Shown piece after piece: positions 1-64,000 of a stretch of DNA of 64,000 nt. Positions within the stretch are counted from its first letter, which is position 1; each line of letters starts with the position of its first letter. Below the pieces are notes generated by a model. That model was not told the origin of the DNA. It saw only the letters and a program-made list of their open reading frames with translations, and did not search any database. A program made the position numbers and the translations under genes. The DNA is from an uncultured Candidatus Saccharibacteria bacterium. GTDB lineage: Bacteria > Patescibacteriota > Minisyncoccia > UBA11713 > 2-01-FULL-45-33. The stretch covers positions 3,466 to 67,465 of the forward strand of contig CAYXFX010000001.1 of the NCBI GenBank assembly GCA_964464405.1, given 5' to 3'.

Positions 1-78
1 AATTAAGCCTTATTCTTTTGGAGCATCGGTGGTGGCGGATCGACATACATAATTGCAAACATGGTTTGCAGTTTTTTT

Positions 79-152
79 GTCCCTGTAGCTCAGCGGATTA
101 GAGCGCTTCCCTCCGAAGGAAGAGGCCGGAGGTTCAAATCCTCTCAGGGACG
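79..152 (+). tRNA. tRNA-Arg (anticodon CCG)
   Basis: Cloverleaf read by eye: acceptor GTCCCTG/CAGGGAC, D-arm GCTC..GAGC, anticodon stem CTTCC/GGAAG with loop CTCCGAA (anticodon CCG), 5-nt variable loop, T-loop TTCAAAT; CCA not encoded. Confidence 0.8.
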
Positions 153-187
153 TACAATTTTTCATAATATTCGGTTATTATCATTAA

Positions 188-1006
188 ATGCCCGAATTGC
201 CTGAAGTTGAAATAACAAAAAGAAAACTTGAGCCGCTTATTGTGGGGAGGAGAGTTTTTGGTTTGGGAAAAATTTTGGGAATAGAACGGCGCGGAAAAGC
301 ATTGATGTTTTATCTCTCAAATAATAAGGCGCTCGCGATTCATCAGAGAATGAGCGGAAGAATTCTGGTTGTTGGGAGAGGAGAGAAAAATAAGTATTTT
401 AGGCGGAGATTTAAACTTTCAAACGGAAAAGATTTGGTTTTGCATGACGTGCGAAAGTTTGGAGTGGTTTGGTACGGAAAAAAAGATAAAATTTTGAGGG
501 AAAATTATTTTAAAACACTTGGGCCAGATGCTTTGGCCGTTTCGCTTAAAGAGTTTAGGAATTTATTGCTTCCTCCTTCCTCTCCTTCACAAGGAAAGGA
601 TAAGAGAATCACAACTCCTCCCCTTGTAAAGGGGAGGATTGGGAGGGGTATAAAATCTTTTCTACTTAATCAAAAAAATATTGCCGGCATCGGAAATATT
701 ATGGCGGATGAAATTTTGTGGCATGCGCATATTCATCCCGAAAGAAAAATCGCAACTTTAACGAATTCCGAAATAAAAAATTTTTGGAAGTCTATACGCT
801 CGGTTCTTAATAGAAGTATAAAATTGGGCGGATCTTCCATGCGCGATTGGATGCATCCGGACAACTCTCGCGGAGGATATTTTGAAAAAAGAAGTATTTA
901 TGCCCGAGAAGGCGAATCTTGCAAAAAATGCGCCCAAAAAATTTTGCGAAAAAAAATAAACGGACGTTCCGCTTATTTTTGTGAAAATTGCCAAAAAAAA
1001 TCCTGA
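188..1006 (+). CDS. fpg: formamidopyrimidine-DNA glycosylase (Fpg/Nei family)
   Basis: N-terminal MPELPEVE (catalytic Pro2/Glu3 signature), H2TH region (IAGIGNIMADEILWHAHIHP), C-terminal zinc finger CKKCAQ..CENC; carries a ~25-aa low-complexity insertion (PPSSPSQGKDKRITTPPLVKGRIGRG). Confidence 0.85.
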   Translation: MPELPEVEITKRKLEPLIVGRRVFGLGKILGIERRGKALMFYLSNNKALAIHQRMSGRILVVGRGEKNKYFRRRFKLSNGKDLVLHDVRKFGVVWYGKKDKILRENYFKTLGPDALAVSLKEFRNLLLPPSSPSQGKDKRITTPPLVKGRIGRGIKSFLLNQKNIAGIGNIMADEILWHAHIHPERKIATLTNSEIKNFWKSIRSVLNRSIKLGGSSMRDWMHPDNSRGGYFEKRSIYAREGESCKKCAQKILRKKINGRSAYFCENCQKKS

Positions 1007-1010
1007 GAAA

Positions 1011-1271
1011 TTATCTCAGGTAGCAGTCATAGTGATGGGTTCTTTTATTGTATTTACACTGTTTTCCTCTGTACGGTGGGTGATGTCCGCGATACTGGTA
1101 ATGGTATTCATATCGATGCGGATGCTTTGGAATCGGGCGGTAATAATAATATGTTGGAGGATTGGAATAAATTACAGCGGGTTCGTGCCGGTACACTCTG
1201 CCTCCAACAACACATGAAGATAGCAGGGCGGAAAAAAGAAAAACAAAAACAATTATTGAATATTTAAACAT
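1011..1271 (-). CDS. small putative lipoprotein, Tyr/His/Pro-rich
   Basis: Hydrophobic signal peptide followed by lipobox-like LLSSC, then a Y/H/P/R-rich low-complexity tail; competes with two + strand ORFs that lack any such signal; tandem with the neighbouring lipoprotein gene on the same strand. Confidence 0.45.
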   Translation of the reverse strand: MFKYSIIVFVFLFSALLSSCVVGGRVYRHEPAVIYSNPPTYYYYRPIPKHPHRYEYHYQYRGHHPPYRGKQCKYNKRTHHYDCYLR

Positions 1272-1365
1272 AACGAACTCCTTTCTTTTCTGGATTCAAT
1301 ATAGCACGACTTTTCAGAAAAATAAATGACCGAGCATTTGGCCCGGCCTTTTTACCTTTTGCTGT

Positions 1366-1641
1366 CTATTTCTTTTTTCTTAGGCTGTCGTTTTCTTGCT
1401 CTAGTTCTCGTTGGCGATCTTCTTGAATTTGGATTTGATCTCCAACCAGAGCTCCCCCGGCTAGTCCTGCTGCTCCGCCGATTACAAGACCGACAGGACC
1501 TGCCACGAGGCCTCCTACAAGAGCTCCGCTGGCAACTCCGACGCCTGCACTTTTTTCACGCGTGGTAAACGCGGGAACCGTGCAAGATGCCGTGAAAAAC
1601 ACAATAAAAAGCAATGCCAAAACAGCGTTAGTTTTTCTCAT
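1366..1641 (-). CDS. glycine-zipper lipoprotein (SlyB/Pcp-like)
   Basis: Signal peptide with FFTASC lipobox-like cysteine, long GxxxG-type glycine zipper (GVGVASGALVGGLVAGPVGLVIGGAAGLAGGALVG), GGAGGT RBS upstream on - strand. Confidence 0.65.
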   Translation of the reverse strand: MRKTNAVLALLFIVFFTASCTVPAFTTREKSAGVGVASGALVGGLVAGPVGLVIGGAAGLAGGALVGDQIQIQEDRQRELEQENDSLRKKK

Positions 1642-1724
1642 TTTTCACCTCCCTGGTGATTTTCATCTAATTTCAGATTAACAATAAAGCAAAAACTTTG
1701 ATATAGTATACTGTGAATAGCGGC

Positions 1725-1798
1725 GGGCCATAGTATAACGGCAGTACGTACCCTTGGGGTGGGTATGGCAGCGGTTCAATTCCGCTTGGCCCGACCAT
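1725..1798 (+). tRNA. tRNA-Pro (anticodon GGG), CCA encoded
   Basis: Acceptor CGGGCCA/TGGCCCG, anticodon stem TACCC/GGGTA with loop TTGGGGT, T-arm AGCGG-TTCAATT-CCGCT, terminal ACCA. Confidence 0.8.
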
Positions 1799-1937
1799 TC
1801 AAGACAAGTCAAATTTTCGGAAGACTGTGAATTACGAAACTCTATTTTTTATGTAAAATAACAATAGGCTCTGGTAATGTGCAAGCACATTACCGAAAGC
1901 CCTTGACATTAGTGTTGATGATTAAATTGGATAAAAT

Positions 1938-3374
1938 ATGAAAAATTTTGAAGACCACTCTCATCTCATAGATGAGACAAAGCAGGTAGACAGAAAAATG
2001 CAATCTAAAATTGACGCTGGCGAAGCTAAAAATTTTAGCGAGGCGCAGGAACTTGTCATGTTTGATGATACATTTGCGATAGACAAAGAGCGAGATATTG
2101 CAGACATCAAGAAGTTAATGAGACGGGTTAGAAAAGATCCTAAGATAGGAAGATTGGGAAGTGAATATAGCCAAGAGGGTGATAAAAAATATGGCTGGCT
2201 TAAATACTTGGATGAGCAGGTAGAAGCCGGGCAATGGGAAGAAGACGATCTTAATTTTGTAATCGAGGAATTGCGCAAAGAAAGGATAGACGACTATTTT
2301 GGTAATGTTGCAAGAAAATATGAATCAGCAATGCCAATACCTGATAGCATTGTTCGCCTTGATCAAGAAGCTGAAATCGCAGAGACACTTCGTGGCGATA
2401 AGCCCGTCTTAATTCGAGGAAATTGGCGCATAGGGAAAACGAGCATGACGCGATCTTTAGAAACACACCAATTTGGTTCGGAAAATTCTATTATCATTGA
2501 TGCAATGGCAGAAAGCGCTGGCAGAGATGAATCGCTTGAAGATTTTCAAAAACATTTTGGAGCACACACAATTGCTAGATTTATAGCAGAAAGAGAACTT
2601 ACGGGAGCAGAGCTGGAAGATAGATTCGAGAAAGAAAATGAGCTTAGAAAGCAAATAGCGGAAAGTCAAAAATCTCCCTTTGAATTTCTTAATAATTATC
2701 TTGTTCAGCGAGGAGAAAAAGTATTTTTGTCTCTCGATGAGGTCATAGGATTTGCGGAGCAACCGGAAAAACTGAAATATCTCGCCGATCTGAAAGGTTT
2801 AAGTAATATACAATTAACCATTGTCCTCCATAGATTTGCTTCTTTTGAAAGTTCATTTAAGGAGATTTTTGACGGATACGAAACACATTTTGTGCATTCG
2901 CTAACTTTAGAGGAAGTTGGAACATTAGTCCGAAAACCTCTTGAGGGGACTCAAATTATTTTTACTGACGATGCCATTCAGAAAATTTTTGCATTTACCG
3001 GAGGCAGGCCAATGGAAATTAACAATGTCTGTCGGGCTTTAATGGACCAATTTTCTGAACATAAAAATTATAAATTTACTTATCACGCGGAAGATATAGA
3101 CGCGTTAACTGGAAAAGAAACTTGGCAGTTTGGAGAATCGTTTAGAGTGGCAATCGATACTTATAAGCGAGTTTACGGTCGTTCTATGAGCGATGAAGAA
3201 CGCGCTATAATTGATAGATTGATTGAAAGAGATGAAGTTCCTGTTTCAGAAATTGACGCGGAAAAAGTTCAGTCATTGATTGATACGACCTTTGTGGCAA
3301 AAGATGAAAGTAAAGAAATTTATCGCGTCAATGGCATATTATTTAAGCGGGTAGTTTTGGATCAAAATCTTTGA
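1938..3374 (+). CDS. AAA+ ATPase, Arch_ATPase/DUF234-like P-loop NTPase with acidic N-terminal extension
   Basis: Walker A LIRGNWRIGKTSM, Walker B hhhhDE (VFLSLDEV), downstream FTGGRP motif typical of this AAA+ branch; ~150-aa D/E/K-rich N-terminus. Confidence 0.6.
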   Translation: MKNFEDHSHLIDETKQVDRKMQSKIDAGEAKNFSEAQELVMFDDTFAIDKERDIADIKKLMRRVRKDPKIGRLGSEYSQEGDKKYGWLKYLDEQVEAGQWEEDDLNFVIEELRKERIDDYFGNVARKYESAMPIPDSIVRLDQEAEIAETLRGDKPVLIRGNWRIGKTSMTRSLETHQFGSENSIIIDAMAESAGRDESLEDFQKHFGAHTIARFIAERELTGAELEDRFEKENELRKQIAESQKSPFEFLNNYLVQRGEKVFLSLDEVIGFAEQPEKLKYLADLKGLSNIQLTIVLHRFASFESSFKEIFDGYETHFVHSLTLEEVGTLVRKPLEGTQIIFTDDAIQKIFAFTGGRPMEINNVCRALMDQFSEHKNYKFTYHAEDIDALTGKETWQFGESFRVAIDTYKRVYGRSMSDEERAIIDRLIERDEVPVSEIDAEKVQSLIDTTFVAKDESKEIYRVNGILFKRVVLDQNL

Positions 3375-3646
3375 TTGTGGCGCGCCAGTTTCGCTGGCAC
3401 GAAATTCGGCTGCGGCGGAAAGCGATGGCTCGGCGGAATTTCTTCCCCCAGCCCCCAGTATGAGAGAATACGCGACCAATCAAGACAAACACACGAGTTA
3501 TATTTAGAGAATAGTAAAAATTTTTGAAACAGAATCTCGATAAGATGCCTGTTTTTGTTTGCCGTTGAAAAGTCATTGCTTTTTCTGTAAATGTGTGATA
3601 GCTTTGATAAAGTTTGATCGTCGGTCTTTGACAGGAGGAATACGTA

Positions 3647-5221
3647 ATGACTATTCAGGATCGCCTTGCAAAGGTGCGTTTTTTTGACGTAAAGCCCGAT
3701 CTTTCATCCCTTGATGCAAATCAGAAACAAGCGCTGACCCACTGCGTCAATGCTTCGCGCATCATAACCGATATCTATTTGGATCAGGTGTACGCCGATA
3801 ATAAGAGAATTTATCACTATCTTCAGAATCGAAGCGATGCAGAAGGAAAAGATCTCTTGCGTTATTTCCTTATTCATGGATCTCCGTGGGATGCCTATGA
3901 TCACGATCGTCCATTCATTTCTGGAGTCGGAGAAAAGCCGAAGTTCGGTTCTTTCTACCCTTCTGATCTCGTAAAGGATGAATGGGATGCGTGGCTGAAC
4001 GCACACCCGAAAGATCGTGAACGATTTGAAAGTAACTACACCATAATTCGGCGTCAAAACGCAGGGTTGTTCGCAAGATCATATTCAGATGAATACGCCG
4101 ATCGATTGAGCGAAACGGCTAATCTCCTGCGACAAGCATCCGTTCTACTTCCCGATGGTTCGCTACGATTGTTCTTGCAACTTCGCGCCGACGCTTTTTT
4201 GTCGAATAACTACTTTGAAAGCGACATGGCATGGGTGGATACTGACGGAAGTCCTTTTGAGGTCACCATTGGCCCCTACGAAACTTACTTCGATGAACTA
4301 CTTGGATTGAAAGCCTCCTTTGAGGCGTTCGTTGCACTTCCAGACAAAGATGCTACTATTGCTCTTGCTCGATTCACTCCTGTCGTTCCTGACTTTGACA
4401 CAATACTTAGTCAGGAGTTTGACTTCAGTCCAAAGGGGGCTGCTATTCCTCTGGAAGTGGTCTCTGATGTGGCGCGTGGAGGCGGAGCAGGATTCGGATA
4501 CATGTTTGTCGCATACAACCTTCCTAACGATCGGAGAGTACATGACCTCAAGGGGTCAAAGAAAGTGTTCTCTCGGACGATGATGGAGGCGAAGTTTTCT
4601 ACGCTTGCTCTTCCAATCGCTGAGCGGCTGCTTACTCACGACGTTCTGGACCAATGCACATTCGATAACAGATTACTGTTTGTTCTTGGGCACGAACTTG
4701 CTCATGGACTTGGCCCCAGTAAGATCCGTATCGACGGCAGAGAAATGCCATTCGAGGTTGCTCTGAAAGACCTTCACTCGTCTCTCGAAGAAGCAAAGGC
4801 GGACATGCTCGGTGCCCGGCTACTCAATTACTTCCGAGGCAGAAACCTCCTTGATGACGAAACCCTTCAAGGAATTGTTGCGACGGAACTCGTTGCTTAT
4901 TTCCAAGGGTGGAGACACGGATTTACTGAAGCTCACGCCCGAGGCAGTCTCATCGAATACAACTGGTTGAGAGCTGCAAATGCGTTGCGTTATGAAACGA
5001 CAACAAAACGATACGAAATCGATCCTGAACGCTGCGTTGATGCTATGTCGCGCCTTAGCACCGAGTTCTTGAACCTTCAAATCGTTGGTGATTACGAACG
5101 CGCGAAGGCCTTCATGGAACACTGGGGATCTGTCTCTCCGGAACTACCTCTTATCATCGAAAGTTTTTCCGACATCCCGACAGCAGTAAGTCCGGTTTGG
5201 GATTTGTCGGAACTGAAATAG
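3647..5221 (+). CDS. M49-like (DPP III-like) zinc metallopeptidase, short bacterial form
   Basis: HELAHGLG zinc motif plus downstream EEAKAD, matching the two-motif HExx(x)H ... EExxA(E/D) arrangement of peptidase family M49; AGGAGG RBS 8 nt upstream; visibly higher GC than flanking genes. Confidence 0.55.
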   Translation: MTIQDRLAKVRFFDVKPDLSSLDANQKQALTHCVNASRIITDIYLDQVYADNKRIYHYLQNRSDAEGKDLLRYFLIHGSPWDAYDHDRPFISGVGEKPKFGSFYPSDLVKDEWDAWLNAHPKDRERFESNYTIIRRQNAGLFARSYSDEYADRLSETANLLRQASVLLPDGSLRLFLQLRADAFLSNNYFESDMAWVDTDGSPFEVTIGPYETYFDELLGLKASFEAFVALPDKDATIALARFTPVVPDFDTILSQEFDFSPKGAAIPLEVVSDVARGGGAGFGYMFVAYNLPNDRRVHDLKGSKKVFSRTMMEAKFSTLALPIAERLLTHDVLDQCTFDNRLLFVLGHELAHGLGPSKIRIDGREMPFEVALKDLHSSLEEAKADMLGARLLNYFRGRNLLDDETLQGIVATELVAYFQGWRHGFTEAHARGSLIEYNWLRAANALRYETTTKRYEIDPERCVDAMSRLSTEFLNLQIVGDYERAKAFMEHWGSVSPELPLIIESFSDIPTAVSPVWDLSELK

Positions 5222-5233
5222 TTCTACACCTAT

Positions 5234-5262
5234 CGGCCCGAAAGAAATTTCGGGCTTTTTCT
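5234..5262 (+). terminator. rho-independent terminator (GGCCCGAAA..TTTCGGGC + T-run)
   Basis: Perfect GC-rich stem followed by CTTTTTCTTT. Confidence 0.6.
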
Positions 5263-5364
5263 TTATGGGTTCGCGCTAAATCTAGAATACGCGACAATTT
5301 AAATTTGCATTCAATTTATTACTCTGGTAATTTGAGAACAGAAGTTTTTTATTTGGAGGATAAA

Positions 5365-6138
5365 ATGGTGAAAACTTCAATTGAAGAAATTAAAAGTGCA
5401 CAAGATGCGGAAAAGCTAGCGCGAGAATACGAACAAAAATCTAAAGAACTATTTGCGCAGGCAAATGAACACTGGGAAAAAGCAAAAGCATTGGTAAAAA
5501 CAGGAGAGACAATGGGGAACAAGCTACGAGATTTCGTGTTTTTGCGATACGGATGTTTGGGTAAATTTGATGAGGTTTATCGCGACATAGAGCATAGAGT
5601 TTCCGAACATGTCGGGCAATTTATTCTGCTCTTTTGCGCACATGACTCGAGTGAGGGGTGTTGCAGTCCTGGAGGCGGAGGGCCTAATTATGTGCGTCGG
5701 AATGGTTTTTGTCTGGGAATTTTAAAGGGCGGTTCTTTGATTTTGCACGAACCAGAAAAGGGCTGTAAATTTGAAACAGAAAATTACGTCTTGAAAACAG
5801 ACAGAAAAACGGAAATTATATCCGGTAATCTAGGAGAGGTTTTGCCGGTAGAAGTTTTTTGGACTCGACAACTAAACTTCGGTATAGATTTAGCCAAACC
5901 CGAAGCAAAGGATTTGCCATTAGGCGGCCACCTTTTTAGTTTTGAAAGACGGAATAAGATTCCAAACGAAGTCGCGCTTATAATCGGAGATGCGGAAATT
6001 AAAAATTGGGTTGGAGAAAAAACACGCAAAGAGCTTTCATGGCTTTTTGTAAACAGCTTTTATGAGATGTGCAAATTACTCGGAAGAGTTGACGAAGAAT
6101 TTTTCAACAAGTTTCTATTCTCAAGATACCGCAAGTAA
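5365..6138 (+). CDS. hypothetical protein (Cys/Gly-rich central region)
   Basis: ATG at 5365 preceded by GGAGGA RBS; the ORF-track start at 5197 reads through the upstream terminator so is less likely; no recognisable family. Confidence 0.5.
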   Translation: MVKTSIEEIKSAQDAEKLAREYEQKSKELFAQANEHWEKAKALVKTGETMGNKLRDFVFLRYGCLGKFDEVYRDIEHRVSEHVGQFILLFCAHDSSEGCCSPGGGGPNYVRRNGFCLGILKGGSLILHEPEKGCKFETENYVLKTDRKTEIISGNLGEVLPVEVFWTRQLNFGIDLAKPEAKDLPLGGHLFSFERRNKIPNEVALIIGDAEIKNWVGEKTRKELSWLFVNSFYEMCKLLGRVDEEFFNKFLFSRYRK

Positions 6139-6170
6139 AAGCGGTATTTTTTTTATTTTAATCTTTTAGT

Positions 6171-6365
6171 TTATATTTTAATTTTGAGATGCTTTCCTGC
6201 TTTCATGCAGCGCGTACAGATTTTTATTCTTTTTCCGTTTGGCAAGCGCGCCCACTGGAGATTGGGATATTTTCTTGAACGTTTTACAGGATTATAGTGG
6301 GCGCGAAGGAGTCTTCGCGTTCCCATCATAACCGATCCTTTTTCACAAATTGGGCAGTGTTTCAT
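6171..6365 (-). CDS. rpmB: 50S ribosomal protein L28 (zinc-ribbon form)
   Basis: CPICEK ... PNLQ ... KICTRCMKAGK: L28 signature with Cys4 ribbon. Confidence 0.8.
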   Translation of the reverse strand: MKHCPICEKGSVMMGTRRLLRAHYNPVKRSRKYPNLQWARLPNGKRIKICTRCMKAGKHLKIKI

Positions 6366-6465
6366 AAACCCTACTTATTACAAATTGATACTAATCTTCT
6401 AATGATCAGGATTTATTGGTATATTTGTAACTATTAGTAATTAGTAGAGTATCATAGCAAGTACT

Positions 6466-7083
6466 ATGAATCAAGTTGTAGACACAATTTTTCAAATACT
6501 AATCGTCATTTTTTCGGTTGTTGTGCATGAAGTTTCGCATGGAGCAATGGCTTTCGCGCTTGGGGACAACACCGCAAAAGACGCGGGTCGGCTTACGCTC
6601 AATCCTATTCCGCATATAGACATGGTCGGCTCGATATTGATGCCGATATTAATAGGTTTTGGCTGGGCGAAACCCGTTCCGTATAATCCTTATAATTTAA
6701 AAGATCAAAAATGGGGACCTTTCTTGGTTGGTATTGCTGGGCCTGCGAGTAATATTTTAGTTGCTATTGTGTTTGGGCTCGTGCTTCGGTTTTCGGAATT
6801 TTTAACAATATTGGGGCCAGCGATACTTTCTGCCATATTTCCTATTGTCATTATTAATTTGGGGCTCGCGGTTTTTAATTTAATTCCTGTGCCGCCTTTG
6901 GACGGCTCTAAAATACTCTATCTGTTTTGGCCCAAGGACCGGATCGATCTTTACGCAAAATTCGAACAATACGGTTTTTTTATTCTTCTTATTTTAATTT
7001 TGCTTTTCCGCAACGCGCTTTCTAACATAATTTTCCCGATTATCGGATTTTTCTTTCGCCTGATTACAGGATCAACTTTTTAG
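6466..7083 (+). CDS. site-2 protease family (peptidase M50) membrane metalloprotease
   Basis: HEVSHG zinc motif in first TM helix, LTLNPIPHID motif, multiple TM segments. Confidence 0.8.
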   Translation: MNQVVDTIFQILIVIFSVVVHEVSHGAMAFALGDNTAKDAGRLTLNPIPHIDMVGSILMPILIGFGWAKPVPYNPYNLKDQKWGPFLVGIAGPASNILVAIVFGLVLRFSEFLTILGPAILSAIFPIVIINLGLAVFNLIPVPPLDGSKILYLFWPKDRIDLYAKFEQYGFFILLILILLFRNALSNIIFPIIGFFFRLITGSTF

Positions 7084-7184
7084 TTGCGTATTTTTTTTCA
7101 TTTGCTAATTCATTCCGGCTTGCGCTGGATTTTTTTTTATGTTATGCTCCTACTATTCAATTCACCCGCCAAAATTTTTTAATT

Positions 7185-7448
7185 ATGTACTATGTTTATG
7201 TATTAAAAAGTAAGGCGGATGGACATTTGTACACGGGTTGCACAAAGAATTTAAAAGCTCGACTTGAAATGCATAATTGTGGTAATGTAGAATCTACCAA
7301 AAACAGAATGCCTTTCGTGCTTGTGTATTATGAAGCGTTTTTAAACAAAAATGACGCTTTTGCAAGAGAACAATGGCTTAAAACGGGATGGGGTCGTAAT
7401 CATTTAAGCAAAATATTAAAAAATTATTTAAAAAATTTAGGCGGGTAA
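7185..7448 (+). CDS. GIY-YIG nuclease domain protein (YhbQ/UPF0213-like)
   Basis: YVYVLKS...HLYTGCTKNLKARLEMHN GIY-YIG core; 87 aa, abuts rpsL. Confidence 0.75.
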   Translation: MYYVYVLKSKADGHLYTGCTKNLKARLEMHNCGNVESTKNRMPFVLVYYEAFLNKNDAFAREQWLKTGWGRNHLSKILKNYLKNLGG

Positions 7449-7862
7449 ATGCCAACCATTAATCAATTAATAAAAAAGGGAAGAACCCCGATTACATATA
7501 AATCGAAAGCCGTTGCTTTGGAGAAAGGTTTTAATATTTTAAAAAATCGCCCGAGATTTTATCCTTCGCCATTTAAGCGCGGTGTTTGCCTTTCCGTAAA
7601 AACAATGACACCCAAAAAGCCGAATTCCGCTTTGCGTAAGGTTGCAAGAGTCCGGTTGACCAATGGAATGGAAGTAACTGCATATATCGGAGGCGAGGGG
7701 CATACATTGCAAGAGCACTCTGTTGTGGTAATCCGCGGAGGAAGAGTAAAAGACTTGCCTGGAGTCAGATACCACATTGTGCGCGGAGTTTTGGATACAA
7801 CAGGAGTTGAAAATCGAAAACAGCAAAGAAGCAAATATGGAACAAAAAGACCGAAAAAATGA
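7449..7862 (+). CDS. rpsL: 30S ribosomal protein S12
   Basis: PTINQL ... [10 protein letters not shown] ... [27 protein letters not shown]; ~13-aa insertion near N-terminus. Confidence 0.95.
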
Positions 7863-8332
7863 GACGAACAAAAAAAATAAAAAGAGAAATACTGCCGGAT
7901 ATAAAATATGACTCAATTTTGGTGAGCAAATTTGTAAATCATTTAATGTATGGCGGAAAAAAGACAACTGCGCAGAAAGTAATGTGGGGAGCGCTTGAAG
8001 AAATAAAAAAAGCTGATAAAAAAGTTGAAAATCCGGTGAAGGTTTTCGAGGCGGCCATTAAAAATGTTTCTCCTTTGGTTGAGATAAGGCCGAGGCGAGT
8101 AGGAGGGGCCACATACCAAGTTCCTCGCGAAGTAAGTCCGGAAAGAAAATTATCTTTGGCATTTCGCTGGCTGATTGCTGCCGCGCGCGCCAAAAAAGGA
8201 AAGCCAATGGCTCAAAAATTGGCCGAAGAATTTTTGCTTGCGACCAAAAACGAAGGAGTTGCCATAAAAAAGAAGCTCGACACTCATCGTATGGCGGAAG
8301 CCAACCGCGCCTTCGCGCATTTTGCGTGGTAG
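7859..8332 (+). CDS. rpsG: 30S ribosomal protein S7
   Basis: ATGA overlap with rpsL, S7 motifs ([34 protein letters not shown]). Confidence 0.95.
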
Positions 8333-8340
8333 AATAGGTT

Positions 8341-9021
8341 ATGGAAAAACATTCCTACGAGCAGTACGTAGGCAAAGAAAAAAATGAACGAAGAGAACTC
8401 ATGTCTGCGTCAGGAGCGCTTGATCGCAGACGTTTTTTGCTTTCCCGATCTCTGGAATGGAAAGAAAGAATAAAAAAATTACAGGAAGTTTTTTATGAAA
8501 TAAAACAAGATCACCCGGAAGTTGTCTCTCTTAGTTTATTTGGCTCACTTACAAAGGGCTATGCAAATGAGGAATCAGACGTTGATGGGTGGCTAAATAT
8601 TGATAACGACAAGACGCCTAAAAATTCGAGTCCTGAGCAATATCAAAACATGATAATATCGCATATAAAACATGCATTAAATTTGGATTACAAAAAAATT
8701 GAACATGTTGTCCCAGTGTTTTGGCAAAAAGAGGAAATAATACACATGTGTAAGCATAAGGATGTCGGTGATCTTGTCAAATTATTTACGCTTTCAATCG
8801 GAAGGGATATAAATAATTATCGCAAGATTGTGTTTGATGAGTTGGAAAAAGAGGGATTGGATGGCGAAATTGTATGGATATCACTAATGGACAAATTGGC
8901 TTTATTTGAGAGCGGAGGTTTAGACGGGGCGGCACAGAGGAAACGGAGAAAACTTTACCCCAGAAATTTAGCAGAGGGAAGGAAGTATTTTTTGCAAGGG
9001 TTGCCGGATGAGATTTCGTAA
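8341..9021 (+). CDS. Pol-beta-superfamily nucleotidyltransferase (KNTase/ANT/Lnu-like two-domain architecture)
   Basis: hGS-x10-DVD motif (LFGSLTKGYANEESDVDGWLNID) followed by ~100-aa helical C-terminal region; inserted between rpsG and fusA. Confidence 0.6.
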   Translation: MEKHSYEQYVGKEKNERRELMSASGALDRRRFLLSRSLEWKERIKKLQEVFYEIKQDHPEVVSLSLFGSLTKGYANEESDVDGWLNIDNDKTPKNSSPEQYQNMIISHIKHALNLDYKKIEHVVPVFWQKEEIIHMCKHKDVGDLVKLFTLSIGRDINNYRKIVFDELEKEGLDGEIVWISLMDKLALFESGGLDGAAQRKRRKLYPRNLAEGRKYFLQGLPDEIS

Positions 9022-9102
9022 TTTGCCTCTTTTGTTTTTTTTGTTTATCCTATAAACTATTCTTGTTTTTATTAATTAATGTAAATTGCATTTTTATTTT
9101 TT

Positions 9103-11202
9103 ATGGCACGCGAATATCCGATCGAAAAAGTAAGAGATATAGGAATCATCGCTCATATTGATGCAGGGAAAACTACGGTTTCTGAGCGGGTTCTTTTTTA
9201 TACCGGAATTTCTCATAAAATTGGTGAGGTGCACGAGGGCGAGGCTGTAATGGATTGGATGGAGCAGGAGCGTGAGCGCGGAATTACTATTACATCTGCA
9301 GCAACAACCTGTTTTTGGAAGCCCACATATCTTCCGCAGGAGAAAAAAAATGAATATCGGATAAATATCATTGATACTCCCGGCCACGTGGATTTTACAG
9401 TCGAGGTGGAGCGCTCGCTTCGCGTTTTAGACGGAGGAGTTGTTGTTTTTGACGGTGTTGCCGGAGTTGAACCCCAATCTGAAACCGTCTGGAGGCAAGC
9501 AGATAAATATAATGTGCCCAGAATTTGTTTTATAAATAAGCTCGATCGCATGGGGGCTTCTTTTGATAACAGTTTTAAATCTATTCTTGACCGCTTAACT
9601 CCGAATGCCGTTGCAATTACTATTCCTGTGGGGCTTGAATCGGATTTCGCGGGAATAATCGATCTTATGCGGATGAAATTTATTAAATTTGAAGGAGTAA
9701 ACGGTGAAAAAATAGTAGAAGAAGAAATTCCTGAAGATAAAAAGGATTACGTAAAGGAATGGCGGCATAAATTGATTGAACGTATTGCGGGAGAAGACGA
9801 CGTGCTAACTGAAAAATATCTGGAAGGAAAGGACATCAGCATTGACGAGCTAAGAAGCGCATTAAGGAAGGCAACAATTTCATATAAATTGGTTCCTGTT
9901 TTTTGCGGATCTGCTTTAAAAAATAAAGGAGTGCAGATAATGTTAGACGGCGTAATAGATTATTTACCTAGTCCAATTGAGCTTCCTCCTACAAAAGGAG
10001 TTGGTTTTAAGGGAGAGGAAGTTGCACGCGAAGCAAAGGACGATGTTCCTTTTACAGCACTTGCATTTAAATTACAGACCGATCCCTATGTCGGACAGCT
10101 TACATATTTTCGGGTTTATTCAGGCGTGCTTTCTGCTGGTTCTTACGTTTTAAATTCAACAACCGACAGCAAGGAACGCGTGGGCAGAATTTTGCGCATG
10201 CATGCAAACCACAGAGAAGAAGTAAAAGAAATGCAGGCTGGAGATATCGGCGCGATCGTTGGCCTAAAAAATACTAAAACAGGAGACACTCTTTGCGATC
10301 CGGATCACCCGATAATTTTAGAGAAAATTACATTCCCCGAACCAGTTGTTTCCTTGAGGATTGAACCTAAAACAAAAGCGGACCAGGAGAAAATGGGGTT
10401 GGCTTTGCACCGTCTTTCCGAAGAGGATCCAACCTTCAGAATTAAAGGGGACGAAGAAACTATGGAGACAATTATTTCTGGCATGGGCGAACTGCATTTA
10501 GAAATTATTGTTGATCGAATGAAAAGAGAATTTAAAGTTGAGGCAAACGTAGGGCGCCCACAGGTTGCTTATAAAGAAACAGTTAAAAAAGAAGCTGAAG
10601 CCGAAGGAAAATATATTAAGCAATCGGGAGGAAGGGGGCAATACGGCCATGTATGGCTTCGTGTAAAGCCATTGGAAAGAGGCAAGGGTTTTGAATTTGA
10701 AAATGCAATCAGAGGCGGAGTAATTCCGCAAGAATTTATTCCGGCAGTTGAAAAAGGAGTGTTGGAAACTTTAGACAAGGGGGTTGTTGCTGGGTATCCG
10801 ATGGTTGATATGGAGGTGACGCTTTATGACGGATCGTATCACGAAGTGGACTCATCTGAGGCTGCATTTAAAATCGCGGGATCGATCGCTTTAAAAGAAG
10901 CTGTAAAACGCGCAACGCCCGTAATTTTAGAGCCCGTTATGAAAGTTGAAGTTGTAACACCAGATCAATTTTTGGGGGATATCACGGGCGATTTATCTTC
11001 AAAACGCGGAAGAATTGAAAGAATGTCTGAGCGGACGAATGTGAAAGTTATAGATGCGAAAGTTCCGCTTTCTGAAATGTTCGGGTATGTAACAAAACTC
11101 CGCTCGATGACAGAAGGAAGAGCGAGTTACACGATGGAGTTTGACCACTACGAAGAAGTTCCGAATAATATTGCGGAGTTGATTAAGGAAGGAAAAAAGT
11201 AA
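9103..11202 (+). CDS. fusA: elongation factor G
   Basis: [10 protein letters not shown]1 motif, DTPGHVDF, full-length EF-G domains. Confidence 0.95.
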
Positions 11203-11322
11203 TTTTAAATTCTCAATTATCAACTTACAATGAATTTTCAATATTAAATTAATTTTCAATTTAAAATTTTAAATTATATATTTATTGAAAATTGGAAATT
11301 AAAAATTGTAAATTTTTCAACC

Positions 11323-11478
11323 ATGGACGATGACTTAATTTTAGGCGAGGAATTTTTGTCTGAAACGGTAGACCAAATTTTTTTGGACGATGCGCCGCAA
11401 GGCGAAACACTTCTCTCCGAAAAACTTCTCTCGCAAAATTTAGAGGAAGAACTTTCCCTTGACGACTTGCCCTTATAG
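11323..11478 (+). CDS. possible small acidic protein (51 aa), speculative
   Basis: ATG..TAG ORF MDDDLILGEEFLSETVDQIFLDDAPQGETLLSEKLLSQNLEEELSLDDLPL in otherwise noncoding spacer; no clear RBS; below the ORF-track size cutoff. Confidence 0.25.
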   Translation: MDDDLILGEEFLSETVDQIFLDDAPQGETLLSEKLLSQNLEEELSLDDLPL

Positions 11479-11500
11479 ATTTTTTGCAGTTTTTTGCTTG

Positions 11501-11535
11501 TTGCATTTTCGATACGATCGTGATAGTTTTGCAAC
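11501..11535. promoter_or_regulatory. 35-bp nested palindrome TTGCAttttcgatACGATCGTgatagttTTGCAAca (copy 1)
   Basis: Outer TTGCA/TGCAA inverted repeat around central ACGATCGT palindrome; abuts ATG of the PaaX-like gene; near-identical copy at 12131. Confidence 0.5.
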
Positions 11536-12102
11536 ATGGGTCAACGGTTAAGTAAAAGAGAAAAAGATAAAAAAGTAAAAAATGGCAAATTTTCTGCCCC
11601 CAACTTTGTATTGTTGACGCTCAATAGAATGGTTAATTGCCCGTTCGAAATACTGTTGGAATCCGGAAAAATAAAAAACCAACTAAGGCCTTCGTCAACA
11701 AAGTCTGCTGTATACAGATTGCAAAAAAGAAATTTAATTTTTGCTGAACGGCGCGGAAAGAAAATTTTGTTTGCTCTTACAGAAGAAGGAGCAAAAGAAG
11801 CCGAAAAAATCAAATTTAAATTTACGAAGCCAAATTTTCAAAAGTGGGATGGAAAGTGGAGAGTTATTATTTTTGATATTCCGGAAAAATTACGTGGCAA
11901 ACGCGACTTGTTAAGAAAAGAGCTTGTTGGTTTTGGATTTATGCAACTTCAAAAAAGCGTTTGGGCTTATCCTAACTCGTTACCCAATGAGTTTATAGAT
12001 TTTTGGAGAGAAGCCGGGATATTAAAACATTGCGTAATTTTTGAAGCGGATAGAATAGAAAACGGAAAAAATTTGGAAAAATTCTTTTTCAACAAAGTTT
12101 AA
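11536..12102 (+). CDS. PaaX-family-like transcriptional regulator
   Basis: C-terminal WDGKWRVIIFDIPEKLRGKRDLLRKELVGFGFMQLQKSVW matches the PaaX_C signature (W.G.W.lv.fdIPE..R..R..LR..L...GFG.L..SVW); N-terminal basic/HTH-like region. Confidence 0.6.
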   Translation: MGQRLSKREKDKKVKNGKFSAPNFVLLTLNRMVNCPFEILLESGKIKNQLRPSSTKSAVYRLQKRNLIFAERRGKKILFALTEEGAKEAEKIKFKFTKPNFQKWDGKWRVIIFDIPEKLRGKRDLLRKELVGFGFMQLQKSVWAYPNSLPNEFIDFWREAGILKHCVIFEADRIENGKNLEKFFFNKV

Positions 12103-12130
12103 AAGTTGAATACAAAATAAATAGTTTGTG

Positions 12131-12166
12131 TTGCATTTTTATTACGATCGTATCAGTTTTGCAACA
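12131..12166. promoter_or_regulatory. nested palindrome TTGCAtttttatTACGATCGTAtcagttTTGCAAca (copy 2)
   Basis: Same architecture as 11501-11535 with central 10-bp palindrome TACGATCGTA; ~70 bp upstream of putative tuf promoter. Confidence 0.5.
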
Positions 12167-12233
12167 AAGATGTTTTTGACTATTTTTGTTTTTTTATGCC
12201 CAGTTTTTGCCCATTATGAACGGTTTCATGGTA

Positions 12234-12262
12234 TTGACACGTTTTTTAGCATCGTATAACAT
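12234..12262 (+). promoter_or_regulatory. putative sigma-70 promoter for tuf (TTGACA-N15-TATAAC or N17-TAACAT)
   Basis: Perfect -35 hexamer and acceptable -10 about 60 nt upstream of tuf ATG. Confidence 0.4.
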
Positions 12263-12322
12263 ACTTCGTATACGCGATTTTGTCGCGTGTTGGCTTTTAA
12301 TAACCTAAATTTTATATAAATT

Positions 12323-13516
12323 ATGGCAGAGAAATTTGAAAGGACGAAGCCGCACTTAAATGTGGGAACTATAGGACACGTCGACCATGGAAAGACCACC
12401 TTAACAGCGGCAATTTTAAATGTATTAAATTTGGCCGGAAATAAGGCCAGAATCGAGAAAGTCGAAGATATCGACAATGCTCCAGAAGAGAGACAGCGCG
12501 GAATTACTATTGCTCTTCACCACTCTGAATACGAGACAGAAAAGCGCCACTACGCGCATATCGATGCCCCGGGGCACGCTGATTACATCAAAAACATGAT
12601 CACGGGAGCCGCCCAAATGGATGGCGCTGTTTTGGTGGTTTCGGCGGCGGATGGGCCGATGCCTCAAACAAGAGAGCACATTTTGCTTGCGCGCCAAGTC
12701 GGAGTGCCTGCAATTGTGGTTTTCTTAAACAAAGTTGATATGGTGGACGACAAAGAGCTCGTTGATCTAGTGGAAACAGAAGTAAGAGAACTTTTGACAA
12801 AATATGAATACCCGGGAGACAAAACCCCGATTATCCGCGGTTCAGCGTTAAAAGCACTTGAAGCCAAATCAAAAGATGATGAATGGGCAAAGCCGATTTT
12901 GGAATTAGCCAAACAACTTGACGAATATATTCCTGAACCAGTTCGCGACATAGAAAAGCCATTTCTTATGCCTGTTGAAGATGTTTTTTCAATTGAAGGA
13001 AGAGGGACGGTTGTTACCGGCCGTATTGAAAGAGGAAAAATTAAATTAAACGAAGAAATCGAAATTGTAGGTTTGAAAGATACCCAGAAAACTGTTGTAA
13101 CTGGAATCGAAATGTTCAATAAACAATTGGATGAAGGAATGTCGGGAGACAACGCGGGTATATTGTTAAGAGGCGTTAAAAAAGAAGATGTCGAGCGTGG
13201 ACAGGTTTTAGCAAAACCCGGTTCAATTACCCCTCATACCGAATTTGAAGCCGAAATTTATGTGCTTACCAAAGAAGAGGGAGGACGCCATACGCCGTTC
13301 TTTACCGGATATAAGCCCCAATTTTATATCAGAACGACCGATGTTACCGGCGAAGTTACTTTACCGCAAGGAACTGAAATGGTAATGCCGGGAGACACAG
13401 TAAAATTTAGCGTAAAACTTATAGCGCCGGTTGCTCTTGAAGAAAAATTGAGATTTGCGGTTCGCGAAGGAGGAAAGACGGTAGGAGCGGGAATTGTAAC
13501 CAAAATTAATAAATAA
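12323..13516 (+). CDS. tuf: elongation factor Tu
   Basis: [22 protein letters not shown]; 397 aa. Confidence 0.95.
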
Positions 13517-13554
13517 TCTTTAACAACTAAACCAGTTAACTCTAATTAACAGCA

Positions 13555-13896
13555 ATGGCCGCAGCAAGCCCAAAAACAAAAGAAGCGCCCGAGATAACGA
13601 AGCTTCGAATCCGTGTTCGCGCGTACGACCACAAAATTTTGGACTCTTCGGTGAAGCAGATAGTGGATACCGCATTAAGATATGGAGCTGAAATAACAGG
13701 TCCTGTGCCGTTGCCGACTGAAATCAAAAAGTATACGGTAAATCGCTCGTCTTTCGTTTACAAAAATGCAAGAGAACAGTTTGAAATGAGAGTCCACAAG
13801 CGCTTGATAGATATTTTAAACCCTACTCCTAAAATTATTGATGCTCTGACAAATCTCAATTTGCCTGCGGGAGTGGATATAGAAGTAAAAATGTAA
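13555..13896 (+). CDS. rpsJ: 30S ribosomal protein S10
   Basis: [14 protein letters not shown]...GPVPLPT signature. Confidence 0.9.
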
Positions 13897-14501
13897 TGAC
13901 AAAATTTATACTCGCAAAAAAAATCGAAATGTCTCAAATTTTCGATGATAAAGGCACTGTACATCCCGTAACATGGCTGGAGGCTGGGCCTGTTTTTGTG
14001 ACACAAAAAAAATCTAAAGAAAAAGACGGTTACGTTGCAGTACAAATTGGATTTGGTTCAAAAAAAGAAAAGAATGTAAAAAAACCACAAAAAAGACTCG
14101 GAAACTTCAGTGTTTTTAAGGAATTTAGGCAAAGAGACGAATCCGAACCTCCTTTAAATATTGGAGATAAAATTGATGCATCAGTTTTTGGAGAGGGAGA
14201 CGTTGTAGAAGTTAGCGGAACTTCCAAGGGAAAAGGTTTTCAGGGAGTTGTAAAAAGGCACGGCTTTCATGGCGGACCGCGTACCCATGGGCAAAAACAT
14301 TCCGAGCGCGAACCCGGTTCGATCGGGGCAGTGTGGCCACAGAGAGTTTTAAAGGGTAAGCGAATGGCCGGGCACATGGGGGTGGACCGTATTACCGTAA
14401 AAAATCTTAAAGTTATAAAAATTCTTCCTGATAAAAACCTAATGGCCATTGAAGGCGCAATCCCAGGCCACAGAGGAAGCCTGGTTGAAGTAAGAGGATA
14501 A
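13896..14501 (+). CDS. rplC: 50S ribosomal protein L3
   Basis: TAATG overlap with rpsJ; L3 motifs (FQGVVKRHGFHGGPRTHGQ). Confidence 0.9.
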   Translation: MTKFILAKKIEMSQIFDDKGTVHPVTWLEAGPVFVTQKKSKEKDGYVAVQIGFGSKKEKNVKKPQKRLGNFSVFKEFRQRDESEPPLNIGDKIDASVFGEGDVVEVSGTSKGKGFQGVVKRHGFHGGPRTHGQKHSEREPGSIGAVWPQRVLKGKRMAGHMGVDRITVKNLKVIKILPDKNLMAIEGAIPGHRGSLVEVRG

Positions 14502-14635
14502 AAATTTGTAAATTTGCCCCCTTGCGAGGGTTTTTTGTTCATGCTAGCATTAAAATCACTTGTGAGAATGAATAGAAATTTAGAAATTAACTTTATGAAA
14601 GGGTGAAGTGACCCATTATTTCGGTGGATTTAGCG

Positions 14636-14672
14636 CCGAGACGGGGCATGCCCGCCTCGGTTTTGTTTTTTT
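14636..14672 (+). promoter_or_regulatory. terminator-like hairpin + U-tract immediately upstream of rplD (possible attenuator)
   Basis: CCGAG..GGGCATGCCC..CTCGG stem followed by TTTTGTTTTTTT ending 1 nt before rplD ATG. Confidence 0.4.
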
Positions 14673-15323
14673 ATGAAAGTAGAAACTTACAACACAAGCG
14701 GAGAAAAAATAGGAAAGGCTGATCTTCCGGATCGGATTTTTGGAGCTCGTTGGAATCAGGCGCTAGTAAAACAAGTTTATGACGGAGAAATGGCAAATAA
14801 GCGATTGCCTTGGGCACATACAAAAACTAGAGGCGAAGTTTCTGGAGGCGGGAAAAAACCGTGGAGGCAAAAAGGAACGGGGCGTGCGAGGCACGGGTCA
14901 ATCAGATCGCCATTGTGGATAGGAGGAGGAGTTTCGCATGGGCCAAGAAATGAAAGAAGCTTTAAAGTAAAAATCAATAAGAAAATGAGAAGAGGTGCTC
15001 TGCTCTCGCTTCTTTCTAAAAAATTAAATGAAAAAGAGATTTTAGTACTCGACGACTTTAATTTAGTAAATTCGAAAACAAAAGAAATATTTACAATTTT
15101 TAAAAATCTGCGAGAAAAAGCAGAGGCTTACCGTTTAGGAGAAAAGGGCGGAAAAACGTTGCTTGCACTTCTAAAAAACGAAAATGCGCTTCGCGCTTCA
15201 AAAAATTTGCCTTACGTAAATTTTATTGAGCCCCGAAATTTAAATGTAATTGAACTGCTACACAATAAATATGTAGTATTGGACAAATTGAGCATTGAGG
15301 AATTAGAAAAAGTATTTAAATAA
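14673..15323 (+). CDS. rplD: 50S ribosomal protein L4
   Basis: L4 family similarity, position after rplC. Confidence 0.9.
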   Translation: MKVETYNTSGEKIGKADLPDRIFGARWNQALVKQVYDGEMANKRLPWAHTKTRGEVSGGGKKPWRQKGTGRARHGSIRSPLWIGGGVSHGPRNERSFKVKINKKMRRGALLSLLSKKLNEKEILVLDDFNLVNSKTKEIFTIFKNLREKAEAYRLGEKGGKTLLALLKNENALRASKNLPYVNFIEPRNLNVIELLHNKYVVLDKLSIEELEKVFK

Positions 15324-15325
15324 CC

Positions 15326-15790
15326 ATGCCGTTTAATATAAACCAAATTTTGGGAAGCTGGAGACGGAAAGAAACCAAAGGGAAAGAAAAATCCCGCGAG
15401 TCTTTAGCGCATCGCAAGGCGGCGGATACCGAAAAAACCATTCCGCAAGTAAGGGACGCAGAAAAAAAGGAAGAGACGTCTATTTCAAAAGAATCTGTCG
15501 TAAAAAAGGGGGAGAGCGAATTTGCTTCGAACCTTCTTATTTCTCCGCATATTTCTGAAAAAGCGACAATCGCAGGCGAGGGAAATTATATTTTTAAAGT
15601 AAATAACAATTCAAATAAAAATAATGTAAAGAAAGCCGTTGAAGAGAGATACGGAGTTGAAGTAACAAAAATAAACGTAATAAACACTCCGGACAAAAAA
15701 AGAAGGAGAGGGGCGGTTTATGGGATAAAATCCGGATATAAGAAAGCAATTATCAGATTAAAAGAAGGACAAACCATTAGCGAATTTTAA
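15326..15790 (+). CDS. rplW: 50S ribosomal protein L23 with ~55-aa Lys/Glu-rich N-terminal extension
   Basis: C-terminal 95 aa match L23 (ISPHISEKA...YIFKV...VINTP); position between rplD and rplB. Confidence 0.85.
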   Translation: MPFNINQILGSWRRKETKGKEKSRESLAHRKAADTEKTIPQVRDAEKKEETSISKESVVKKGESEFASNLLISPHISEKATIAGEGNYIFKVNNNSNKNNVKKAVEERYGVEVTKINVINTPDKKRRRGAVYGIKSGYKKAIIRLKEGQTISEF

Positions 15791-15805
15791 TCCATTAAAT
15801 TAATT

Positions 15806-16639
15806 ATGAAAGTCTATCCGCCAAGATCACCATCAAGAAGACAGTTAACTGGAATAAATTACCGGGAATTTTTGACGCGCAGAGAGCCCGAAAAATCTTT
15901 GATTAAAGGAATTAAGAAAAATGCCGGAAGAAATAATTTGGGTAGGATTACAACCCGCCATCAAGGAGGAGGATCAAAAAAACTTTTAAGATTTATTGAT
16001 TTTAAATTTGATAAAAAAGATATCCCCGCGCGCGTGCTTTCGGTTGAATACGATCCTTTCCGCACCGCGTTTATCGGGCTTGTTTTATATAAAGATGGAG
16101 AAAAACGGTATGTTGTTTTGCCTAAAGACGTTCGACCGGGAAGAGAAATTTTAGTTTCGGAAAACGCTCCGCTCATCGCGGGGAATCGTTTGCCGATGTC
16201 CGCGCTTCCTGTCGGAGCTCTTATTTACAACGTTTCTTTGTCTCCTGAAGGTAAGGCTGCCTTGGTGAGATCTGCCGGATCTTTTGCGGAAGTTCTTGCG
16301 CAAGACGAGGGTTTAACTACAATAAAACTGCCTTCGGGAGAAATAAGAAAAGTTACAAGCCGCGCTTGGGCAAGTATTGGACAAGTTTCAAACGACGAAC
16401 ACAGTCTGGTTGTTATCGGAAAAGCAGGAAGATCGCGCTGGATGGGGGTGCGCCCGACTGTTCGCGGATCTGCCATGAATCCTGTTGATCATCCTTACGG
16501 AGGGGGAGAAGGAAGGACAATGCGCGGAACAAGAAGACCGAAAAATAAATGGGGCAAAGGAACAAGAGGAGTAAAAACAAGAAATCGCAACAAGTATTCA
16601 TCAAGATTTATAATTAGCAGAAGAACAAAAAATGGCTAG
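15806..16639 (+). CDS. rplB: 50S ribosomal protein L2
   Basis: L2 signature [27 protein letters not shown]. Confidence 0.95.
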
Positions 16640-16976
16640 GAGTTTAAAAAAAGGAGCATATATTGACGAAAAGTTGCTAAAGAAAATTAGCAATATTAAG
16701 GCTGGGTCAAGAACTGTAATAAAAACTTGGTCTCGCAGATCAACAATCAGTCCGGAAATGGTGGGCTATATATTCGGGGTTCATAATGGCCGAGATTTTA
16801 TCCCAGTAAATGTAACTGAAGAAATGGTGGGGCACAAACTAGGAGAATTTTCACCGACCCGCAAATTCGTGCGCCACGGAGGAAAAATGCAGAAAGAATT
16901 AGAAATGAAAGCCGCTGAAGCCGAGAAAGCTTCAAAAGTTGCGGCGACAGAAGCGGCTCCTGCGGCAAAGAAATAA
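16632..16976 (+). CDS. rpsS: 30S ribosomal protein S19 with Ala/Lys-rich C-terminal tail
   Basis: ARSLKKG...[31 protein letters not shown]. Confidence 0.9.
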
Positions 16977-16989
16977 AAAATAAAATAAT

Positions 16990-17331
16990 ATGAAAGAAAT
17001 AAAAGCACATTTAAGATATTTGAGGATGGCGCCACGGAAAGTGAGGGTTGTTGGAAATGCAATTAGGGGGAAATCTGCGGTGTCCGCAAGCATCGCGCTT
17101 AAACTTATGCCGCGGCGCCCAGCCGAGCCTTTGTTGAAGCTCCTCCGTTCGGCTGTCGCAAACGCAAAGCACAATTTTAATATTTCTGAAGAAAAGCTTG
17201 TTGTTTCCGGCGTTCGTGTGGATAAGGGACCGATTTTAAAACGCTTTATGCCTAGGGCCCGCGGTATGGGCGCTTCGATTCACAAGCATTCGAGTCATAT
17301 TACGATAGTTCTAAAGGAATCGGCTAAATAA
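16990..17331 (+). CDS. rplV: 50S ribosomal protein L22
   Basis: L22 family, operon position. Confidence 0.9.
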   Translation: MKEIKAHLRYLRMAPRKVRVVGNAIRGKSAVSASIALKLMPRRPAEPLLKLLRSAVANAKHNFNISEEKLVVSGVRVDKGPILKRFMPRARGMGASIHKHSSHITIVLKESAK

Positions 17332-17336
17332 AATTT

Positions 17337-18014
17337 ATGAGCAAAACATCACATCCATACGCTTTAAGAATAGGAATTTTGCGGACATGGAAGTCGCGCT
17401 GGTTTAACACGGGAAAATACAGACATCTTTTAAAAGAAGATATCGGACTCAGGGAATTACTGGCAAAAAAATTAAGGGGCATGTTTGTTGATTCGGTAGA
17501 TATTGAAAGATCTCCGACTTCTTTAAACATTACCATAAAAACGGGGCGCCCCGGGCTTTTGATAGGAAGAGGGGGGGAAGGAATCGAAAAATTAAAAAAC
17601 GAAGTTGTTTTATGGTTGAATAAGACAAGAACGAAAGAAAAGAAATTGGAAAAATTAAATCCGGGCGCGGTTAAATTGAACGTGGAAGAAATTAAAACTC
17701 CGGAAATGTATTCAAATATTGTAGTTGAGCAAATTGCGCAGGATCTTGAGAAGCGCCTTCCTTTCAGGCGGGTGATGAAGCAAAACTTAAGCAAGGTTAT
17801 GGCGGTCCACGAAGTGGAAGGTGTAAAAATTGCTCTTTCTGGAAGATTGGATGGAGCTGAAATGGCGCGCTATGAGTGGTTGCGGGAAGGGAAAATTCCG
17901 TTGCAAACATTAAGGGCAGACGTCGATTTTGCGAGAGGCAGAGCTCATCTGCCTTATGGAGACTTAGGAATCAAGGTGTGGATTTATAAAGGCGAGGTTT
18001 TTTATAAAAAATAA
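17337..18014 (+). CDS. rpsC: 30S ribosomal protein S3
   Basis: KH domain and S3 C-terminal domain motifs. Confidence 0.9.
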   Translation: MSKTSHPYALRIGILRTWKSRWFNTGKYRHLLKEDIGLRELLAKKLRGMFVDSVDIERSPTSLNITIKTGRPGLLIGRGGEGIEKLKNEVVLWLNKTRTKEKKLEKLNPGAVKLNVEEIKTPEMYSNIVVEQIAQDLEKRLPFRRVMKQNLSKVMAVHEVEGVKIALSGRLDGAEMARYEWLREGKIPLQTLRADVDFARGRAHLPYGDLGIKVWIYKGEVFYKK

Positions 18015-18017
18015 TTT

Positions 18018-18440
18018 TTGATTATGTTGTTTCCAAAAAGAGTAAAATTTAGAAAATGGCAAAGAAGTGCCACAAAAAGAAAGCTTAAAGAAACGAAGGG
18101 CACGACTTTGGCGTTCGGAGCGTATGGCTTAAAAGCGGAAGAAGCTTTGTGGGTAAAATCCAAACAATTAGAATCGGCAAGGAAAGCAATGACGCATTAT
18201 GTTGAAAGAGGAGGGAAAATTTGGATCAGGATTTTTCCGGATAAGCCCATAACAGCAAAACCGCCAGAAGTTACAATGGGCGCGGGGAAGGGAGATGTTG
18301 TGGGCTATGTTTTCCCAGTACTTCCGGGCAGAATTATTTTTGAAATTGACGGAGTGCCGAAAGAAGTTGCTTACGAGGCATTAAAAAGAGCGGGAGCCAA
18401 GCTTCCTGTAAGAACAAAAGTTGTAAGCAGGGAACATTAA
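18018..18440 (+). CDS. rplP: 50S ribosomal protein L16
   Basis: MLFPKRVKFRK...L16 family. Confidence 0.9.
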   Translation: MIMLFPKRVKFRKWQRSATKRKLKETKGTTLAFGAYGLKAEEALWVKSKQLESARKAMTHYVERGGKIWIRIFPDKPITAKPPEVTMGAGKGDVVGYVFPVLPGRIIFEIDGVPKEVAYEALKRAGAKLPVRTKVVSREH

Positions 18441-18445
18441 TAACA

Positions 18446-18634
18446 ATGACCAAAATAAAAGATTTAAAAAATTTAAGCAGGGAAGATTTAAGCGCGAAAC
18501 TAAAGGAAGACAAAGCCAGGATTTTAGAGCTGCGCATGAAAAGCTACCAATCGCGGCTTAAAAATGTTAAAGAAGTAAGAAGCATTCGAAAAGATATAGC
18601 ACGGATTTTAACTTTATTAAACCAAAAGAATTAA
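18446..18634 (+). CDS. rpmC: 50S ribosomal protein L29
   Basis: size, helical Lys-rich sequence, position after rplP. Confidence 0.85.
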   Translation: MTKIKDLKNLSREDLSAKLKEDKARILELRMKSYQSRLKNVKEVRSIRKDIARILTLLNQKN

Positions 18635-18635
18635 T

Positions 18636-18863
18636 ATGCAAACACTAAAAGGGAAAATTGTTTCGAATAAAATGAAAAACACCGTTACGGTGGAAGTTTC
18701 GCGCTTAAAAAAACACCGCCGGTACGGGAAATATATGAAAATTTCAAAAAAGTACAAGGCACACACGGAAGAAAATTTATCGGAAGGAATTGATGTATTA
18801 ATAAAGTCGTCTAAACCTATTTCAAAAGATAAGAGGTGGGTTGTGGCTGGAGTGATTAAATAA
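18636..18863 (+). CDS. rpsQ: 30S ribosomal protein S17
   Basis: [17 protein letters not shown]...S17 family. Confidence 0.9.
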
Positions 18864-18873
18864 ATACATAATC

Positions 18874-19239
18874 ATGATTCAACACCGAACAATGTTAAAT
18901 GTAGCCGATAACTCTGGAGCAAAGATTGTCCAGTGTATTAAAGTATTGGGCGGAACAAGAAGGAGATATGCGGCGATAGGAGACATTGTTGTGGTTACGG
19001 TAAAAATTGCAGAACCGAGAAAAATTGTAAAGAAAAAAGAAGTGCACAAGGCTTTGATAATCCGGCAAAAAAATGCGTTGCGGAGAAAGGACGGGTCCTA
19101 CATCCGGTTTGACGACAATGCGGTTGTTATTTTAGAAGGAGAAGAGCCGAAAGGGGGCCGCATTTTCGGTCCGGTGCCGAGAGAAATCAAAGAAAAAGGT
19201 TTTAACAAGATAGCTTCGCTGGCTGAAGAAATTGTATAG
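18874..19239 (+). CDS. rplN: 50S ribosomal protein L14
   Basis: [17 protein letters not shown]...L14 signature. Confidence 0.95.
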
Positions 19240-19285
19240 ATTATTCGTAATTTGTGGATTAGCATAAAATTAGTAAATTAACATC

Positions 19286-19594
19286 ATGCGTTTAAAAAAA
19301 GGAGATAAAGTTCAAATAATTTCTGGCAAAGACCGCGGCAAGAACGGCAAAGTTTTGGATGTGTTTCCGAAAATAAATAAAATTGTTGTTGACGGAATTG
19401 CCTTGCACCGCCGGCACCAGCGCCCGAAAAAACAGGGGCAAAAAGGGGAAATATATTCCGCGCCTTCGCCAATCGATTTTTCAAACGCTCTTCTTTTTTG
19501 CGATTCGTGCGGTAAGGGAGTGCGCGCCGGGGTTCAGGTGTTGGAAAACAATAAAAAGATACGCGTTTGTAAAAAATGTAAAAACGAAATTTAG
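19286..19594 (+). CDS. rplX: 50S ribosomal protein L24 (C-terminal Cys4 zinc-ribbon variant)
   Basis: KKGDKVQIISGKDRGKNGKV KOW motif; C-terminus CDSCGK...CKKCKNEI. Confidence 0.9.
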   Translation: MRLKKGDKVQIISGKDRGKNGKVLDVFPKINKIVVDGIALHRRHQRPKKQGQKGEIYSAPSPIDFSNALLFCDSCGKGVRAGVQVLENNKKIRVCKKCKNEI

Positions 19595-19597
19595 TTT

Positions 19598-20143
19598 ATG
19601 TTAACTATTAAAGAAAAATATATAAAGGAGGCGGTTCCGGCAATGGCAAAGGAATTCGGTTATAAATCGCTGATGGCTGTTCCGCGCATTTTAAAAATTG
19701 TCGTAAATTCCGGAATAGGGAAACTGCGGGATAAAAAAGACGCCGTCGAATCTTTAGAAAAACAACTAACTTTAATTGTGGGGCAAAAGCTTTCCCCGCG
19801 CCCGACAAAAAAAGCCATTGCTTCTTTTAAAACTAGAGAAGGAATGATTGTCGGATACAAAGCAACTTTGCGTGGAGAACGCATGTGGAATTTTTTAGAT
19901 AGATTAGTGCTTTTGGCGATTCCACGGACCAGAGATTTCAGAGGAATTTCTTTAAATGCAGTTGATCACGGCGGAAATTTGACAATAGGCATAAAAGAGC
20001 ATATTGTTTTTCCAGAGATGATCGGAGAAGACGTAAGAAGTATTTTCGGTTTTGAGGTGACTATTGTTACAAACGCGAAGAAAAAAAATGAAGCCATCGA
20101 ATTATTTAAAAAGTTAGGTTTCCCGTTTCAAAAACATGTCTAA
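19598..20143 (+). CDS. rplE: 50S ribosomal protein L5
   Basis: L5 family, operon position. Confidence 0.9.
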   Translation: MLTIKEKYIKEAVPAMAKEFGYKSLMAVPRILKIVVNSGIGKLRDKKDAVESLEKQLTLIVGQKLSPRPTKKAIASFKTREGMIVGYKATLRGERMWNFLDRLVLLAIPRTRDFRGISLNAVDHGGNLTIGIKEHIVFPEMIGEDVRSIFGFEVTIVTNAKKKNEAIELFKKLGFPFQKHV

Positions 20144-20321
20144 AACGTCAACATATGTAAGGTCTTTAAAGCCCCCAAAATTTAAGAGTCGTATCGTACG
20201 AAGATGTTTTAGGTGCGGAAGAAAACGCGGTTATATGCGTGATTTCGAACTTTGCAGGATATGTTTTAGGGAATTAGCAAACGAGGGGTTAATTCCGGGA
20301 ATTAGAAAAAGTAGTTGGTAA
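20136..20321 (+). CDS. rpsZ: 30S ribosomal protein S14 type Z (zinc-binding)
   Basis: 61 aa, CFRCGRKRGYMRDFELCRICFRE. Confidence 0.9.
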   Translation: MSKTSTYVRSLKPPKFKSRIVRRCFRCGRKRGYMRDFELCRICFRELANEGLIPGIRKSSW

Positions 20322-20325
20322 AATT

Positions 20326-20718
20326 ATGACGGATCCAATTTCGGATATGTTAATAAGGATAAAAAATGCGAGCGCGGTAAATAAGCCCGCTGTTTCTTTC
20401 GGTTACTCAAAATTAAAATTTGAAATAGCAAAAATATTAGAGAGCGAAGGATTTATTAAGGATGTAGAAAAAAAAGGAAAGAAAAATAAAAAAAACATAG
20501 AAGCCGGTTTGGTTTATGATACTGACGGGAAACCGAGATTTACAAATATCAAAAGAATTTCCAAGCTCTCAAAAAGGGAATACCGCGGCTTCAGGGAAAT
20601 TTTTGGAGTAAAAAACGGGATCGGCATCGGAGTTTATTCAACACCGAAAGGAATAAAGAGCGATAAAGAAGCGCGCAAAGAAAAAGTTGGCGGGGAAATA
20701 TTATTTGAAATTTGGTAA
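20326..20718 (+). CDS. rpsH: 30S ribosomal protein S8
   Basis: MTDPISDMLIRIKNA...S8 signature. Confidence 0.95.
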   Translation: MTDPISDMLIRIKNASAVNKPAVSFGYSKLKFEIAKILESEGFIKDVEKKGKKNKKNIEAGLVYDTDGKPRFTNIKRISKLSKREYRGFREIFGVKNGIGIGVYSTPKGIKSDKEARKEKVGGEILFEIW

Positions 20719-21266
20719 AAATTATGAGCAGACTAGCAAAAAAACCCATTAAAATACCGGAAGGAGTTAAAATTGCCAAAGAAGGAGAGCTTTGGATTTT
20801 TCGCGGGACAAAAGGGGAAGTCCAAAAAATACTGCCGGAAAATATTCAAATAGAGACTTCGGAAGACGGGCTAATATTGTCTATAAAAAAACACACGAAG
20901 GACGATAAAGCGGTTTTGGGAACATCCGCGGCTCTTATAAAAAATGCCATTTCGGGAGTTTCCAATGTTTTTGAAAAAAAATTAGAAATAGAAGGCGTGG
21001 GTTTCCGCGCGCAGGCCGATGGTGACACGCTCGTTTTGTCTCTCGGATTTACACATCAGGTCAGAATAAAAATGCCGGAAGGAATTTCATTTAAAATTGA
21101 AAAAAATGTTTTAACTGTAAGCGGCGTGGATAAGGAAAAAGTCGGAAAAATAGCTGCGGAAATCAGATCTAAAAAACCGCCCGAACCCTACAAAGGCAAG
21201 GGAATTCATTATTTAGGAGAGGTAATTAAAAGGAAAGCCGGAAAGAAAGCTGTAGCGTCCGCTTAA
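20712..21266 (+). CDS. rplF: 50S ribosomal protein L6
   Basis: two L6 repeats, operon position. Confidence 0.9.
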   Translation: MVKIMSRLAKKPIKIPEGVKIAKEGELWIFRGTKGEVQKILPENIQIETSEDGLILSIKKHTKDDKAVLGTSAALIKNAISGVSNVFEKKLEIEGVGFRAQADGDTLVLSLGFTHQVRIKMPEGISFKIEKNVLTVSGVDKEKVGKIAAEIRSKKPPEPYKGKGIHYLGEVIKRKAGKKAVASA

Positions 21267-21280
21267 TAAAAAATAAAAAA

Positions 21281-21628
21281 ATGAAAGTTCAAACAAAAAG
21301 ACAAGTCAGACACAAAAGAATAAGGGCGAAAATTAAAGGCACGAAGGAGATTCCCCGCCTTTCGGTTTATAGATCACGGAAGCATTTATTTTTGCAACTA
21401 ATAGATGATAAGAAAAACGAGACTCTTGTTGGTTTGTCAGACAAGGTTTTAAAAATAAAAAAGAAAACGACAAAATCAGAGCTCGCGCATGAAGCCGGCA
21501 AATTGCTTGCGAAAACCGCGCTTGAGATGGGAATTAAAAAGGCGGTATTTGACAGGGGGGGTTATTTGTATAAAGGGCGGATTGTAAAAGCGGCAGAGGG
21601 CGCGAGAGCAGGCGGATTAAAATTTTAA
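21281..21628 (+). CDS. rplR: 50S ribosomal protein L18
   Basis: L18 family, operon position. Confidence 0.9.
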   Translation: MKVQTKRQVRHKRIRAKIKGTKEIPRLSVYRSRKHLFLQLIDDKKNETLVGLSDKVLKIKKKTTKSELAHEAGKLLAKTALEMGIKKAVFDRGGYLYKGRIVKAAEGARAGGLKF

Positions 21629-21683
21629 GGAATTGGCTCAAAATTTATGAGCAAAGCGAAATAAATTTTGATTGCCAAACCTT

Positions 21684-21798
21684 ACCCCCTCACCAATTTT
21701 TACAAAGTATGAATAAAGATAAAAATATGTTAAAACGAAATAAAAATTATATAGCAGAAAAAAGAGCGCCAGTAGAAATTGGTGAGGGGGTGCTCAAT
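21684..21798. repeat. 16-bp perfect inverted repeat (ACCCCCTCACCAATTT / AAATTGGTGAGGGGGT) enclosing ~75 nt AT-rich loop, between rplR and rpsE
   Basis: Arms read directly; 200-nt gap where rplR and rpsE are normally adjacent. Confidence 0.6.
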
Positions 21799-21832
21799 TT
21801 TATTAGCTCACTAAAGTTCGTATAAAATTGGC

Positions 21833-22330
21833 ATGGCAAGAAGAGAATTTAGACAGCAAAAACCGAAAAGCGAATATGAGCAAAAGCTGATAGATCTTAG
21901 GCGTGTGGCGCGCGTCGTAGCGGGAGGACGGCGGTTTACTTTCCGCGCGGCTATTGTTTTGGGAAACCAAAAGGGAGAAGTTGGATTTGGTTTGGGTAAA
22001 GCCGCCGACACATCGCACGCAATAGAAAAAGCAGTGAGGATGGCAAGAAAATCACTCATCCGCGTTCCGCTTACAAAGGAACAGTCAATTCCGCACGAAG
22101 TGTACGCGAAGTTCGGCGCGGCTGAAATAATTTTGAAGCCCGCAAAAACAGGGAAAGGATTGGTTGCGGGAGGAGCCGCGCGGACCGTGCTCGCTCTTGC
22201 GGGAGTAAAAAACGCAAGTGCTAAAATTTTATCACATACAAAAAATAAACTTACCAACGCTAGGGCGACGCTAGACGCACTTAGACTTTTAAAAGAAAAA
22301 AAACAAGCAAAAGAACATGCAAGTTCATAA
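21833..22330 (+). CDS. rpsE: 30S ribosomal protein S5
   Basis: S5 dsRBD and C-terminal domain motifs (GRRFTFRAAIVLGNQKGEVGFGLGKA). Confidence 0.95.
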   Translation: MARREFRQQKPKSEYEQKLIDLRRVARVVAGGRRFTFRAAIVLGNQKGEVGFGLGKAADTSHAIEKAVRMARKSLIRVPLTKEQSIPHEVYAKFGAAEIILKPAKTGKGLVAGGAARTVLALAGVKNASAKILSHTKNKLTNARATLDALRLLKEKKQAKEHASS

Positions 22331-22724
22331 TTTATTAAAATTGGGAGAGAAAAAACACAGACGGATAGGACGCGGAGGAAAACGCGGATCTTTTTCGGGC
22401 AGAGGTATTAAAGGCCAAAAATCGCGTTCTGGGCACAGAATTCGTCCACAAATAAGGGATGTCATAAAAAAAATACACAAGCGTCGGGGATATTTTATGA
22501 CTTCTATAAAAAGAAAACTTCAAACGCTTAATTTATCTGATATTGAAAAAAATTTTAAAGACGGCGAAAAAGTTACTCCGAAAATTTTAATTGAGAAGGG
22601 TCTTATAAGAGTCGCGAAAAGCAAGCCGAAAATTAAAATATTGGGAATGGGAAAATTAACAAAAAAAGTTACATTCGATAAAAATATTATCTTTTCTAAA
22701 TCTGCAAAAACAAATGTGGAATAA
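22317..22724 (+). CDS. rplO: 50S ribosomal protein L15 (no L30 gene precedes it)
   Basis: Gly/Arg-rich N-terminus KKHRRIGRGGKRGSFSGRGIKGQKSRSG. Confidence 0.9.
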   Translation: MQVHNLLKLGEKKHRRIGRGGKRGSFSGRGIKGQKSRSGHRIRPQIRDVIKKIHKRRGYFMTSIKRKLQTLNLSDIEKNFKDGEKVTPKILIEKGLIRVAKSKPKIKILGMGKLTKKVTFDKNIIFSKSAKTNVE

Positions 22725-23979
22725 AGTTTTACTTATTTTAAAAGACCGCGATCTTCGCCGAAAATTTCTGTTTCTTTTGGGTTTTTTGGCTGTATTCCGT
22801 TTGGTTTCTTCTATTCCCGTTCCGGGGATTGACGCGTTGCGGTTGCAAGATTTTTTGGGTCAGAACCAGTTTTTTGGGCTTCTAAATATTTTTTCAGGAG
22901 GCGCCTTAAGTAATCTTTCCGTTGTTATGTTGGGAGTAGGGCCTTATATCACAGCTTCCATAATAATGCAGCTGTTGGGTATGGTTTTTCCATCCTTAAA
23001 AGAACTCTATCAAGGTGAGGAAGGAGAAGCTGGCCGTCAAAAATTTAATCAGTATTCAAGATTGCTTACAGTGCCTCTGGCTCTTGTCCAGGGCTTTGGG
23101 CTTCTTACAATTCTTGAACGCCAAGGAATTTTACAGCTTACTTTTTTTGACAAAATTACGGATTTAATTATTGTAGCTGCCGGATCAATATTTCTTATGT
23201 GGTTGGGCGAGCTAATTTCTGAATATTCCATAGGAAACGGAGTTTCTATTTTAATTTTTGCAGGAATTGTTGCTTCGCTTCCGGCAGACGTCGGCCAGAC
23301 TTTGATAAATTTCAGCTCTTCCGAGCTTCCTACACTAATTGCTTTTCTTGTTATTGCAATAATAACAGTAGCGGCAGTCGTATTTATTTCCGAAGGGGAG
23401 CGTCCGGTGCCAGTTTATTATGCCAAACGTATACGCGGAATGAAAATGTACGGCGGAGCTTCGAGCTACTTGCCGTTAAGGGTCAACCAGGCGGGGGTTA
23501 TCCCGATAATTTTTGCGTTATCAATTTTACTTTTTCCGCAAATGATTGCCAGCTTTTTTAGCGCTTCAGGAAATGCAATTTTACGCAGCGTCTCGCAAGC
23601 AATAATCAGTTTTTTAAATAATCCCTGGCCATACGCCGGAGCTTATTTTATTCTGGTGTTTTTGTTTACATACTTTTATACGGCGGTAACCTTCGATCCT
23701 CAATCGGTTTCTTCCAACTTGCAGAAAAGCGGGGCTTTTGTTCCAGGAATACGCCCCGGCCCTTCTACATCTGAATTTTTAAATAAAGTGGTTAGCCGCA
23801 TAACTTTAGTAGGGGCCCTATTTTTGGGGATTGTGGCCGTGCTTCCTTTGATTTTGCGGGCAGTTTCTGGCATACAAACTTTAACTATCGGCGGCACCGC
23901 ACTTCTCATCGTTGTTTCTGTGGTTTTGGAAACCGCAAAGCAGATTGAGGCACAGCTTTCCTTGCGCACATACGAATAG
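22714..23979 (+). CDS. secY: preprotein translocase subunit SecY
   Basis: 10 TM helices, SecY family motifs, operon position. Confidence 0.95.
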   Translation: MWNKVLLILKDRDLRRKFLFLLGFLAVFRLVSSIPVPGIDALRLQDFLGQNQFFGLLNIFSGGALSNLSVVMLGVGPYITASIIMQLLGMVFPSLKELYQGEEGEAGRQKFNQYSRLLTVPLALVQGFGLLTILERQGILQLTFFDKITDLIIVAAGSIFLMWLGELISEYSIGNGVSILIFAGIVASLPADVGQTLINFSSSELPTLIAFLVIAIITVAAVVFISEGERPVPVYYAKRIRGMKMYGGASSYLPLRVNQAGVIPIIFALSILLFPQMIASFFSASGNAILRSVSQAIISFLNNPWPYAGAYFILVFLFTYFYTAVTFDPQSVSSNLQKSGAFVPGIRPGPSTSEFLNKVVSRITLVGALFLGIVAVLPLILRAVSGIQTLTIGGTALLIVVSVVLETAKQIEAQLSLRTYE

Positions 23980-23998
23980 AGAGATAAACTCAAATTAT

Positions 23999-24601
23999 AT
24001 GGAAAATAATCCGTATAATTTTGTTTTTATTGGAAGATCCGGTTGCGGAAAGGGTACGCAGGCGGAGCTTTTGAAAAAATTGCTTGAAGAAAAATCTGGA
24101 GCAGGAAGTGTTTTATATATTTATACTGGGAACCATTTGCGCGAGTTAAAAAATCATGTAGAATTTTTAACAGCAAGATTGCTCGATGAAAAAATTTTAA
24201 AAAAAGGAGAAAAAGCACCCGATTCTCTTGCGGTTTGGGCTTATACAACCGAGCTTATTCACGGAGTTCGGGAAGATAACCACGTTATTATAGACGGGTC
24301 TCCGAGAACCGTGCTTGAAGCAAAAGCGCTTGACGAAATGTTTGATTTTTATGAAAGAGCGAATGTATTTCACATACATCTAAAAACCAGCGCGGAAAAT
24401 GTTTCGGAGCGGATGCTGAAACGCGGCAGATTTGACGACAATTCTGAAAACATAAAAAATCGCATGTCTTACTACGAAAAATATGTAGTACCGGCCATCG
24501 AGTATTTTGAGAAAGATTCAAAACATAAGTTTGTAGAAATAGACGGTGAGCAGATTATAGAAAAAGTTCACGAGGATATTGTAAAAGCGATCGGATTATA
24601 A
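23999..24601 (+). CDS. adk: adenylate kinase (short, lid-less type)
   Basis: P-loop GRSGCGKGTQ, position between secY and map; start taken at MENNPYNFVFIG, not the upstream in-frame Met that overlaps secY. Confidence 0.8.
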   Translation: MENNPYNFVFIGRSGCGKGTQAELLKKLLEEKSGAGSVLYIYTGNHLRELKNHVEFLTARLLDEKILKKGEKAPDSLAVWAYTTELIHGVREDNHVIIDGSPRTVLEAKALDEMFDFYERANVFHIHLKTSAENVSERMLKRGRFDDNSENIKNRMSYYEKYVVPAIEYFEKDSKHKFVEIDGEQIIEKVHEDIVKAIGL

Positions 24602-24677
24602 GCCCTACCAATTACTTATTTTTACTTATATGCTAATAAACATTAGTAAATTTGTAGTGATCAGCAATTAGTAGGGC
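24602..24677. repeat. imperfect inverted repeat GCCCTACCAATTACT ... AGCAATTAGTAGGGC (13/15) flanking 46 nt, abutting map ATG
   Basis: Read directly; same motif family as 6369-6449. Confidence 0.5.
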
Positions 24678-25541
24678 ATGATAATAAAAAGCAAAAAAGA
24701 ATTAGATATTTTACGCGAAGGCGGCAAGCGTTTGGCGCTTATTTTGGCTTGCATTGCGCGTCGTGCGATTCCAGGCGTTAAAACTCGGGAGCTGGATGAT
24801 TTGGCGGAGAAACTTATTTTAGAAGCGGAAGGCAAGCCGTCTTTTAAAGGATATAAAACTTTTAGCGCGCCTACGCCATATCCGGCATCGCTTTGTGTTT
24901 CAATAAATGATGAAGTGGTTCACGGAATTCCCTCGGATAAAATTTTGAAAACTGGCGACGTTGTTGGTTTAGACATTGGAATGGAGTACGAAGGTTTGTT
25001 TACGGATACTGCAACAACCATACTAATCGCAGCTGATCACCTCACTGATGGCCCATTAATCTCGCCTTCGGCGAGATCGCGAAACGCAAACCCTCCACCA
25101 GCCGCCATCAGCGAGGTATCAGCTGCTCTTAGAGATGAAGCTAATCGCCTTATCACTGCAACAAAAAAGTCTTTAGAAATAGGAATTGCGGAAGTTAAAG
25201 CGGGGGTTCATGTCGGGGATATTGGTTATGCCATTCAAAAGTATTTGGAAGGAGAAGGTTTCGGTGTTATCCGCGAGCTTGTGGGACATGGTGTGGGGAG
25301 GGCGGTACACGAAGAGCCGGAAATTCCGAATTGGGGCATGCGTGGAGAGGGGCCTGTTCTTAGAGAAGGCGAAGTTATTGCGCTTGAACCCATGGCTACA
25401 GAAAAAGGTTATAAAGTAAAAGTTGCTAAAGATAGATGGACATGGGTAACCCGCGACGGCTCCCGCGCCGCGCATTTTGAACACACTTTGGTAGTTACCA
25501 AAAATGGATCAGAAGTGTTGACTCGCAATACGAACAACTGA
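24678..25541 (+). CDS. map: methionine aminopeptidase type I with ~30-aa internal insertion
   Basis: MAP motifs (VVHGIP, GLDIGMEYEGLFTDTA, HFEHTLVVT); insertion ILIAADHLTDGPLISPSARSRNANPPPAA in a GC-rich stretch. Confidence 0.9.
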   Translation: MIIKSKKELDILREGGKRLALILACIARRAIPGVKTRELDDLAEKLILEAEGKPSFKGYKTFSAPTPYPASLCVSINDEVVHGIPSDKILKTGDVVGLDIGMEYEGLFTDTATTILIAADHLTDGPLISPSARSRNANPPPAAISEVSAALRDEANRLITATKKSLEIGIAEVKAGVHVGDIGYAIQKYLEGEGFGVIRELVGHGVGRAVHEEPEIPNWGMRGEGPVLREGEVIALEPMATEKGYKVKVAKDRWTWVTRDGSRAAHFEHTLVVTKNGSEVLTRNTNN

Positions 25542-25587
25542 TAACATTGGTACAGAGGATATTTTAAAGAAAGAAGGGTGGTTTAAA

Positions 25588-25905
25588 TTGAAAAAAATTG
25601 ACAAAGAAAAGTTGGCCAAAGAATTCGTTAAAGAGTGGGAAATGCAAGAAAAAGGACACAGTTATTTGAGACCGAGCTCGTTTAGGGTTTTCGTCATAAA
25701 ACTAATAGACCAACAACTAGTGTCTTTTTATGATTACACAGGTTCGTATGCTATTTTGGATAGAGCACGTAGCAGTCCGGTTTTTTGGGCGGATGATAGT
25801 TTGGAAGTAGTTTTTTCTGATCTCGAGTTTGCAAAACTTGTTTATGAGTATTTAACACGCAACTTGCCGCATAAAAGTTTTGGATTACACCAACGCATCG
25901 CGTAA
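25588..25905 (+). CDS. hypothetical protein
   Basis: 105-aa ORF, no recognised motifs. Confidence 0.4.
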   Translation: MKKIDKEKLAKEFVKEWEMQEKGHSYLRPSSFRVFVIKLIDQQLVSFYDYTGSYAILDRARSSPVFWADDSLEVVFSDLEFAKLVYEYLTRNLPHKSFGLHQRIA

Positions 25906-25955
25906 CGGCCCACAAAGCCGTTTTTTTATTTATAAATTTCTGATAAATTAAGGTA

Positions 25956-26345
25956 ATGTCAAAATATTTAGGAATTGACTATGGGGACAAAAGAATAGGA
26001 ATTGCAATTTCCGACGAGGAGGGGCGCTTTGCTTTTCCGAGAGATGTTGTTTTAAACGAGCAAGGCAAACTTCAGGAATGTTTGGATAAGATAATCGAAA
26101 AAGAGAACATTTCAGCGATTATAGTCGGGCTTCCTTTGAACTTTAGGATGAAAGATACTGCGCAGACCACGAAAGTTCGAAGATTCGGCAAATTTTTGCA
26201 GGAAAAATTTCACAAAGAAGTCATTTTTGAAAATGAAATTTTGAGCACGAAAGAAAGTGAGCGTTTCGGCGGCTCTACGAAAGAAATGATAGATGCTTCT
26301 TCTGCGGCTCTGATTTTGCAGAGTTATTTAAGTAGGTTAAAATAA
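25956..26345 (+). CDS. ruvX: YqgF/RuvX-like putative pre-16S rRNA nuclease / Holliday junction resolvase-like
   Basis: LGIDYGDKRIGIAISD N-terminus, AIIVGLP motif. Confidence 0.8.
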   Translation: MSKYLGIDYGDKRIGIAISDEEGRFAFPRDVVLNEQGKLQECLDKIIEKENISAIIVGLPLNFRMKDTAQTTKVRRFGKFLQEKFHKEVIFENEILSTKESERFGGSTKEMIDASSAALILQSYLSRLK

Positions 26346-26349
26346 TATT

Positions 26350-27099
26350 ATGCCAATGCCGGATATATATTTGTCTGTTATAGTCCCCGCGTACAACGAA
26401 TCTGCCAGGATCCCAAAAACCTTGCGTCGCTTCCATGAATATTTATCGAGCCAGCCGTACAGTTACGAAATACTTGTCGTAAACGACGGTTCACGGGACG
26501 GAACTGGCGAAATTGTTGAGCGCATGAAGGGCGAAATAAAAAATTTACGCCTCATTGATAGGAAAGAAAACAAAGGGAAAGGGTATACTGTAAGAGAAGG
26601 AATGCTTAATGCATACGGTAAAATTCGTCTTTTTGCCGATGCCGACAACGCAACTGATATTGCGCATTTCGATAAAATGCGTCTCTTTTTCGATAAAGGA
26701 TATGAAGTTGTAATATGTTCAAGAAATGAAAAAGATGTCCCGGGGGCTATTCACGCGGTGCGCCAGCCTCAGTGGAAAAGAATTTTGGGAACTTTGGGCA
26801 ACAAGTATATTCAAATTTTGGCTGTTCCCGGAATATGGGATACTCAATGCGGTTTTAAAGCGTTTCGTGATTTAGCTGCGGAACATATTTTTAAAATGGC
26901 TATTATCGACCGCTGGTCATTTGATGTCGAAATTTTGGCAATCGCAAGAAATTTAAACATGAAAATAGGAATCGTTCCTGCCTATTGGATAGATGATCCG
27001 AATTCCCATGTAAAATTTTCCAGCTATTTCAGAACTTTGTGGGAAGTTTTTAAAATTAATAGAAATTTAAGGAAAGGGCTTTATAGCGCATCGCAATGA
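26350..27099 (+). CDS. family 2 glycosyltransferase (polyprenyl-phosphate sugar transferase-like)
   Basis: SVIVPAYNE, ILVVNDGSRDGT, DAD motif. Confidence 0.8.
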   Translation: MPMPDIYLSVIVPAYNESARIPKTLRRFHEYLSSQPYSYEILVVNDGSRDGTGEIVERMKGEIKNLRLIDRKENKGKGYTVREGMLNAYGKIRLFADADNATDIAHFDKMRLFFDKGYEVVICSRNEKDVPGAIHAVRQPQWKRILGTLGNKYIQILAVPGIWDTQCGFKAFRDLAAEHIFKMAIIDRWSFDVEILAIARNLNMKIGIVPAYWIDDPNSHVKFSSYFRTLWEVFKINRNLRKGLYSASQ

Positions 27100-28097
27100 A
27101 AAAAAATTTAATCGAATTCAGAAAAGATATCGTGTCTGGCGATTGGGTTCTGATTTCTGCAACAACGCAAAAAAAACCCATTTTTTTTAAACCAAAAGAC
27201 TCGACTCCACTCTCGCAAGATCTCTGCCCGTTTGACAATCCGGCAAAATCCGGACAGGAAAGCCCGCTTCTGTGGCTCCCGAAGCCTAAAAAAAATGATA
27301 TTAAAGATTGGTGGGTACAAATTTTTCCAAACAAATTCCCTGTCGTAATGGATTCGCGCGTATGCCCGCCTTTGGAATTTGATGGCAAATATCATCACAA
27401 AACAGGAGTCGGCTTTCAGGAAGTCGTAGTTACTCGCGATCATAAACGGCACATAGGACTCATGAAAGAAAATGAAATTGTTACATTAGTCGAGGCATAT
27501 ACCGCGCGCTATCAGGCATTGCGTGCCGAGCCATGCGTTGAATATATTTTAATTTTCCATAATAACGGCGCTCGAGCTGGCGCTTCTGTTCCGCATCCGC
27601 ATTCGCAAATTTTGGCAATCCCAATTATTCCTCCTGATGTCGCGAGGTCTTTAAGGGGATCAGATGAATATCATAAAAAAAATAAGAAATGTGTACATTG
27701 CGACATCATCAAGTGGGAAATAAAAGAAAAAAAACGTATTATTTTCGAAAATGATTTATTTGTTGCGATTGCCCCCTTTGCTTCAAAAGTCGCATTTGAA
27801 ATACGAATTTTTCCTAAAATCCACGAATCGCGTTTCGAAGTTATCGACGAGAAGCAAAAAGAAACTTTAGCACACGCAATGCAAACAATCTTTTACCGAA
27901 TTTTTAAAAAGCTCAAAAATCCGGATTATAATTTTTTTATACACACACTTCCGCCAAAAGACAAAAATGGAGGGCATTATCATTGGCACATCGAAGTTTT
28001 GCCTAGATTAACCATTTGGGGAGGTCTTGAGTTGGGAGCAGGCATCGAAGTCGTTAAATTCTCTCCCGAAGAAGCATCTAAATTTTTAAGAAAATAA
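27096..28097 (+). CDS. galT: galactose-1-phosphate uridylyltransferase family (HIT-like, HPH.Q active site)
   Basis: CPFDNP, HPHSQILAIP, CVHCD zinc/active-site residues. Confidence 0.7.
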   Translation: MKKNLIEFRKDIVSGDWVLISATTQKKPIFFKPKDSTPLSQDLCPFDNPAKSGQESPLLWLPKPKKNDIKDWWVQIFPNKFPVVMDSRVCPPLEFDGKYHHKTGVGFQEVVVTRDHKRHIGLMKENEIVTLVEAYTARYQALRAEPCVEYILIFHNNGARAGASVPHPHSQILAIPIIPPDVARSLRGSDEYHKKNKKCVHCDIIKWEIKEKKRIIFENDLFVAIAPFASKVAFEIRIFPKIHESRFEVIDEKQKETLAHAMQTIFYRIFKKLKNPDYNFFIHTLPPKDKNGGHYHWHIEVLPRLTIWGGLELGAGIEVVKFSPEEASKFLRK

Positions 28098-28108
28098 GTT
28101 ACGTTAGA

Positions 28109-28870
28109 ATGAAGAAAATCATTATTGCAAACTGGAAAATGAATCCTAGAACCGCAAGCGAAGTAAAGATGCTTGCACGCGCGGTTACGGAAGGTGTAAA
28201 AAAGATAAAAAATATGGAAATCACGCTTTGCCCTCCTTTTTTGTTTGTTTCTGCAGTAAAAAAAATAATTGCAAATAAAAAAAATATCAAATTAGGCGCT
28301 CAAAATGTATTTTCTGAAAAAGCGGGGGCTTTTACCGGAGAAATTTCTGCCACGCAACTTAAATCCATCGGAGTCGGGCTGGTAATTGTCGGCCATTCCG
28401 AAAGACGTGCGTTAGGGGAAAGCAAGGAGATAATAAATAAAAAATTACGCTGTGCATTGGAAGGCGGGCTAAACGCGGTTTTATGCATAGGCGAGAAAGA
28501 AAAATCCAAAGAAGGACTTTCCGGCATTATCCGCGAAGAACTTTATTCTGCAATTAAGGGAATTAAGAAATCATTACTACTGAACAAATTAATAATAGTG
28601 TATGAGCCGATTTGGGCGATAAGTACAAATCCAGGATCAGAACCAGATGATCCGCAAAATGTCTACGAGACGACGATTTTATTAAAAAGAGATCTTTTAA
28701 AGATTTTGGGCAGGCGCGCCGCGTCCCAGATTCCTATTTTATATGGAGGTTCGGTAAATGAAAAAAATGTCGTGGGCTTTAAAAAAAGCGGAATAGACGG
28801 GTTTTTGGTGGGAAGCGCGTCTCTTAACGCGGGTAAATTTATAAAAATTGTTAAATTTGCTGCATTATGA
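28109..28870 (+). CDS. tpiA: triosephosphate isomerase
   Basis: IIANWKMN, VIVGHSERR, LCIGE, YEPIWAI. Confidence 0.9.
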   Translation: MKKIIIANWKMNPRTASEVKMLARAVTEGVKKIKNMEITLCPPFLFVSAVKKIIANKKNIKLGAQNVFSEKAGAFTGEISATQLKSIGVGLVIVGHSERRALGESKEIINKKLRCALEGGLNAVLCIGEKEKSKEGLSGIIREELYSAIKGIKKSLLLNKLIIVYEPIWAISTNPGSEPDDPQNVYETTILLKRDLLKILGRRAASQIPILYGGSVNEKNVVGFKKSGIDGFLVGSASLNAGKFIKIVKFAAL

Positions 28871-29886
28871 GTCGCATACTTTTGCGCGTGGATTTCAATA
28901 ATCCGTACGAATACAGGATTAATGCGACATTGCCTACGATCCGCGCTTTGCTGAAAAAGGGCCATTTTGTGACTTTAATTACCCATTTTGAAAAAGACGG
29001 AAAGTATCCGCATCTGGATCAAATTGCGCGGTATTTAAAAAAATATTTTCCATCACTAGTATTCATTAAAGGAGAAATAAAAAAAGCTGATCCCTTAATA
29101 TTTTCTAAACAATCCAAACTTTTTCTTCTCGATAATTTGCGGTTAAGTAAGGGAGAGACGTCTAATGACATTAAATTTGCGCGGATTCTTGCTTCTTGGG
29201 GCGATTTTTATATAAACGAAGCCTTTGCTGTTTCCCATCGCAAACATACATCTCTTGTTGGATTGCCGAAATTACTGCCACATGAAATGGGGCCCCTTTT
29301 TAAAAGCGAAGTACACAATCTTTCCAAATTTTTTAAGCCGCGCCATCCTTTTCTTTTTGTTTTGGGGGGGAAAAAATTTGAAACAAAAGAGCCGTTAATA
29401 AAAAAGTTTTTGCGAAGCGCGGATGCAATTTTTGTCGGAGGAATGACGGGAAACACATTTCTTGCGTATCGGGGGATTGGTGTCGGAAAATCTTTTGTGG
29501 AAAAAGTGAAAATTCCGGAAAATATTTTATGGTCGCCTAAAATATTTTTGCCTGAAGACTGGGAATCTAAAAATGAAATAATATATGATGCGGGTCTTAA
29601 AACGATCAAAAGCCTCAAGGGCCTTGCAGTGAAAGCTAAATTTGTCTTATGGAACGGCACATTCGGATGGGTTGAGGGCGGTTACGAAAAGGGTACTCGC
29701 GATTTCGCGCGCGCTTTAGGGAAGTCAAAAGCTTTTAGGGTTATCGGCGGCGGGGACACGGTAGATGCTATCAGAAGATACAAGCTTGAGAAAAATTTCG
29801 ATTTCATCTCAACAGGCGGTGGCGCAATGCTCGAATTTTTGGCAAAAGGAACACTGCCGGGAATAGAAGCGTTGAAGAAAAAATAA
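28867..29886 (+). CDS. pgk: phosphoglycerate kinase (short form)
   Basis: RVDFN, AFAVSHRKHTS, GGGAMLEF, GGGDTV motifs. Confidence 0.8.
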   Translation: MSRILLRVDFNNPYEYRINATLPTIRALLKKGHFVTLITHFEKDGKYPHLDQIARYLKKYFPSLVFIKGEIKKADPLIFSKQSKLFLLDNLRLSKGETSNDIKFARILASWGDFYINEAFAVSHRKHTSLVGLPKLLPHEMGPLFKSEVHNLSKFFKPRHPFLFVLGGKKFETKEPLIKKFLRSADAIFVGGMTGNTFLAYRGIGVGKSFVEKVKIPENILWSPKIFLPEDWESKNEIIYDAGLKTIKSLKGLAVKAKFVLWNGTFGWVEGGYEKGTRDFARALGKSKAFRVIGGGDTVDAIRRYKLEKNFDFISTGGGAMLEFLAKGTLPGIEALKKK

Positions 29887-29920
29887 TTTTTTATTTTGTA
29901 AATTTTCATGGTACTATCAT

Positions 29921-30745
29921 TTGATGGCATGGTATAAAGATGCGGAAAGTTTTAAAAAATCTTCAGGGCATGAAGTAAACGGGGCTTGGTATCCGAGGGT
30001 TACAAAGATTTTGGAAGTAAAATCAAAGCCGGCGATTGAAATGTTTTTAAAAGAAATGGAAAGCTATAAAGCCGCTGAAGAAGTAAAGAATAAATCAGCA
30101 GAAGAAGGTACTCTCGTCCATGAAATTATCCAGAAGCTTGCTGTAGGAGAAACAGTTGAAGTTCCTAAAGAAATTGAGCCTGCGGCTGTGGCTTTTTTGG
30201 ATTTTCAAACCAAAAATAATATTATCTTTCATCCGGAATTTGTTGAGCGCCCGATTTGGTCTTTTCTTCATAAATATTCTGGAACAATTGATGCTCTTGC
30301 TTCAGTTGGAGGAAAATTTGGCGTTTTAGATATCAAAACTTCAACGGGATTTTTCCCTGAGTATAATTTGCAAACAGCGGCTTATGTTCTTGCTTTGCAA
30401 GAGAATGAAATAAAAAAAGCCGTTAGTCTTCCTCGCGATATCGAAACCCGCTGGATTTTGCGGATCGACCAACAGAAAAACTGTATGAGGTGCGGAGCGT
30501 CGCTACGTGAAAAAGGTGGGAGAAATAAAGTAAGAACCGCTTATCGGAATGGAAACGGCAATGGTGCTAGCGGAGATCATTGCGGTGCGTCTCACGAAGA
30601 TCATTATTGGGGTCCGACCGAGGGTATTGTGGAAATTCGCGAATTTCCGTATTATTTTAAAGATATAAAAGCATTCCTTGCGGCCAAAACCCTTTGGGAA
30701 TGGGAAAATGACTATTGGCTTAAACAAATAGGATATTTTAAATAA
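29921..30745 (+). CDS. PD-(D/E)xK nuclease, RecB/Cas4-like fold with C-terminal Cys/His cluster
   Basis: GTIDAL ... GVLDIKTS (D..D.K) followed by QTAAY (QxxxY) motif; CMRCG ... HCGASHEDH. Confidence 0.55.
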   Translation: MMAWYKDAESFKKSSGHEVNGAWYPRVTKILEVKSKPAIEMFLKEMESYKAAEEVKNKSAEEGTLVHEIIQKLAVGETVEVPKEIEPAAVAFLDFQTKNNIIFHPEFVERPIWSFLHKYSGTIDALASVGGKFGVLDIKTSTGFFPEYNLQTAAYVLALQENEIKKAVSLPRDIETRWILRIDQQKNCMRCGASLREKGGRNKVRTAYRNGNGNGASGDHCGASHEDHYWGPTEGIVEIREFPYYFKDIKAFLAAKTLWEWENDYWLKQIGYFK

Positions 30746-30765
30746 AGATAGAAGTCAATTTTTTT

Positions 30766-31710
30766 ATGAAATACGATATTTATTTTCATGGAAGTTGTTT
30801 TGATGGGGTGGCGTCTGCGGCGGTGCTCAAATATTTTTTGAATTTGAGAGGAGATGACTTCGCAAATTATATTCCTGTTACGCATCCTGTGGATAAAAAT
30901 AAATGGAGAAGTTTAAAACCAAAAAACTTGATGGCAATAACGGATATTTTTTTTCATCCCAAAGTAAAAATTTATTTTGATCATCACCCGTCAACATTTT
31001 TTTTGTTTCCTGAGTGGAAAAAAAAATTTCAAAAAGACAAGTTTCATGTCTCTAACTCTCAAAGCCCTTCGTGTGCAGGTTTGATTTACCGGAGTTTATA
31101 TAAAAACATTAAGACGCCCGCACATATTAAAGAACTGGTTTACTGGGCTGATTTAACAGATAGAGCGAGTTTTAAAGATGCAAAGGAGGCGATGGGATTA
31201 AAGCCCAAACCCGCAATAAAACTCGCAACTTATATGGATAATGCAAAGTCTCTGTCGATAAATTACCAAAAAAATATAATTAAACTGCTTGCTCAAAAGG
31301 GGTTGAGTTTCATTAGGAAAGATTCAAGAATAAAAAAGGGGTTTTTAAATTATCAAAAACGTTTAAAACAATCTCTTTTAAAAATTAAAAATAACTCAAG
31401 CGTGATTGGAAACACAGTGGTAATTAAAAATTTTAATAGAGAACTTGCAGGTACCCGATTTGCTGGATATCACATTTATCCAAAAACCAACTATTCAATC
31501 CGTTTTTTAAAACGAGACGGCGAATTTATAACGAGCGTTGGCGTTAACCCATGGAATTTACCAAAGAAACATGCGAAGATCGGAAAATTTTTGGAGACAA
31601 ATTTCGGAGGGGGAGGGCATGCTTATGCAGGATCAGCAAGTTTTAAAACAGAAAAAGAAACTTTACGAGGAATAGAAAAAATTGTAAAATATTTAAATAA
31701 AAACAAATAA
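30766..31710 (+). CDS. DHH-DHHA1 phosphoesterase (NrnA-like nanoRNase/pAp phosphatase)
   Basis: HGSCFDGVASAAVL, AITD, DHHPS (DHH motif), C-terminal GGGHAYAGS (DHHA1 GGGH). Confidence 0.7.
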   Translation: MKYDIYFHGSCFDGVASAAVLKYFLNLRGDDFANYIPVTHPVDKNKWRSLKPKNLMAITDIFFHPKVKIYFDHHPSTFFLFPEWKKKFQKDKFHVSNSQSPSCAGLIYRSLYKNIKTPAHIKELVYWADLTDRASFKDAKEAMGLKPKPAIKLATYMDNAKSLSINYQKNIIKLLAQKGLSFIRKDSRIKKGFLNYQKRLKQSLLKIKNNSSVIGNTVVIKNFNRELAGTRFAGYHIYPKTNYSIRFLKRDGEFITSVGVNPWNLPKKHAKIGKFLETNFGGGGHAYAGSASFKTEKETLRGIEKIVKYLNKNK

Positions 31711-31711
31711 A

Positions 31712-32152
31712 ATGACCGACGGCAAAATCATTGTTTATACTGATGGCGGGTCGCGCGGAAATCCGGGTCCTGCAGCTTTGGGTGTTTATATTACCGACGA
31801 GAAAGGAAACAAAATTAAAGAATACGGAGAAAAACTTGGTGTAAAAACAAATAATGAAGCTGAATATGCGGCCGTAATTTTCGCATTAAAAAAATTAAAA
31901 GCGATTTTTGGAAAAGAACGCACAAAAAAAATGGAAATCTCCGTTCGCATGGATTCGGAATTTGTTTCGAAACAACTTAACGGGGAGTATAAAATCGAAG
32001 AGGAAAGAATGTTTCCTCTTTTTATCGCTGTATGGAATTTGAAAATGGATTTTGCTAAGGTTACATTTAGCCATGTTCCGAGAGAAAAAAATAAAGATGC
32101 TGACAGGCTCGTGAACGAGGCGCTAGATAATGAACCAAAAAGCCTATTTTAA
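31712..32152 (+). CDS. rnhA: ribonuclease H (RNase HI-type)
   Basis: VYTDGGSRGNPGPAALG, NNEAEYAAVIFAL, C-terminal D..D. Confidence 0.8.
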   Translation: MTDGKIIVYTDGGSRGNPGPAALGVYITDEKGNKIKEYGEKLGVKTNNEAEYAAVIFALKKLKAIFGKERTKKMEISVRMDSEFVSKQLNGEYKIEEERMFPLFIAVWNLKMDFAKVTFSHVPREKNKDADRLVNEALDNEPKSLF

Positions 32153-33473
32153 AACACAATTTTTTATTCTAGCATTTCTTGGCGGAGTAATGCTCCGCTC
32201 TTTTTTTAATGTGCCACAGAATTGGGTTCTGGCTGGTTTGGGGCTGGTTGCAGGATTGTTTTTAGTAAAACTATGGACATCCGATGTCCATAGTTTGTTG
32301 AGTGTTTTAATAGCGTTTTTTGTATTATTTCTTCTTGGCATGCTTAGGTTTTCGTTTTTTGAAAATAATATTTCAGGCGACGTGTCGCATAATTTTTATG
32401 AGCAAAAAATAACCGTAAGTGGGAGCGTTATTTCGGAAAAAATAAAAGAAAGCAGCTCGCAATTAATTTTAGAAACAGATCATGGCAGACTTTTAATTAT
32501 AAAAAGAATTTATCCGCCCTATAAATATGGAGATAAAATATCGGTTTCAGGCGTGGTAGAGGAGCCTAAAAATTTTAACGATTTTGATTACAAGAAGTAT
32601 TTAGCAAAAAGCAGAATTTATTCACAAATGTTTTATCCGGAGATTAAAAAAGTTGACGAATTTAACAATATTCTTTCCTCCCTTTTTTCTTTAAAAAACA
32701 AATTTGAACAAAATATCCAAAAGATACTGCCCGAACCGCACGCATCCTTATCAAATGGCATGCTTTTAGGTATCGAGGGTAGAATTGACGACGAAATTTT
32801 GGAACTATTTAAAAAAACAAGCACTATCCATATTTTAGTGCTTTCTGGTTACAACATTACAATTGTCGGGGTATTTGTAATGGGGTTTTTTAATTTCTTT
32901 TTGCCTTCACTATTTGCGTGGATTTTAGCTGTTTTGGGAATTGTTGCATTTACTTTAATGACGGGCGGAGAGCCGGCAGCGACACGCGCGGCAATTATGG
33001 GAATTATAGGGTTGATCGCTCTTCGGACCGGAAGAACTAACAGGGCGTTTCTTGCACTTTTATGGGCGGCGCTTCTCATGGCTATTTGGAATCCGATGCT
33101 GCCGCGTTTCGATCGCGGTTTTCAGCTCTCTTTTATGGCGACTCTGGGCTTGATATTTTTATCTAACTTTTTTAAAAGAAATTTAAAATTTTTACCTAAT
33201 TTTTTTTCCATAAGAGAAAGTGCGGCAAGTACGCTTTCTGCGCAGATTTTTGTTCTGCCCTTTTTGATTTCTTGGGGCAATGAAGTTCTTTGGGTAAGTC
33301 CTGTTGCAAACTTATTTGTTGTCGGAGTTGTTCCCATAATTATGTTTTTTAGTTTTGCAGGCGGCCTTGCCTCCTTTATTTCTGTATCTTTTGGAAAAGT
33401 TATTGCATCTGTGGCCTATGTTTTTATTTCATACCAGATATTCGCTGCAAAAATATTTGCCGGCCTTTTTTAA
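32130..33473 (+). CDS. comEC: ComEC/Rec2 DNA-uptake channel, membrane core
   Basis: Polytopic membrane protein with ComEC core motif HILVLSGYNITIV; stop TAA at 33471-33473. Confidence 0.8.
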   Translation: MNQKAYFKTQFFILAFLGGVMLRSFFNVPQNWVLAGLGLVAGLFLVKLWTSDVHSLLSVLIAFFVLFLLGMLRFSFFENNISGDVSHNFYEQKITVSGSVISEKIKESSSQLILETDHGRLLIIKRIYPPYKYGDKISVSGVVEEPKNFNDFDYKKYLAKSRIYSQMFYPEIKKVDEFNNILSSLFSLKNKFEQNIQKILPEPHASLSNGMLLGIEGRIDDEILELFKKTSTIHILVLSGYNITIVGVFVMGFFNFFLPSLFAWILAVLGIVAFTLMTGGEPAATRAAIMGIIGLIALRTGRTNRAFLALLWAALLMAIWNPMLPRFDRGFQLSFMATLGLIFLSNFFKRNLKFLPNFFSIRESAASTLSAQIFVLPFLISWGNEVLWVSPVANLFVVGVVPIIMFFSFAGGLASFISVSFGKVIASVAYVFISYQIFAAKIFAGLF

Positions 33474-33474
33474 A

Positions 33475-34359
33475 ATGCTTAAATTAGTAAAAATACATCA
33501 CAAAAAGATCATCGGGGGAATAACTTTACTTCTTTTTTCTGCAAATTATTTGCTTTGGTCCCAAATTTTTGCAATTTCAAAAAAGCCGGATCTAGAAGTT
33601 TATTTTTTTGATGTCGGACAGGGAGATGCAGAATTAATAAGCACGAAGGATGGGACGCAAATTTTGATAGACGGAGGGCCGTCCAATAAAATTTTGTCAA
33701 ATCTGGGAGCGGTTCTTCCTTATTACGACGATTCGCTCGATTTAATAGTGCTCACGCATCCCCACGCAGATCATGTTTCAGGCTTAATGGAAGTTTTGGA
33801 CCGGTACAAAGTTGCCCAAGTGATTGAAAGCGGGGCTTTATACAGCACCGCGGAAGCTATCCAGTTTGAAAAAATTTTAAAAGAAAAAAATATTAAAAAA
33901 ATAGTAGCTGACCGGCCCCTTAAACTTACTTTTTATAACGGCGCCGAATTTAATATAATTTATCCGGACGAATCGTTTTCAGGGGAGTTTTTAAAGAACG
34001 TCCATGACTCCGCGGTTGTCGGCGAACTTTCATATGAAAATAAAAAAATCCTTTTTATGTCTGATGCGGAAAAAAAGCTTGAAAGAAAACTGGTTGATAG
34101 CGGTAAAATAGACGATGTGGACGTTTTAAAAGTCGGCCATCATGGGTCAAAAACTTCAAGCAATGAATTCTTTTTACGTGTAGTTCGACCTGAATATGCG
34201 ATAATTTCTTCGGGCGCACGCAATCGCTACGGACATCCACACACAGAGGTTCTCTCGCGTTTGGCTTCGGTCGGAGCAACTATTTTACGCACCGATTTAG
34301 ACGGAACGATTAAGGTCGAAATAAAAAACGGAAATTTATCAATAACAAAAACTAAATAA
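33475..34359 (+). CDS. ComEC C-terminal metallo-beta-lactamase domain protein (separate ORF)
   Basis: N-terminal TM anchor then FFDVGQGDAELI and HPHADH MBL motifs; starts 2 nt after comEC stop in another frame. Confidence 0.75.
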   Translation: MLKLVKIHHKKIIGGITLLLFSANYLLWSQIFAISKKPDLEVYFFDVGQGDAELISTKDGTQILIDGGPSNKILSNLGAVLPYYDDSLDLIVLTHPHADHVSGLMEVLDRYKVAQVIESGALYSTAEAIQFEKILKEKNIKKIVADRPLKLTFYNGAEFNIIYPDESFSGEFLKNVHDSAVVGELSYENKKILFMSDAEKKLERKLVDSGKIDDVDVLKVGHHGSKTSSNEFFLRVVRPEYAIISSGARNRYGHPHTEVLSRLASVGATILRTDLDGTIKVEIKNGNLSITKTK

Positions 34360-34384
34360 AAATTCCCGCTTGCAACGCGGGGAT

Positions 34385-35125
34385 TTATTGTTTATTTACT
34401 TTTTTGCGTTTGTTAGAAATCCAGAAAGAAGTCCGTTGAATCAATGAACCGCAATTCGGGCAATACGAATTATATGCTCGTCTTTGACCATCGGCTCCGT
34501 TTACTTGTTTTTCGGAGCATGAATCCATTTTACAAATTGTAAGGGACCATTTTAAGCACGTTAAAATTTCACCGAGCGATGTGACAACATGATATCCGCA
34601 CGATCCTCCGAAGCCGCCAAGAGTTTTTAGTGGATGTCTCTCTTTTAAAATAAAAGCGGTCGATTTATCTTCAGTGTACATAACTACTTGCATTTGCCTT
34701 AGCAACATTGTCATTGCTTCAGCGTACTTCCCCCATGTTGCTTTTTCTGCATCTATCATTAAAAGTGTGCTTGATCTGTCTAAAAAAAATCTTTCGAGAT
34801 CGCCTTTTTCATTGCTCGAATCTTTTTCAGGAGTGTCCAAACTGATCCCCAATCCGCCAGGATGAACTATTGAGATATGCAGATTTTTTTCCAAGAATGA
34901 AACGACTTGTTCAGCGCGCATAAAATCTTCTAAGCAGCGTAATGAAGCGGCCAAATAAAGATCATAACCCGCCTTTCTTTTTAAATAAAAATCAATTAAA
35001 TCAGAAGCTTCTTGTTTTACTTTTTTCTGCATTTCGTAAGTTGCCCACTGTGGAACTTCTCCTTTAGACAAAAGCGTGTTTGCCAAAAAAGCGGAGTCTG
35101 GTTTTAGTCGTGGGAGCAATTGCAT
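34385..35125 (-). CDS. hypothetical protein with C-terminal zinc-ribbon (C-x4-C ... C-x2-C)
   Basis: 246-aa ORF, lone - strand gene; CKMDSC ... YCPNCGS. Confidence 0.45.
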   Translation of the reverse strand: MQLLPRLKPDSAFLANTLLSKGEVPQWATYEMQKKVKQEASDLIDFYLKRKAGYDLYLAASLRCLEDFMRAEQVVSFLEKNLHISIVHPGGLGISLDTPEKDSSNEKGDLERFFLDRSSTLLMIDAEKATWGKYAEAMTMLLRQMQVVMYTEDKSTAFILKERHPLKTLGGFGGSCGYHVVTSLGEILTCLKWSLTICKMDSCSEKQVNGADGQRRAYNSYCPNCGSLIQRTSFWISNKRKKVNKQ

Positions 35126-35208
35126 ATTAGTCCTCCATTTCTTCTCCCTTGAATTTAGCAGTGCGGTATGATAATGTCAATTATATTATTTTTTTTAATT
35201 TTTATTTT

Positions 35209-35814
35209 ATGGCACATCCGAAACAAGAACGCACGCTCGTATTAATTAAACCGGACGGCGTGCAAAGAAATTTAATAGGCGAAGTAATTAAGAGATACGA
35301 AAGGACAGGTCTTAAGCTCGTCGGTCTAAAAATGCTTGTACCTACGGCAGAATTAGTTGAAAAACATTATCTTGTGGATCCGGAATGGCGGATAAAAACT
35401 GGCGAAAAAACAATTGAATCGTACCGCAAAAAAGGAAAAACTCCGCCGTCAAATGATCCTTTAAAGGTTACAGAAATTATTTTAAATAATTTAAAAAGAT
35501 ACATGGTTAAGGGTCCGGTCGTTGCAATGGTTTGGCAGGGAATGCACGCGATAGGAGTTGTAAGAAAAATAACGGGCGGAACGGAACCGCTAACATCGGA
35601 CGTGGGCACAATAAGAGGCGACTTTACAATTGATTCGTATGAAGTTTCGGACGTAGACGGGCGCGCAATTAGAAATATAATTCATGCTTCAGGAACGCAG
35701 GAAGATGCCCAAAAAGAAATTGCTTTGTGGTTTTTGGATAAAGAAATAATAAACTATCGGCTTGCAGGCGAAGTAATTTTGTATGATATTAATTTGGACG
35801 GGATACTCGAGTAA
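35209..35814 (+). CDS. ndk: nucleoside diphosphate kinase with ~45-aa internal insertion
   Basis: ERTLVLIKPDGVQRNLIGEVIKRYE, NIIHASGTQEDAQKEIALWF; start at MAHPKQ. Confidence 0.85.
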   Translation: MAHPKQERTLVLIKPDGVQRNLIGEVIKRYERTGLKLVGLKMLVPTAELVEKHYLVDPEWRIKTGEKTIESYRKKGKTPPSNDPLKVTEIILNNLKRYMVKGPVVAMVWQGMHAIGVVRKITGGTEPLTSDVGTIRGDFTIDSYEVSDVDGRAIRNIIHASGTQEDAQKEIALWFLDKEIINYRLAGEVILYDINLDGILE

Positions 35815-35866
35815 TTTTATTTTATCTACAAAAATCTAAATCCTTTCCTTCTGTGGAAAAAAGAGA

Positions 35867-35894
35867 TTGACTTTTTTCTTTAAAAGACTATACT
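35867..35894 (+). promoter_or_regulatory. putative sigma-70 promoter TTGACT-N16-TATACT
   Basis: Near-consensus hexamers ~50 nt upstream of ORF 35947. Confidence 0.4.
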
Positions 35895-35946
35895 AAAGAA
35901 AGTTTTTTGTTCTTTATGCTAAAAATATTTTTTTGGAGGTGAAATT

Positions 35947-36591
35947 TTGGAATTATTTACAGAAAAAAGAATTTTACTGCCGGTTTTTTCGGAAAGAATT
36001 ATGCTTAAAGCGGAAAAAAGGCGATATCCGCAATTTGCAAAGCCTGTTGAAGCGAGGGTTTTCCAAAGTGGCAGTGAATTTTGCAAAAGGAGAATTGTTC
36101 CGGGCAGGTCTCAGTTCGTAGGAGTTGTTGTTGATATTGACTTGGTGAAAAAAGAGAAAGACTTTTTTTGGTTCAACAAAAAAGCGCGAATTTGTGCGCG
36201 AATCAAAAAAATTTTTTCTCACGCGAAAGAATGCGGCCTTCCCTGTTTTTTGACGAATATTTCTTCGTCTGCCTCCTCGCTCGCTTTTATAATAAAATCT
36301 TTTGCGGAACTAAACGCTCTTAGCTCTTATTTAGATTTTTTTGATGAGTGCGTGGTAAGACGTATTTTAGTACACGGCAAAAACGGTAATGGCTTGCTTA
36401 AACCTAAGGCTAAAATCGATTATCCAAAAATAGATTCATATTCTATTGAATTTTCTTTGGACAATTTTTTAGCCGAGGTTGCACATAAAGACGATCTCCC
36501 AGGCACGATATATGTTGGGTTTGCTTTGCCGGAAGACGTGGACTTGGGAAAGCTAAAAAATCTGGGAAACTATATTTTAATCCTTGCCTAA
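35947..36591 (+). CDS. hypothetical protein (start uncertain, TTG or downstream ATG)
   Basis: 214-aa ORF behind a good promoter; no recognised motifs. Confidence 0.4.
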   Translation: MELFTEKRILLPVFSERIMLKAEKRRYPQFAKPVEARVFQSGSEFCKRRIVPGRSQFVGVVVDIDLVKKEKDFFWFNKKARICARIKKIFSHAKECGLPCFLTNISSSASSLAFIIKSFAELNALSSYLDFFDECVVRRILVHGKNGNGLLKPKAKIDYPKIDSYSIEFSLDNFLAEVAHKDDLPGTIYVGFALPEDVDLGKLKNLGNYILILA

Positions 36592-36627
36592 TCGGCAGGG
36601 ATTTTTATTTATGCTAAAATAAATTTT

Positions 36628-37974
36628 ATGCTTAAAGTTTCATTTTTTGGCGCCGCACAAGAGGTTACCGGAAGCTGTTTTTTATTGGATGACGGAGAAA
36701 ATAAAATTTTAATTGATTGCGGGCTTTTTCAGTCCCCGCGTTTTAGCAATTTAAAAAATAACGAACCATTTCTTTTTAATTCAAAAGAAATAGATGCGCT
36801 TTTTATTTCTCATGCCCATATTGATCACACAGGAAGAATTCCTAAATTAATGAAAGAAGGATTTCAGGGAAAAATTTACTCAAGCATTCCGACGCGCGCT
36901 TTAGCGGAGCTTATGCTAAGGGATAGCATCGGCGTACTTACGAAAGAGGCGGAAAGAGAGGGCGAAAAAGTTTTATACAGCGACGAAGAAGTTGATAAAG
37001 CGATGCAGGTTTGGGAAGGGAAAGAATACCACGAAAAAATTAAAGTCGGTAATTTTGAAGTTTCTTTTTATAATGCGGGGCATGTAATGGGCTCGGCTAT
37101 GATAGAAATTGCTCACGAAAGTCAAAAATTTCTTTTCACAGGTGATCTTGGAAATGTTAATAATCCGTTGCTTAATGGGTTTGAAAAAATAAACGGAATT
37201 GACTATTTATTTATTGAATCTACTTATGGCGACAGAACCCACGAAGATTTGGAAGAAAAAAAATTGAAACTGGAGCGAGTAATAGAAAGAAGCGTTGTAA
37301 ACGGAGGGGTTTTAATGATTCCGGCATTTTCTCTAGAACGCACGCAGGAGCTGCTTTGGGAAATATCTGATATGTTAAGAAACAAACAAATTCCTAATGT
37401 CCCGCTTTTTTTAGACAGCCCATTAGCAATTAAAGCTACGGAAATTTATCAAAAATATTATAAATATTTAAATAAAGCATATGTGGACCAAAAATCTTTC
37501 TCTTTTTTAAATTTGCCGAATGTACATCCCACGCTTACAACCGAAGAATCTAAAAAAATAAATGATGTGCCCGCTCCTAAAATAATTATTGCGGGCTCCG
37601 GAATGTCTACGGGCGGAAGAATTTTGCATCACGAAAGAAGATACTTGCAGGATCCGAAAAGCACTTTGCTTTTTATCGGATACCAAGCGCCCGGTTCATT
37701 GGGAAGAATAATTCAGGACGGTGCAAGCTCTGCCACGATTTTTGGAGAAGAGGTTCTCATTCGCGCGCATATAGAAAATATCCATGGATACTCCGCGCAT
37801 CCTGACGAAAATACCCTTTTTGAATTTATCCGCGAAAAATCTGATACTTTAAAAAAAGTGTTTACAATTCACGGTGAGCCAAAATCGTCTTTGGCTTTAG
37901 TCCAGAAAGTCCGCGACTATTTGGGGATAGAAGCTTATTCTCCAAAATACAGCGAGAGTGTTACAATAGACTAA
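36628..37974 (+). CDS. MBL-fold beta-CASP ribonuclease (RNase J / CPSF-like)
   Basis: HAHIDHTG (HxHxDH), beta-CASP region, C-terminal His. Confidence 0.75.
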   Translation: MLKVSFFGAAQEVTGSCFLLDDGENKILIDCGLFQSPRFSNLKNNEPFLFNSKEIDALFISHAHIDHTGRIPKLMKEGFQGKIYSSIPTRALAELMLRDSIGVLTKEAEREGEKVLYSDEEVDKAMQVWEGKEYHEKIKVGNFEVSFYNAGHVMGSAMIEIAHESQKFLFTGDLGNVNNPLLNGFEKINGIDYLFIESTYGDRTHEDLEEKKLKLERVIERSVVNGGVLMIPAFSLERTQELLWEISDMLRNKQIPNVPLFLDSPLAIKATEIYQKYYKYLNKAYVDQKSFSFLNLPNVHPTLTTEESKKINDVPAPKIIIAGSGMSTGGRILHHERRYLQDPKSTLLFIGYQAPGSLGRIIQDGASSATIFGEEVLIRAHIENIHGYSAHPDENTLFEFIREKSDTLKKVFTIHGEPKSSLALVQKVRDYLGIEAYSPKYSESVTID

Positions 37975-38552
37975 TGGACGGGCAGCATATACATCTTAAA
38001 TACAAAATTTGCGTTTCTGGGGCGGCTGAAACAGGCCATTGTGCGCCGGATGCTTTGGATAAAGCCAAAATTTTGGGCGAAGAAATAGTGCGGCAAGGCG
38101 CGGTTTTGGTAAACGGCGCAACAACGGGGTTTCCTTTTTGGGCGGCGATCGGAGCAAAGGAAGCCGGCGGATTTAACATAGGAATTTCTCCTGCAGGTTC
38201 TGAAAAGGAACACATTGAGAAATATCAACTGCCCGTGGACTACATGGATATTATTATTTATACGGGATTCGGTTATGCCGGCAGAAATCTTCTTCTGACG
38301 CGTTCGGCTGATGCGGTCATAGTGGGCTGCGGCCGCTGGGGAACTTTAAACGAATTTACTATTGCGCTTGAAGACGGAAAGCCAATTGGTGTGCTGGACG
38401 GGTCAGGGGGAAGCATCGAAGTTATAAAAGATATTATTGAAAAATCGCGCCGAGGACCAGGAAATATAATTTACGATAGTGATCCCAGAACACTTGTAGG
38501 AAAAATTTTGGAAAAAATTAAAAGCGACAAATTAAAACTGGCACAAGTTTAA
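37974..38552 (+). CDS. LOG/TIGR00725-family Rossmann-fold protein
   Basis: ICVSGAAETG..., GCGRWGTLNEF (PGGxGTxxE-like). Confidence 0.55.
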   Translation: MDGQHIHLKYKICVSGAAETGHCAPDALDKAKILGEEIVRQGAVLVNGATTGFPFWAAIGAKEAGGFNIGISPAGSEKEHIEKYQLPVDYMDIIIYTGFGYAGRNLLLTRSADAVIVGCGRWGTLNEFTIALEDGKPIGVLDGSGGSIEVIKDIIEKSRRGPGNIIYDSDPRTLVGKILEKIKSDKLKLAQV

Positions 38553-38553
38553 A

Positions 38554-39027
38554 ATGGAAAATATTTTTCCTAGTTCACAAATAGTAGAAATGATTTTCAA
38601 TATAACGCTTGCCGCTATTTTAGGAATGGTAATAGGATACGAGCGGGAACACAGAAGAAAACCCGCCGGGCTACGCACTTACACGCTTGTTGCACTGGGA
38701 GCTTCTCTTTTTACAATTTTGTCTTCGGCTTCTTTGGTAAACGATCTTGATGTCTCTTCTTTTGATCCTTCGCGCATCGCCTCGCAAGTCGTTGTAGGCA
38801 TTGGCTTTATCGGCGGCGGGCTGATTTTTTTGAAAAATAACAGATTGGAAGGGTTAACTACTGCCGCTGGGCTTTGGGTAACTGCAGCAATAGGCATGGC
38901 TACCGGCTTTGGTTTTAGATACATCGCGATTTACGCGACAATTCTGGTTTTAATTGTGCTTTGGGCAATGAGAAGGATTGAAGATTACATTCATAAAGAA
39001 AAAATAACGGATAATGGCGTTTCTTAA
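38554..39027 (+). CDS. mgtC: MgtC/SapB family membrane protein
   Basis: IGYEREHRRKPAGLRTYTLVALGASLF signature. Confidence 0.8.
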   Translation: MENIFPSSQIVEMIFNITLAAILGMVIGYEREHRRKPAGLRTYTLVALGASLFTILSSASLVNDLDVSSFDPSRIASQVVVGIGFIGGGLIFLKNNRLEGLTTAAGLWVTAAIGMATGFGFRYIAIYATILVLIVLWAMRRIEDYIHKEKITDNGVS

Positions 39028-40156
39028 ATCGCCATTTTGGGGCGCTGTTGGAATTTTATGCGGAATGATTATTGGCTCGGGCATGTTTGCATTGCCCTTC
39101 GCGGTTAATGTTTCAGGAATCCTTCCTTCCATCATTGCGGCAGGAATTGCTTTTTTTTTGGTGCTTTCCATGCATTTGGCTTACGGAGAAATTGTCGTGA
39201 ACACCTGGGAGCGGCATAGACTTCCTGGTTATGCGGGGCTTTACCTCGGACGCTGGGGGAATTGGCTTGCAAAAATAAGCCAAACTTTAGGTTTTAATAC
39301 TGCTCTTGTCATTTATGCTTCTCTTGCAGGAATATTTTTGGTGACAATTTTCGGCGGAGACAGATTTTTGTGGTCCATATTATTTTTATTCATAATGTCG
39401 CTGGTTTTATTTTTTGAACCGGTTAGCGGAATCGGCAAAATCAACATAATTTTTGTAATCTCGATTGTATTTGTGACTCTCATTATTTCTGGTTTTGCCT
39501 TTGGGTCAGGAACTTTTGAAAATTTATCAAATACCGCTTTTGTGGGGAAAGACCCATTTTTTGCTTTCGGAGTTTTTGTTTTTGCGCTAACTGGCCTTTC
39601 CGTGATTGCTGATGCGCGGGATATTTTTGGAGGAAAAGACGCGCATAAATTAAGAAAGGTTATATTTGTCGGCACCAGTGTTCCTTTTTTCCTGTATATC
39701 ATTTTTATTGCAGCGGTGCTTATGGCAATAGACGGCAAAGTAACACAAAATGTGATACAAAGCATGGCGGAAGTTTTGGGGCGCAATGCGGTGATTCTCG
39801 GCGCCACTGTCGGGGTTATGGCGATGTTTTCGGCTTTTTTGGCTTTAGGATACGATCTTAAAGAAATTTACGAATTGGATGTAGGTGTTTCAAAAAATTC
39901 TTCGTGGGCCTTGGCAACGATAATCCCAATTATAATTTTTACTTTAGGCGCGGGAGATTTTATAAAACTTATGTCGCTTATGGGTGGAATTTTTATTTCA
40001 ATCGACGGTTTTTTAGTTTTGGCGATTTTAAATCGCCTGCAGAAATCCGGAGTTTTGATGTTAAGTTTTACACGTTTTGGAAAAATTCACAAATTCGCAT
40101 TAGCCGGAATTTTGCTTCTCTCGATAAGTTATGAGGTTTTTTATCAGATTTTCTAG
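39014..40156 (+). CDS. amino-acid permease-like transporter (APC/HAAAP-type)
   Basis: 11-12 TM helices, GSGMFALPFA motif near N-terminus. Confidence 0.55.
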   Translation: MAFLKSPFWGAVGILCGMIIGSGMFALPFAVNVSGILPSIIAAGIAFFLVLSMHLAYGEIVVNTWERHRLPGYAGLYLGRWGNWLAKISQTLGFNTALVIYASLAGIFLVTIFGGDRFLWSILFLFIMSLVLFFEPVSGIGKINIIFVISIVFVTLIISGFAFGSGTFENLSNTAFVGKDPFFAFGVFVFALTGLSVIADARDIFGGKDAHKLRKVIFVGTSVPFFLYIIFIAAVLMAIDGKVTQNVIQSMAEVLGRNAVILGATVGVMAMFSAFLALGYDLKEIYELDVGVSKNSSWALATIIPIIIFTLGAGDFIKLMSLMGGIFISIDGFLVLAILNRLQKSGVLMLSFTRFGKIHKFALAGILLLSISYEVFYQIF

Positions 40157-40159
40157 CTG

Positions 40160-42832
40160 ATGAATAATCTGAGCCCTCAATTAAACGCGGTTGCTGAAAC
40201 TTTTAGCGCGCTTCGGTCCGGCGCGCATGGCCTAGGTTTGGTTGAAGCAAAAGAGCGGTTAAAAAAAATAGGGCCTAATGTATTGCCTGAAACGCGGAGT
40301 GTCGGATGGTTTTTGATTTTTTTACATCAATTCCAAAGCCCTCTTATCTATATTCTTCTTGCCGCTGGCTCGGCAATTTACTTCATAGGTGAAGTTGCGG
40401 ATGCGGCCATTATCGGAGCGGTACTTTTTTTTAATTCTATAGCAGGAGCTTTTCAGGAAGGAAGGGCACAAAACACTCTTCGCGCGCTTAAAAAATTTTC
40501 GGAAACTAAAGCGACAGTACTAAGAGAGGGAAAAGAATATATAATTTCCGATCGGGAGATTGTTCCCGGAGACGTAATAATTTTAAACGAAGGTGAAAAA
40601 ATTCCGGCAGACGCAAGAATTATTTTTTCCGGTAATTTAAAGGTAGACGAAGCGGCGCTGACCGGAGAATCGGAGCCTGTACACAAAATTGCCGGCGATG
40701 AACTAGGTGCCGGGGAAGAGAATAAAAACATAATTTATAAAGGAACGCACGTGGTTTTTGGAAGCGGGAGGGCTTTGGTTTTTGCGACAGGCGTCTCAAC
40801 AAAAGTCGGAAAAATCGCAAAAGAAATTGCCGGCATTGATACTGAAATTCCCTTAAAAGCGAATATCCGGCATCTTTCGCGGCTTGTCATTTTATCGGTT
40901 ACTTTGATTTCTGTTTTTTTATTTATTTTTGGAATTTTTGCTGGCCATCCGATAAAAGAGATGTTTACAACTATTGTGACTCTTTCGGTGTCTGTAATTC
41001 CGGAAGGATTGCCTGTCGTTATGACCTTGGTTCTTGCGACCGGAGTATGGAGAATGTCTAAGTCGAACGCGCTAGTAAAAAGGCTCCAGGCTGTTGAAGC
41101 GCTGGGGCAGGCCCGTGTTTTAGCGCTCGACAAAACAGGTACTCTTACAAAAAATGAGATGGTAATTGAGAAAGTTTTTACCGGAAATTTTTATAATGTT
41201 TCGGGTACGGGATACGAACCGAAGGGGGACGTTGTATGGGACGGAAATATAATTGATCCAGCAAACCACGAAGACCTTCTTTTTGCCGGCAAAATCGCGG
41301 CTCTCTGCGCGAATGCGAGAGTGGTTTATTCGGAAGAAGAAAAAAGATGGAATATCACTGGGGATCCTACGGAAGCGGCGATGATTGTTTTCGCGAATAA
41401 ACTCGGTTTTCATAAAAATGAACTTTTAAATGAATCTCCGCTTTTGGATGAACTTCCTTTTGATTATAGATTAAAATATCACGCAACTTACCACAAATTG
41501 GAACCACAAAACATATTATCGGTTGTCGGCGCTCCGGAGATTATATTAAAAAAATCATCAAAAATTTTGCGCGGAGGAAAAAGCTATCTACTTACCGCCG
41601 AAGAAAAAGAAAATCTGGAGCAGATTTTCTTTTCAATGTCTAAAGAAGGCTTGAGGGTTGTGGCTTTTGCGGAGAGCAAAGAAGCAAAAGTTCCGCTTTC
41701 ACCGGAAAAAATAGAGGACCTGACATTTGCCGGATTTTTTGGAATGAAAGATGCTTTGCGCGAAGAAGCGGCTCAAGCGATAGCACGCGCTAAGTCAGCG
41801 GGAATGAAAATAGTGATAATTACCGGCGATCACAAAGCGACCGCCGAAGCGATTGCAAGGGAGGCGGGCATATGGGAAGACGGCGACAAAATTCTTACCG
41901 GTGAGGAAATAGAAAATCTGTCCGAAAATGATCTTGCAGAAAGTATAACTAATGTTTCATTATTTGCGCGCGTTACGCCCGAACATAAATTGTCTATAAT
42001 CAAAGCTTTTAAGAAAAGCGGAGATGTAGTTGCAATGACCGGAGACGGAGTAAACGACGCGCCTTCTTTGGTTGCGGCCGATTTGGGTGTGGCAATGGGG
42101 AAAATCGGAACGGAAGTTGCAAAAGAGGCATCTGATATTATTCTTTTAGACGACAACTTCGGAAACATAATTTCTGCGATAGAGGAAGGAAGAAGCATAT
42201 ATAAAACAATTAAAAAAGTAATTCTCTATTTATTTTCGACAAGTTGGGGAGAGGTTTTTACGATTGTTGGCGCGCTTTTTTTGGGATATCCGTTGCCGAT
42301 TTTGCCCGCGCAAATAATCTGGTTAAACTTTGTGACGGACGGCTTTTTGGATGTGGCGCTTGCCATGGAACCGAAAGAAAAGGGGCTGCTTAATGGAAAT
42401 TTTGAGAGGCCGAAAAAATATTTAATTGATAAGCTGATGGCTTGGCGCATGGTTTTGATGGCAACCCCAATGATGATAGGCACGCTTTATTTATTTGGCA
42501 ATTATTTTTTAACGGATATAAACAAAGCTTGGACGATAACTCTCACGACTCTCGCGGTTTTCCAATGGTTTAACGCGTGGAATTGCAGATCCGAAGACAA
42601 ATCAATTTTTAAAATGAACCTGTTTTCGAATAAATTTTTAGTAGCGGCAACTTTTTTAATCATAATTTTGCAGATGCTCGCGGTTTATAATCCTTATTTT
42701 CAGCAGATTTTGCACACCTCACCTCTTTCTTTTAAAGAATGGCTCATGATTTTACCGGTTGCTTTTTCGATAATTTTGCTCGAGGAAGTCAGAAAATTTT
42801 TCTTCCGCAAATATGACATAAAATTGACTTAA
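40160..42832 (+). CDS. cation-transporting P-type ATPase (type II Ca2+/Mg2+-like)
   Basis: TGES, LDKTGTLTKNEM phosphorylation motif, MTGDGVNDAPSL hinge, 10 TM. Confidence 0.9.
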   Translation: MNNLSPQLNAVAETFSALRSGAHGLGLVEAKERLKKIGPNVLPETRSVGWFLIFLHQFQSPLIYILLAAGSAIYFIGEVADAAIIGAVLFFNSIAGAFQEGRAQNTLRALKKFSETKATVLREGKEYIISDREIVPGDVIILNEGEKIPADARIIFSGNLKVDEAALTGESEPVHKIAGDELGAGEENKNIIYKGTHVVFGSGRALVFATGVSTKVGKIAKEIAGIDTEIPLKANIRHLSRLVILSVTLISVFLFIFGIFAGHPIKEMFTTIVTLSVSVIPEGLPVVMTLVLATGVWRMSKSNALVKRLQAVEALGQARVLALDKTGTLTKNEMVIEKVFTGNFYNVSGTGYEPKGDVVWDGNIIDPANHEDLLFAGKIAALCANARVVYSEEEKRWNITGDPTEAAMIVFANKLGFHKNELLNESPLLDELPFDYRLKYHATYHKLEPQNILSVVGAPEIILKKSSKILRGGKSYLLTAEEKENLEQIFFSMSKEGLRVVAFAESKEAKVPLSPEKIEDLTFAGFFGMKDALREEAAQAIARAKSAGMKIVIITGDHKATAEAIAREAGIWEDGDKILTGEEIENLSENDLAESITNVSLFARVTPEHKLSIIKAFKKSGDVVAMTGDGVNDAPSLVAADLGVAMGKIGTEVAKEASDIILLDDNFGNIISAIEEGRSIYKTIKKVILYLFSTSWGEVFTIVGALFLGYPLPILPAQIIWLNFVTDGFLDVALAMEPKEKGLLNGNFERPKKYLIDKLMAWRMVLMATPMMIGTLYLFGNYFLTDINKAWTITLTTLAVFQWFNAWNCRSEDKSIFKMNLFSNKFLVAATFLIIILQMLAVYNPYFQQILHTSPLSFKEWLMILPVAFSIILLEEVRKFFFRKYDIKLT

Positions 42833-42858
42833 TGGGGCGCGGGAAGTATTATTGGTAA

Positions 42859-43485
42859 ATGGAATTTCTAGGATTTGACCTAGTTTCTTTTATTAAGGCG
42901 GTGGGTTACTTCGGGATTTTTGCCATAATTTTTGCAGAATCCGGGCTTTTTGTTGGTTTTTTTCTTCCGGGCGATTCTTTGCTTTTTACCGCTGGTTTTT
43001 TAGCATCGCAGGGTTTTTTAAATATTTGGCTTTTGATTTTTCTTACTTTTTTTGCGGCGGTGTTGGGAGATAACTTCGGCTACGTTTTTGGAAGAAAGGT
43101 GGGCCCTGCAATTTTTAACAAAGAAGATTCCAAATTATTTCATAAACATCATTTAGAGCGCGCGAGCGCCTTTTATAAAAAATATGGAGGAAAAACTTTG
43201 GTGCTTGCCCGTTTTTTGCCTGTAATCCGCACATTTGCGCCGATTGTCGCCGGGGTCGGCAAAATGCATTACAAAACCTTCTTTTTTTATAATGTTTTTG
43301 GTGCCGTTGTGTGGGCAATCGGCATAACATGGCTGGGATATTTTTTAGGCAATAACATTCCCAATATAGATAAATATTTAGTTCCTATTATTCTAGCGGT
43401 TGTCGTTTTATCCAGCCTGCCTACTCTTTGGCATATTTTTAAAAACAGAGAATATCTGCGGCCAAAATCTACTCTTGACAAGTAA
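42859..43485 (+). CDS. dedA: DedA/TVP38 family membrane protein
   Basis: GFFLPGDSLLFTAGFLA motif. Confidence 0.8.
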   Translation: MEFLGFDLVSFIKAVGYFGIFAIIFAESGLFVGFFLPGDSLLFTAGFLASQGFLNIWLLIFLTFFAAVLGDNFGYVFGRKVGPAIFNKEDSKLFHKHHLERASAFYKKYGGKTLVLARFLPVIRTFAPIVAGVGKMHYKTFFFYNVFGAVVWAIGITWLGYFLGNNIPNIDKYLVPIILAVVVLSSLPTLWHIFKNREYLRPKSTLDK

Positions 43486-43585
43486 GCCATTAGGGATTAT
43501 GATTTACACAGAAATACTAAGGGCGAACCTAGAGCCTTTGATCTAGGCAAGATATGTTTATTTGATAAAAAAAAGGAGGCGTGCG

Positions 43586-44323
43586 ATGAAAATCGTGAGC
43601 CAAAAATACGGACCAAGAGATTTTTCCCACGGTCAGGTGCAGGAGATGTTGGTAACTTTGGGAAAAAACAAATTCTCGCCATCAATGGCTGATTTGGTGG
43701 CTAACGCAAAGTCCGGCTTTGCTCGTAAAATTGTCGGACTTTTTAGCGAGACAGGCGGTGCAATTCCGGTGGAGTGGCAGCTCCGCTGGTGGGAGTTTTT
43801 CTACCGCGGCTTTTTTAAATACAACCTCGATATTTCAGGAATTTTGGTGCCCGAAAAACGAAAAGGATTTGACCGTATGTTGGTTCTAGCGGAGCCTGCG
43901 ATGTCTCATGCATTATTCGTCAAATCGGGCGAATATTTTGATTGCTGGAAGGCTCAAAACGCGAGCCTTGATGAGGCGGTAATTGAACACGAACGCAATC
44001 TTTCGAATGGTTCATACGTGATTTGGGTTGAAGACACCGAAGAGCCGAACGAAAGGCTGAAAAATATCTCTGCCAATAGAATTCGGGAGGAGGGTTTGAC
44101 TACCGAAACCCTTCCGGAGCGGCTTCTTCACGGCTTTGTGTATTATTTAGAAACCGGAAGGCATCTCGACCTCTCTAATTGGACCTTATGTTCCGGTTCG
44201 CGCTACTTTGACGGCTGTGTCCCGAATGTCGGCTGGGGCGGCTCCTACGGCGAGATGTACGTGCGCTGGACTAATCCGTCGGTTGCCATTGGCGACTTTC
44301 GCTCCCGCGAGGTAGTTTCCTGA
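43586..44323 (+). CDS. hypothetical protein, compositionally atypical (higher GC)
   Basis: AAGGAGG RBS 6 nt upstream of ATG 43586; 245 aa; strong terminator follows. Confidence 0.5.
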   Translation: MKIVSQKYGPRDFSHGQVQEMLVTLGKNKFSPSMADLVANAKSGFARKIVGLFSETGGAIPVEWQLRWWEFFYRGFFKYNLDISGILVPEKRKGFDRMLVLAEPAMSHALFVKSGEYFDCWKAQNASLDEAVIEHERNLSNGSYVIWVEDTEEPNERLKNISANRIREEGLTTETLPERLLHGFVYYLETGRHLDLSNWTLCSGSRYFDGCVPNVGWGGSYGEMYVRWTNPSVAIGDFRSREVVS

Positions 44324-44339
44324 TTTTAATCTTGAATAA

Positions 44340-44382
44340 GGTGTCGGCAAAGCCGACACCTTTATCTTTTTTATTTTTTTGA
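44340..44382 (+). terminator. rho-independent terminator GGTGTCGGC-AAA-GCCGACACC + long T-run
   Basis: 9-bp perfect GC-rich stem then TTTATCTTTTTTATTTTTTT. Confidence 0.75.
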
Positions 44383-44671
44383 TAAAATTATTTTGGCTAA
44401 TACAACCGGCTCCGACCAAAACCGTGAGTAGCGGTTTGCCAAGAATCAGGAAACTTCTTGCCCTATTTTAAAGTTATAATGAAAAAATTACGACAAGGCA
44501 TTGATTTTTTAGGTTACGTCGTTTTGACTTATCATATTGTTTTACGCACAAAAACAAAAAGAAGGACGTTTAGGAAAATAAACGCAAAGAATTTACAACC
44601 TTACGTAGGAGTTTTGAAACATTGTAATGGGTGTAAAATTAAGAAACATATTTTAAATAATTTTAAACAAA

Positions 44672-45241
44672 ATGAATAAAGTAGAGGAACTGGAAAAATT
44701 AAAAAAAGAAATTGAGACGAATAAGTCACTACCGCTATGCGGCGTAGCAAATCTTGTTTTTGGGGAAGGAGATGCGGAAGCTGAAATAATGTTTATCGGC
44801 GAGGCGCCGGGGTTTCATGAGAATAAACTTATGCGCCCGTTTGTTGGGCAAGCCGGAAAGCTTTTAGATAAGTTGCTGGTAAATATCAAATGGCCGAGAG
44901 AGTCGGTTTACATCACAAATATTGTAAAGAGGCGCCCTCCGGAAAACCGCGATCCTTTGCCGGAAGAAATCGGAGAATATAAACCGTATTTAAAAAAACA
45001 GATTCAAATTATTAATCCAAAAATAATTGCCACCTTGGGGAGATTTTCTATGAATTATTTTCTGCCTACTGCAAAAATTTCCGTTGACCATGGAACTGTG
45101 TTTAAGTTGCGTGAAAAAATAATTTTTCCTTTGTATCATCCGGCGGCCGCTTTACGCTCGACTAATATTTTAAATGAGCTACAAAAAGATTTTAATAAAT
45201 TGCCGGTTTTATTAAAAAAAGTGCAAGATGGTAAACTATAG
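44672..45241 (+). CDS. uracil-DNA glycosylase superfamily protein (family 4/5-like)
   Basis: GEGDAEAEIMFIGEAPG, RPFVGQAGKLL, HPAA near C-terminus. Confidence 0.75.
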   Translation: MNKVEELEKLKKEIETNKSLPLCGVANLVFGEGDAEAEIMFIGEAPGFHENKLMRPFVGQAGKLLDKLLVNIKWPRESVYITNIVKRRPPENRDPLPEEIGEYKPYLKKQIQIINPKIIATLGRFSMNYFLPTAKISVDHGTVFKLREKIIFPLYHPAAALRSTNILNELQKDFNKLPVLLKKVQDGKL

Positions 45242-45243
45242 TT

Positions 45244-45879
45244 ATGCGTATTCAAATTAATATTTCGGTAAATCGGGCTGTTCAAATTTTGCTCATGTAT
45301 CTTTTTGTAATTAATGTTGCGGGCGGACTTTTCGGACCGCTCTACGCCGTTTTTGTTACAAATTCTATTGCGGGCGCGTCTTTAAAAACAGTTGGTTTCG
45401 CGCTGGGGCTCGCGGCAATGGCGAAATCGATTTTTCAAATTCCTCTGGCGAGATATTTAGATAAGCATAATGGAGAAAGAGATGATTATTATGCGCTGCT
45501 TTTGGGCGCAGTTCTAGGTGTTATCTACCCGTTTTTTTTAATTTTTGTGTCTGAAATTTGGCAACTTTATTTTTTGGAAATCTTGTCTGGGATAGGGGCA
45601 TCATTTTTAATGGCGGCTTACTATTCTCTTTTTGCAAGGCACGTCGATAAAAATTCAGAAGGATTCGAGTGGAGTTTGTTCAGCGTCGGAGGGCTAACTG
45701 TTTCTTCTGCAATCGGAGGAGCGGTGGGTGGCGTGCTTGCAGATGCATTAGGATTTCAGATACTTTTTTTAACAAGCGGAATCATGAACTTTTTAATAAT
45801 GTTTATTTTGCTTGCGCTCTATCCGTATTTAAACGGAGCGCGCACAAAATCTCTTCCTCCATTTACTCCGATTCCATAA
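45244..45879 (+). CDS. MFS-type transporter, half-size (6 TM), possibly truncated
   Basis: 6 predicted TMs, MFS motif-A-like PLARYLDKHNGERDD; followed by ~490 bp noncoding. Confidence 0.45.
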   Translation: MRIQINISVNRAVQILLMYLFVINVAGGLFGPLYAVFVTNSIAGASLKTVGFALGLAAMAKSIFQIPLARYLDKHNGERDDYYALLLGAVLGVIYPFFLIFVSEIWQLYFLEILSGIGASFLMAAYYSLFARHVDKNSEGFEWSLFSVGGLTVSSAIGGAVGGVLADALGFQILFLTSGIMNFLIMFILLALYPYLNGARTKSLPPFTPIP

Positions 45880-46370
45880 AAAAGAATCCCCGGGAATGAG
45901 ATCCAGGGGAAAAATAAAAATAGAAAATTGTATGAAGAACTATGAAGAACGATTAATGGTGTGCGCAGATGCGCGCTGTTAATGCTTTTACAAGCTCGAC
46001 TTGCCAAAAAATGGCTAAAGTCAATGTGGCGCGCATCTGCCCATACCAGCCGCGAACGGCAAAATTATTCCTACTTTCATTATCCCAAAAAAGAAAGCCC
46101 CGAGCAATGCCGGGGCTGTGGATAAAAGGGGGCAGTTTAAAATGACTGTTCGGCGCAAATCGGTGCATCTGCATGGAAATTTTTTTCTCAAACTTTTTAA
46201 AAGAATTTAAATCGTAAGAGTTCCATCTCGATGCTGGCCGAGGACTAAAATGTCCACCGCGCCCTATTTTTTAAAACAAATACATCTCAAACTGCCATTA
46301 TTTAATTATACTCCTTTTTAAAAAAAAGTCAATATCATAAAGAAAGCACTCAAGATGGTACGATAAATTT

Positions 46371-48101
46371 ATGCAAAACCAAGAAATTGCGCGTATTTTG
46401 CGCAATATGTCAGCGTACTATGAAATGGAGGGAGTGCAGTTTAAACCTCGCGCTTATGAAAAAGCGGCTTTAGGAATTGAAACGCTTGACCGGGAAGCTA
46501 AAGAAATTTTCAAAGAAGAAGGGCCAAAGGGACTTCTTAAAATTCCCGGCGTGGGAAAAGGAATTGCAGAACATGTGGAGCATTTATTAAAGAACGAACA
46601 CTTTCCAGAATATGACCGTTTAAGGAAAAAAATTCCAGTAAATATTTCAGAACTTACTGCAGTCGAAGGAATAGGCCCTAAGATGATAAAAACGCTCTAT
46701 CAGAAATTAAAAATAAAAAATGTAAAAGAGCTTGAAGCGGCCGCGCGTGCTGGGAAGCTCCGAAAACTTCCAAGAATGGGCGAAAAGCTTGAAGCAAAAA
46801 TATTGAAAGGTATTGAATTTCAAAACAGGGATGGGGGAAAGAGATTTTTGCTCGGAGAAATTTTGCCGCTTGCGCGCAGAATCAGAGAGCGATTGCTTAA
46901 AGTGCAAGGAGTAGAGAAAGTAGAAATTGCCGGATCGCTCCGCAGGATGCAGGAGACAATCGGCGATTTGGATTTTCTTGCCATCGCCAAAAATCTAAAA
47001 ACCGTTTCTGATTATTTTTTAAAAATGCCTGAAGTTGTTCATGTATACGCGAAAGGAAACACGAAAGTTTTAGTGCGCCTGAATTCAGGAATTGATGCTG
47101 ATCTTCGTGTTTTGCCCCGCGAATCATTCGGCGCCGCACTCCAGTATTTTACCGGGAACAAGGACCACAATATTGAAGTGCGAAAAATTGCAATTAGGCA
47201 TGGATATAAATTAAATGAATATGGCCTTTTTCGCGGAAAGAAAATTATAGCTGCTGAAACAGAAGAAGAGGTTTATAAAAAACTTGGGATGGAAATGCCG
47301 CCGCCGGAGATGAGATTGAATCAGGGAGAGATTGAGCTTGCGCTAAATAAAAAAATTCCTGAGCTTATCGGTTACGGCGACCTTAAGGGCGATCTCCAGA
47401 TTCAAACTTTGTGGACCGACGGAAAAAATTCGATCGAAGATATGGCGCGCGAAGCGGAGAAACTCGGACACGAATATATTGCAATCACAGATCATACACG
47501 CGCGCTTGCAATGACCGGCGGCTCGGATGAAAAAAAACTTTTAAAACAAATGGACGAGATTGATAAAATCAATCGTAAATTGAAAATTGAAAATTGTAAA
47601 TTAAAAATTCTTAAGGGCGCGGAAGTTAACATAATGAAAGATGGAACTTTGGATATTGACGACAAGACACTCGCAAAATTAGACGTTGTAGGCGCGGCGG
47701 TGCATTCGCTTTTTAATCTGCCGAAAGCAGAGCAGACAAAAAGGATTATCCGTGCCATGGAAAATTCGAACGTAGATATTATTTTTCATCCAACCGGACG
47801 GATTATCAACCGCCGCGAGCCATATGAAATTGATATCGAAGAAATCATAAAAGCCGCGAAGCGCACAGGAACCGTATTGGAGATTGACGGACACCCGTGG
47901 CGCCTGGATTTGAAGGATGAGCATGTCCGTATGGCTCGAGAAACTGGGGTTAAAATGGTAATTGATACCGATGCCCACTCGGTTTACGAAATGAGCTATT
48001 TAGAATACGGCATTGCGCAAGCACGAAGAGGTTGGGCTAGCAAGGAAGACATTATAAACGCTTGGCCGATTGAAAAAATGCTGGGATTTTTAAAAAAGTA
48101 A
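46371..48101 (+). CDS. polX: family X DNA polymerase with C-terminal PHP domain
   Basis: N-terminal Pol beta-like lyase/HhH region (IPGVGKGIA), nucleotidyltransferase D residues, PHP motifs (ITDHT, HP). Confidence 0.85.
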   Translation: MQNQEIARILRNMSAYYEMEGVQFKPRAYEKAALGIETLDREAKEIFKEEGPKGLLKIPGVGKGIAEHVEHLLKNEHFPEYDRLRKKIPVNISELTAVEGIGPKMIKTLYQKLKIKNVKELEAAARAGKLRKLPRMGEKLEAKILKGIEFQNRDGGKRFLLGEILPLARRIRERLLKVQGVEKVEIAGSLRRMQETIGDLDFLAIAKNLKTVSDYFLKMPEVVHVYAKGNTKVLVRLNSGIDADLRVLPRESFGAALQYFTGNKDHNIEVRKIAIRHGYKLNEYGLFRGKKIIAAETEEEVYKKLGMEMPPPEMRLNQGEIELALNKKIPELIGYGDLKGDLQIQTLWTDGKNSIEDMAREAEKLGHEYIAITDHTRALAMTGGSDEKKLLKQMDEIDKINRKLKIENCKLKILKGAEVNIMKDGTLDIDDKTLAKLDVVGAAVHSLFNLPKAEQTKRIIRAMENSNVDIIFHPTGRIINRREPYEIDIEEIIKAAKRTGTVLEIDGHPWRLDLKDEHVRMARETGVKMVIDTDAHSVYEMSYLEYGIAQARRGWASKEDIINAWPIEKMLGFLKK

Positions 48102-48122
48102 TTAGAGCGTATAATATTCATA

Positions 48123-48812
48123 ATGGACGTCTTGGAAGTAAAAAATTTAAGTGTAAATTTTGGAAAGCAAAATATTTTGCGGGATATTTCCTTTTCGATA
48201 GAGGAAGGGGATACTTTAGCGATCATTGGCCCAAACGGGTCGGGCAAAACAACTCTTTTTCGCGCAATTTTGGGAGCGGTAAAATACGAAGGAGAGATAC
48301 ATAAAGACAAAGAAATGCATTTCGGATATGTTCCCCAAAAGGTTGATTTAGAAAGAGATTTGCCGATTACAGTAAACGAATTTCTAAATCTTAGCGTTGT
48401 TTCAAAAAAAGTGGAAAATATATCAAAAAATCTTATAAAAATGGTTGGACTTAACGAAGATTATTTAAATAAAAAAATCGGCGAACTCTCGGCCGGCGAG
48501 CTCCAAAGAGTTTTAATAGCTTGGAGTTTGGTAGGGCAACCAAAGTTGTTGTTATTCGATGAGCCGACCGCTAGCGTTGATGTCGCTGGGCAAGAAACGG
48601 TTTATGAGTTATTGCACAAACTTCAGGACGAAAAAAATCTCACTTTAATTTTAATATCACACGATTTGTCAGTTGTTTATAAATATGCAAATAAAGTTTT
48701 ATGTTTAAACAAAAATCAGGTTTGTTTTGGCCCTCCTGCGGAGGTTTTGACTCCCAAAGAACTCGAAAAATTATACGGAGGAGAAAGGAAACTTTATCAT
48801 CATAAACATTAA
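48123..48812 (+). CDS. znuC: ABC transporter ATP-binding protein (ZnuC-like)
   Basis: GPNGSGKTTLF, LSAGELQRV, LLLFDEPTASVD. Confidence 0.85.
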   Translation: MDVLEVKNLSVNFGKQNILRDISFSIEEGDTLAIIGPNGSGKTTLFRAILGAVKYEGEIHKDKEMHFGYVPQKVDLERDLPITVNEFLNLSVVSKKVENISKNLIKMVGLNEDYLNKKIGELSAGELQRVLIAWSLVGQPKLLLFDEPTASVDVAGQETVYELLHKLQDEKNLTLILISHDLSVVYKYANKVLCLNKNQVCFGPPAEVLTPKELEKLYGGERKLYHHKH

Positions 48813-48818
48813 TTTTTT

Positions 48819-49580
48819 ATGGAAATTAATTACTTAACTTTATTTGCAGGAGCGGCGATTGCCGCTGCGGGGGGAATGATAGGATCATTTGCATTATTGC
48901 GGAAAATGGCGCTTGTCGGGGACGCGTTGTCGCACGTCGCTTTGCCGGGGATAGCTTTGGGACTTCTTTTTAATTTCAATCCAGTCCTTGGCGGGCTTGT
49001 GTTTCTGGGTGTCGGAATTTTAATAATTTGGGCTGTGGAGCACAAAACAAAACTTCCCGCCGATACTTTAGTGGGGATTGTTTTTACATTAGCTCTTGCG
49101 GTTGGCGCATTGCTTACTCCGGAAGAGGAAATTTTAGAAGCTCTTTTTGGGGATATAACTAAAATAACTTCGTTCGATTTTTTGATTGCTGTTTTGATTT
49201 CGGCGTTTATTATTTTTTTGCTTATAATTTTTTATAAAAAATTTTCACTTACATTAATTTCTGCGGATCTGTCGCTTTCTGTGGGGCACCGTCCACATTT
49301 AATTGAGCTTCTTTTTCTTTTGATTTTTGCTTTAGGTGTGGCCGCAGGAATTAAGTTTACCGGGGCTCTGCTTATGGGTTCACTAGTTATAATTCCTGCC
49401 GCAACGGCGAGAAACTTGGCCAGTAGCATGGTCGGATATATAACATTAAGCGCTGTAATTGGAGTTTTGGGCGCTCTATTAGGAATTTTAACTTCCCAAT
49501 TTTATAACATTTCTCCTGGCCCGGCGTTTGTCCTTTTTGCCGGCGCCATGTTTTTTGTTTCGATTTTATTTAGAAAATAA
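48819..49580 (+). CDS. znuB: ABC-3 family metal permease (ZnuB-like)
   Basis: 8 TM, ABC-3 topology; no cognate substrate-binding gene adjacent. Confidence 0.8.
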   Translation: MEINYLTLFAGAAIAAAGGMIGSFALLRKMALVGDALSHVALPGIALGLLFNFNPVLGGLVFLGVGILIIWAVEHKTKLPADTLVGIVFTLALAVGALLTPEEEILEALFGDITKITSFDFLIAVLISAFIIFLLIIFYKKFSLTLISADLSLSVGHRPHLIELLFLLIFALGVAAGIKFTGALLMGSLVIIPAATARNLASSMVGYITLSAVIGVLGALLGILTSQFYNISPGPAFVLFAGAMFFVSILFRK

Positions 49581-49582
49581 AA

Positions 49583-49606
49583 AATTGTCCTTCAAAGGAC
49601 AATTTT
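49583..49606. terminator. bidirectional terminator hairpin AATTGTCCTT-CAA-AGGACAATT between convergent znuB and rplT
   Basis: 10-bp stem flanked by A/T runs on both sides. Confidence 0.6.
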
Positions 49607-49949
49607 ATTTCACACTTTCTAGAACCTTTTTAAACACCGCAGGATGCTTTTCTGCCAGTTCAGCCAAAACTTTGCGGTTAAGGCCCACGTTTGTTTTTTT
49701 TAGATTATTTATGAGCTCGTTATACTTGATTCCGTTTTCGCGAGCTGCGGCATTTATTTTTATGTTCCAAAGTGCGCGCATTACTCGTTTCTTTTTCCGT
49801 CGGTCGTTGAAGGCGTGCCGCCCTGCATGAAGAAGCGCTTCTTTTGCGGCGCGTTCTTTTGATTTTCTTTGCCAGCGAAATCCCTTGGTTTGGCTTAAAA
49901 CTTTTCTGCGTCTTTTTAACGCGATTTTTCCTCTTTTAACTCTCGTCAT
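49605..49949 (-). CDS. rplT: 50S ribosomal protein L20
   Basis: MTRVKRGKIALKRRRKVLSQTKGF... L20 signature. Confidence 0.95.
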   Translation of the reverse strand: MTRVKRGKIALKRRRKVLSQTKGFRWQRKSKERAAKEALLHAGRHAFNDRRKKKRVMRALWNIKINAAARENGIKYNELINNLKKTNVGLNRKVLAELAEKHPAVFKKVLESVK

Positions 49950-49975
49950 TTATTTGTGTATTTATATGAAATTAT

Positions 49976-50164
49976 TTAAAACTTTAAATACGATGTTACC
50001 ATAACAGATTGCCGTTTGCCTAAAGACATTTTTCTTTTATTATGCAGCTGTTTTGATCTCGATTTTTTCGCCTGAAAATGATTTACACCGCTACCCGGGT
50101 GCATAATTTTTCCGGACTTCGTGAATCTCATTCTTTTTAATATTGATTTTCTTGTTTTTAACAT
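49976..50164 (-). CDS. rpmI: 50S ribosomal protein L35
   Basis: 62-aa Lys/Arg-rich, position between infC and rplT. Confidence 0.8.
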   Translation of the reverse strand: MLKTRKSILKRMRFTKSGKIMHPGSGVNHFQAKKSRSKQLHNKRKMSLGKRQSVMVTSYLKF

Positions 50165-50176
50165 GAAACCAAATTA

Positions 50177-50683
50177 TCATTTCTTGGGCGATACTGTCAA
50201 GGAAAGCCCTTTGGGTCCCTTTTTAATGTCTTCTCTTGCAAACCCGTGTGAAATCAATTTTAAAAATCGTTCAAGTCTTTCTTCGAGAAATTTTCTATCT
50301 AAATATTTCTCCCGCCCCTTTAAAAATAAATCGATTTTAATTTTATTTCCTTCATTTAAAAACTCATCCGATTGGCGAGCTTTTAGCTCTAAATCGTGCT
50401 GCGAAGTGCCGATCCCTATTCTTATGCTTTTGACCTCGACTTCTTTATGTTTTTTTGCGGCGGCTTTTCGTTTTTTTTCGAGTTCATAAAAATATTTTCC
50501 CCGATCCATGATTTTTGCAACCGGCGGATTAGCCCCTGGCGAAATTTCGATTAAGTCCAATCCGGTTTCTTCTGCACGTTTCAGTGCTTCTGCCAAGGAA
50601 ATTATACCAATATTGTTGCCGTCTTGGTCTATGACGCGAAGTGTTGAGGAAGAAATTTGGTTGTTTAATCTTAAGTTATTGAT
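50177..50683 (-). CDS. infC: translation initiation factor IF-3, probable non-AUG (AUC) start
   Basis: C-terminal domain KEVEVKSIRIGIGTSQHDLELK...; upstream in-frame extension INNLRLNNQISSSTLRVIDQDGNNIGIISL aligns with IF-3 N-domain ([25 protein letters not shown]) but contains no ATG/GTG; in-frame TAA three codons above the ATC; ORF-track start at 50596 is a TTG inside the N-domain. Confidence 0.7.
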   Translation of the reverse strand: MNNLRLNNQISSSTLRVIDQDGNNIGIISLAEALKRAEETGLDLIEISPGANPPVAKIMDRGKYFYELEKKRKAAAKKHKEVEVKSIRIGIGTSQHDLELKARQSDEFLNEGNKIKIDLFLKGREKYLDRKFLEERLERFLKLISHGFAREDIKKGPKGLSLTVSPKK

Positions 50684-51129
50684 GGTTTTATTTTAGATTT
50701 ATTTCTAAATAATATCAACCCCAATATAAATAATAAAGTTGAAGTTGCCGCGGAAACAATACAGTAAAGACAAATCGCATATATCACAAAAAGTTGAAGA
50801 TAAATTAAAACAAGGCTTGCTAAAAACCCAAGTGGAGTTAAGTATGCTGCTAGCAATAAAACTTTTTCGTTTTTATTATCAAAATAAATAACTGAAAGTA
50901 AAAAAACAGAAAGATAGTACATTGCTCCAAATAAAGCTATTGGAACGCCGAATACGGTGGCGTATTTGCTTGTGGTAACTGTCTCGCACCCTTCAAGTAT
51001 CGTGCAGTTAGGAGTTATGCCCAGATAGTGTACCGCTGTAAGATAAGCTGCGTCTAAAAAACCGATGAAGCTTAAAATTATGAAAGCCCAAAAAAGCCAC
51101 TTAGGAATTAGCACGTATAGCTTCTTCAA
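50671..51129 (-). CDS. vitamin K epoxide reductase (VKOR) family membrane protein
   Basis: 4-5 TM, loop Cys pair (NCTILEGC) and TM CxxC (CLYC). Confidence 0.7.
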   Translation of the reverse strand: MKKLYVLIPKWLFWAFIILSFIGFLDAAYLTAVHYLGITPNCTILEGCETVTTSKYATVFGVPIALFGAMYYLSVFLLSVIYFDNKNEKVLLLAAYLTPLGFLASLVLIYLQLFVIYAICLYCIVSAATSTLLFILGLILFRNKSKIKPSIT

Positions 51130-51856
51130 TTAAATTTTTAAACTCGTCGTAGTTTTTGGGATTTTGCATTGTTTTTCCGTTTAGAAAAAACGTAGGGGTT
51201 GAATTTACCTTGGATCCGATTCCGCCCAAGTAATCCTGCTCAACTTTATCTTTAATTTCTTTTGAAGAAATATCATTTTTATATTTATTCATATCTAACT
51301 GCAGTTTTTCGGCGTATGAAGCAAAAATTTCTTCGGTGTTGCGTTTTTCCGACCAGTTTTTTTGGTTGTCAAAAATCATATTATGCATTTCCCAGAATTT
51401 TCCCTGCTTGCCCGCAGCTTCCGCTGCAAACGCAGCGGGCTTTGCTCCCGAATGTTGAGGAAGAGGGAAATGCCTGTATACAATTTGTATTTTTTCCTTG
51501 TAATCTTCTCCCAACTGTTTTACCAGCGGATAATAAGCTCCGCAGGCGGGGCATTGAAAATCGCTATATTCGATTAAAACCACTTTAGAAGACGTATTCC
51601 CCTTGATCCAATCTACTCCGGAAACAGGATTAGTAAGAGACGCAGTTTGAGTATTGCTGTTTACTGCGTTGCCGCCAAATTTGACAGCCGCAAAAATGCC
51701 GCTTGCTATAAGAATCGCAACTCCCGCCCAAAGGCTTATTCTTTTGATTAATTTTTCGCGCTTTCCTTGTCCGGCTTCTTTGTTTTTCATTTGCCGTTTT
51801 AACTCTCTGCGCTCTTTTTTTGAAAGGTTTTCTGTGTTTTGATTATTTTCATCCAT
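51101..51856 (-). CDS. DsbA-like thioredoxin-fold thiol:disulfide oxidoreductase with N-terminal membrane anchor
   Basis: CPAC active site in FQCPACGAY, TM anchor, partner of VKOR. Confidence 0.75.
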   Translation of the reverse strand: MDENNQNTENLSKKERRELKRQMKNKEAGQGKREKLIKRISLWAGVAILIASGIFAAVKFGGNAVNSNTQTASLTNPVSGVDWIKGNTSSKVVLIEYSDFQCPACGAYYPLVKQLGEDYKEKIQIVYRHFPLPQHSGAKPAAFAAEAAGKQGKFWEMHNMIFDNQKNWSEKRNTEEIFASYAEKLQLDMNKYKNDISSKEIKDKVEQDYLGGIGSKVNSTPTFFLNGKTMQNPKNYDEFKNLIEEAIRANS

Positions 51857-51945
51857 AATGTAATGATAGCATGTTTTGGATTTTTTTCAAATGTTTTCGA
51901 TACTTGCGGTGATTGTTTAATTTTAATAATGTTTAGGTAGGTAGA

Positions 51946-53283
51946 ATGGAGGATATCATGGCGATCTTTGAAAAAATGGCTGAACGAAAAATAGAGAGAA
52001 TGTTTATTTCACCAAACGATGATTCTATTGAAGAAACCAAATGGCTAATATCTGCGATGAGGGCAATGGGGCATGAAAAAGTGCTTCTTTCGTGTTATCC
52101 GGAGGTCGGGCTTAGGTCTTGCGTCGCCATACATGACCTCACATTGAGCGGTTCTATAACAGGGGAAAACGCTTTGGAAAAAGGGCCTATCGGCGGCGTA
52201 CGATTTTATCCGTATTTTTCGGAAAAAGATTGCTTACTAGACGTGTTGAAGCTTTCACAAGCAATGACAAAAAAAGCTTCAGCGGCGGGATTAAACCGCG
52301 GAGGCGCAAAATCAGTAATTTGGGGAGATCCAAAAACCGAAAAAACTTTAGCACTGCTTGCGCAATTGGCAGACGAAGTCGATTTTTTAAAAGGCAAATA
52401 CATTGCGGCTGAAGACATGGGGATTGCCGTTTCGGATTTGAGCTTTATGCGCCAAAGAACCCCGTTTGTTGCTGGGCTTCCGGAAACATATATGCGCGTA
52501 AAAAATGGCAGTGTTTTTAGAGGATCCGGTGAACCTGGTCCGATTACCGCAAAAGGCGTTATGTTGGGGATTAAAGCATGCCTTAAATTTTTAGGGCTAG
52601 GTGACTTAAATGGCAAGGTAATAGCCATTCAGGGTTTGGGGAGCGTAGGATTTCGGCTTGCGAGGTATGCGCATCAGGAAGGAGCTGAGCTTGTTTGTTG
52701 TGATAAGGAAGAGGATAGGTTGCGGCATTTCTGCGAAGAATTTCAAAAAGACGCAGCTATCGGCACTCCCGCAAGATTAGTAAGTTTGGACGCGATATAT
52801 TCTGCCAAATGTGACATCTTTGCCCCATGCGCTTTCGGTGGTGTGTTGAATGAAAAAAACATAGAAAAGTTGGACTGTAAAATTGTTGCAGGTTCTGCAA
52901 ACAATCCCTTGGCCAATTTGGAATGTGCGCGTTTGCTCAAGGAGAAAAGAGTGCTTTACGCGCCGGATTTTATTATAAATGCCGGAGGGCTCATAAATGT
53001 AGATGATGAGCTTAGATCAGACGGTTACAACGTAGAGCGCGTATTGCGTAGAATTGCAGGCACCATTCCCCGCAACCTTTTCAGAGTTTTTCTCGAATCA
53101 AAAGCTTTAGAACTTTCTCCTGCGGAAGTTGCGGAAGTTTTAGCGCGAGAACGAATCGAAACTCAAAAGAAAAAATTAGAATTTCTTTCCGATATGTTTA
53201 AAAAATCCGCAATCGAAATTGCTCGCATGCTTGAAAATGAAGAAAATCTGCTACGCGAGCTGATGAAAGTAATAACTAATTAA
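51946..53283 (+). CDS. Leu/Phe/Val dehydrogenase-family amino-acid dehydrogenase
   Basis: AAGLNRGGAKSVIWGDP (catalytic Lys motif), IQGLGSVGFRLARYAHQEGAELV (GxGxxG), CKIVAGSANNPL, YAPDFIINAGGLINV; aligns along the length with Bacillus LeuDH from memory. Confidence 0.8.
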   Translation: MEDIMAIFEKMAERKIERMFISPNDDSIEETKWLISAMRAMGHEKVLLSCYPEVGLRSCVAIHDLTLSGSITGENALEKGPIGGVRFYPYFSEKDCLLDVLKLSQAMTKKASAAGLNRGGAKSVIWGDPKTEKTLALLAQLADEVDFLKGKYIAAEDMGIAVSDLSFMRQRTPFVAGLPETYMRVKNGSVFRGSGEPGPITAKGVMLGIKACLKFLGLGDLNGKVIAIQGLGSVGFRLARYAHQEGAELVCCDKEEDRLRHFCEEFQKDAAIGTPARLVSLDAIYSAKCDIFAPCAFGGVLNEKNIEKLDCKIVAGSANNPLANLECARLLKEKRVLYAPDFIINAGGLINVDDELRSDGYNVERVLRRIAGTIPRNLFRVFLESKALELSPAEVAEVLARERIETQKKKLEFLSDMFKKSAIEIARMLENEENLLRELMKVITN

Positions 53284-53299
53284 TTTTTTTTAAATTTAA

Positions 53300-53327
53300 A
53301 AACCCGTAATTTACGGGTTTTTTATTT
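53300..53327. terminator. bidirectional terminator AAACCCGTAA-TTT-ACGGGTTT + T-run
   Basis: Between convergent dehydrogenase (+) and ammonia-lyase (-) genes. Confidence 0.65.
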
Positions 53328-53343
53328 GATTATCCTGTTATAA

Positions 53344-54918
53344 CTAAAATTCTTTATTGCGGATTTGCTTAACTACTTTTGCCCAGTCTTCATCAAGAGG
53401 CTTGTCGATGCTTACAAACTTTATTTTCTTGCGCAGTTTTTTATAAATGTGGGAAGTAAAATGCGCAAACTTCGAAGGATCTTTTTTGCTTTTTAAATCC
53501 ATTCCTTGCGCAGCGATTATCAAAACTCCCGCAAGCAGAATTTCAAATTTTTTGTTAAATTCTAAAGACATTTCTGCTGATCCGAAACCCAAACTTACGA
53601 CATCTTGATTATAGCTTTCCGCAGTTCTTCGATGGATACTATAAGGTGCGGATAAGTAACAGTTTTTTGCAAAAACACTGGAAATGGCGAGGCCCATTCC
53701 TTTAAATCCACTGTTAAATCCCGGCTCTTCTCCGGCCAAACTTGCTCCTAATCCTCGGTTGTATTTTTCGTTTAGCAGCCGCTCTTTTAAGGCGTTTAAT
53801 TCATCTGCTACATCGAAAAGAGAAAGGCGGAGAAAATCCATGGCTTTTGCAATATAAAATCCTGAAAAGTTTCCGGTGTGGTGAACTCTTTTTTCCTGTA
53901 AATTTACAATCGGATTGTCGTTTGCGGAATTTATTTCATTTGTTATCCAGATTTGGGCGAGATTCATAGTTTCAATTGCAGGTCCGAAAAGTTGCGGTGC
54001 GCATCTTATGCAGTAGGGGTCTTGGAGTTCAATTGCAGATTCTACGATCTCCGAAGCTCCTTCCGCTATTTTTTTAACTTGTTCTCTTAAGTCATCGATA
54101 TTTTTTGTTAAGAAGCTTTTCAATAAAAACGTTCTAAGTAAGTCTGCTGCTTTTTTTTGCCCGGGATGATTTTTCATTTGCTGAACAAAGTTATCAAATG
54201 GGTCGGTCATCCCACCCAGCGCTTCGGTTGCCATTGCAGTGGCGGCAACGGAAAGATTTAACATGTATTCGGCGTCATAGAACGCAAGCGAGGCCATTGC
54301 TGTCATAACGGACGTTCCGTTTACAAGAGACAACCCTTCCTTTTCGTGCAGAACTAGCGGGGAAATTCCAAGTTTTTTAAAAAGATGTTCAGTTTTACAA
54401 ATTTTTCCTTTATATTCAACTTTTCCTTTTCCTTGCAACGCTTGCGCTATGGAGGATAGCGGAATCAAATCCCCGCTTGCCCCAATTGATCCTTCCTCGC
54501 GCATTACCGGAATAATGTCTTTGTTTAGTAATTCAATAATTCTTTCAATCTTTTCAATTCCAATTGCCGAGCATCCTTCTTTGGAAAGTGAATTGGCGCG
54601 AAGCAGCATGGTTGCGCGCACTATTTCCTTTTCTAATTTTTTTCCTATTCCGCAGGAAAGCGAATCTATGAGACGTTTCTGGAATTGGACACGTTTGTCT
54701 TCCGGAATTATTTTCCCGACGTTTGCGCCAACCCCCATTTTATCTCCGTAAGCATAAACTCCGCTTTCTAAATAAAATTTACGCCCGTCCGTAATTTTTT
54801 TTCTAAAATCAGAATTTGCCGACAGCACTACAGGCACGTTCTTTCTTGCAACCAAAATAACATCTTCGATTGTTAAGGATTCGCCGTCAACAATAGCCGC
54901 GCCTTCATTGCTTTTCAT
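53344..54918 (-). CDS. MIO-dependent aromatic amino-acid ammonia-lyase family (HAL/PAL/TAL)
   Basis: GSIGASGDLIPLS containing the Ala-Ser-Gly MIO-forming triad; overall collinearity with HAL/PAL; 524 aa. Confidence 0.8.
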   Translation of the reverse strand: MKSNEGAAIVDGESLTIEDVILVARKNVPVVLSANSDFRKKITDGRKFYLESGVYAYGDKMGVGANVGKIIPEDKRVQFQKRLIDSLSCGIGKKLEKEIVRATMLLRANSLSKEGCSAIGIEKIERIIELLNKDIIPVMREEGSIGASGDLIPLSSIAQALQGKGKVEYKGKICKTEHLFKKLGISPLVLHEKEGLSLVNGTSVMTAMASLAFYDAEYMLNLSVAATAMATEALGGMTDPFDNFVQQMKNHPGQKKAADLLRTFLLKSFLTKNIDDLREQVKKIAEGASEIVESAIELQDPYCIRCAPQLFGPAIETMNLAQIWITNEINSANDNPIVNLQEKRVHHTGNFSGFYIAKAMDFLRLSLFDVADELNALKERLLNEKYNRGLGASLAGEEPGFNSGFKGMGLAISSVFAKNCYLSAPYSIHRRTAESYNQDVVSLGFGSAEMSLEFNKKFEILLAGVLIIAAQGMDLKSKKDPSKFAHFTSHIYKKLRKKIKFVSIDKPLDEDWAKVVKQIRNKEF

Positions 54919-54921
54919 TGT

Positions 54922-56481
54922 TTGCTCCTCTTATCTACCTGCACTATACTTTTATCAGATAAGAAAAGCAAACGGAGCACAAAAGTTATGGCCATACTGC
55001 CTGTCTATCAGATGTTTCTAAGAAGTAAAAGTTTTTTTCCTAAAAAACCAGCAATAATTTTTGAAGGTTTAGGCGGATTGGGGCGCGTACTTACATACCA
55101 AGATTTGCATAACGAAGTGGAACGGGTGGTGCATTTGATTTTGGATCATACTGACTTGGCGAGTCATCCTGCTTGCAGGGTGTCCGTATGCCTTCCAAAT
55201 TCTCCAGATTTCGTTTCTGTCTATCTTGCTCTTTTAAAATTAGGGATGGTGAGTGTTTTAATAAATCCGGCGCTGCCGGAGACAAGAAGAAACCAAATTG
55301 TTTACGATACCGCCTCAAAACTTTTAATTGATGAAAATTGGCTGAAAACATTCCGAAAGTCGTGTTACCTTTGCGAGTACGAATTTTCGAATTGTCTGAA
55401 AAACGCAGAACCCAAAGCCGACGACACTTCAGTTATTCTTTTTTCGTCGGGGACAACAGGAGAGCAGAAAGGTGTTGAGCTTACATATAACAATATTTTT
55501 AATAATGTTTTTTACACAAATTCGCTTACTGGCATGACGCCGGATGATAGGATAATGTGCTTTGTTCCTCTTACGCATTGTTTCGGGTTAAATTTTGTAA
55601 TGAGCGCTTGTTTTTATACCGGCGCAACGCTGGTGCTTCATGAGAAGTTTAATTTGGAACAAGTGCTTGATTCTTGTGTAAAAAATCGTGCGACGATGTT
55701 TTTTGCGGTGCCGGCGGTTTACAACACATGTTTAAAGTTTGGAATTGAACCGTTTTATTTTTCCTCCGTGCGTTATTTCTTCTACGCGGCTGATTCTCTT
55801 TCTCCAGAATCGTGCGACAGGTGGGAGCGCGAATATGGCAGGAAAATTTACACAGGGTGGGGCTTAACTGAAACTTCTCCATTTGCGACATCGAATCACG
55901 CTTCTATATTTAGGCGCGGAAGTGTGGGGAGGCCGATTCCTGGAGTGGAAATCCAAATTGTAAACGAGAACGGAAAAGATTTGGGTAAAGTGAAAAGATT
56001 TTGGGGTAATTATAAAAATTATTGCGGAGAAATTCGAGTGCGCGGGCATAATGTTATGAAAGGATATTTAAATAATCCCGAGGAAACAAAAAAAGCAATT
56101 GACAAAGATGGATGGTTTAGCACCGGGGATATTGGGTACATAGATTCGGAAGGTTATCTTCATATGATAGATAGAAAAAAAGATATGATTAATGTGGGAG
56201 GAGAAAAAGTTTGGCCGGCTATGGTTGAAAAAAGAATTCTTGCGTGCGACGCGGTGTGCGAAGTTGCCGTAGTGGGTATTCCTCATGAAACCATGGGAGA
56301 GGTACCGAAAGCTTTTATTGTTCCGAAAAATAAGAAAGTTACAAAGGCGCAGATTCATGAATTTTTATCTTCTAAAAAAATACTGACAAAAAACGAGTAT
56401 CCGAGAGAAATAGAATTCATTGATGCGTTGCCTAGAAATCCTTCCGGCAAGATTTTAAAAAATGAATTGAGAAAAAAATAA
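54922..56481 (+). CDS. AMP-forming acyl/aryl-CoA ligase, 4-coumarate-CoA ligase-like
   Basis: ILFSSGTTGEQKGVELTYNN (box I), GEIRVRGHNVMKGYLNNPEETKKAIDKDGWFSTGDIGYID (closely resembles 4CL box II GEICIRG..IMKGYLN), GWGLTETS. Confidence 0.8.
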   Translation: MLLLSTCTILLSDKKSKRSTKVMAILPVYQMFLRSKSFFPKKPAIIFEGLGGLGRVLTYQDLHNEVERVVHLILDHTDLASHPACRVSVCLPNSPDFVSVYLALLKLGMVSVLINPALPETRRNQIVYDTASKLLIDENWLKTFRKSCYLCEYEFSNCLKNAEPKADDTSVILFSSGTTGEQKGVELTYNNIFNNVFYTNSLTGMTPDDRIMCFVPLTHCFGLNFVMSACFYTGATLVLHEKFNLEQVLDSCVKNRATMFFAVPAVYNTCLKFGIEPFYFSSVRYFFYAADSLSPESCDRWEREYGRKIYTGWGLTETSPFATSNHASIFRRGSVGRPIPGVEIQIVNENGKDLGKVKRFWGNYKNYCGEIRVRGHNVMKGYLNNPEETKKAIDKDGWFSTGDIGYIDSEGYLHMIDRKKDMINVGGEKVWPAMVEKRILACDAVCEVAVVGIPHETMGEVPKAFIVPKNKKVTKAQIHEFLSSKKILTKNEYPREIEFIDALPRNPSGKILKNELRKK

Positions 56482-56502
56482 AACCGCATGAGCGGTTTTT
56501 TT
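56482..56502. terminator. bidirectional terminator AACCGC-ATGA-GCGGTT + T-run
   Basis: Between convergent CoA ligase (+) and sigma factor (-). Confidence 0.6.
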
Positions 56503-56509
56503 AGTAAAC

Positions 56510-57529
56510 TTAAACAGCGAACTTGAGTTCTAAGATAGGTTTACAATCTGGGTTTTTTTCAGAGATGGGCTTCGATATATGAAGTTGTTGGAAAGATTGA
56601 ACTGTAATTCCAGTTAAATTTTCTAGTTCGCGCATGCGCCAAATTTCTGCATTTAGAATGCTGTCGTTTCCTATGATTCCATTTTTGTTTAATTTTTTCC
56701 ATACTCTTTGGCAATAAATCCATACGCAAGTATGAGTAACGCCGAATTGTTGGCCTACGGACTTCATGCTTTTTATCTCGAAAGAATGGTCATCAAGCCC
56801 GAATCTAACTTTAAACATTTCTAATGCGTTGTGGTTTATTGCATTAGATAACTCATCCAATTTTTGTATAAAATATTTTAACCTACAGAAAGTTCTAGAC
56901 AGTTCCTCTTTTGCTAAAAAAAGTTTTTCTGGCCCTAAACTAGAAGGGTCGGCAACTATTTCCAATAAATTGCCTTTTTTGCCGTTCTTTTTGTTATCTA
57001 AAGCTTCCATGGGTATGGGTGTTTCAATAAAAGATAGAATAGAGTTTTTAATTTCGGCTCTTGGCTTATGCATTACAGTCGCTATTTCTCCGATTGTCGG
57101 CGCACGCCCCAATTTTTCTGCCAATTTATCAGAGACAAATGAGATTTTGTTCCGGTTAATTTGTGCGGGTACCGATATTCTGATTATTCCATTATTTTGT
57201 ATTGCTCGCCGTATAAAAGCGTGAATCCAATAAATTGCGAATGTGTATAATTTAAGATTTCTTTTATAATCAAATTTGTTAACTGCCTTACGAAGCCCCA
57301 GCGTCCCTTCTTGAATTAAATCCAAAAAATCCATTCCTCGATTTAAATAATTTTTTGCAATATAAATTACGAGTCTAAGATTATGTAAAATCAGTTTTGT
57401 GCCCGCGTCCGAATCATTATTTTCACGGCATTGTCTGGCAAGGATTTGTTCTTCTTCTTTAGTCAAAAGCGGATACTTTTTAATTTCGGCAAGGAACAAT
57501 TTAAGGTTCCTATTTTCAAGGTTTTTCAT
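56510..57529 (-). CDS. RNA polymerase sigma-70 family factor (RpoD-like, regions 2-4) with C-terminal extension
   Basis: Region 2 DLIQEGTLGLRKAVNKFDYKRNLKLYTFAIYWI, regions 3 and 4 recognisable; ~60 extra C-terminal residues. Confidence 0.8.
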   Translation of the reverse strand: MKNLENRNLKLFLAEIKKYPLLTKEEEQILARQCRENNDSDAGTKLILHNLRLVIYIAKNYLNRGMDFLDLIQEGTLGLRKAVNKFDYKRNLKLYTFAIYWIHAFIRRAIQNNGIIRISVPAQINRNKISFVSDKLAEKLGRAPTIGEIATVMHKPRAEIKNSILSFIETPIPMEALDNKKNGKKGNLLEIVADPSSLGPEKLFLAKEELSRTFCRLKYFIQKLDELSNAINHNALEMFKVRFGLDDHSFEIKSMKSVGQQFGVTHTCVWIYCQRVWKKLNKNGIIGNDSILNAEIWRMRELENLTGITVQSFQQLHISKPISEKNPDCKPILELKFAV

Positions 57530-57893
57530 GTCTTTCCTTGTGTTGGAGATTTACCTTTTGTAATTTTACTATTATTTAGTATAAAAGTCAAGCAAAAACA
57601 ATATATGAAAGGAGAAAAACAAATTCTAAACCACAGCGTCATCGCATGTCACGGGTTTTTTGTTGATGAATATTTTGTAAAGCCGGAGTTGTGTTCGTTA
57701 AATATTTTAATTAAGTTCTTAGTAGCGCCGATGTAAAAACTTTTGTCTTTCAAACTCTGGATTATGTAAACGTAGTACATAAACAAAATATAAAGAAATG
57801 CCCTCTGTCGCACAAGGCTATGGAGGGCACTCCTTTGCAGTTTTTGTTTCGAAGTGCTGCGCACTCCGTAGCTTCCTTTTGGAAGCGAAGGAG

Positions 57894-58244
57894 TGGAAGT
57901 GGGCGGGATCGAACCGCCGTCGGAAAAGCGCAAGAATTGCGGTTTACAAGCTTATCCTGCAAAATGCAAGAAATTTTTGCTCCTTTTTCAAACATTGCCT
58001 CGGAGCTTTTAACAATGCGCGCCTCGCTGTATTACACCTCTTACCTCGTAGCGAGAATCGGAGAAGAGATGCCTACGCTAAATTTAAGCGTAAGAAGTTG
58101 CGAGCTGCATTGGCCTCAACGCATTCGCTACTTTTGAAAATAAGTTTGCACTTATTGGTTGTGCTGACAGTTTATGGAGATAACGGCACATACTCCGCCT
58201 GAGCGCAAAATCAGTTGCTTTTCCTCGAATCCTAATTCACCCCC
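57894..58244 (-). ncRNA. ssrA: tmRNA (ssrA)
   Basis: 5' GGGGGUGAAUUAGGAUUCGAGG pairs with 3' ..CACUUCCA giving tRNA-Ala-like acceptor with G3:U wobble; T-arm GGCGG-UUCGAUC-CCGCC; internal region around AAUAAGU-GCA-AAC resembles the E. coli resume site; putative tag ORF GCA..UAA (58149..58084); smpB is adjacent. Confidence 0.8.
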
Positions 58245-58249
58245 GTATA

Positions 58250-58696
58250 TTATATTTCTTTCAAAGTGCGTTCGATTTTTCTTTTGTCTTCCCGTTCTTT
58301 AATTCTTTCGCGTTTGTCGTGCTGTTTAAATTTCCTTGCAATTGCAATTTCGAGCTTTATTCTCGAACCCTTAGTATACACCCGAATTGGGAGGATTGTC
58401 AATCCTCGTATTGCCGCTTTTCCTATCAAATAATCAATTTCTTTTTTATGCAAAAGCAGTTTTCGATCTCTTGAAGGATCGTATTCTTTCGGAGTGTTTT
58501 TCGGCTGATACGGGGAGACGTTTGCTCCCACCAAATAAAATTCGCCGCGTCTCGGAAAAACATAAGAACCTTCCAAACTCATTTTATGAGTTTTTATTGC
58601 TTTTACTTCATGCCCAAAAAGCTCAAGCCCCGCTTCAAAGGTTTCGAGCCATTCAAATTCAAACTTTGCTTTTCTGTTTTCCGCTAAAACTGCCAT
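58250..58696 (-). CDS. smpB: SsrA-binding protein SmpB
   Basis: SmpB family motifs (GHEVKAIK, LLLHKKEI), stop 5 nt before tmRNA 5' end. Confidence 0.9.
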   Translation of the reverse strand: MAVLAENRKAKFEFEWLETFEAGLELFGHEVKAIKTHKMSLEGSYVFPRRGEFYLVGANVSPYQPKNTPKEYDPSRDRKLLLHKKEIDYLIGKAAIRGLTILPIRVYTKGSRIKLEIAIARKFKQHDKRERIKEREDKRKIERTLKEI

Positions 58697-58776
58697 GCTC
58701 TTATTTTGACAAATTACTCCTAATCGCGCTAGCTTACACGCTTTTTTTATTCATTATTTTAAGCTAGAGTTAAGTT

Positions 58777-60306
58777 ATGCTCAGAGCACAAATTAGAGAG
58801 GAAATAGCAAAAATTGTCGGGGACGAAATTAAATTTTCTGTTGAAGCGTCAGACAATCCGGAGCATGGAGATTATTCTTCCAACGCTGCTTTAGTGATTG
58901 CGAAACAAGAAGGCAGAAATCCAAAAGAAGTTGCGGAAAAACTAAAAAATAGTTTACTTAGCAACCGAGTTGCTAAGTTGGTTGAAAGAATAGAAGTTGC
59001 TGGCCCAGGATTTTTGAATTTTTTTATCAGCTCCGCCAGCCTGAGGACCGCGCTGTTAGAAAAACTTTCGGATAAAAAATTTGGTCTCGCGTTTTCCGGT
59101 TCGCCGAAGCGGATCAATCTTGAATTTGTTTCCGCAAATCCGACCGGCCCTTTAACTATGGCAAATGGAAGGGGCGGTTTTTATGGAGATGTTTTGGCAA
59201 ACATTTTGGAAGCAGTTGGTCATAAGGTTACGCGCGAATACTATATCAACGATGCTGGCAATCAGGTGCGACTGTTGGGAGAATCAATTGAAGCGGCAGA
59301 AGGCAAGCGCGAGATGAAAGAAGAATATTATCAGGGTGAATACATTAAAGATCTTGCGGGGATGAGTTCCACAAAAGCAATTCAGAAATTGCTGAAAGAT
59401 ATAAAAATTTCTCTTAAGAAAGCAGGAATCAAATTTAATGTCTGGTTCTCGGAAGAAAAAAAGTTACGCAAAACAGGCGAATTTAAAAAAACTTTGCAGG
59501 AGTTTAAAAAAAAAGGACTAATTGAAAAAAGAGACGGGGCTGTTTGGTTTGGAGACAGGGTTTTAATAAAATCTGGCGGCGACCCCACTTACTTATTAGT
59601 AGATATAGCTTATCTCCACAATAAAATCATTACACGGAAATTTGATGAAGCGATAATTATTCTTGGTGCTGATCATCATGCTGAAGCGGAACAAGTTAAA
59701 AAGTGCGCTGTTGTTTTGGGAATACCGGAAGAAAAAGTAAAAATTTTTCTTCTGCAGCTCGTAAGGCTAGTGTCTCAGGGCAAAGAAGTGCGCATGTCTA
59801 AGCGTTCGGGAAAGTACGTAATGCTTGATGAGCTTTTGGAACAGGTCCCGGTGGATGTTGCAAGATGGTTTTTTTTAGAGCGTACACTGTCAACCCACAT
59901 GGATTTTGATCTGGACTTGGCAAAAGAGCGTTCCAAGAAAAATCCGGTATACTATGTGCAATACGCGCACGCAAGGGGCTGTTCAATTCTTAGCAAAGCG
60001 AAAATTCAAAAGTTAAAAGTAGATTTAAAGTTATTAAGCGAACCCGAAGAACTCGCGCTTATTAAAAAAATCTTGCAGATCCCCGAAATTATTGAAGATA
60101 TTTCAACTGATTATCAAGTAAACCGGCTTACTCGCTATACATATGAGCTTGCGCGAATGTTCACCAATTTTTATGAGAAGCATAAGATTATTAATGAAAA
60201 AAACCCAGAGTTAACCGGCGCGCGTCTTTTTTTGGTGAGTGCTGCCAAAGAAACGCTGGCTTTCACACTTTCTTTAATGGGTATTTCCGCTCCGAAAAAA
60301 ATGTAA
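58777..60306 (+). CDS. argS: arginyl-tRNA synthetase (compact form)
   Basis: N-terminal Arg_tRNA_synt_N-like, SANPTGPLTMANGRGG class I core, C-terminal anticodon-binding DALR-like region. Confidence 0.8.
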   Translation: MLRAQIREEIAKIVGDEIKFSVEASDNPEHGDYSSNAALVIAKQEGRNPKEVAEKLKNSLLSNRVAKLVERIEVAGPGFLNFFISSASLRTALLEKLSDKKFGLAFSGSPKRINLEFVSANPTGPLTMANGRGGFYGDVLANILEAVGHKVTREYYINDAGNQVRLLGESIEAAEGKREMKEEYYQGEYIKDLAGMSSTKAIQKLLKDIKISLKKAGIKFNVWFSEEKKLRKTGEFKKTLQEFKKKGLIEKRDGAVWFGDRVLIKSGGDPTYLLVDIAYLHNKIITRKFDEAIIILGADHHAEAEQVKKCAVVLGIPEEKVKIFLLQLVRLVSQGKEVRMSKRSGKYVMLDELLEQVPVDVARWFFLERTLSTHMDFDLDLAKERSKKNPVYYVQYAHARGCSILSKAKIQKLKVDLKLLSEPEELALIKKILQIPEIIEDISTDYQVNRLTRYTYELARMFTNFYEKHKIINEKNPELTGARLFLVSAAKETLAFTLSLMGISAPKKM

Positions 60307-60307
60307 T

Positions 60308-60844
60308 ATGCCGTTTTATTTTATAACCGGAAACAAAAATAAATTTGAGGAAATAAAAGCCGTTTTTCCTGCAATTGAAATGCTGGAGATAGACTTGCAC
60401 GAAATTCAGGAAATTGATCCGCACAAAATTATTGAGCATAAATTAACCGAAGCGTTGAAGCATCATTCAGGAGAATTTATTATTGAGGATACTTCATTAT
60501 ATTTGGAAGCGTTAAACGGTTTGCCCGGACCGCTAGTTAAATGGTTTTTAAAAACAATAGGCAATAGCGGACTTGCGGAAATTGCGGAAAAACTTAATAA
60601 CGGCAAAGCAGAAGCTAAAACAATAATCGGATATGCAAATGGAAAGGATATTCAATTTTTTGAAGGGCAGGTTGCGGGAACGATTGTTTTTCCGCGCGGA
60701 GAAACAGGCTTTGGATGGGATGTTATTTTTCAGCCCGAAGGGTACGCAAAAACTTTTGCAGAAATGAGCGAAGAAGAAAGAGCTGGCTTGAAAATGCGCC
60801 GAATCGCTGCGTTGAAACTCAAAGAATTTCTAAAGTCCTTTTAA
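60308..60844 (+). CDS. rdgB: non-canonical purine NTP pyrophosphatase (RdgB/Ham1)
   Basis: ITGNKNKFEE, EDTSL, GFGWDVIFQPEG. Confidence 0.85.
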   Translation: MPFYFITGNKNKFEEIKAVFPAIEMLEIDLHEIQEIDPHKIIEHKLTEALKHHSGEFIIEDTSLYLEALNGLPGPLVKWFLKTIGNSGLAEIAEKLNNGKAEAKTIIGYANGKDIQFFEGQVAGTIVFPRGETGFGWDVIFQPEGYAKTFAEMSEEERAGLKMRRIAALKLKEFLKSF

Positions 60845-60873
60845 AAAAGGGCTTTTTTTGTTATACTTTTTTT

Positions 60874-63800
60874 ATGTCGGCAAAGAAAAATGAAGAAAAA
60901 AACGAAAAAGAAGGGTCATCTTTTTCTTTTCCAAAAATGGAAGAGGAGATTTTGGAATTTTGGGAGGCAAATAAAATTTTTGAGAAGAGCGTTGAGCAAA
61001 GAAAAAAAGGACAGCCGTTTGTTTTTTATGAAGGGCCTCCTACTGCAAACAATATTCCTCATATGGGACATTTTGAAACGCGTGTTTTTAAAGACGTGAT
61101 TTTGAGATATAAAACAATGCGCGGTTTTTATGCGCCTCGACGCGCCGGGTGGGATACTCACGGTTTGCCGGTTGAAGTGGAAGTAGAAAAACGTTTGGGA
61201 ATAAAAAATAAAAAAGAAATCGAAGAATACGGAGTCGCGGAATTTAACAAAAAATGCAGAGAATCCGTTTGGCAGTACAAAGAACTTTGGGAGAAGATGA
61301 CTTCGCGTATGGGCTTCTGGATAGATATGGGCCGTCCGTACATTACTTATGAAAATTCTTACATTGAATCTCTTTGGGCGATCATCAAAAAGTTTTCAGA
61401 TAATAAATATTTGTACGAAGACTACAAGGTTGTTCCCTGGTGCGCAAGATGCGGAACGGCGCTTTCTTCGCACGAGGTAGCTCAAGGATATGAAAAAGTA
61501 AAAGAGGAGTCGGTTTATGTAAAATTTAAAGTGAAAGCGGAGGGGGATTGGGCAGGCACTTCTTTTTTGGTGTGGACTACTACGCCATGGACATTGCCAG
61601 GGAATGTTGCGCTTGCAGTAAATCCAAAAATCGAATATGTGGTTGTAGAAAAAGATGGAGAACGTCTGATTTTGGCGGAAGCAAGAGTTTCTGTTTTGGG
61701 AGAAGGTTGGAAATTGTTGAAAAAAATTAGTGGTAAGGAACTCGCCGGTCTTCAATACATACCACTTTATAAATCCGAGCTTGTTTCAGATAAATCTAAA
61801 AATATATATGTAGTTGTCGAGGGCGATTTTGTTTCCACTGAAGAAGGCACCGGAATAGTTCATATTGCACCAGCTTTCGGAGATGATGACTTTCAGATTT
61901 CAAAAAAGTATGACTTGCCTGTTTTGGTTTCGACGAACGAAAGAGGGCTCATGCAAACGCCTAAAACGCCTTGGGATGGAGAATGGTTCAAGAAAGCAGA
62001 TAAAAGGATAACCGAAGATTTAAAATCACGCAGGATTTTATTTAAATCAGAAATTTACGAGCACGATTACCCTTTTTGCTGGCGATGTAAAAATCCGTTA
62101 ATGTATTTTGCGCGGAAAGCATGGTGGATTGACGTAAATGCAGTCCGTGAAAAACTTTTGGAAAACAACGAGCAAATAAATTGGTTTCCGGATCATATTA
62201 AGCACGGGAGATTCGGAGAGTGGTTAAAGGAAAAAAAGAATTGGGCATTTTCCCGCGAACGATATTGGGGTACTCCTCTTCCTGTATGGAGATGCGATCC
62301 TCAAGCCGGAGGATGCGGGAAATTGGAAGTAATCGGTTCGATTGAAGAGTTAAGTACGCGCGCCGCAAGCTCCGGCAACCGCTACTTGATGATGCGTCAC
62401 GGAGAAAGCGAAAATAATGTTGCTAGAATTTTGAGTTCTAACATAGAAAAAGACAATTATGGCCTGACCTCAAATGGGAAAAAACAAGTCGAAAAAACCG
62501 CAAAGGAAATATTGAAAAAAAATATAAAAATTGACTTGATATTTACCTCTCCATTTTTAAGATCCAAGCAATCTGCCGACGAAATTGCGCGTATTTTAAA
62601 TATTGATGAGAGTAAAGTGGAAATTGATCCCAGATTTTCAGAAATAAATTTCGGAATTCTTTCCGATAGATCCTATTCGGAATACGATGAATTTTTTGAA
62701 ACGCCGGAAGATCAATTTTCTAAGGCACCTTCCGACGGCGAGACACTCGCGGATGTTAAAAAAAGAGTATATGCGGCCATTTTGGAAATTGAATCAAGAT
62801 ATAAAAATAAAAATATTTTAATTGTTGCGCACGAGGACTCTTTATGGATGCTATGGGCTTCTGTTTTGGGAAAGGACGAAAAAGAAACTCGAAAAGCAAA
62901 AGAAAATAACGGCGGAGATTATATAAAAAACGGGGAACTTATTGAACTTGACGCCGGAGGTTTATGTTTGCCTAAAGACGAGAAGTTTGTTTTGGATCTG
63001 CATAAGCCTTATATAGATAAAGTGACTCTTAAATGCGAGTGCGAGGGTGAGATGAAAAGAGTTCCCGAGGTGTGCGATGTCTGGTTTGATTCGGGTTCCA
63101 TGCCTTTTGCACAGATGCATTGGCCTTTCGATAACAATTTAGAATATCCCGCAGACTATATAGTAGAAGCTGTGGATCAGACGCGCGGGTGGTTTTATAA
63201 TCTTCTTTCGGTAGGAACACTTCTGGGATTTGATGCGCCGTATAAAAATGTAATTTCTTTGGGGCATGTTTTAGATTCAAATGGAAAAAAAATGTCTAAA
63301 TCTTTAGGCAACGTTGCTGATCCCATGATGCTAGTTGAAAAATATGGGGCGGATCCTGCGCGATGGTATTTTTTTACAATAAATCAGCCATGGGATTCAA
63401 AATTATTTAAAGAAGACGACATAAAAGACGCATCCCGCAGATTTTTTATGATTTTGTGGAATGTACTTAAGTTTTATAAAATGTATGAAAGCGTAAAAAA
63501 AAGCGCATCTGTTAAAGCGCCAAAATTCATTATTAATAAATGGGCGCTTATAAAACTTTCGGAAATTTCGGAATCTATTACAAAAAAATTAGATGCGTAC
63601 GACGTTGTGGGAGCTGCGCGCGATTTGGAAAATTTTGTTACGGAAGATATTTCCCGTTGGTATGTTCGGAGAATCAGGGATGTGATGAAAAACGAATCAG
63701 ATGATTCAAAAGAAACAGCGCAAGTTTTGATTCATTTGCTTTCAGAGATTTCTAAATTGCTGGCGCCATTTGCTCCTTTTATTTCGGAAAAAATTTGGCA

Positions 63801-64000
63801 GGAACTTGGCGGAAAGAAAAGCGTACATTTGGAGGATTGGCCGAACTTTGGTCTCGCGCCTTCCGTTTCGCTCGCGCTTAACCCTTCCTCGAAGACTCGG
63901 GGGGCTCCGACACGCGTACGCGAAAATGAAAGTGCTTGGCTTCTTCAAAACATGGAGATTGTGCGAAAGGTTGTTGGTTTGGCTTTGGAGGCGCGCCAAA
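60874..64000 (+). CDS. ileS: isoleucyl-tRNA synthetase, 3'-truncated by window end, carrying an inserted histidine-phosphatase domain
   Basis: Open frame from ATG 60874 to window end with no stop (absent from ORF track, presumably because it has no stop); FYEGPPTANNIPHMGH (HIGH region), editing-domain YPFCWRCKNPL, IKHGRFGEWL, DLHKPYIDKV, VWFDSGSMPF, KMSKSLGN; insertion of ~210 aa with RHGESENN / TSPFLRSKQSA / IVAHEDS motifs at ~62350-62990. Confidence 0.85.
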   Translation, partial: MSAKKNEEKNEKEGSSFSFPKMEEEILEFWEANKIFEKSVEQRKKGQPFVFYEGPPTANNIPHMGHFETRVFKDVILRYKTMRGFYAPRRAGWDTHGLPVEVEVEKRLGIKNKKEIEEYGVAEFNKKCRESVWQYKELWEKMTSRMGFWIDMGRPYITYENSYIESLWAIIKKFSDNKYLYEDYKVVPWCARCGTALSSHEVAQGYEKVKEESVYVKFKVKAEGDWAGTSFLVWTTTPWTLPGNVALAVNPKIEYVVVEKDGERLILAEARVSVLGEGWKLLKKISGKELAGLQYIPLYKSELVSDKSKNIYVVVEGDFVSTEEGTGIVHIAPAFGDDDFQISKKYDLPVLVSTNERGLMQTPKTPWDGEWFKKADKRITEDLKSRRILFKSEIYEHDYPFCWRCKNPLMYFARKAWWIDVNAVREKLLENNEQINWFPDHIKHGRFGEWLKEKKNWAFSRERYWGTPLPVWRCDPQAGGCGKLEVIGSIEELSTRAASSGNRYLMMRHGESENNVARILSSNIEKDNYGLTSNGKKQVEKTAKEILKKNIKIDLIFTSPFLRSKQSADEIARILNIDESKVEIDPRFSEINFGILSDRSYSEYDEFFETPEDQFSKAPSDGETLADVKKRVYAAILEIESRYKNKNILIVAHEDSLWMLWASVLGKDEKETRKAKENNGGDYIKNGELIELDAGGLCLPKDEKFVLDLHKPYIDKVTLKCECEGEMKRVPEVCDVWFDSGSMPFAQMHWPFDNNLEYPADYIVEAVDQTRGWFYNLLSVGTLLGFDAPYKNVISLGHVLDSNGKKMSKSLGNVADPMMLVEKYGADPARWYFFTINQPWDSKLFKEDDIKDASRRFFMILWNVLKFYKMYESVKKSASVKAPKFIINKWALIKLSEISESITKKLDAYDVVGAARDLENFVTEDISRWYVRRIRDVMKNESDDSKETAQVLIHLLSEISKLLAPFAPFISEKIWQELGGKKSVHLEDWPNFGLAPSVSLALNPSSKTRGAPTRVRENESAWLLQNMEIVRKVVGLALEARQ

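What the first reader, a model, noticed from the sequence alone, without database searches (positions are those of the whole stretch)
62350..62990. IleRS with an in-frame histidine-phosphatase (PGAM/SixA-like) domain inserted in the catalytic core
The ileS reading frame is continuous from 60874 to the window end, with no stop across the inserted region. Between the conserved blocks ...PLPVWRCDPQAGGCGKLEVIGSIEEL and FVLDLHKPYIDKV...VWFDSGSMPF there are about 210 extra residues. Typical bacterial IleRS has only ~30-50 residues here. The extra residues contain the histidine-phosphatase branch-1 signatures in the canonical order and spacing. These are LMMRHGESENN (the RHG catalytic His motif, LxRHGExxxN), TSPFLRSKQSA (the SP..R..TA motif) and ILIVAHEDSL (the second catalytic His). 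So a complete phosphoglycerate-mutase-like phosphatase appears to be embedded in an aminoacyl-tRNA synthetase. I am not aware of this architecture being described. It could modify an aminoacyl-adenylate, tRNA 3' end or a signalling nucleotide. It could also be a degenerate, purely structural insertion. CPR proteins are rich in insertions, but those are usually low-complexity rather than a recognisable catalytic domain.
Basis: partly seen in the sequence, partly recalled or inferred. Interest (0 to 1): 0.85.

Follow-up and report, generated by a model that had tools for sequence, protein, structure and literature searches.

The report
Phosphatase domain nested inside isoleucyl-tRNA synthetase
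The enzyme that loads isoleucine onto tRNA in this tiny-genome (CPR/Patescibacteria) bacterium carries a complete, apparently active phosphatase inside its catalytic core; this form is widespread across that bacterial radiation, but I found no published description and its function is unknown.

Summary
The ileS frame (60874 to the window end) is uninterrupted. Residues 500-704 (nt 62371-62985) form a complete branch-1 histidine phosphatase domain (Pfam His_Phos_1, 109 bits, E 2.5e-31). They replace a 6-residue loop at the tip of the zinc knuckle of a type-2 IleRS. It is not an assembly artefact: all 120 best full-length homologues have it, and 178 representatives of 50%-identity clusters match insert plus flanks at E<=1e-30. 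It was found in 27 of 80 type-2 ileS loci sampled from species genomes, nearly all with CPR labels. The catalytic residues R508, H509, R563, E623 and H653 are kept in 171-173 of 173 proteins. In related lineages the same phosphatase is a separate gene directly upstream of ileS (7 of 7 checked). Other lineages carry it at two further sites in IleRS. AlphaFold models are confident (domain pLDDT 97; full protein pLDDT 91, pTM 0.86). Eight completed literature searches and NCBIfam gave no description. The substrate is unknown. My working hypothesis (about 0.3) is a phosphatase acting on the tRNA-Ile acceptor end. The main rival is an unrelated housekeeping phosphatase lodged in a permissive loop.

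The parts
60874..64000 (+). ileS, type-2 (eukaryote-like) isoleucyl-tRNA synthetase. It runs off the window end; the full protein P0121 has 1173 aa, so the gene would end near 64395.
   Evidence: TIGR00392 862 bits, cut-off 621; best PDB matches 1ILE and 8C8U.
61060..61071 (+). HIGH signature (HMGH, residues 63-66), canonical form
61573..61605 (+). CP1 editing-domain motif WTTTPWTLPGN (residues 234-244)
   Evidence: (W234-P238 invariant).
62266..62352 (+). WGTPLPVW strand and the first half of the zinc knuckle (Cys474, Cys481), up to IGSIEEL just before the insert
   Evidence: (C474 and C481 nearly invariant).
62371..62985 (+). Inserted segment, residues 500-704: a complete histidine phosphatase domain plus short linkers, nested in the zinc-knuckle loop ('site A')
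   Evidence: AF2 domain model pLDDT 97.1. Foldseek top hits PspA, PhoE, GpgP, CobC.
62386..62910 (+). Pfam His_Phos_1 (PF00300) match, residues 505-679
   Evidence: 109-114 bits, E 2.5e-31 to 9e-33.
62395..62403 (+). RHG motif: Arg508, nucleophile His509, Gly510
   Evidence: (R 173/173, H 173/173).
62560..62562 (+). Arg563 (SPFLR), second phosphate-binding arginine
   Evidence: (172/173).
62740..62742 (+). Glu623 (GET), general acid
   Evidence: (171/173).
62830..62832 (+). His653 (AHE), distal catalytic histidine
   Evidence: (173/173).
62992..63042 (+). LDLHKPYID and the second half of the zinc knuckle (Cys721, Cys723), where the IleRS sequence resumes
63076..63111 (+). DVWFDSGSMPFA active-site segment. 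The loop after it is 'site B', where other lineages carry a His_Phos, a P-loop kinase-like domain, or (P0378) a 184-aa insert with a weak GNAT match.
63289..63303 (+). KMSKS signature (residues 806-810)
63535..63939 (+). Anticodon-binding domain (Pfam Anticodon_1, residues 888-1022)
58777..60306 (+). argS, the conserved upstream neighbour of ileS in CPR. In 'split' lineages the standalone phosphatase gene lies between argS and ileS.
60308..60844 (+). Ham1/ITPase-family gene between argS and ileS. This is context only; it was not found there in the other sampled loci.

Best explanation
SHOWN: the segment is a complete PhoE/PspA-like branch-1 histidine phosphatase domain with all its catalytic residues. 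It is nested in the zinc-knuckle hairpin, between the WGTPLPVW strand and the DVWFDSG active-site segment, in the second half of the Rossmann fold of a type-2 IleRS. From my own knowledge this hairpin is probably the 'CP3' connective peptide; that was not verified here. This form of IleRS is widespread in Patescibacteria. In related lineages the same phosphatase is a separate gene directly upstream of ileS. In others it sits at two further sites in IleRS. INFERRED (about 0.6): the phosphatase is catalytically active and works together with IleRS, either within one chain or as a separate partner. COMMITTED MECHANISM (about 0.3, inference only): it is an additional hydrolytic site of the synthetase that removes a phosphomonoester from the acceptor end of tRNA-Ile. 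That would be a 2'- or 3'-phosphate left by nuclease cleavage or cyclic-phosphate opening, or a blocking phosphate added by a toxin. IleRS holds the tRNA while His509 attacks the phosphate, Glu623 protonates the leaving ribose hydroxyl, and the phospho-histidine is then hydrolysed. The repaired end can then be aminoacylated. This would resemble the way the CP1 editing domain acts on the same tRNA end.
For: Real, complete domain: (pLDDT 97.1). Conserved active site: R508, H509, R563, E623 and H653 in 171-173 of 173 embedded proteins, although the domains are only about 35-55% identical. Recurrence: all 120 best full-length hits carry it; 178 representatives of 50%-identity clusters match at E<=1e-30, and nearly all of the 150 listed match flank, insert and flank in one stretch; 27 of 80 sampled type-2 ileS loci carry it, nearly all with CPR labels. 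Coupling to IleRS: (a) 7 of 7 of the closest standalone homologues are encoded directly upstream of ileS on the same strand, some overlapping it. (b) Split and fused forms interleave in both the IleRS-body and domain distance analyses. (c) His_Phos domains occur at three different IleRS sites, A, B and C. Copies within one protein are only 21-33% identical and all keep the catalytic residues. (d) Body and domain distances correlate, r = 0.62. (e) The full-length AF2 model is confident through both junctions, pLDDT 91.3 and pTM 0.86. Weak hints for the tRNA-end reading only. Extra catalytic modules known in aminoacyl-tRNA synthetases act on the tRNA acceptor end (established knowledge of editing domains). 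GNAT and P-loop kinase-like domains, whose families include enzymes that act on tRNA ends, are inserted in the same IleRS loops in relatives. The standalone forms are very basic, about +16 net charge.
Against: No experiment or computation here identifies the substrate. The nearest structures are small-molecule metabolic phosphatases: phosphoserine, glucosyl-3-phosphoglycerate, alpha-ribazole phosphate and riboflavin-pathway enzymes. To my knowledge no branch-1 histidine phosphatase is known to act on RNA ends. The window's own domain has zero net charge. The domain evolves faster than the IleRS body (mean distance 0.67 against 0.45). A general tRNA-repair role would not obviously be specific to IleRS. 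The presence of GNAT and kinase inserts in the same loops can equally be read as evidence that these loops simply tolerate insertions.
Confidence: 0.3

Rival explanations
1. Hitch-hiker: an independently useful housekeeping phosphatase with a small-molecule substrate unrelated to IleRS. It began as a neighbouring gene, or was captured, became lodged in a permissive surface loop of an essential, constitutively expressed protein, and can no longer be lost. IleRS acts only as a scaffold and expression vehicle.
For: The closest structures are metabolic small-molecule phosphatases. In relatives the same IleRS loops also host unrelated GNAT and kinase-like domains, which suggests general tolerance to insertion. 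The domain evolves faster than the IleRS body. The argS-ileS-recO gene order is widely inherited in CPR, so adjacency of the standalone gene may be partly inherited synteny rather than independent evidence. The window's domain is not basic.
Against: His_Phos specifically recurs with IleRS in four arrangements: sites A, B and C, and as the upstream gene. The copies are anciently diverged. Split and fused forms interleave. No other architecture for this phosphatase clade appeared among the hits, although those queries included IleRS flanks and were biased towards IleRS. The model predicts rigid packing.
Confidence: 0.25
2. A nucleotide or adenylate-directed phosphatase coupled to the IleRS reaction. 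It would hydrolyse a phosphorylated small molecule that binds or leaves the synthetic site: a nucleotide product or by-product, or a phosphorylated isoleucyl-adenylate-mimicking inhibitor. This would relieve product inhibition or give self-protection.
For: The insert flanks the segment carrying the amino-acid/adenylate pocket residues, DVWFDSG. CobC-like (nucleotide-type substrate) models are among the better NCBIfam hits. One relative has a small-molecule-type P-loop kinase-like domain beside the phosphatase. Most relatives carry the G/AxHH motif linked to antibiotic hyper-resistance, which shows that inhibitor pressure acts on this enzyme family.
Against: There is no direct evidence. Dephosphorylating AMP would be wasteful. 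Branch-1 histidine phosphatases attack phosphomonoesters, not the mixed anhydride of an aminoacyl-adenylate (established mechanism). This would not explain why only IleRS has it.
Confidence: 0.2
3. A protein phosphatase. The domain would remove a regulatory or toxin-installed phosphate (phospho-His, Ser, Thr or Tyr) from IleRS itself or from another translation component.
For: The superfamily includes protein phosphatases such as SixA, PGAM5 and Sts-1, and kinase toxins that inactivate aminoacyl-tRNA synthetases exist, such as HipA acting on GltX (my knowledge). There is a weak SixA-model hit of 38-42 bits. One relative has a kinase-like domain next to the phosphatase.
Against: The SixA cut-off of 74.5 bits is not met. 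The domain has the cap subdomain typical of small-molecule enzymes, and its nearest structures are of that type. No cognate kinase was identified in the window.
Confidence: 0.1
4. A catalytically dead structural or docking module.
For: CPR proteins are rich in insertions. Some family members have shortened inserts of about 160 aa.
Against: The nucleophile His, both Arg, the acid Glu and the distal His are kept in 171-173 of 173 sequences despite 35-55% overall identity, and in every extra copy examined. Even the short inserts keep them.
Confidence: 0.04
5. An assembly chimera or a mis-called frame.
For: None found.
Against: The same architecture appears in hundreds of independent assemblies from NCBI, JGI, ENA and Logan, with insert-region identities down to about 32-36%. 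An identical protein is on a 156,792-bp NCBI contig. There is no compositional break and there are no boundary repeats.
Confidence: 0.01

Closest known systems
Type-2 (eukaryote-like) bacterial IleRS, e.g. Thermus thermophilus IleRS (PDB 1ILE) and Priestia megaterium IleRS2 (8C8U)
   Same: The whole synthetase body matches: HIGH, KMSKS, the CP1 editing motifs, the Cys4 zinc knuckle, the anticodon-binding domain and the DUF5915 C-terminus. It scores 824 bits to 1ILE.
   Different: About 205 residues forming a phosphatase domain replace the 6-residue loop at the tip of the zinc knuckle.
PhoE / PspA / CobC / GpgP-type branch-1 histidine phosphatases (e.g. 4IJ5, 1H2E, 4QIH, 6NRU)
   Same: Same fold (TM 0.7-0.8) and the same catalytic Arg-His...Arg...Glu...His set.
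   Different: Only 19-28% identical. No NCBIfam subfamily cut-off is reached. Those enzymes are free-standing, whereas this one is nested in, or encoded next to, IleRS.
NCBIfam NF040702 'isoleucine--tRNA ligase, N-acetyltransferase domain-containing'
   Same: A precedent for an IleRS carrying an extra enzymatic domain. A relative of the window protein, P0378, carries both GNAT and His_Phos domains.
   Different: The extra domain is a different enzyme. The window protein scores 339 bits against a cut-off of 1999, so it is not a member.
Mycobacterial Rv2228c-type bifunctional RNase H / CobC-like acid phosphatase (NCBIfam NF005567)
   Same: A branch-1 histidine phosphatase fused to an enzyme that acts on nucleic acids. 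It is the second-best NCBIfam phosphatase hit, 75-78 bits.
   Different: That is an end-to-end fusion with RNase H, not an insertion into a synthetase. The cut-off of 326 bits is not met.
Phosphatase activities attached to other tRNA enzymes, recalled from memory: the HD domain of the E. coli CCA-adding enzyme (2',3'-cyclic phosphodiesterase/phosphatase), polynucleotide kinase-phosphatases, and the histidine phosphatase domain of yeast TFIIIC subunit tau55
   Same: They show that phosphoesterase modules can be attached to tRNA-handling machinery. Tau55 is an example of a His_Phos domain whose role there is still unclear.
   Different: They have different folds (HD, HAD, metallophosphoesterase) or different host proteins. 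None is an aminoacyl-tRNA synthetase. This is an analogy only and was not tested here.
6-phosphofructo-2-kinase / fructose-2,6-bisphosphatase
   Same: It pairs a P-loop kinase domain with a His_Phos domain. Its phosphatase domains are among the PDB hits. Relative P0376 has His_Phos plus a P-loop kinase-like insert.
   Different: The window protein has no kinase domain. The domain order and host protein differ. The kinase-like domain matches only weakly to APS and shikimate kinases.

Membership tests
Isoleucyl-tRNA synthetase (NCBIfam TIGR00392, equivalog) | Whole-protein HMM score above the curated cut-off | tested here: met
   862.1 bits against a cut-off of 621.4, even though the window protein is truncated.
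Isoleucyl-tRNA synthetase | Class I signature motifs HIGH and KMSKS, and the CP1 editing motifs | tested here: met
   HMGH 63-66, KMSKS 806-810, WTTTPWTLPGN 234-244, GTGIVH 325-330.
Type-2 (eukaryote-like) IleRS | Closer to IleRS2 than to IleRS1 structures; C-terminal DUF5915 instead of the bacterial zinc-binding domain | tested here: met
   824 and 747 bits to 1ILE and 8C8U, against 406 bits to S. aureus IleRS1 1FFY. The full-length P0121 carries PF19302.
Isoleucyl-tRNA synthetase | Aminoacylation activity, and being the only IleRS of the genome | not testable with these tools
   Only 64 kb of the genome is available. Activity needs biochemistry.
Histidine phosphatase superfamily, branch 1 (Pfam PF00300) | HMM score above the gathering threshold | tested here: met
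   109.3 bits in the full protein and 114 bits for the insert alone, against a cut-off of 21.7.
Histidine phosphatase superfamily, branch 1 | Catalytic core: RHG nucleophile His, two Arg, a Glu acid and a distal His | tested here: met
   R508, H509, R563, E623 and H653 are present in the window and in 171-173 of 173 homologues.
Histidine phosphatase superfamily, branch 1 | Alpha/beta fold of the dPGM/PhoE type | tested here: met
   AF2 model pLDDT 97.1. Foldseek probability 1.00 and TM 0.7-0.8 to PspA, PhoE, GpgP and CobC.
Histidine phosphatase superfamily, branch 1 | Phosphomonoesterase activity through a phospho-histidine intermediate | not testable with these tools
   Needs an enzyme assay comparing wild type with H509A.
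Cofactor-dependent phosphoglycerate mutase (dPGM; NCBIfam NF038349, TIGR01258 and others) | Equivalog score above the cut-off | tested here: not met
   dPGM_arch 86-91 bits against 225; pgm_1 32 bits against 81.7. dPGM structures superpose with worse rmsd than the phosphatases do.
SixA phosphohistidine phosphatase (TIGR00249) | Equivalog score above the cut-off | tested here: not met
   38-42 bits against 74.5, matching the N-terminal half only.
CobC alpha-ribazole phosphatase (TIGR03162) / PspA phosphoserine phosphatase (NF045917) | Equivalog score above the cut-off | tested here: not met
   CobC 70-74 bits against 162.9; PspA 48-53 bits against 350.
IleRS with GNAT domain (NF040702) | Exception-model score above the cut-off; presence of a GNAT domain | tested here: not met
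   339.5 bits against 1999. There is no acetyltransferase hit in the window protein.
Recently arrived mobile insertion (mobile element, foreign DNA) | Flanking repeats, a compositional break, or sporadic distribution | tested here: not met
   There are no boundary repeats and no GC break. The insert is inherited largely vertically with the host gene, r = 0.62. Intein splicing motifs were not searched for specifically.

The most novel reading that the evidence does not exclude
Across much of the Candidate Phyla Radiation, IleRS would be a three-active-site enzyme: synthesis, editing and a phosphatase. The phosphatase would act on the acceptor end of tRNA-Ile or on an aminoacyl-adenylate-like ligand. 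It would remove a blocking 2'/3'-phosphate or pyrophosphate left by nucleases or installed by toxins, or inactivate a phosphorylated inhibitor. That would make it a self-repairing or self-defending synthetase. The GNAT and kinase-like inserts in relatives would then belong to the same set of tRNA-end-modifying domains.
Probability: 0.2. Interest if true: 0.9.

Novelty: new variant of a known kind. Interest (0 to 1): 0.7.

Why it matters
Aminoacyl-tRNA synthetases are among the most thoroughly studied enzymes. Their known extra catalytic modules are editing domains. Here a conserved phosphatase with all its catalytic residues sits inside the catalytic core of an essential synthetase. It is maintained across at least 150 clusters defined at 50% identity in a major bacterial radiation. 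It exists either nested in IleRS or as an adjacent separate gene, and it was recruited at several sites. That points to an unrecognised requirement linked to isoleucine charging, or at least to a striking case of one enzyme nested in another. If the phosphatase acts on tRNA or on an IleRS ligand, it would define a new auxiliary activity of synthetases. It could also say something about how ultra-small symbiotic bacteria maintain or protect translation. There is a practical point too: the insert makes NCBI label many of these proteins only 'class I tRNA ligase family protein' or even 'histidine phosphatase family protein', so a curated model is needed.

Tried and rejected
- **Assembly artefact or chimera:** rejected by recurrence in independent assemblies and by continuous composition.
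- **Degenerate domain:** rejected by the catalytic-residue census.
- **Glycolytic dPGM, SixA, CobC or PspA identity:** all subfamily cut-offs fail.
- **Ham1 (ITPase) as a conserved functional partner:** rejected. It lies between argS and ileS only in this window. The 163-aa ORF at that position in L004 is unrelated and lineage-specific.
- **Recent duplication within the gene as the origin of the site-B and site-C copies:** rejected. Copies are only 21-33% identical.
- **Domain net charge as a test for RNA binding:** inconclusive. The window's domain is neutral and the standalone forms are very basic, but lysine-rich proteins are usual in these genomes.
- **Species-genome scan with a domain-only alignment:** failed because the alignment had no sufficiently conserved stretch.
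- **Species-genome scan with P0378:** it did not find that lineage, but it gave a useful sample of 80 type-2 ileS loci.
- **AFDB search for the full-length model:** the library was unavailable.
- **Literature:** eight completed searches with varied terms found no description. One further search failed on a syntax error.
- **Geometry:** the position of the phosphatase pocket relative to the synthetic site, editing site and tRNA could not be measured, because model coordinates are not exposed.
Full report

Yes. Translating 60874-64000 on the + strand gives 1042 codons with no stop. This translation is identical to the first 1042 residues of a 1173-aa public protein, P0121, found on a 156,792-bp NCBI contig. 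The gene therefore ends about 395 nt beyond the window.

Pfam finds tRNA-synt_1, His_Phos_1 (residues 505-679, 109.3 bits against a gathering score of 21.7, E 2.5e-31) and Anticodon_1. The NCBIfam ileS equivalog scores 862 bits against a cut-off of 621.

Against T. thermophilus IleRS (PDB 1ILE), residues 14-498 align to 5-481 and residues 707-992 align to 488-789. About 208 residues in the window therefore stand where Thermus has six. Against an insert-free CPR IleRS the insert is residues 500-704, nt 62371-62985.

The insert lies between the two halves of the Cys4 zinc knuckle (Cys474 and Cys481 before it, Cys721 and Cys723 after it). This knuckle sits between the WGTPLPVW strand and the DVWFDSG active-site segment of the second half of the Rossmann fold. 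IleRS connective peptides are named CP core, CP1, CP2 and CP3 (PMC11685878). That this hairpin is CP3 is my recollection and was not verified here.

**2. Is it an artefact?**

No.
- GC content is continuous (0.36-0.40 in the insert, 0.34-0.44 in the flanks) and there are no boundary repeats.
- All 120 best full-length homologues (48-100% identity, from NCBI, JGI, ENA and Logan) carry PF00300 together with the IleRS domains.
- An exhaustive search of representatives of 50%-identity clusters found 178 proteins at E<=1e-30. Nearly all of the 150 listed match flank, insert and flank in one contiguous stretch.
- A scan of species-representative genomes returned 80 type-2 ileS loci, and 27 of them carry the nested domain. 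Their labels are Sungiibacteriota, Paceibacterota, Moraniibacteriota, Kaiserbacteria, Parcubacteria, Saccharibacteria-labelled MAGs, Peribacteria, Gracilibacteria and 'Patescibacteria group'. The exceptions are three records labelled only 'bacterium' and one labelled Micavibrio.
- None of the Bdellovibrionota, Proteobacteria, Clostridia, Desulfobacterota or DPANN archaeal loci has it. Some CPR loci also lack it (Uhrbacteria, a Microgenomates MAG, some Parcubacteria).
- The closest named relatives of the window protein are Candidatus Giovannonibacteria. One, from genome GW2011_GWC2_44_9, is in UniRef. From my own knowledge that genome belongs to the 2015 CPR genome set.

**3. Is the phosphatase intact?**

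Yes, as far as sequence and predicted structure can show.
RHG (R508, H509, G510) aligns with the nucleophile motif of Hydrogenobacter PspA (4IJ5), and AHE (H653) aligns with its distal histidine.
- In 173 full-length nested proteins, R508 and H509 are kept in 173, R563 in 172, E623 in 171 and H653 in 173. The domains are only about 35-55% identical to the window's.
- In an 87-sequence full-length alignment these residues are invariant, on a par with core IleRS residues.
- The domain evolves faster than the IleRS body (mean distance 0.67 against 0.45). The fixed catalytic set therefore reflects selection on catalysis.
- An AlphaFold2 model of the domain has pLDDT 97.1 and pTM 0.92.
- Its best structural matches are PspA phosphoserine phosphatase, PhoE, mycobacterial glucosyl-3-phosphoglycerate phosphatase, a riboflavin-pathway histidine phosphatase, CobC and the fructose-2,6-bisphosphatase domain (TM 0.7-0.8). 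dPGM mutases superpose less well.
- No NCBIfam subfamily cut-off is reached: dPGM_arch, CobC, PspA, SixA, RNase H/acid phosphatase. It is a phosphatase-type member of branch 1 with no assigned substrate.

**4. Evidence linking it to IleRS**

(a) *Split forms.* The nearest standalone relatives are 186-199 aa, 34-42% identical, and cover the insert from end to end. All seven that I looked up are encoded directly upstream of a type-2 ileS on the same strand, sometimes overlapping it by a few bases. The gene order is argS - phosphatase - ileS - (small ORF) - recO. The argS-ileS-recO block is also conserved around nested-type ileS, including the window.

(b) *Interleaving.* The IleRS bodies next to standalone phosphatases do not group together; they are scattered among nested-type IleRS. 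For example, the IleRS next to P0023 is at distance 0.30 from nested P0237 but at 0.38 or more from any other split-type IleRS. The seven standalone domains sit inside a 59-tip subclade that otherwise consists of nested domains. This implies repeated fusion or fission, a pattern typical of proteins that work together. The trees are neighbour-joining and midpoint-rooted, so the direction of change is not resolved.

(c) *Several sites.* Mapping unusual family members onto an insert-free IleRS shows His_Phos domains at three sites:
- Site A, the zinc-knuckle loop, is the site in the window and in most proteins.
- Site B, the loop after WFDSGS-PFA, is used in P0335 and by the second copy in P0337.
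- Site C, the loop between the KMSKS region and the anticodon-binding domain, is used by the second copies in P0320 and P0335.
- P0335 has no site-A copy.

Copies within one protein are only 21-33% identical, so they are not recent duplications, and all keep the catalytic residues.

(d) *Co-inheritance.* Body and domain distances correlate, r = 0.62.

(e) *Packing.* The full-length AlphaFold2 model (pLDDT 91.3, pTM 0.86) is confident through both junctions: blocks 491-510 score 88 and 95, and blocks 691-710 score 91 and 96. This suggests rigid packing rather than a floppy tether.

**5. What argues for caution**

In relatives the same IleRS loops also carry other enzymes:
- P0378 has a GNAT domain inside the CP1 region and a 184-aa site-B insert with a weak GNAT match.
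- P0376 has a P-loop kinase-like domain at site B, with weak matches to APS and shikimate kinases.

NCBIfam already has a curated model for an IleRS with a GNAT domain. These loops may therefore simply tolerate insertions.

In addition, the nearest structures are metabolic phosphatases, the window's domain has zero net charge, and the conserved synteny means the seven adjacency observations are not fully independent. I could not obtain model coordinates, so the key question remains open: does the His509 pocket face the synthetic site, the editing site or the tRNA path?

**6. Mechanism**

*Shown:* the domain is nested, complete, under purifying selection and widespread; it is interchangeable with an adjacent gene; and it was recruited at several sites.

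*Inferred (about 0.6):* it is an active phosphomonoesterase that works with IleRS.

*My committed but weakly supported mechanism (about 0.3):* it removes a 2'- or 3'-phosphate, or a phosphate added by a toxin, from the acceptor end of tRNA-Ile while IleRS holds the tRNA. This would restore a chargeable end, by analogy with how CP1 acts on the same end.

*Rivals:*
- an unrelated housekeeping phosphatase lodged in a permissive loop (0.25);
- a phosphatase for a nucleotide or an adenylate-mimic that binds IleRS (0.2);
- a protein phosphatase (0.1);
- a dead structural module (0.04);
- an artefact (0.01).

**7. Comparison with what is known, and novelty**

The host is a bona fide type-2 IleRS and the insert is a bona fide branch-1 histidine phosphatase. 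All testable defining features are met for both. It is not a member of the dPGM, SixA, CobC, PspA or ileS_w_GNAT families, because their cut-offs are not met.

Eight completed full-text searches with varied wording found no paper describing a histidine phosphatase in or beside IleRS. NCBIfam release 20 has no model for it. Source annotations are generic: 'class I tRNA ligase family protein', and even 'histidine phosphatase family protein, partial'.

The architecture is therefore present in public databases but, as far as I can tell, undescribed and unstudied. I rate it a new variant of a known kind, an aminoacyl-tRNA synthetase carrying an appended or inserted domain. What is unusual is that the insert is a conserved catalytic domain inside the catalytic core.

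**8. Verdict**

The function is unresolved but experimentally tractable. Interest 0.7.

Noticed in passing
Relatives P0320, P0335 (1419 aa) and P0337; loci L016 and L055: Some IleRS carry two histidine phosphatase domains, at different sites: the zinc-knuckle loop, the loop after WFDSGS-PFA, and the loop before the anticodon-binding domain. Copies are only 21-33% identical and all keep the catalytic residues. The P0335 cluster occurs on a 1.06-Mb contig whose neighbours include purA and a DAHP synthase, so its lineage may not be a typical minimal CPR organism.
   Followed up: partly
Relatives P0378 (1561 aa, locus L015) and P0376 (1395 aa): P0378 combines the phosphatase with a GNAT acetyltransferase domain inside the CP1 region and a 184-aa site-B insert that matches GNAT only weakly. 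Its cluster occurs on contigs up to 2.1 Mb, and the lineage was not identified. P0376 has a P-loop kinase-like domain (Walker A GACGAGKTT; weak APS/shikimate kinase matches) in the loop next to the phosphatase.
   Followed up: partly
window 61060-61071 (HIGH motif) compared with family alignment A3: The window IleRS has the canonical HMGH motif. Of 173 nested-type relatives, 106 have the swapped G/AxHH motif, which a 2023 study (PMC10485003) linked to mupirocin hyper-resistance in type-2 IleRS, and 44 have HxGH.
   Followed up: partly
window 60308-60844 (+): A Ham1/ITPase-family gene (Pfam E 1e-40) is wedged between argS and ileS, with gaps of 1 and 29 nt. It was not found at this position in any of the other loci searched.
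   Followed up: yes
window 51946-56481: A cluster of amino-acid catabolism-type genes that I would not expect in a minimal CPR genome: a Glu/Leu/Phe/Val dehydrogenase (51946-53283, +), an aromatic amino acid lyase of the HAL/PAL family (53344-54918, -; E 4e-136), and an AMP-binding acyl-CoA-ligase-like enzyme (54922-56481, +).
   Followed up: no
window 57891-58244 (-) and 58250-58696 (-): A tmRNA gene (Rfam 93 bits; tag peptide ANLFSKVANALRPMQLATSYA) lies next to a 148-aa ORF. That ORF is in the position where SmpB lies upstream of argS in related loci (L004, L010, L013). The ORF itself was not checked.
   Followed up: no
window about 63862-63918 (IleRS residues 997-1015): Apart from the N-terminal 14 residues, this is the only low-confidence stretch (pLDDT below 50) of the full-length model. 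It is a Ser/Pro/Ala/Arg-rich segment in the C-terminal part, of the low-complexity kind common in CPR proteins.
   Followed up: no
Family census and short-insert relatives P0161, P0165, P0175, P0176, P0188, P0197: 13 of 173 nested-type IleRS have lost both halves of the zinc-knuckle cysteine pattern and 25 have lost one half. A subgroup has a shortened phosphatase of about 160 aa that still keeps the catalytic residues.
   Followed up: partly
locus L056 (Candidatus Gracilibacteria): The ileS reading frame and its phosphatase domain are broken into pieces under genetic code 11. This is expected if the lineage reads UGA as glycine (code 25). It was not retranslated.
   Followed up: no
locus L010, 6577-8905: Downstream of the standalone phosphatase, only a 325-aa C-terminal IleRS fragment is called. 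The near-identical loci L011 and L012 have an intact 923-aa ileS. This is probably a frameshift or assembly error in L010.
   Followed up: no
window 40160-42832 (+) and 46371-48101 (+): A P-type cation ATPase (890 aa) and a family-X DNA polymerase with a PHP domain (576 aa). A PolX gene also lies upstream of the argS-ileS region in locus L010.
   Followed up: no
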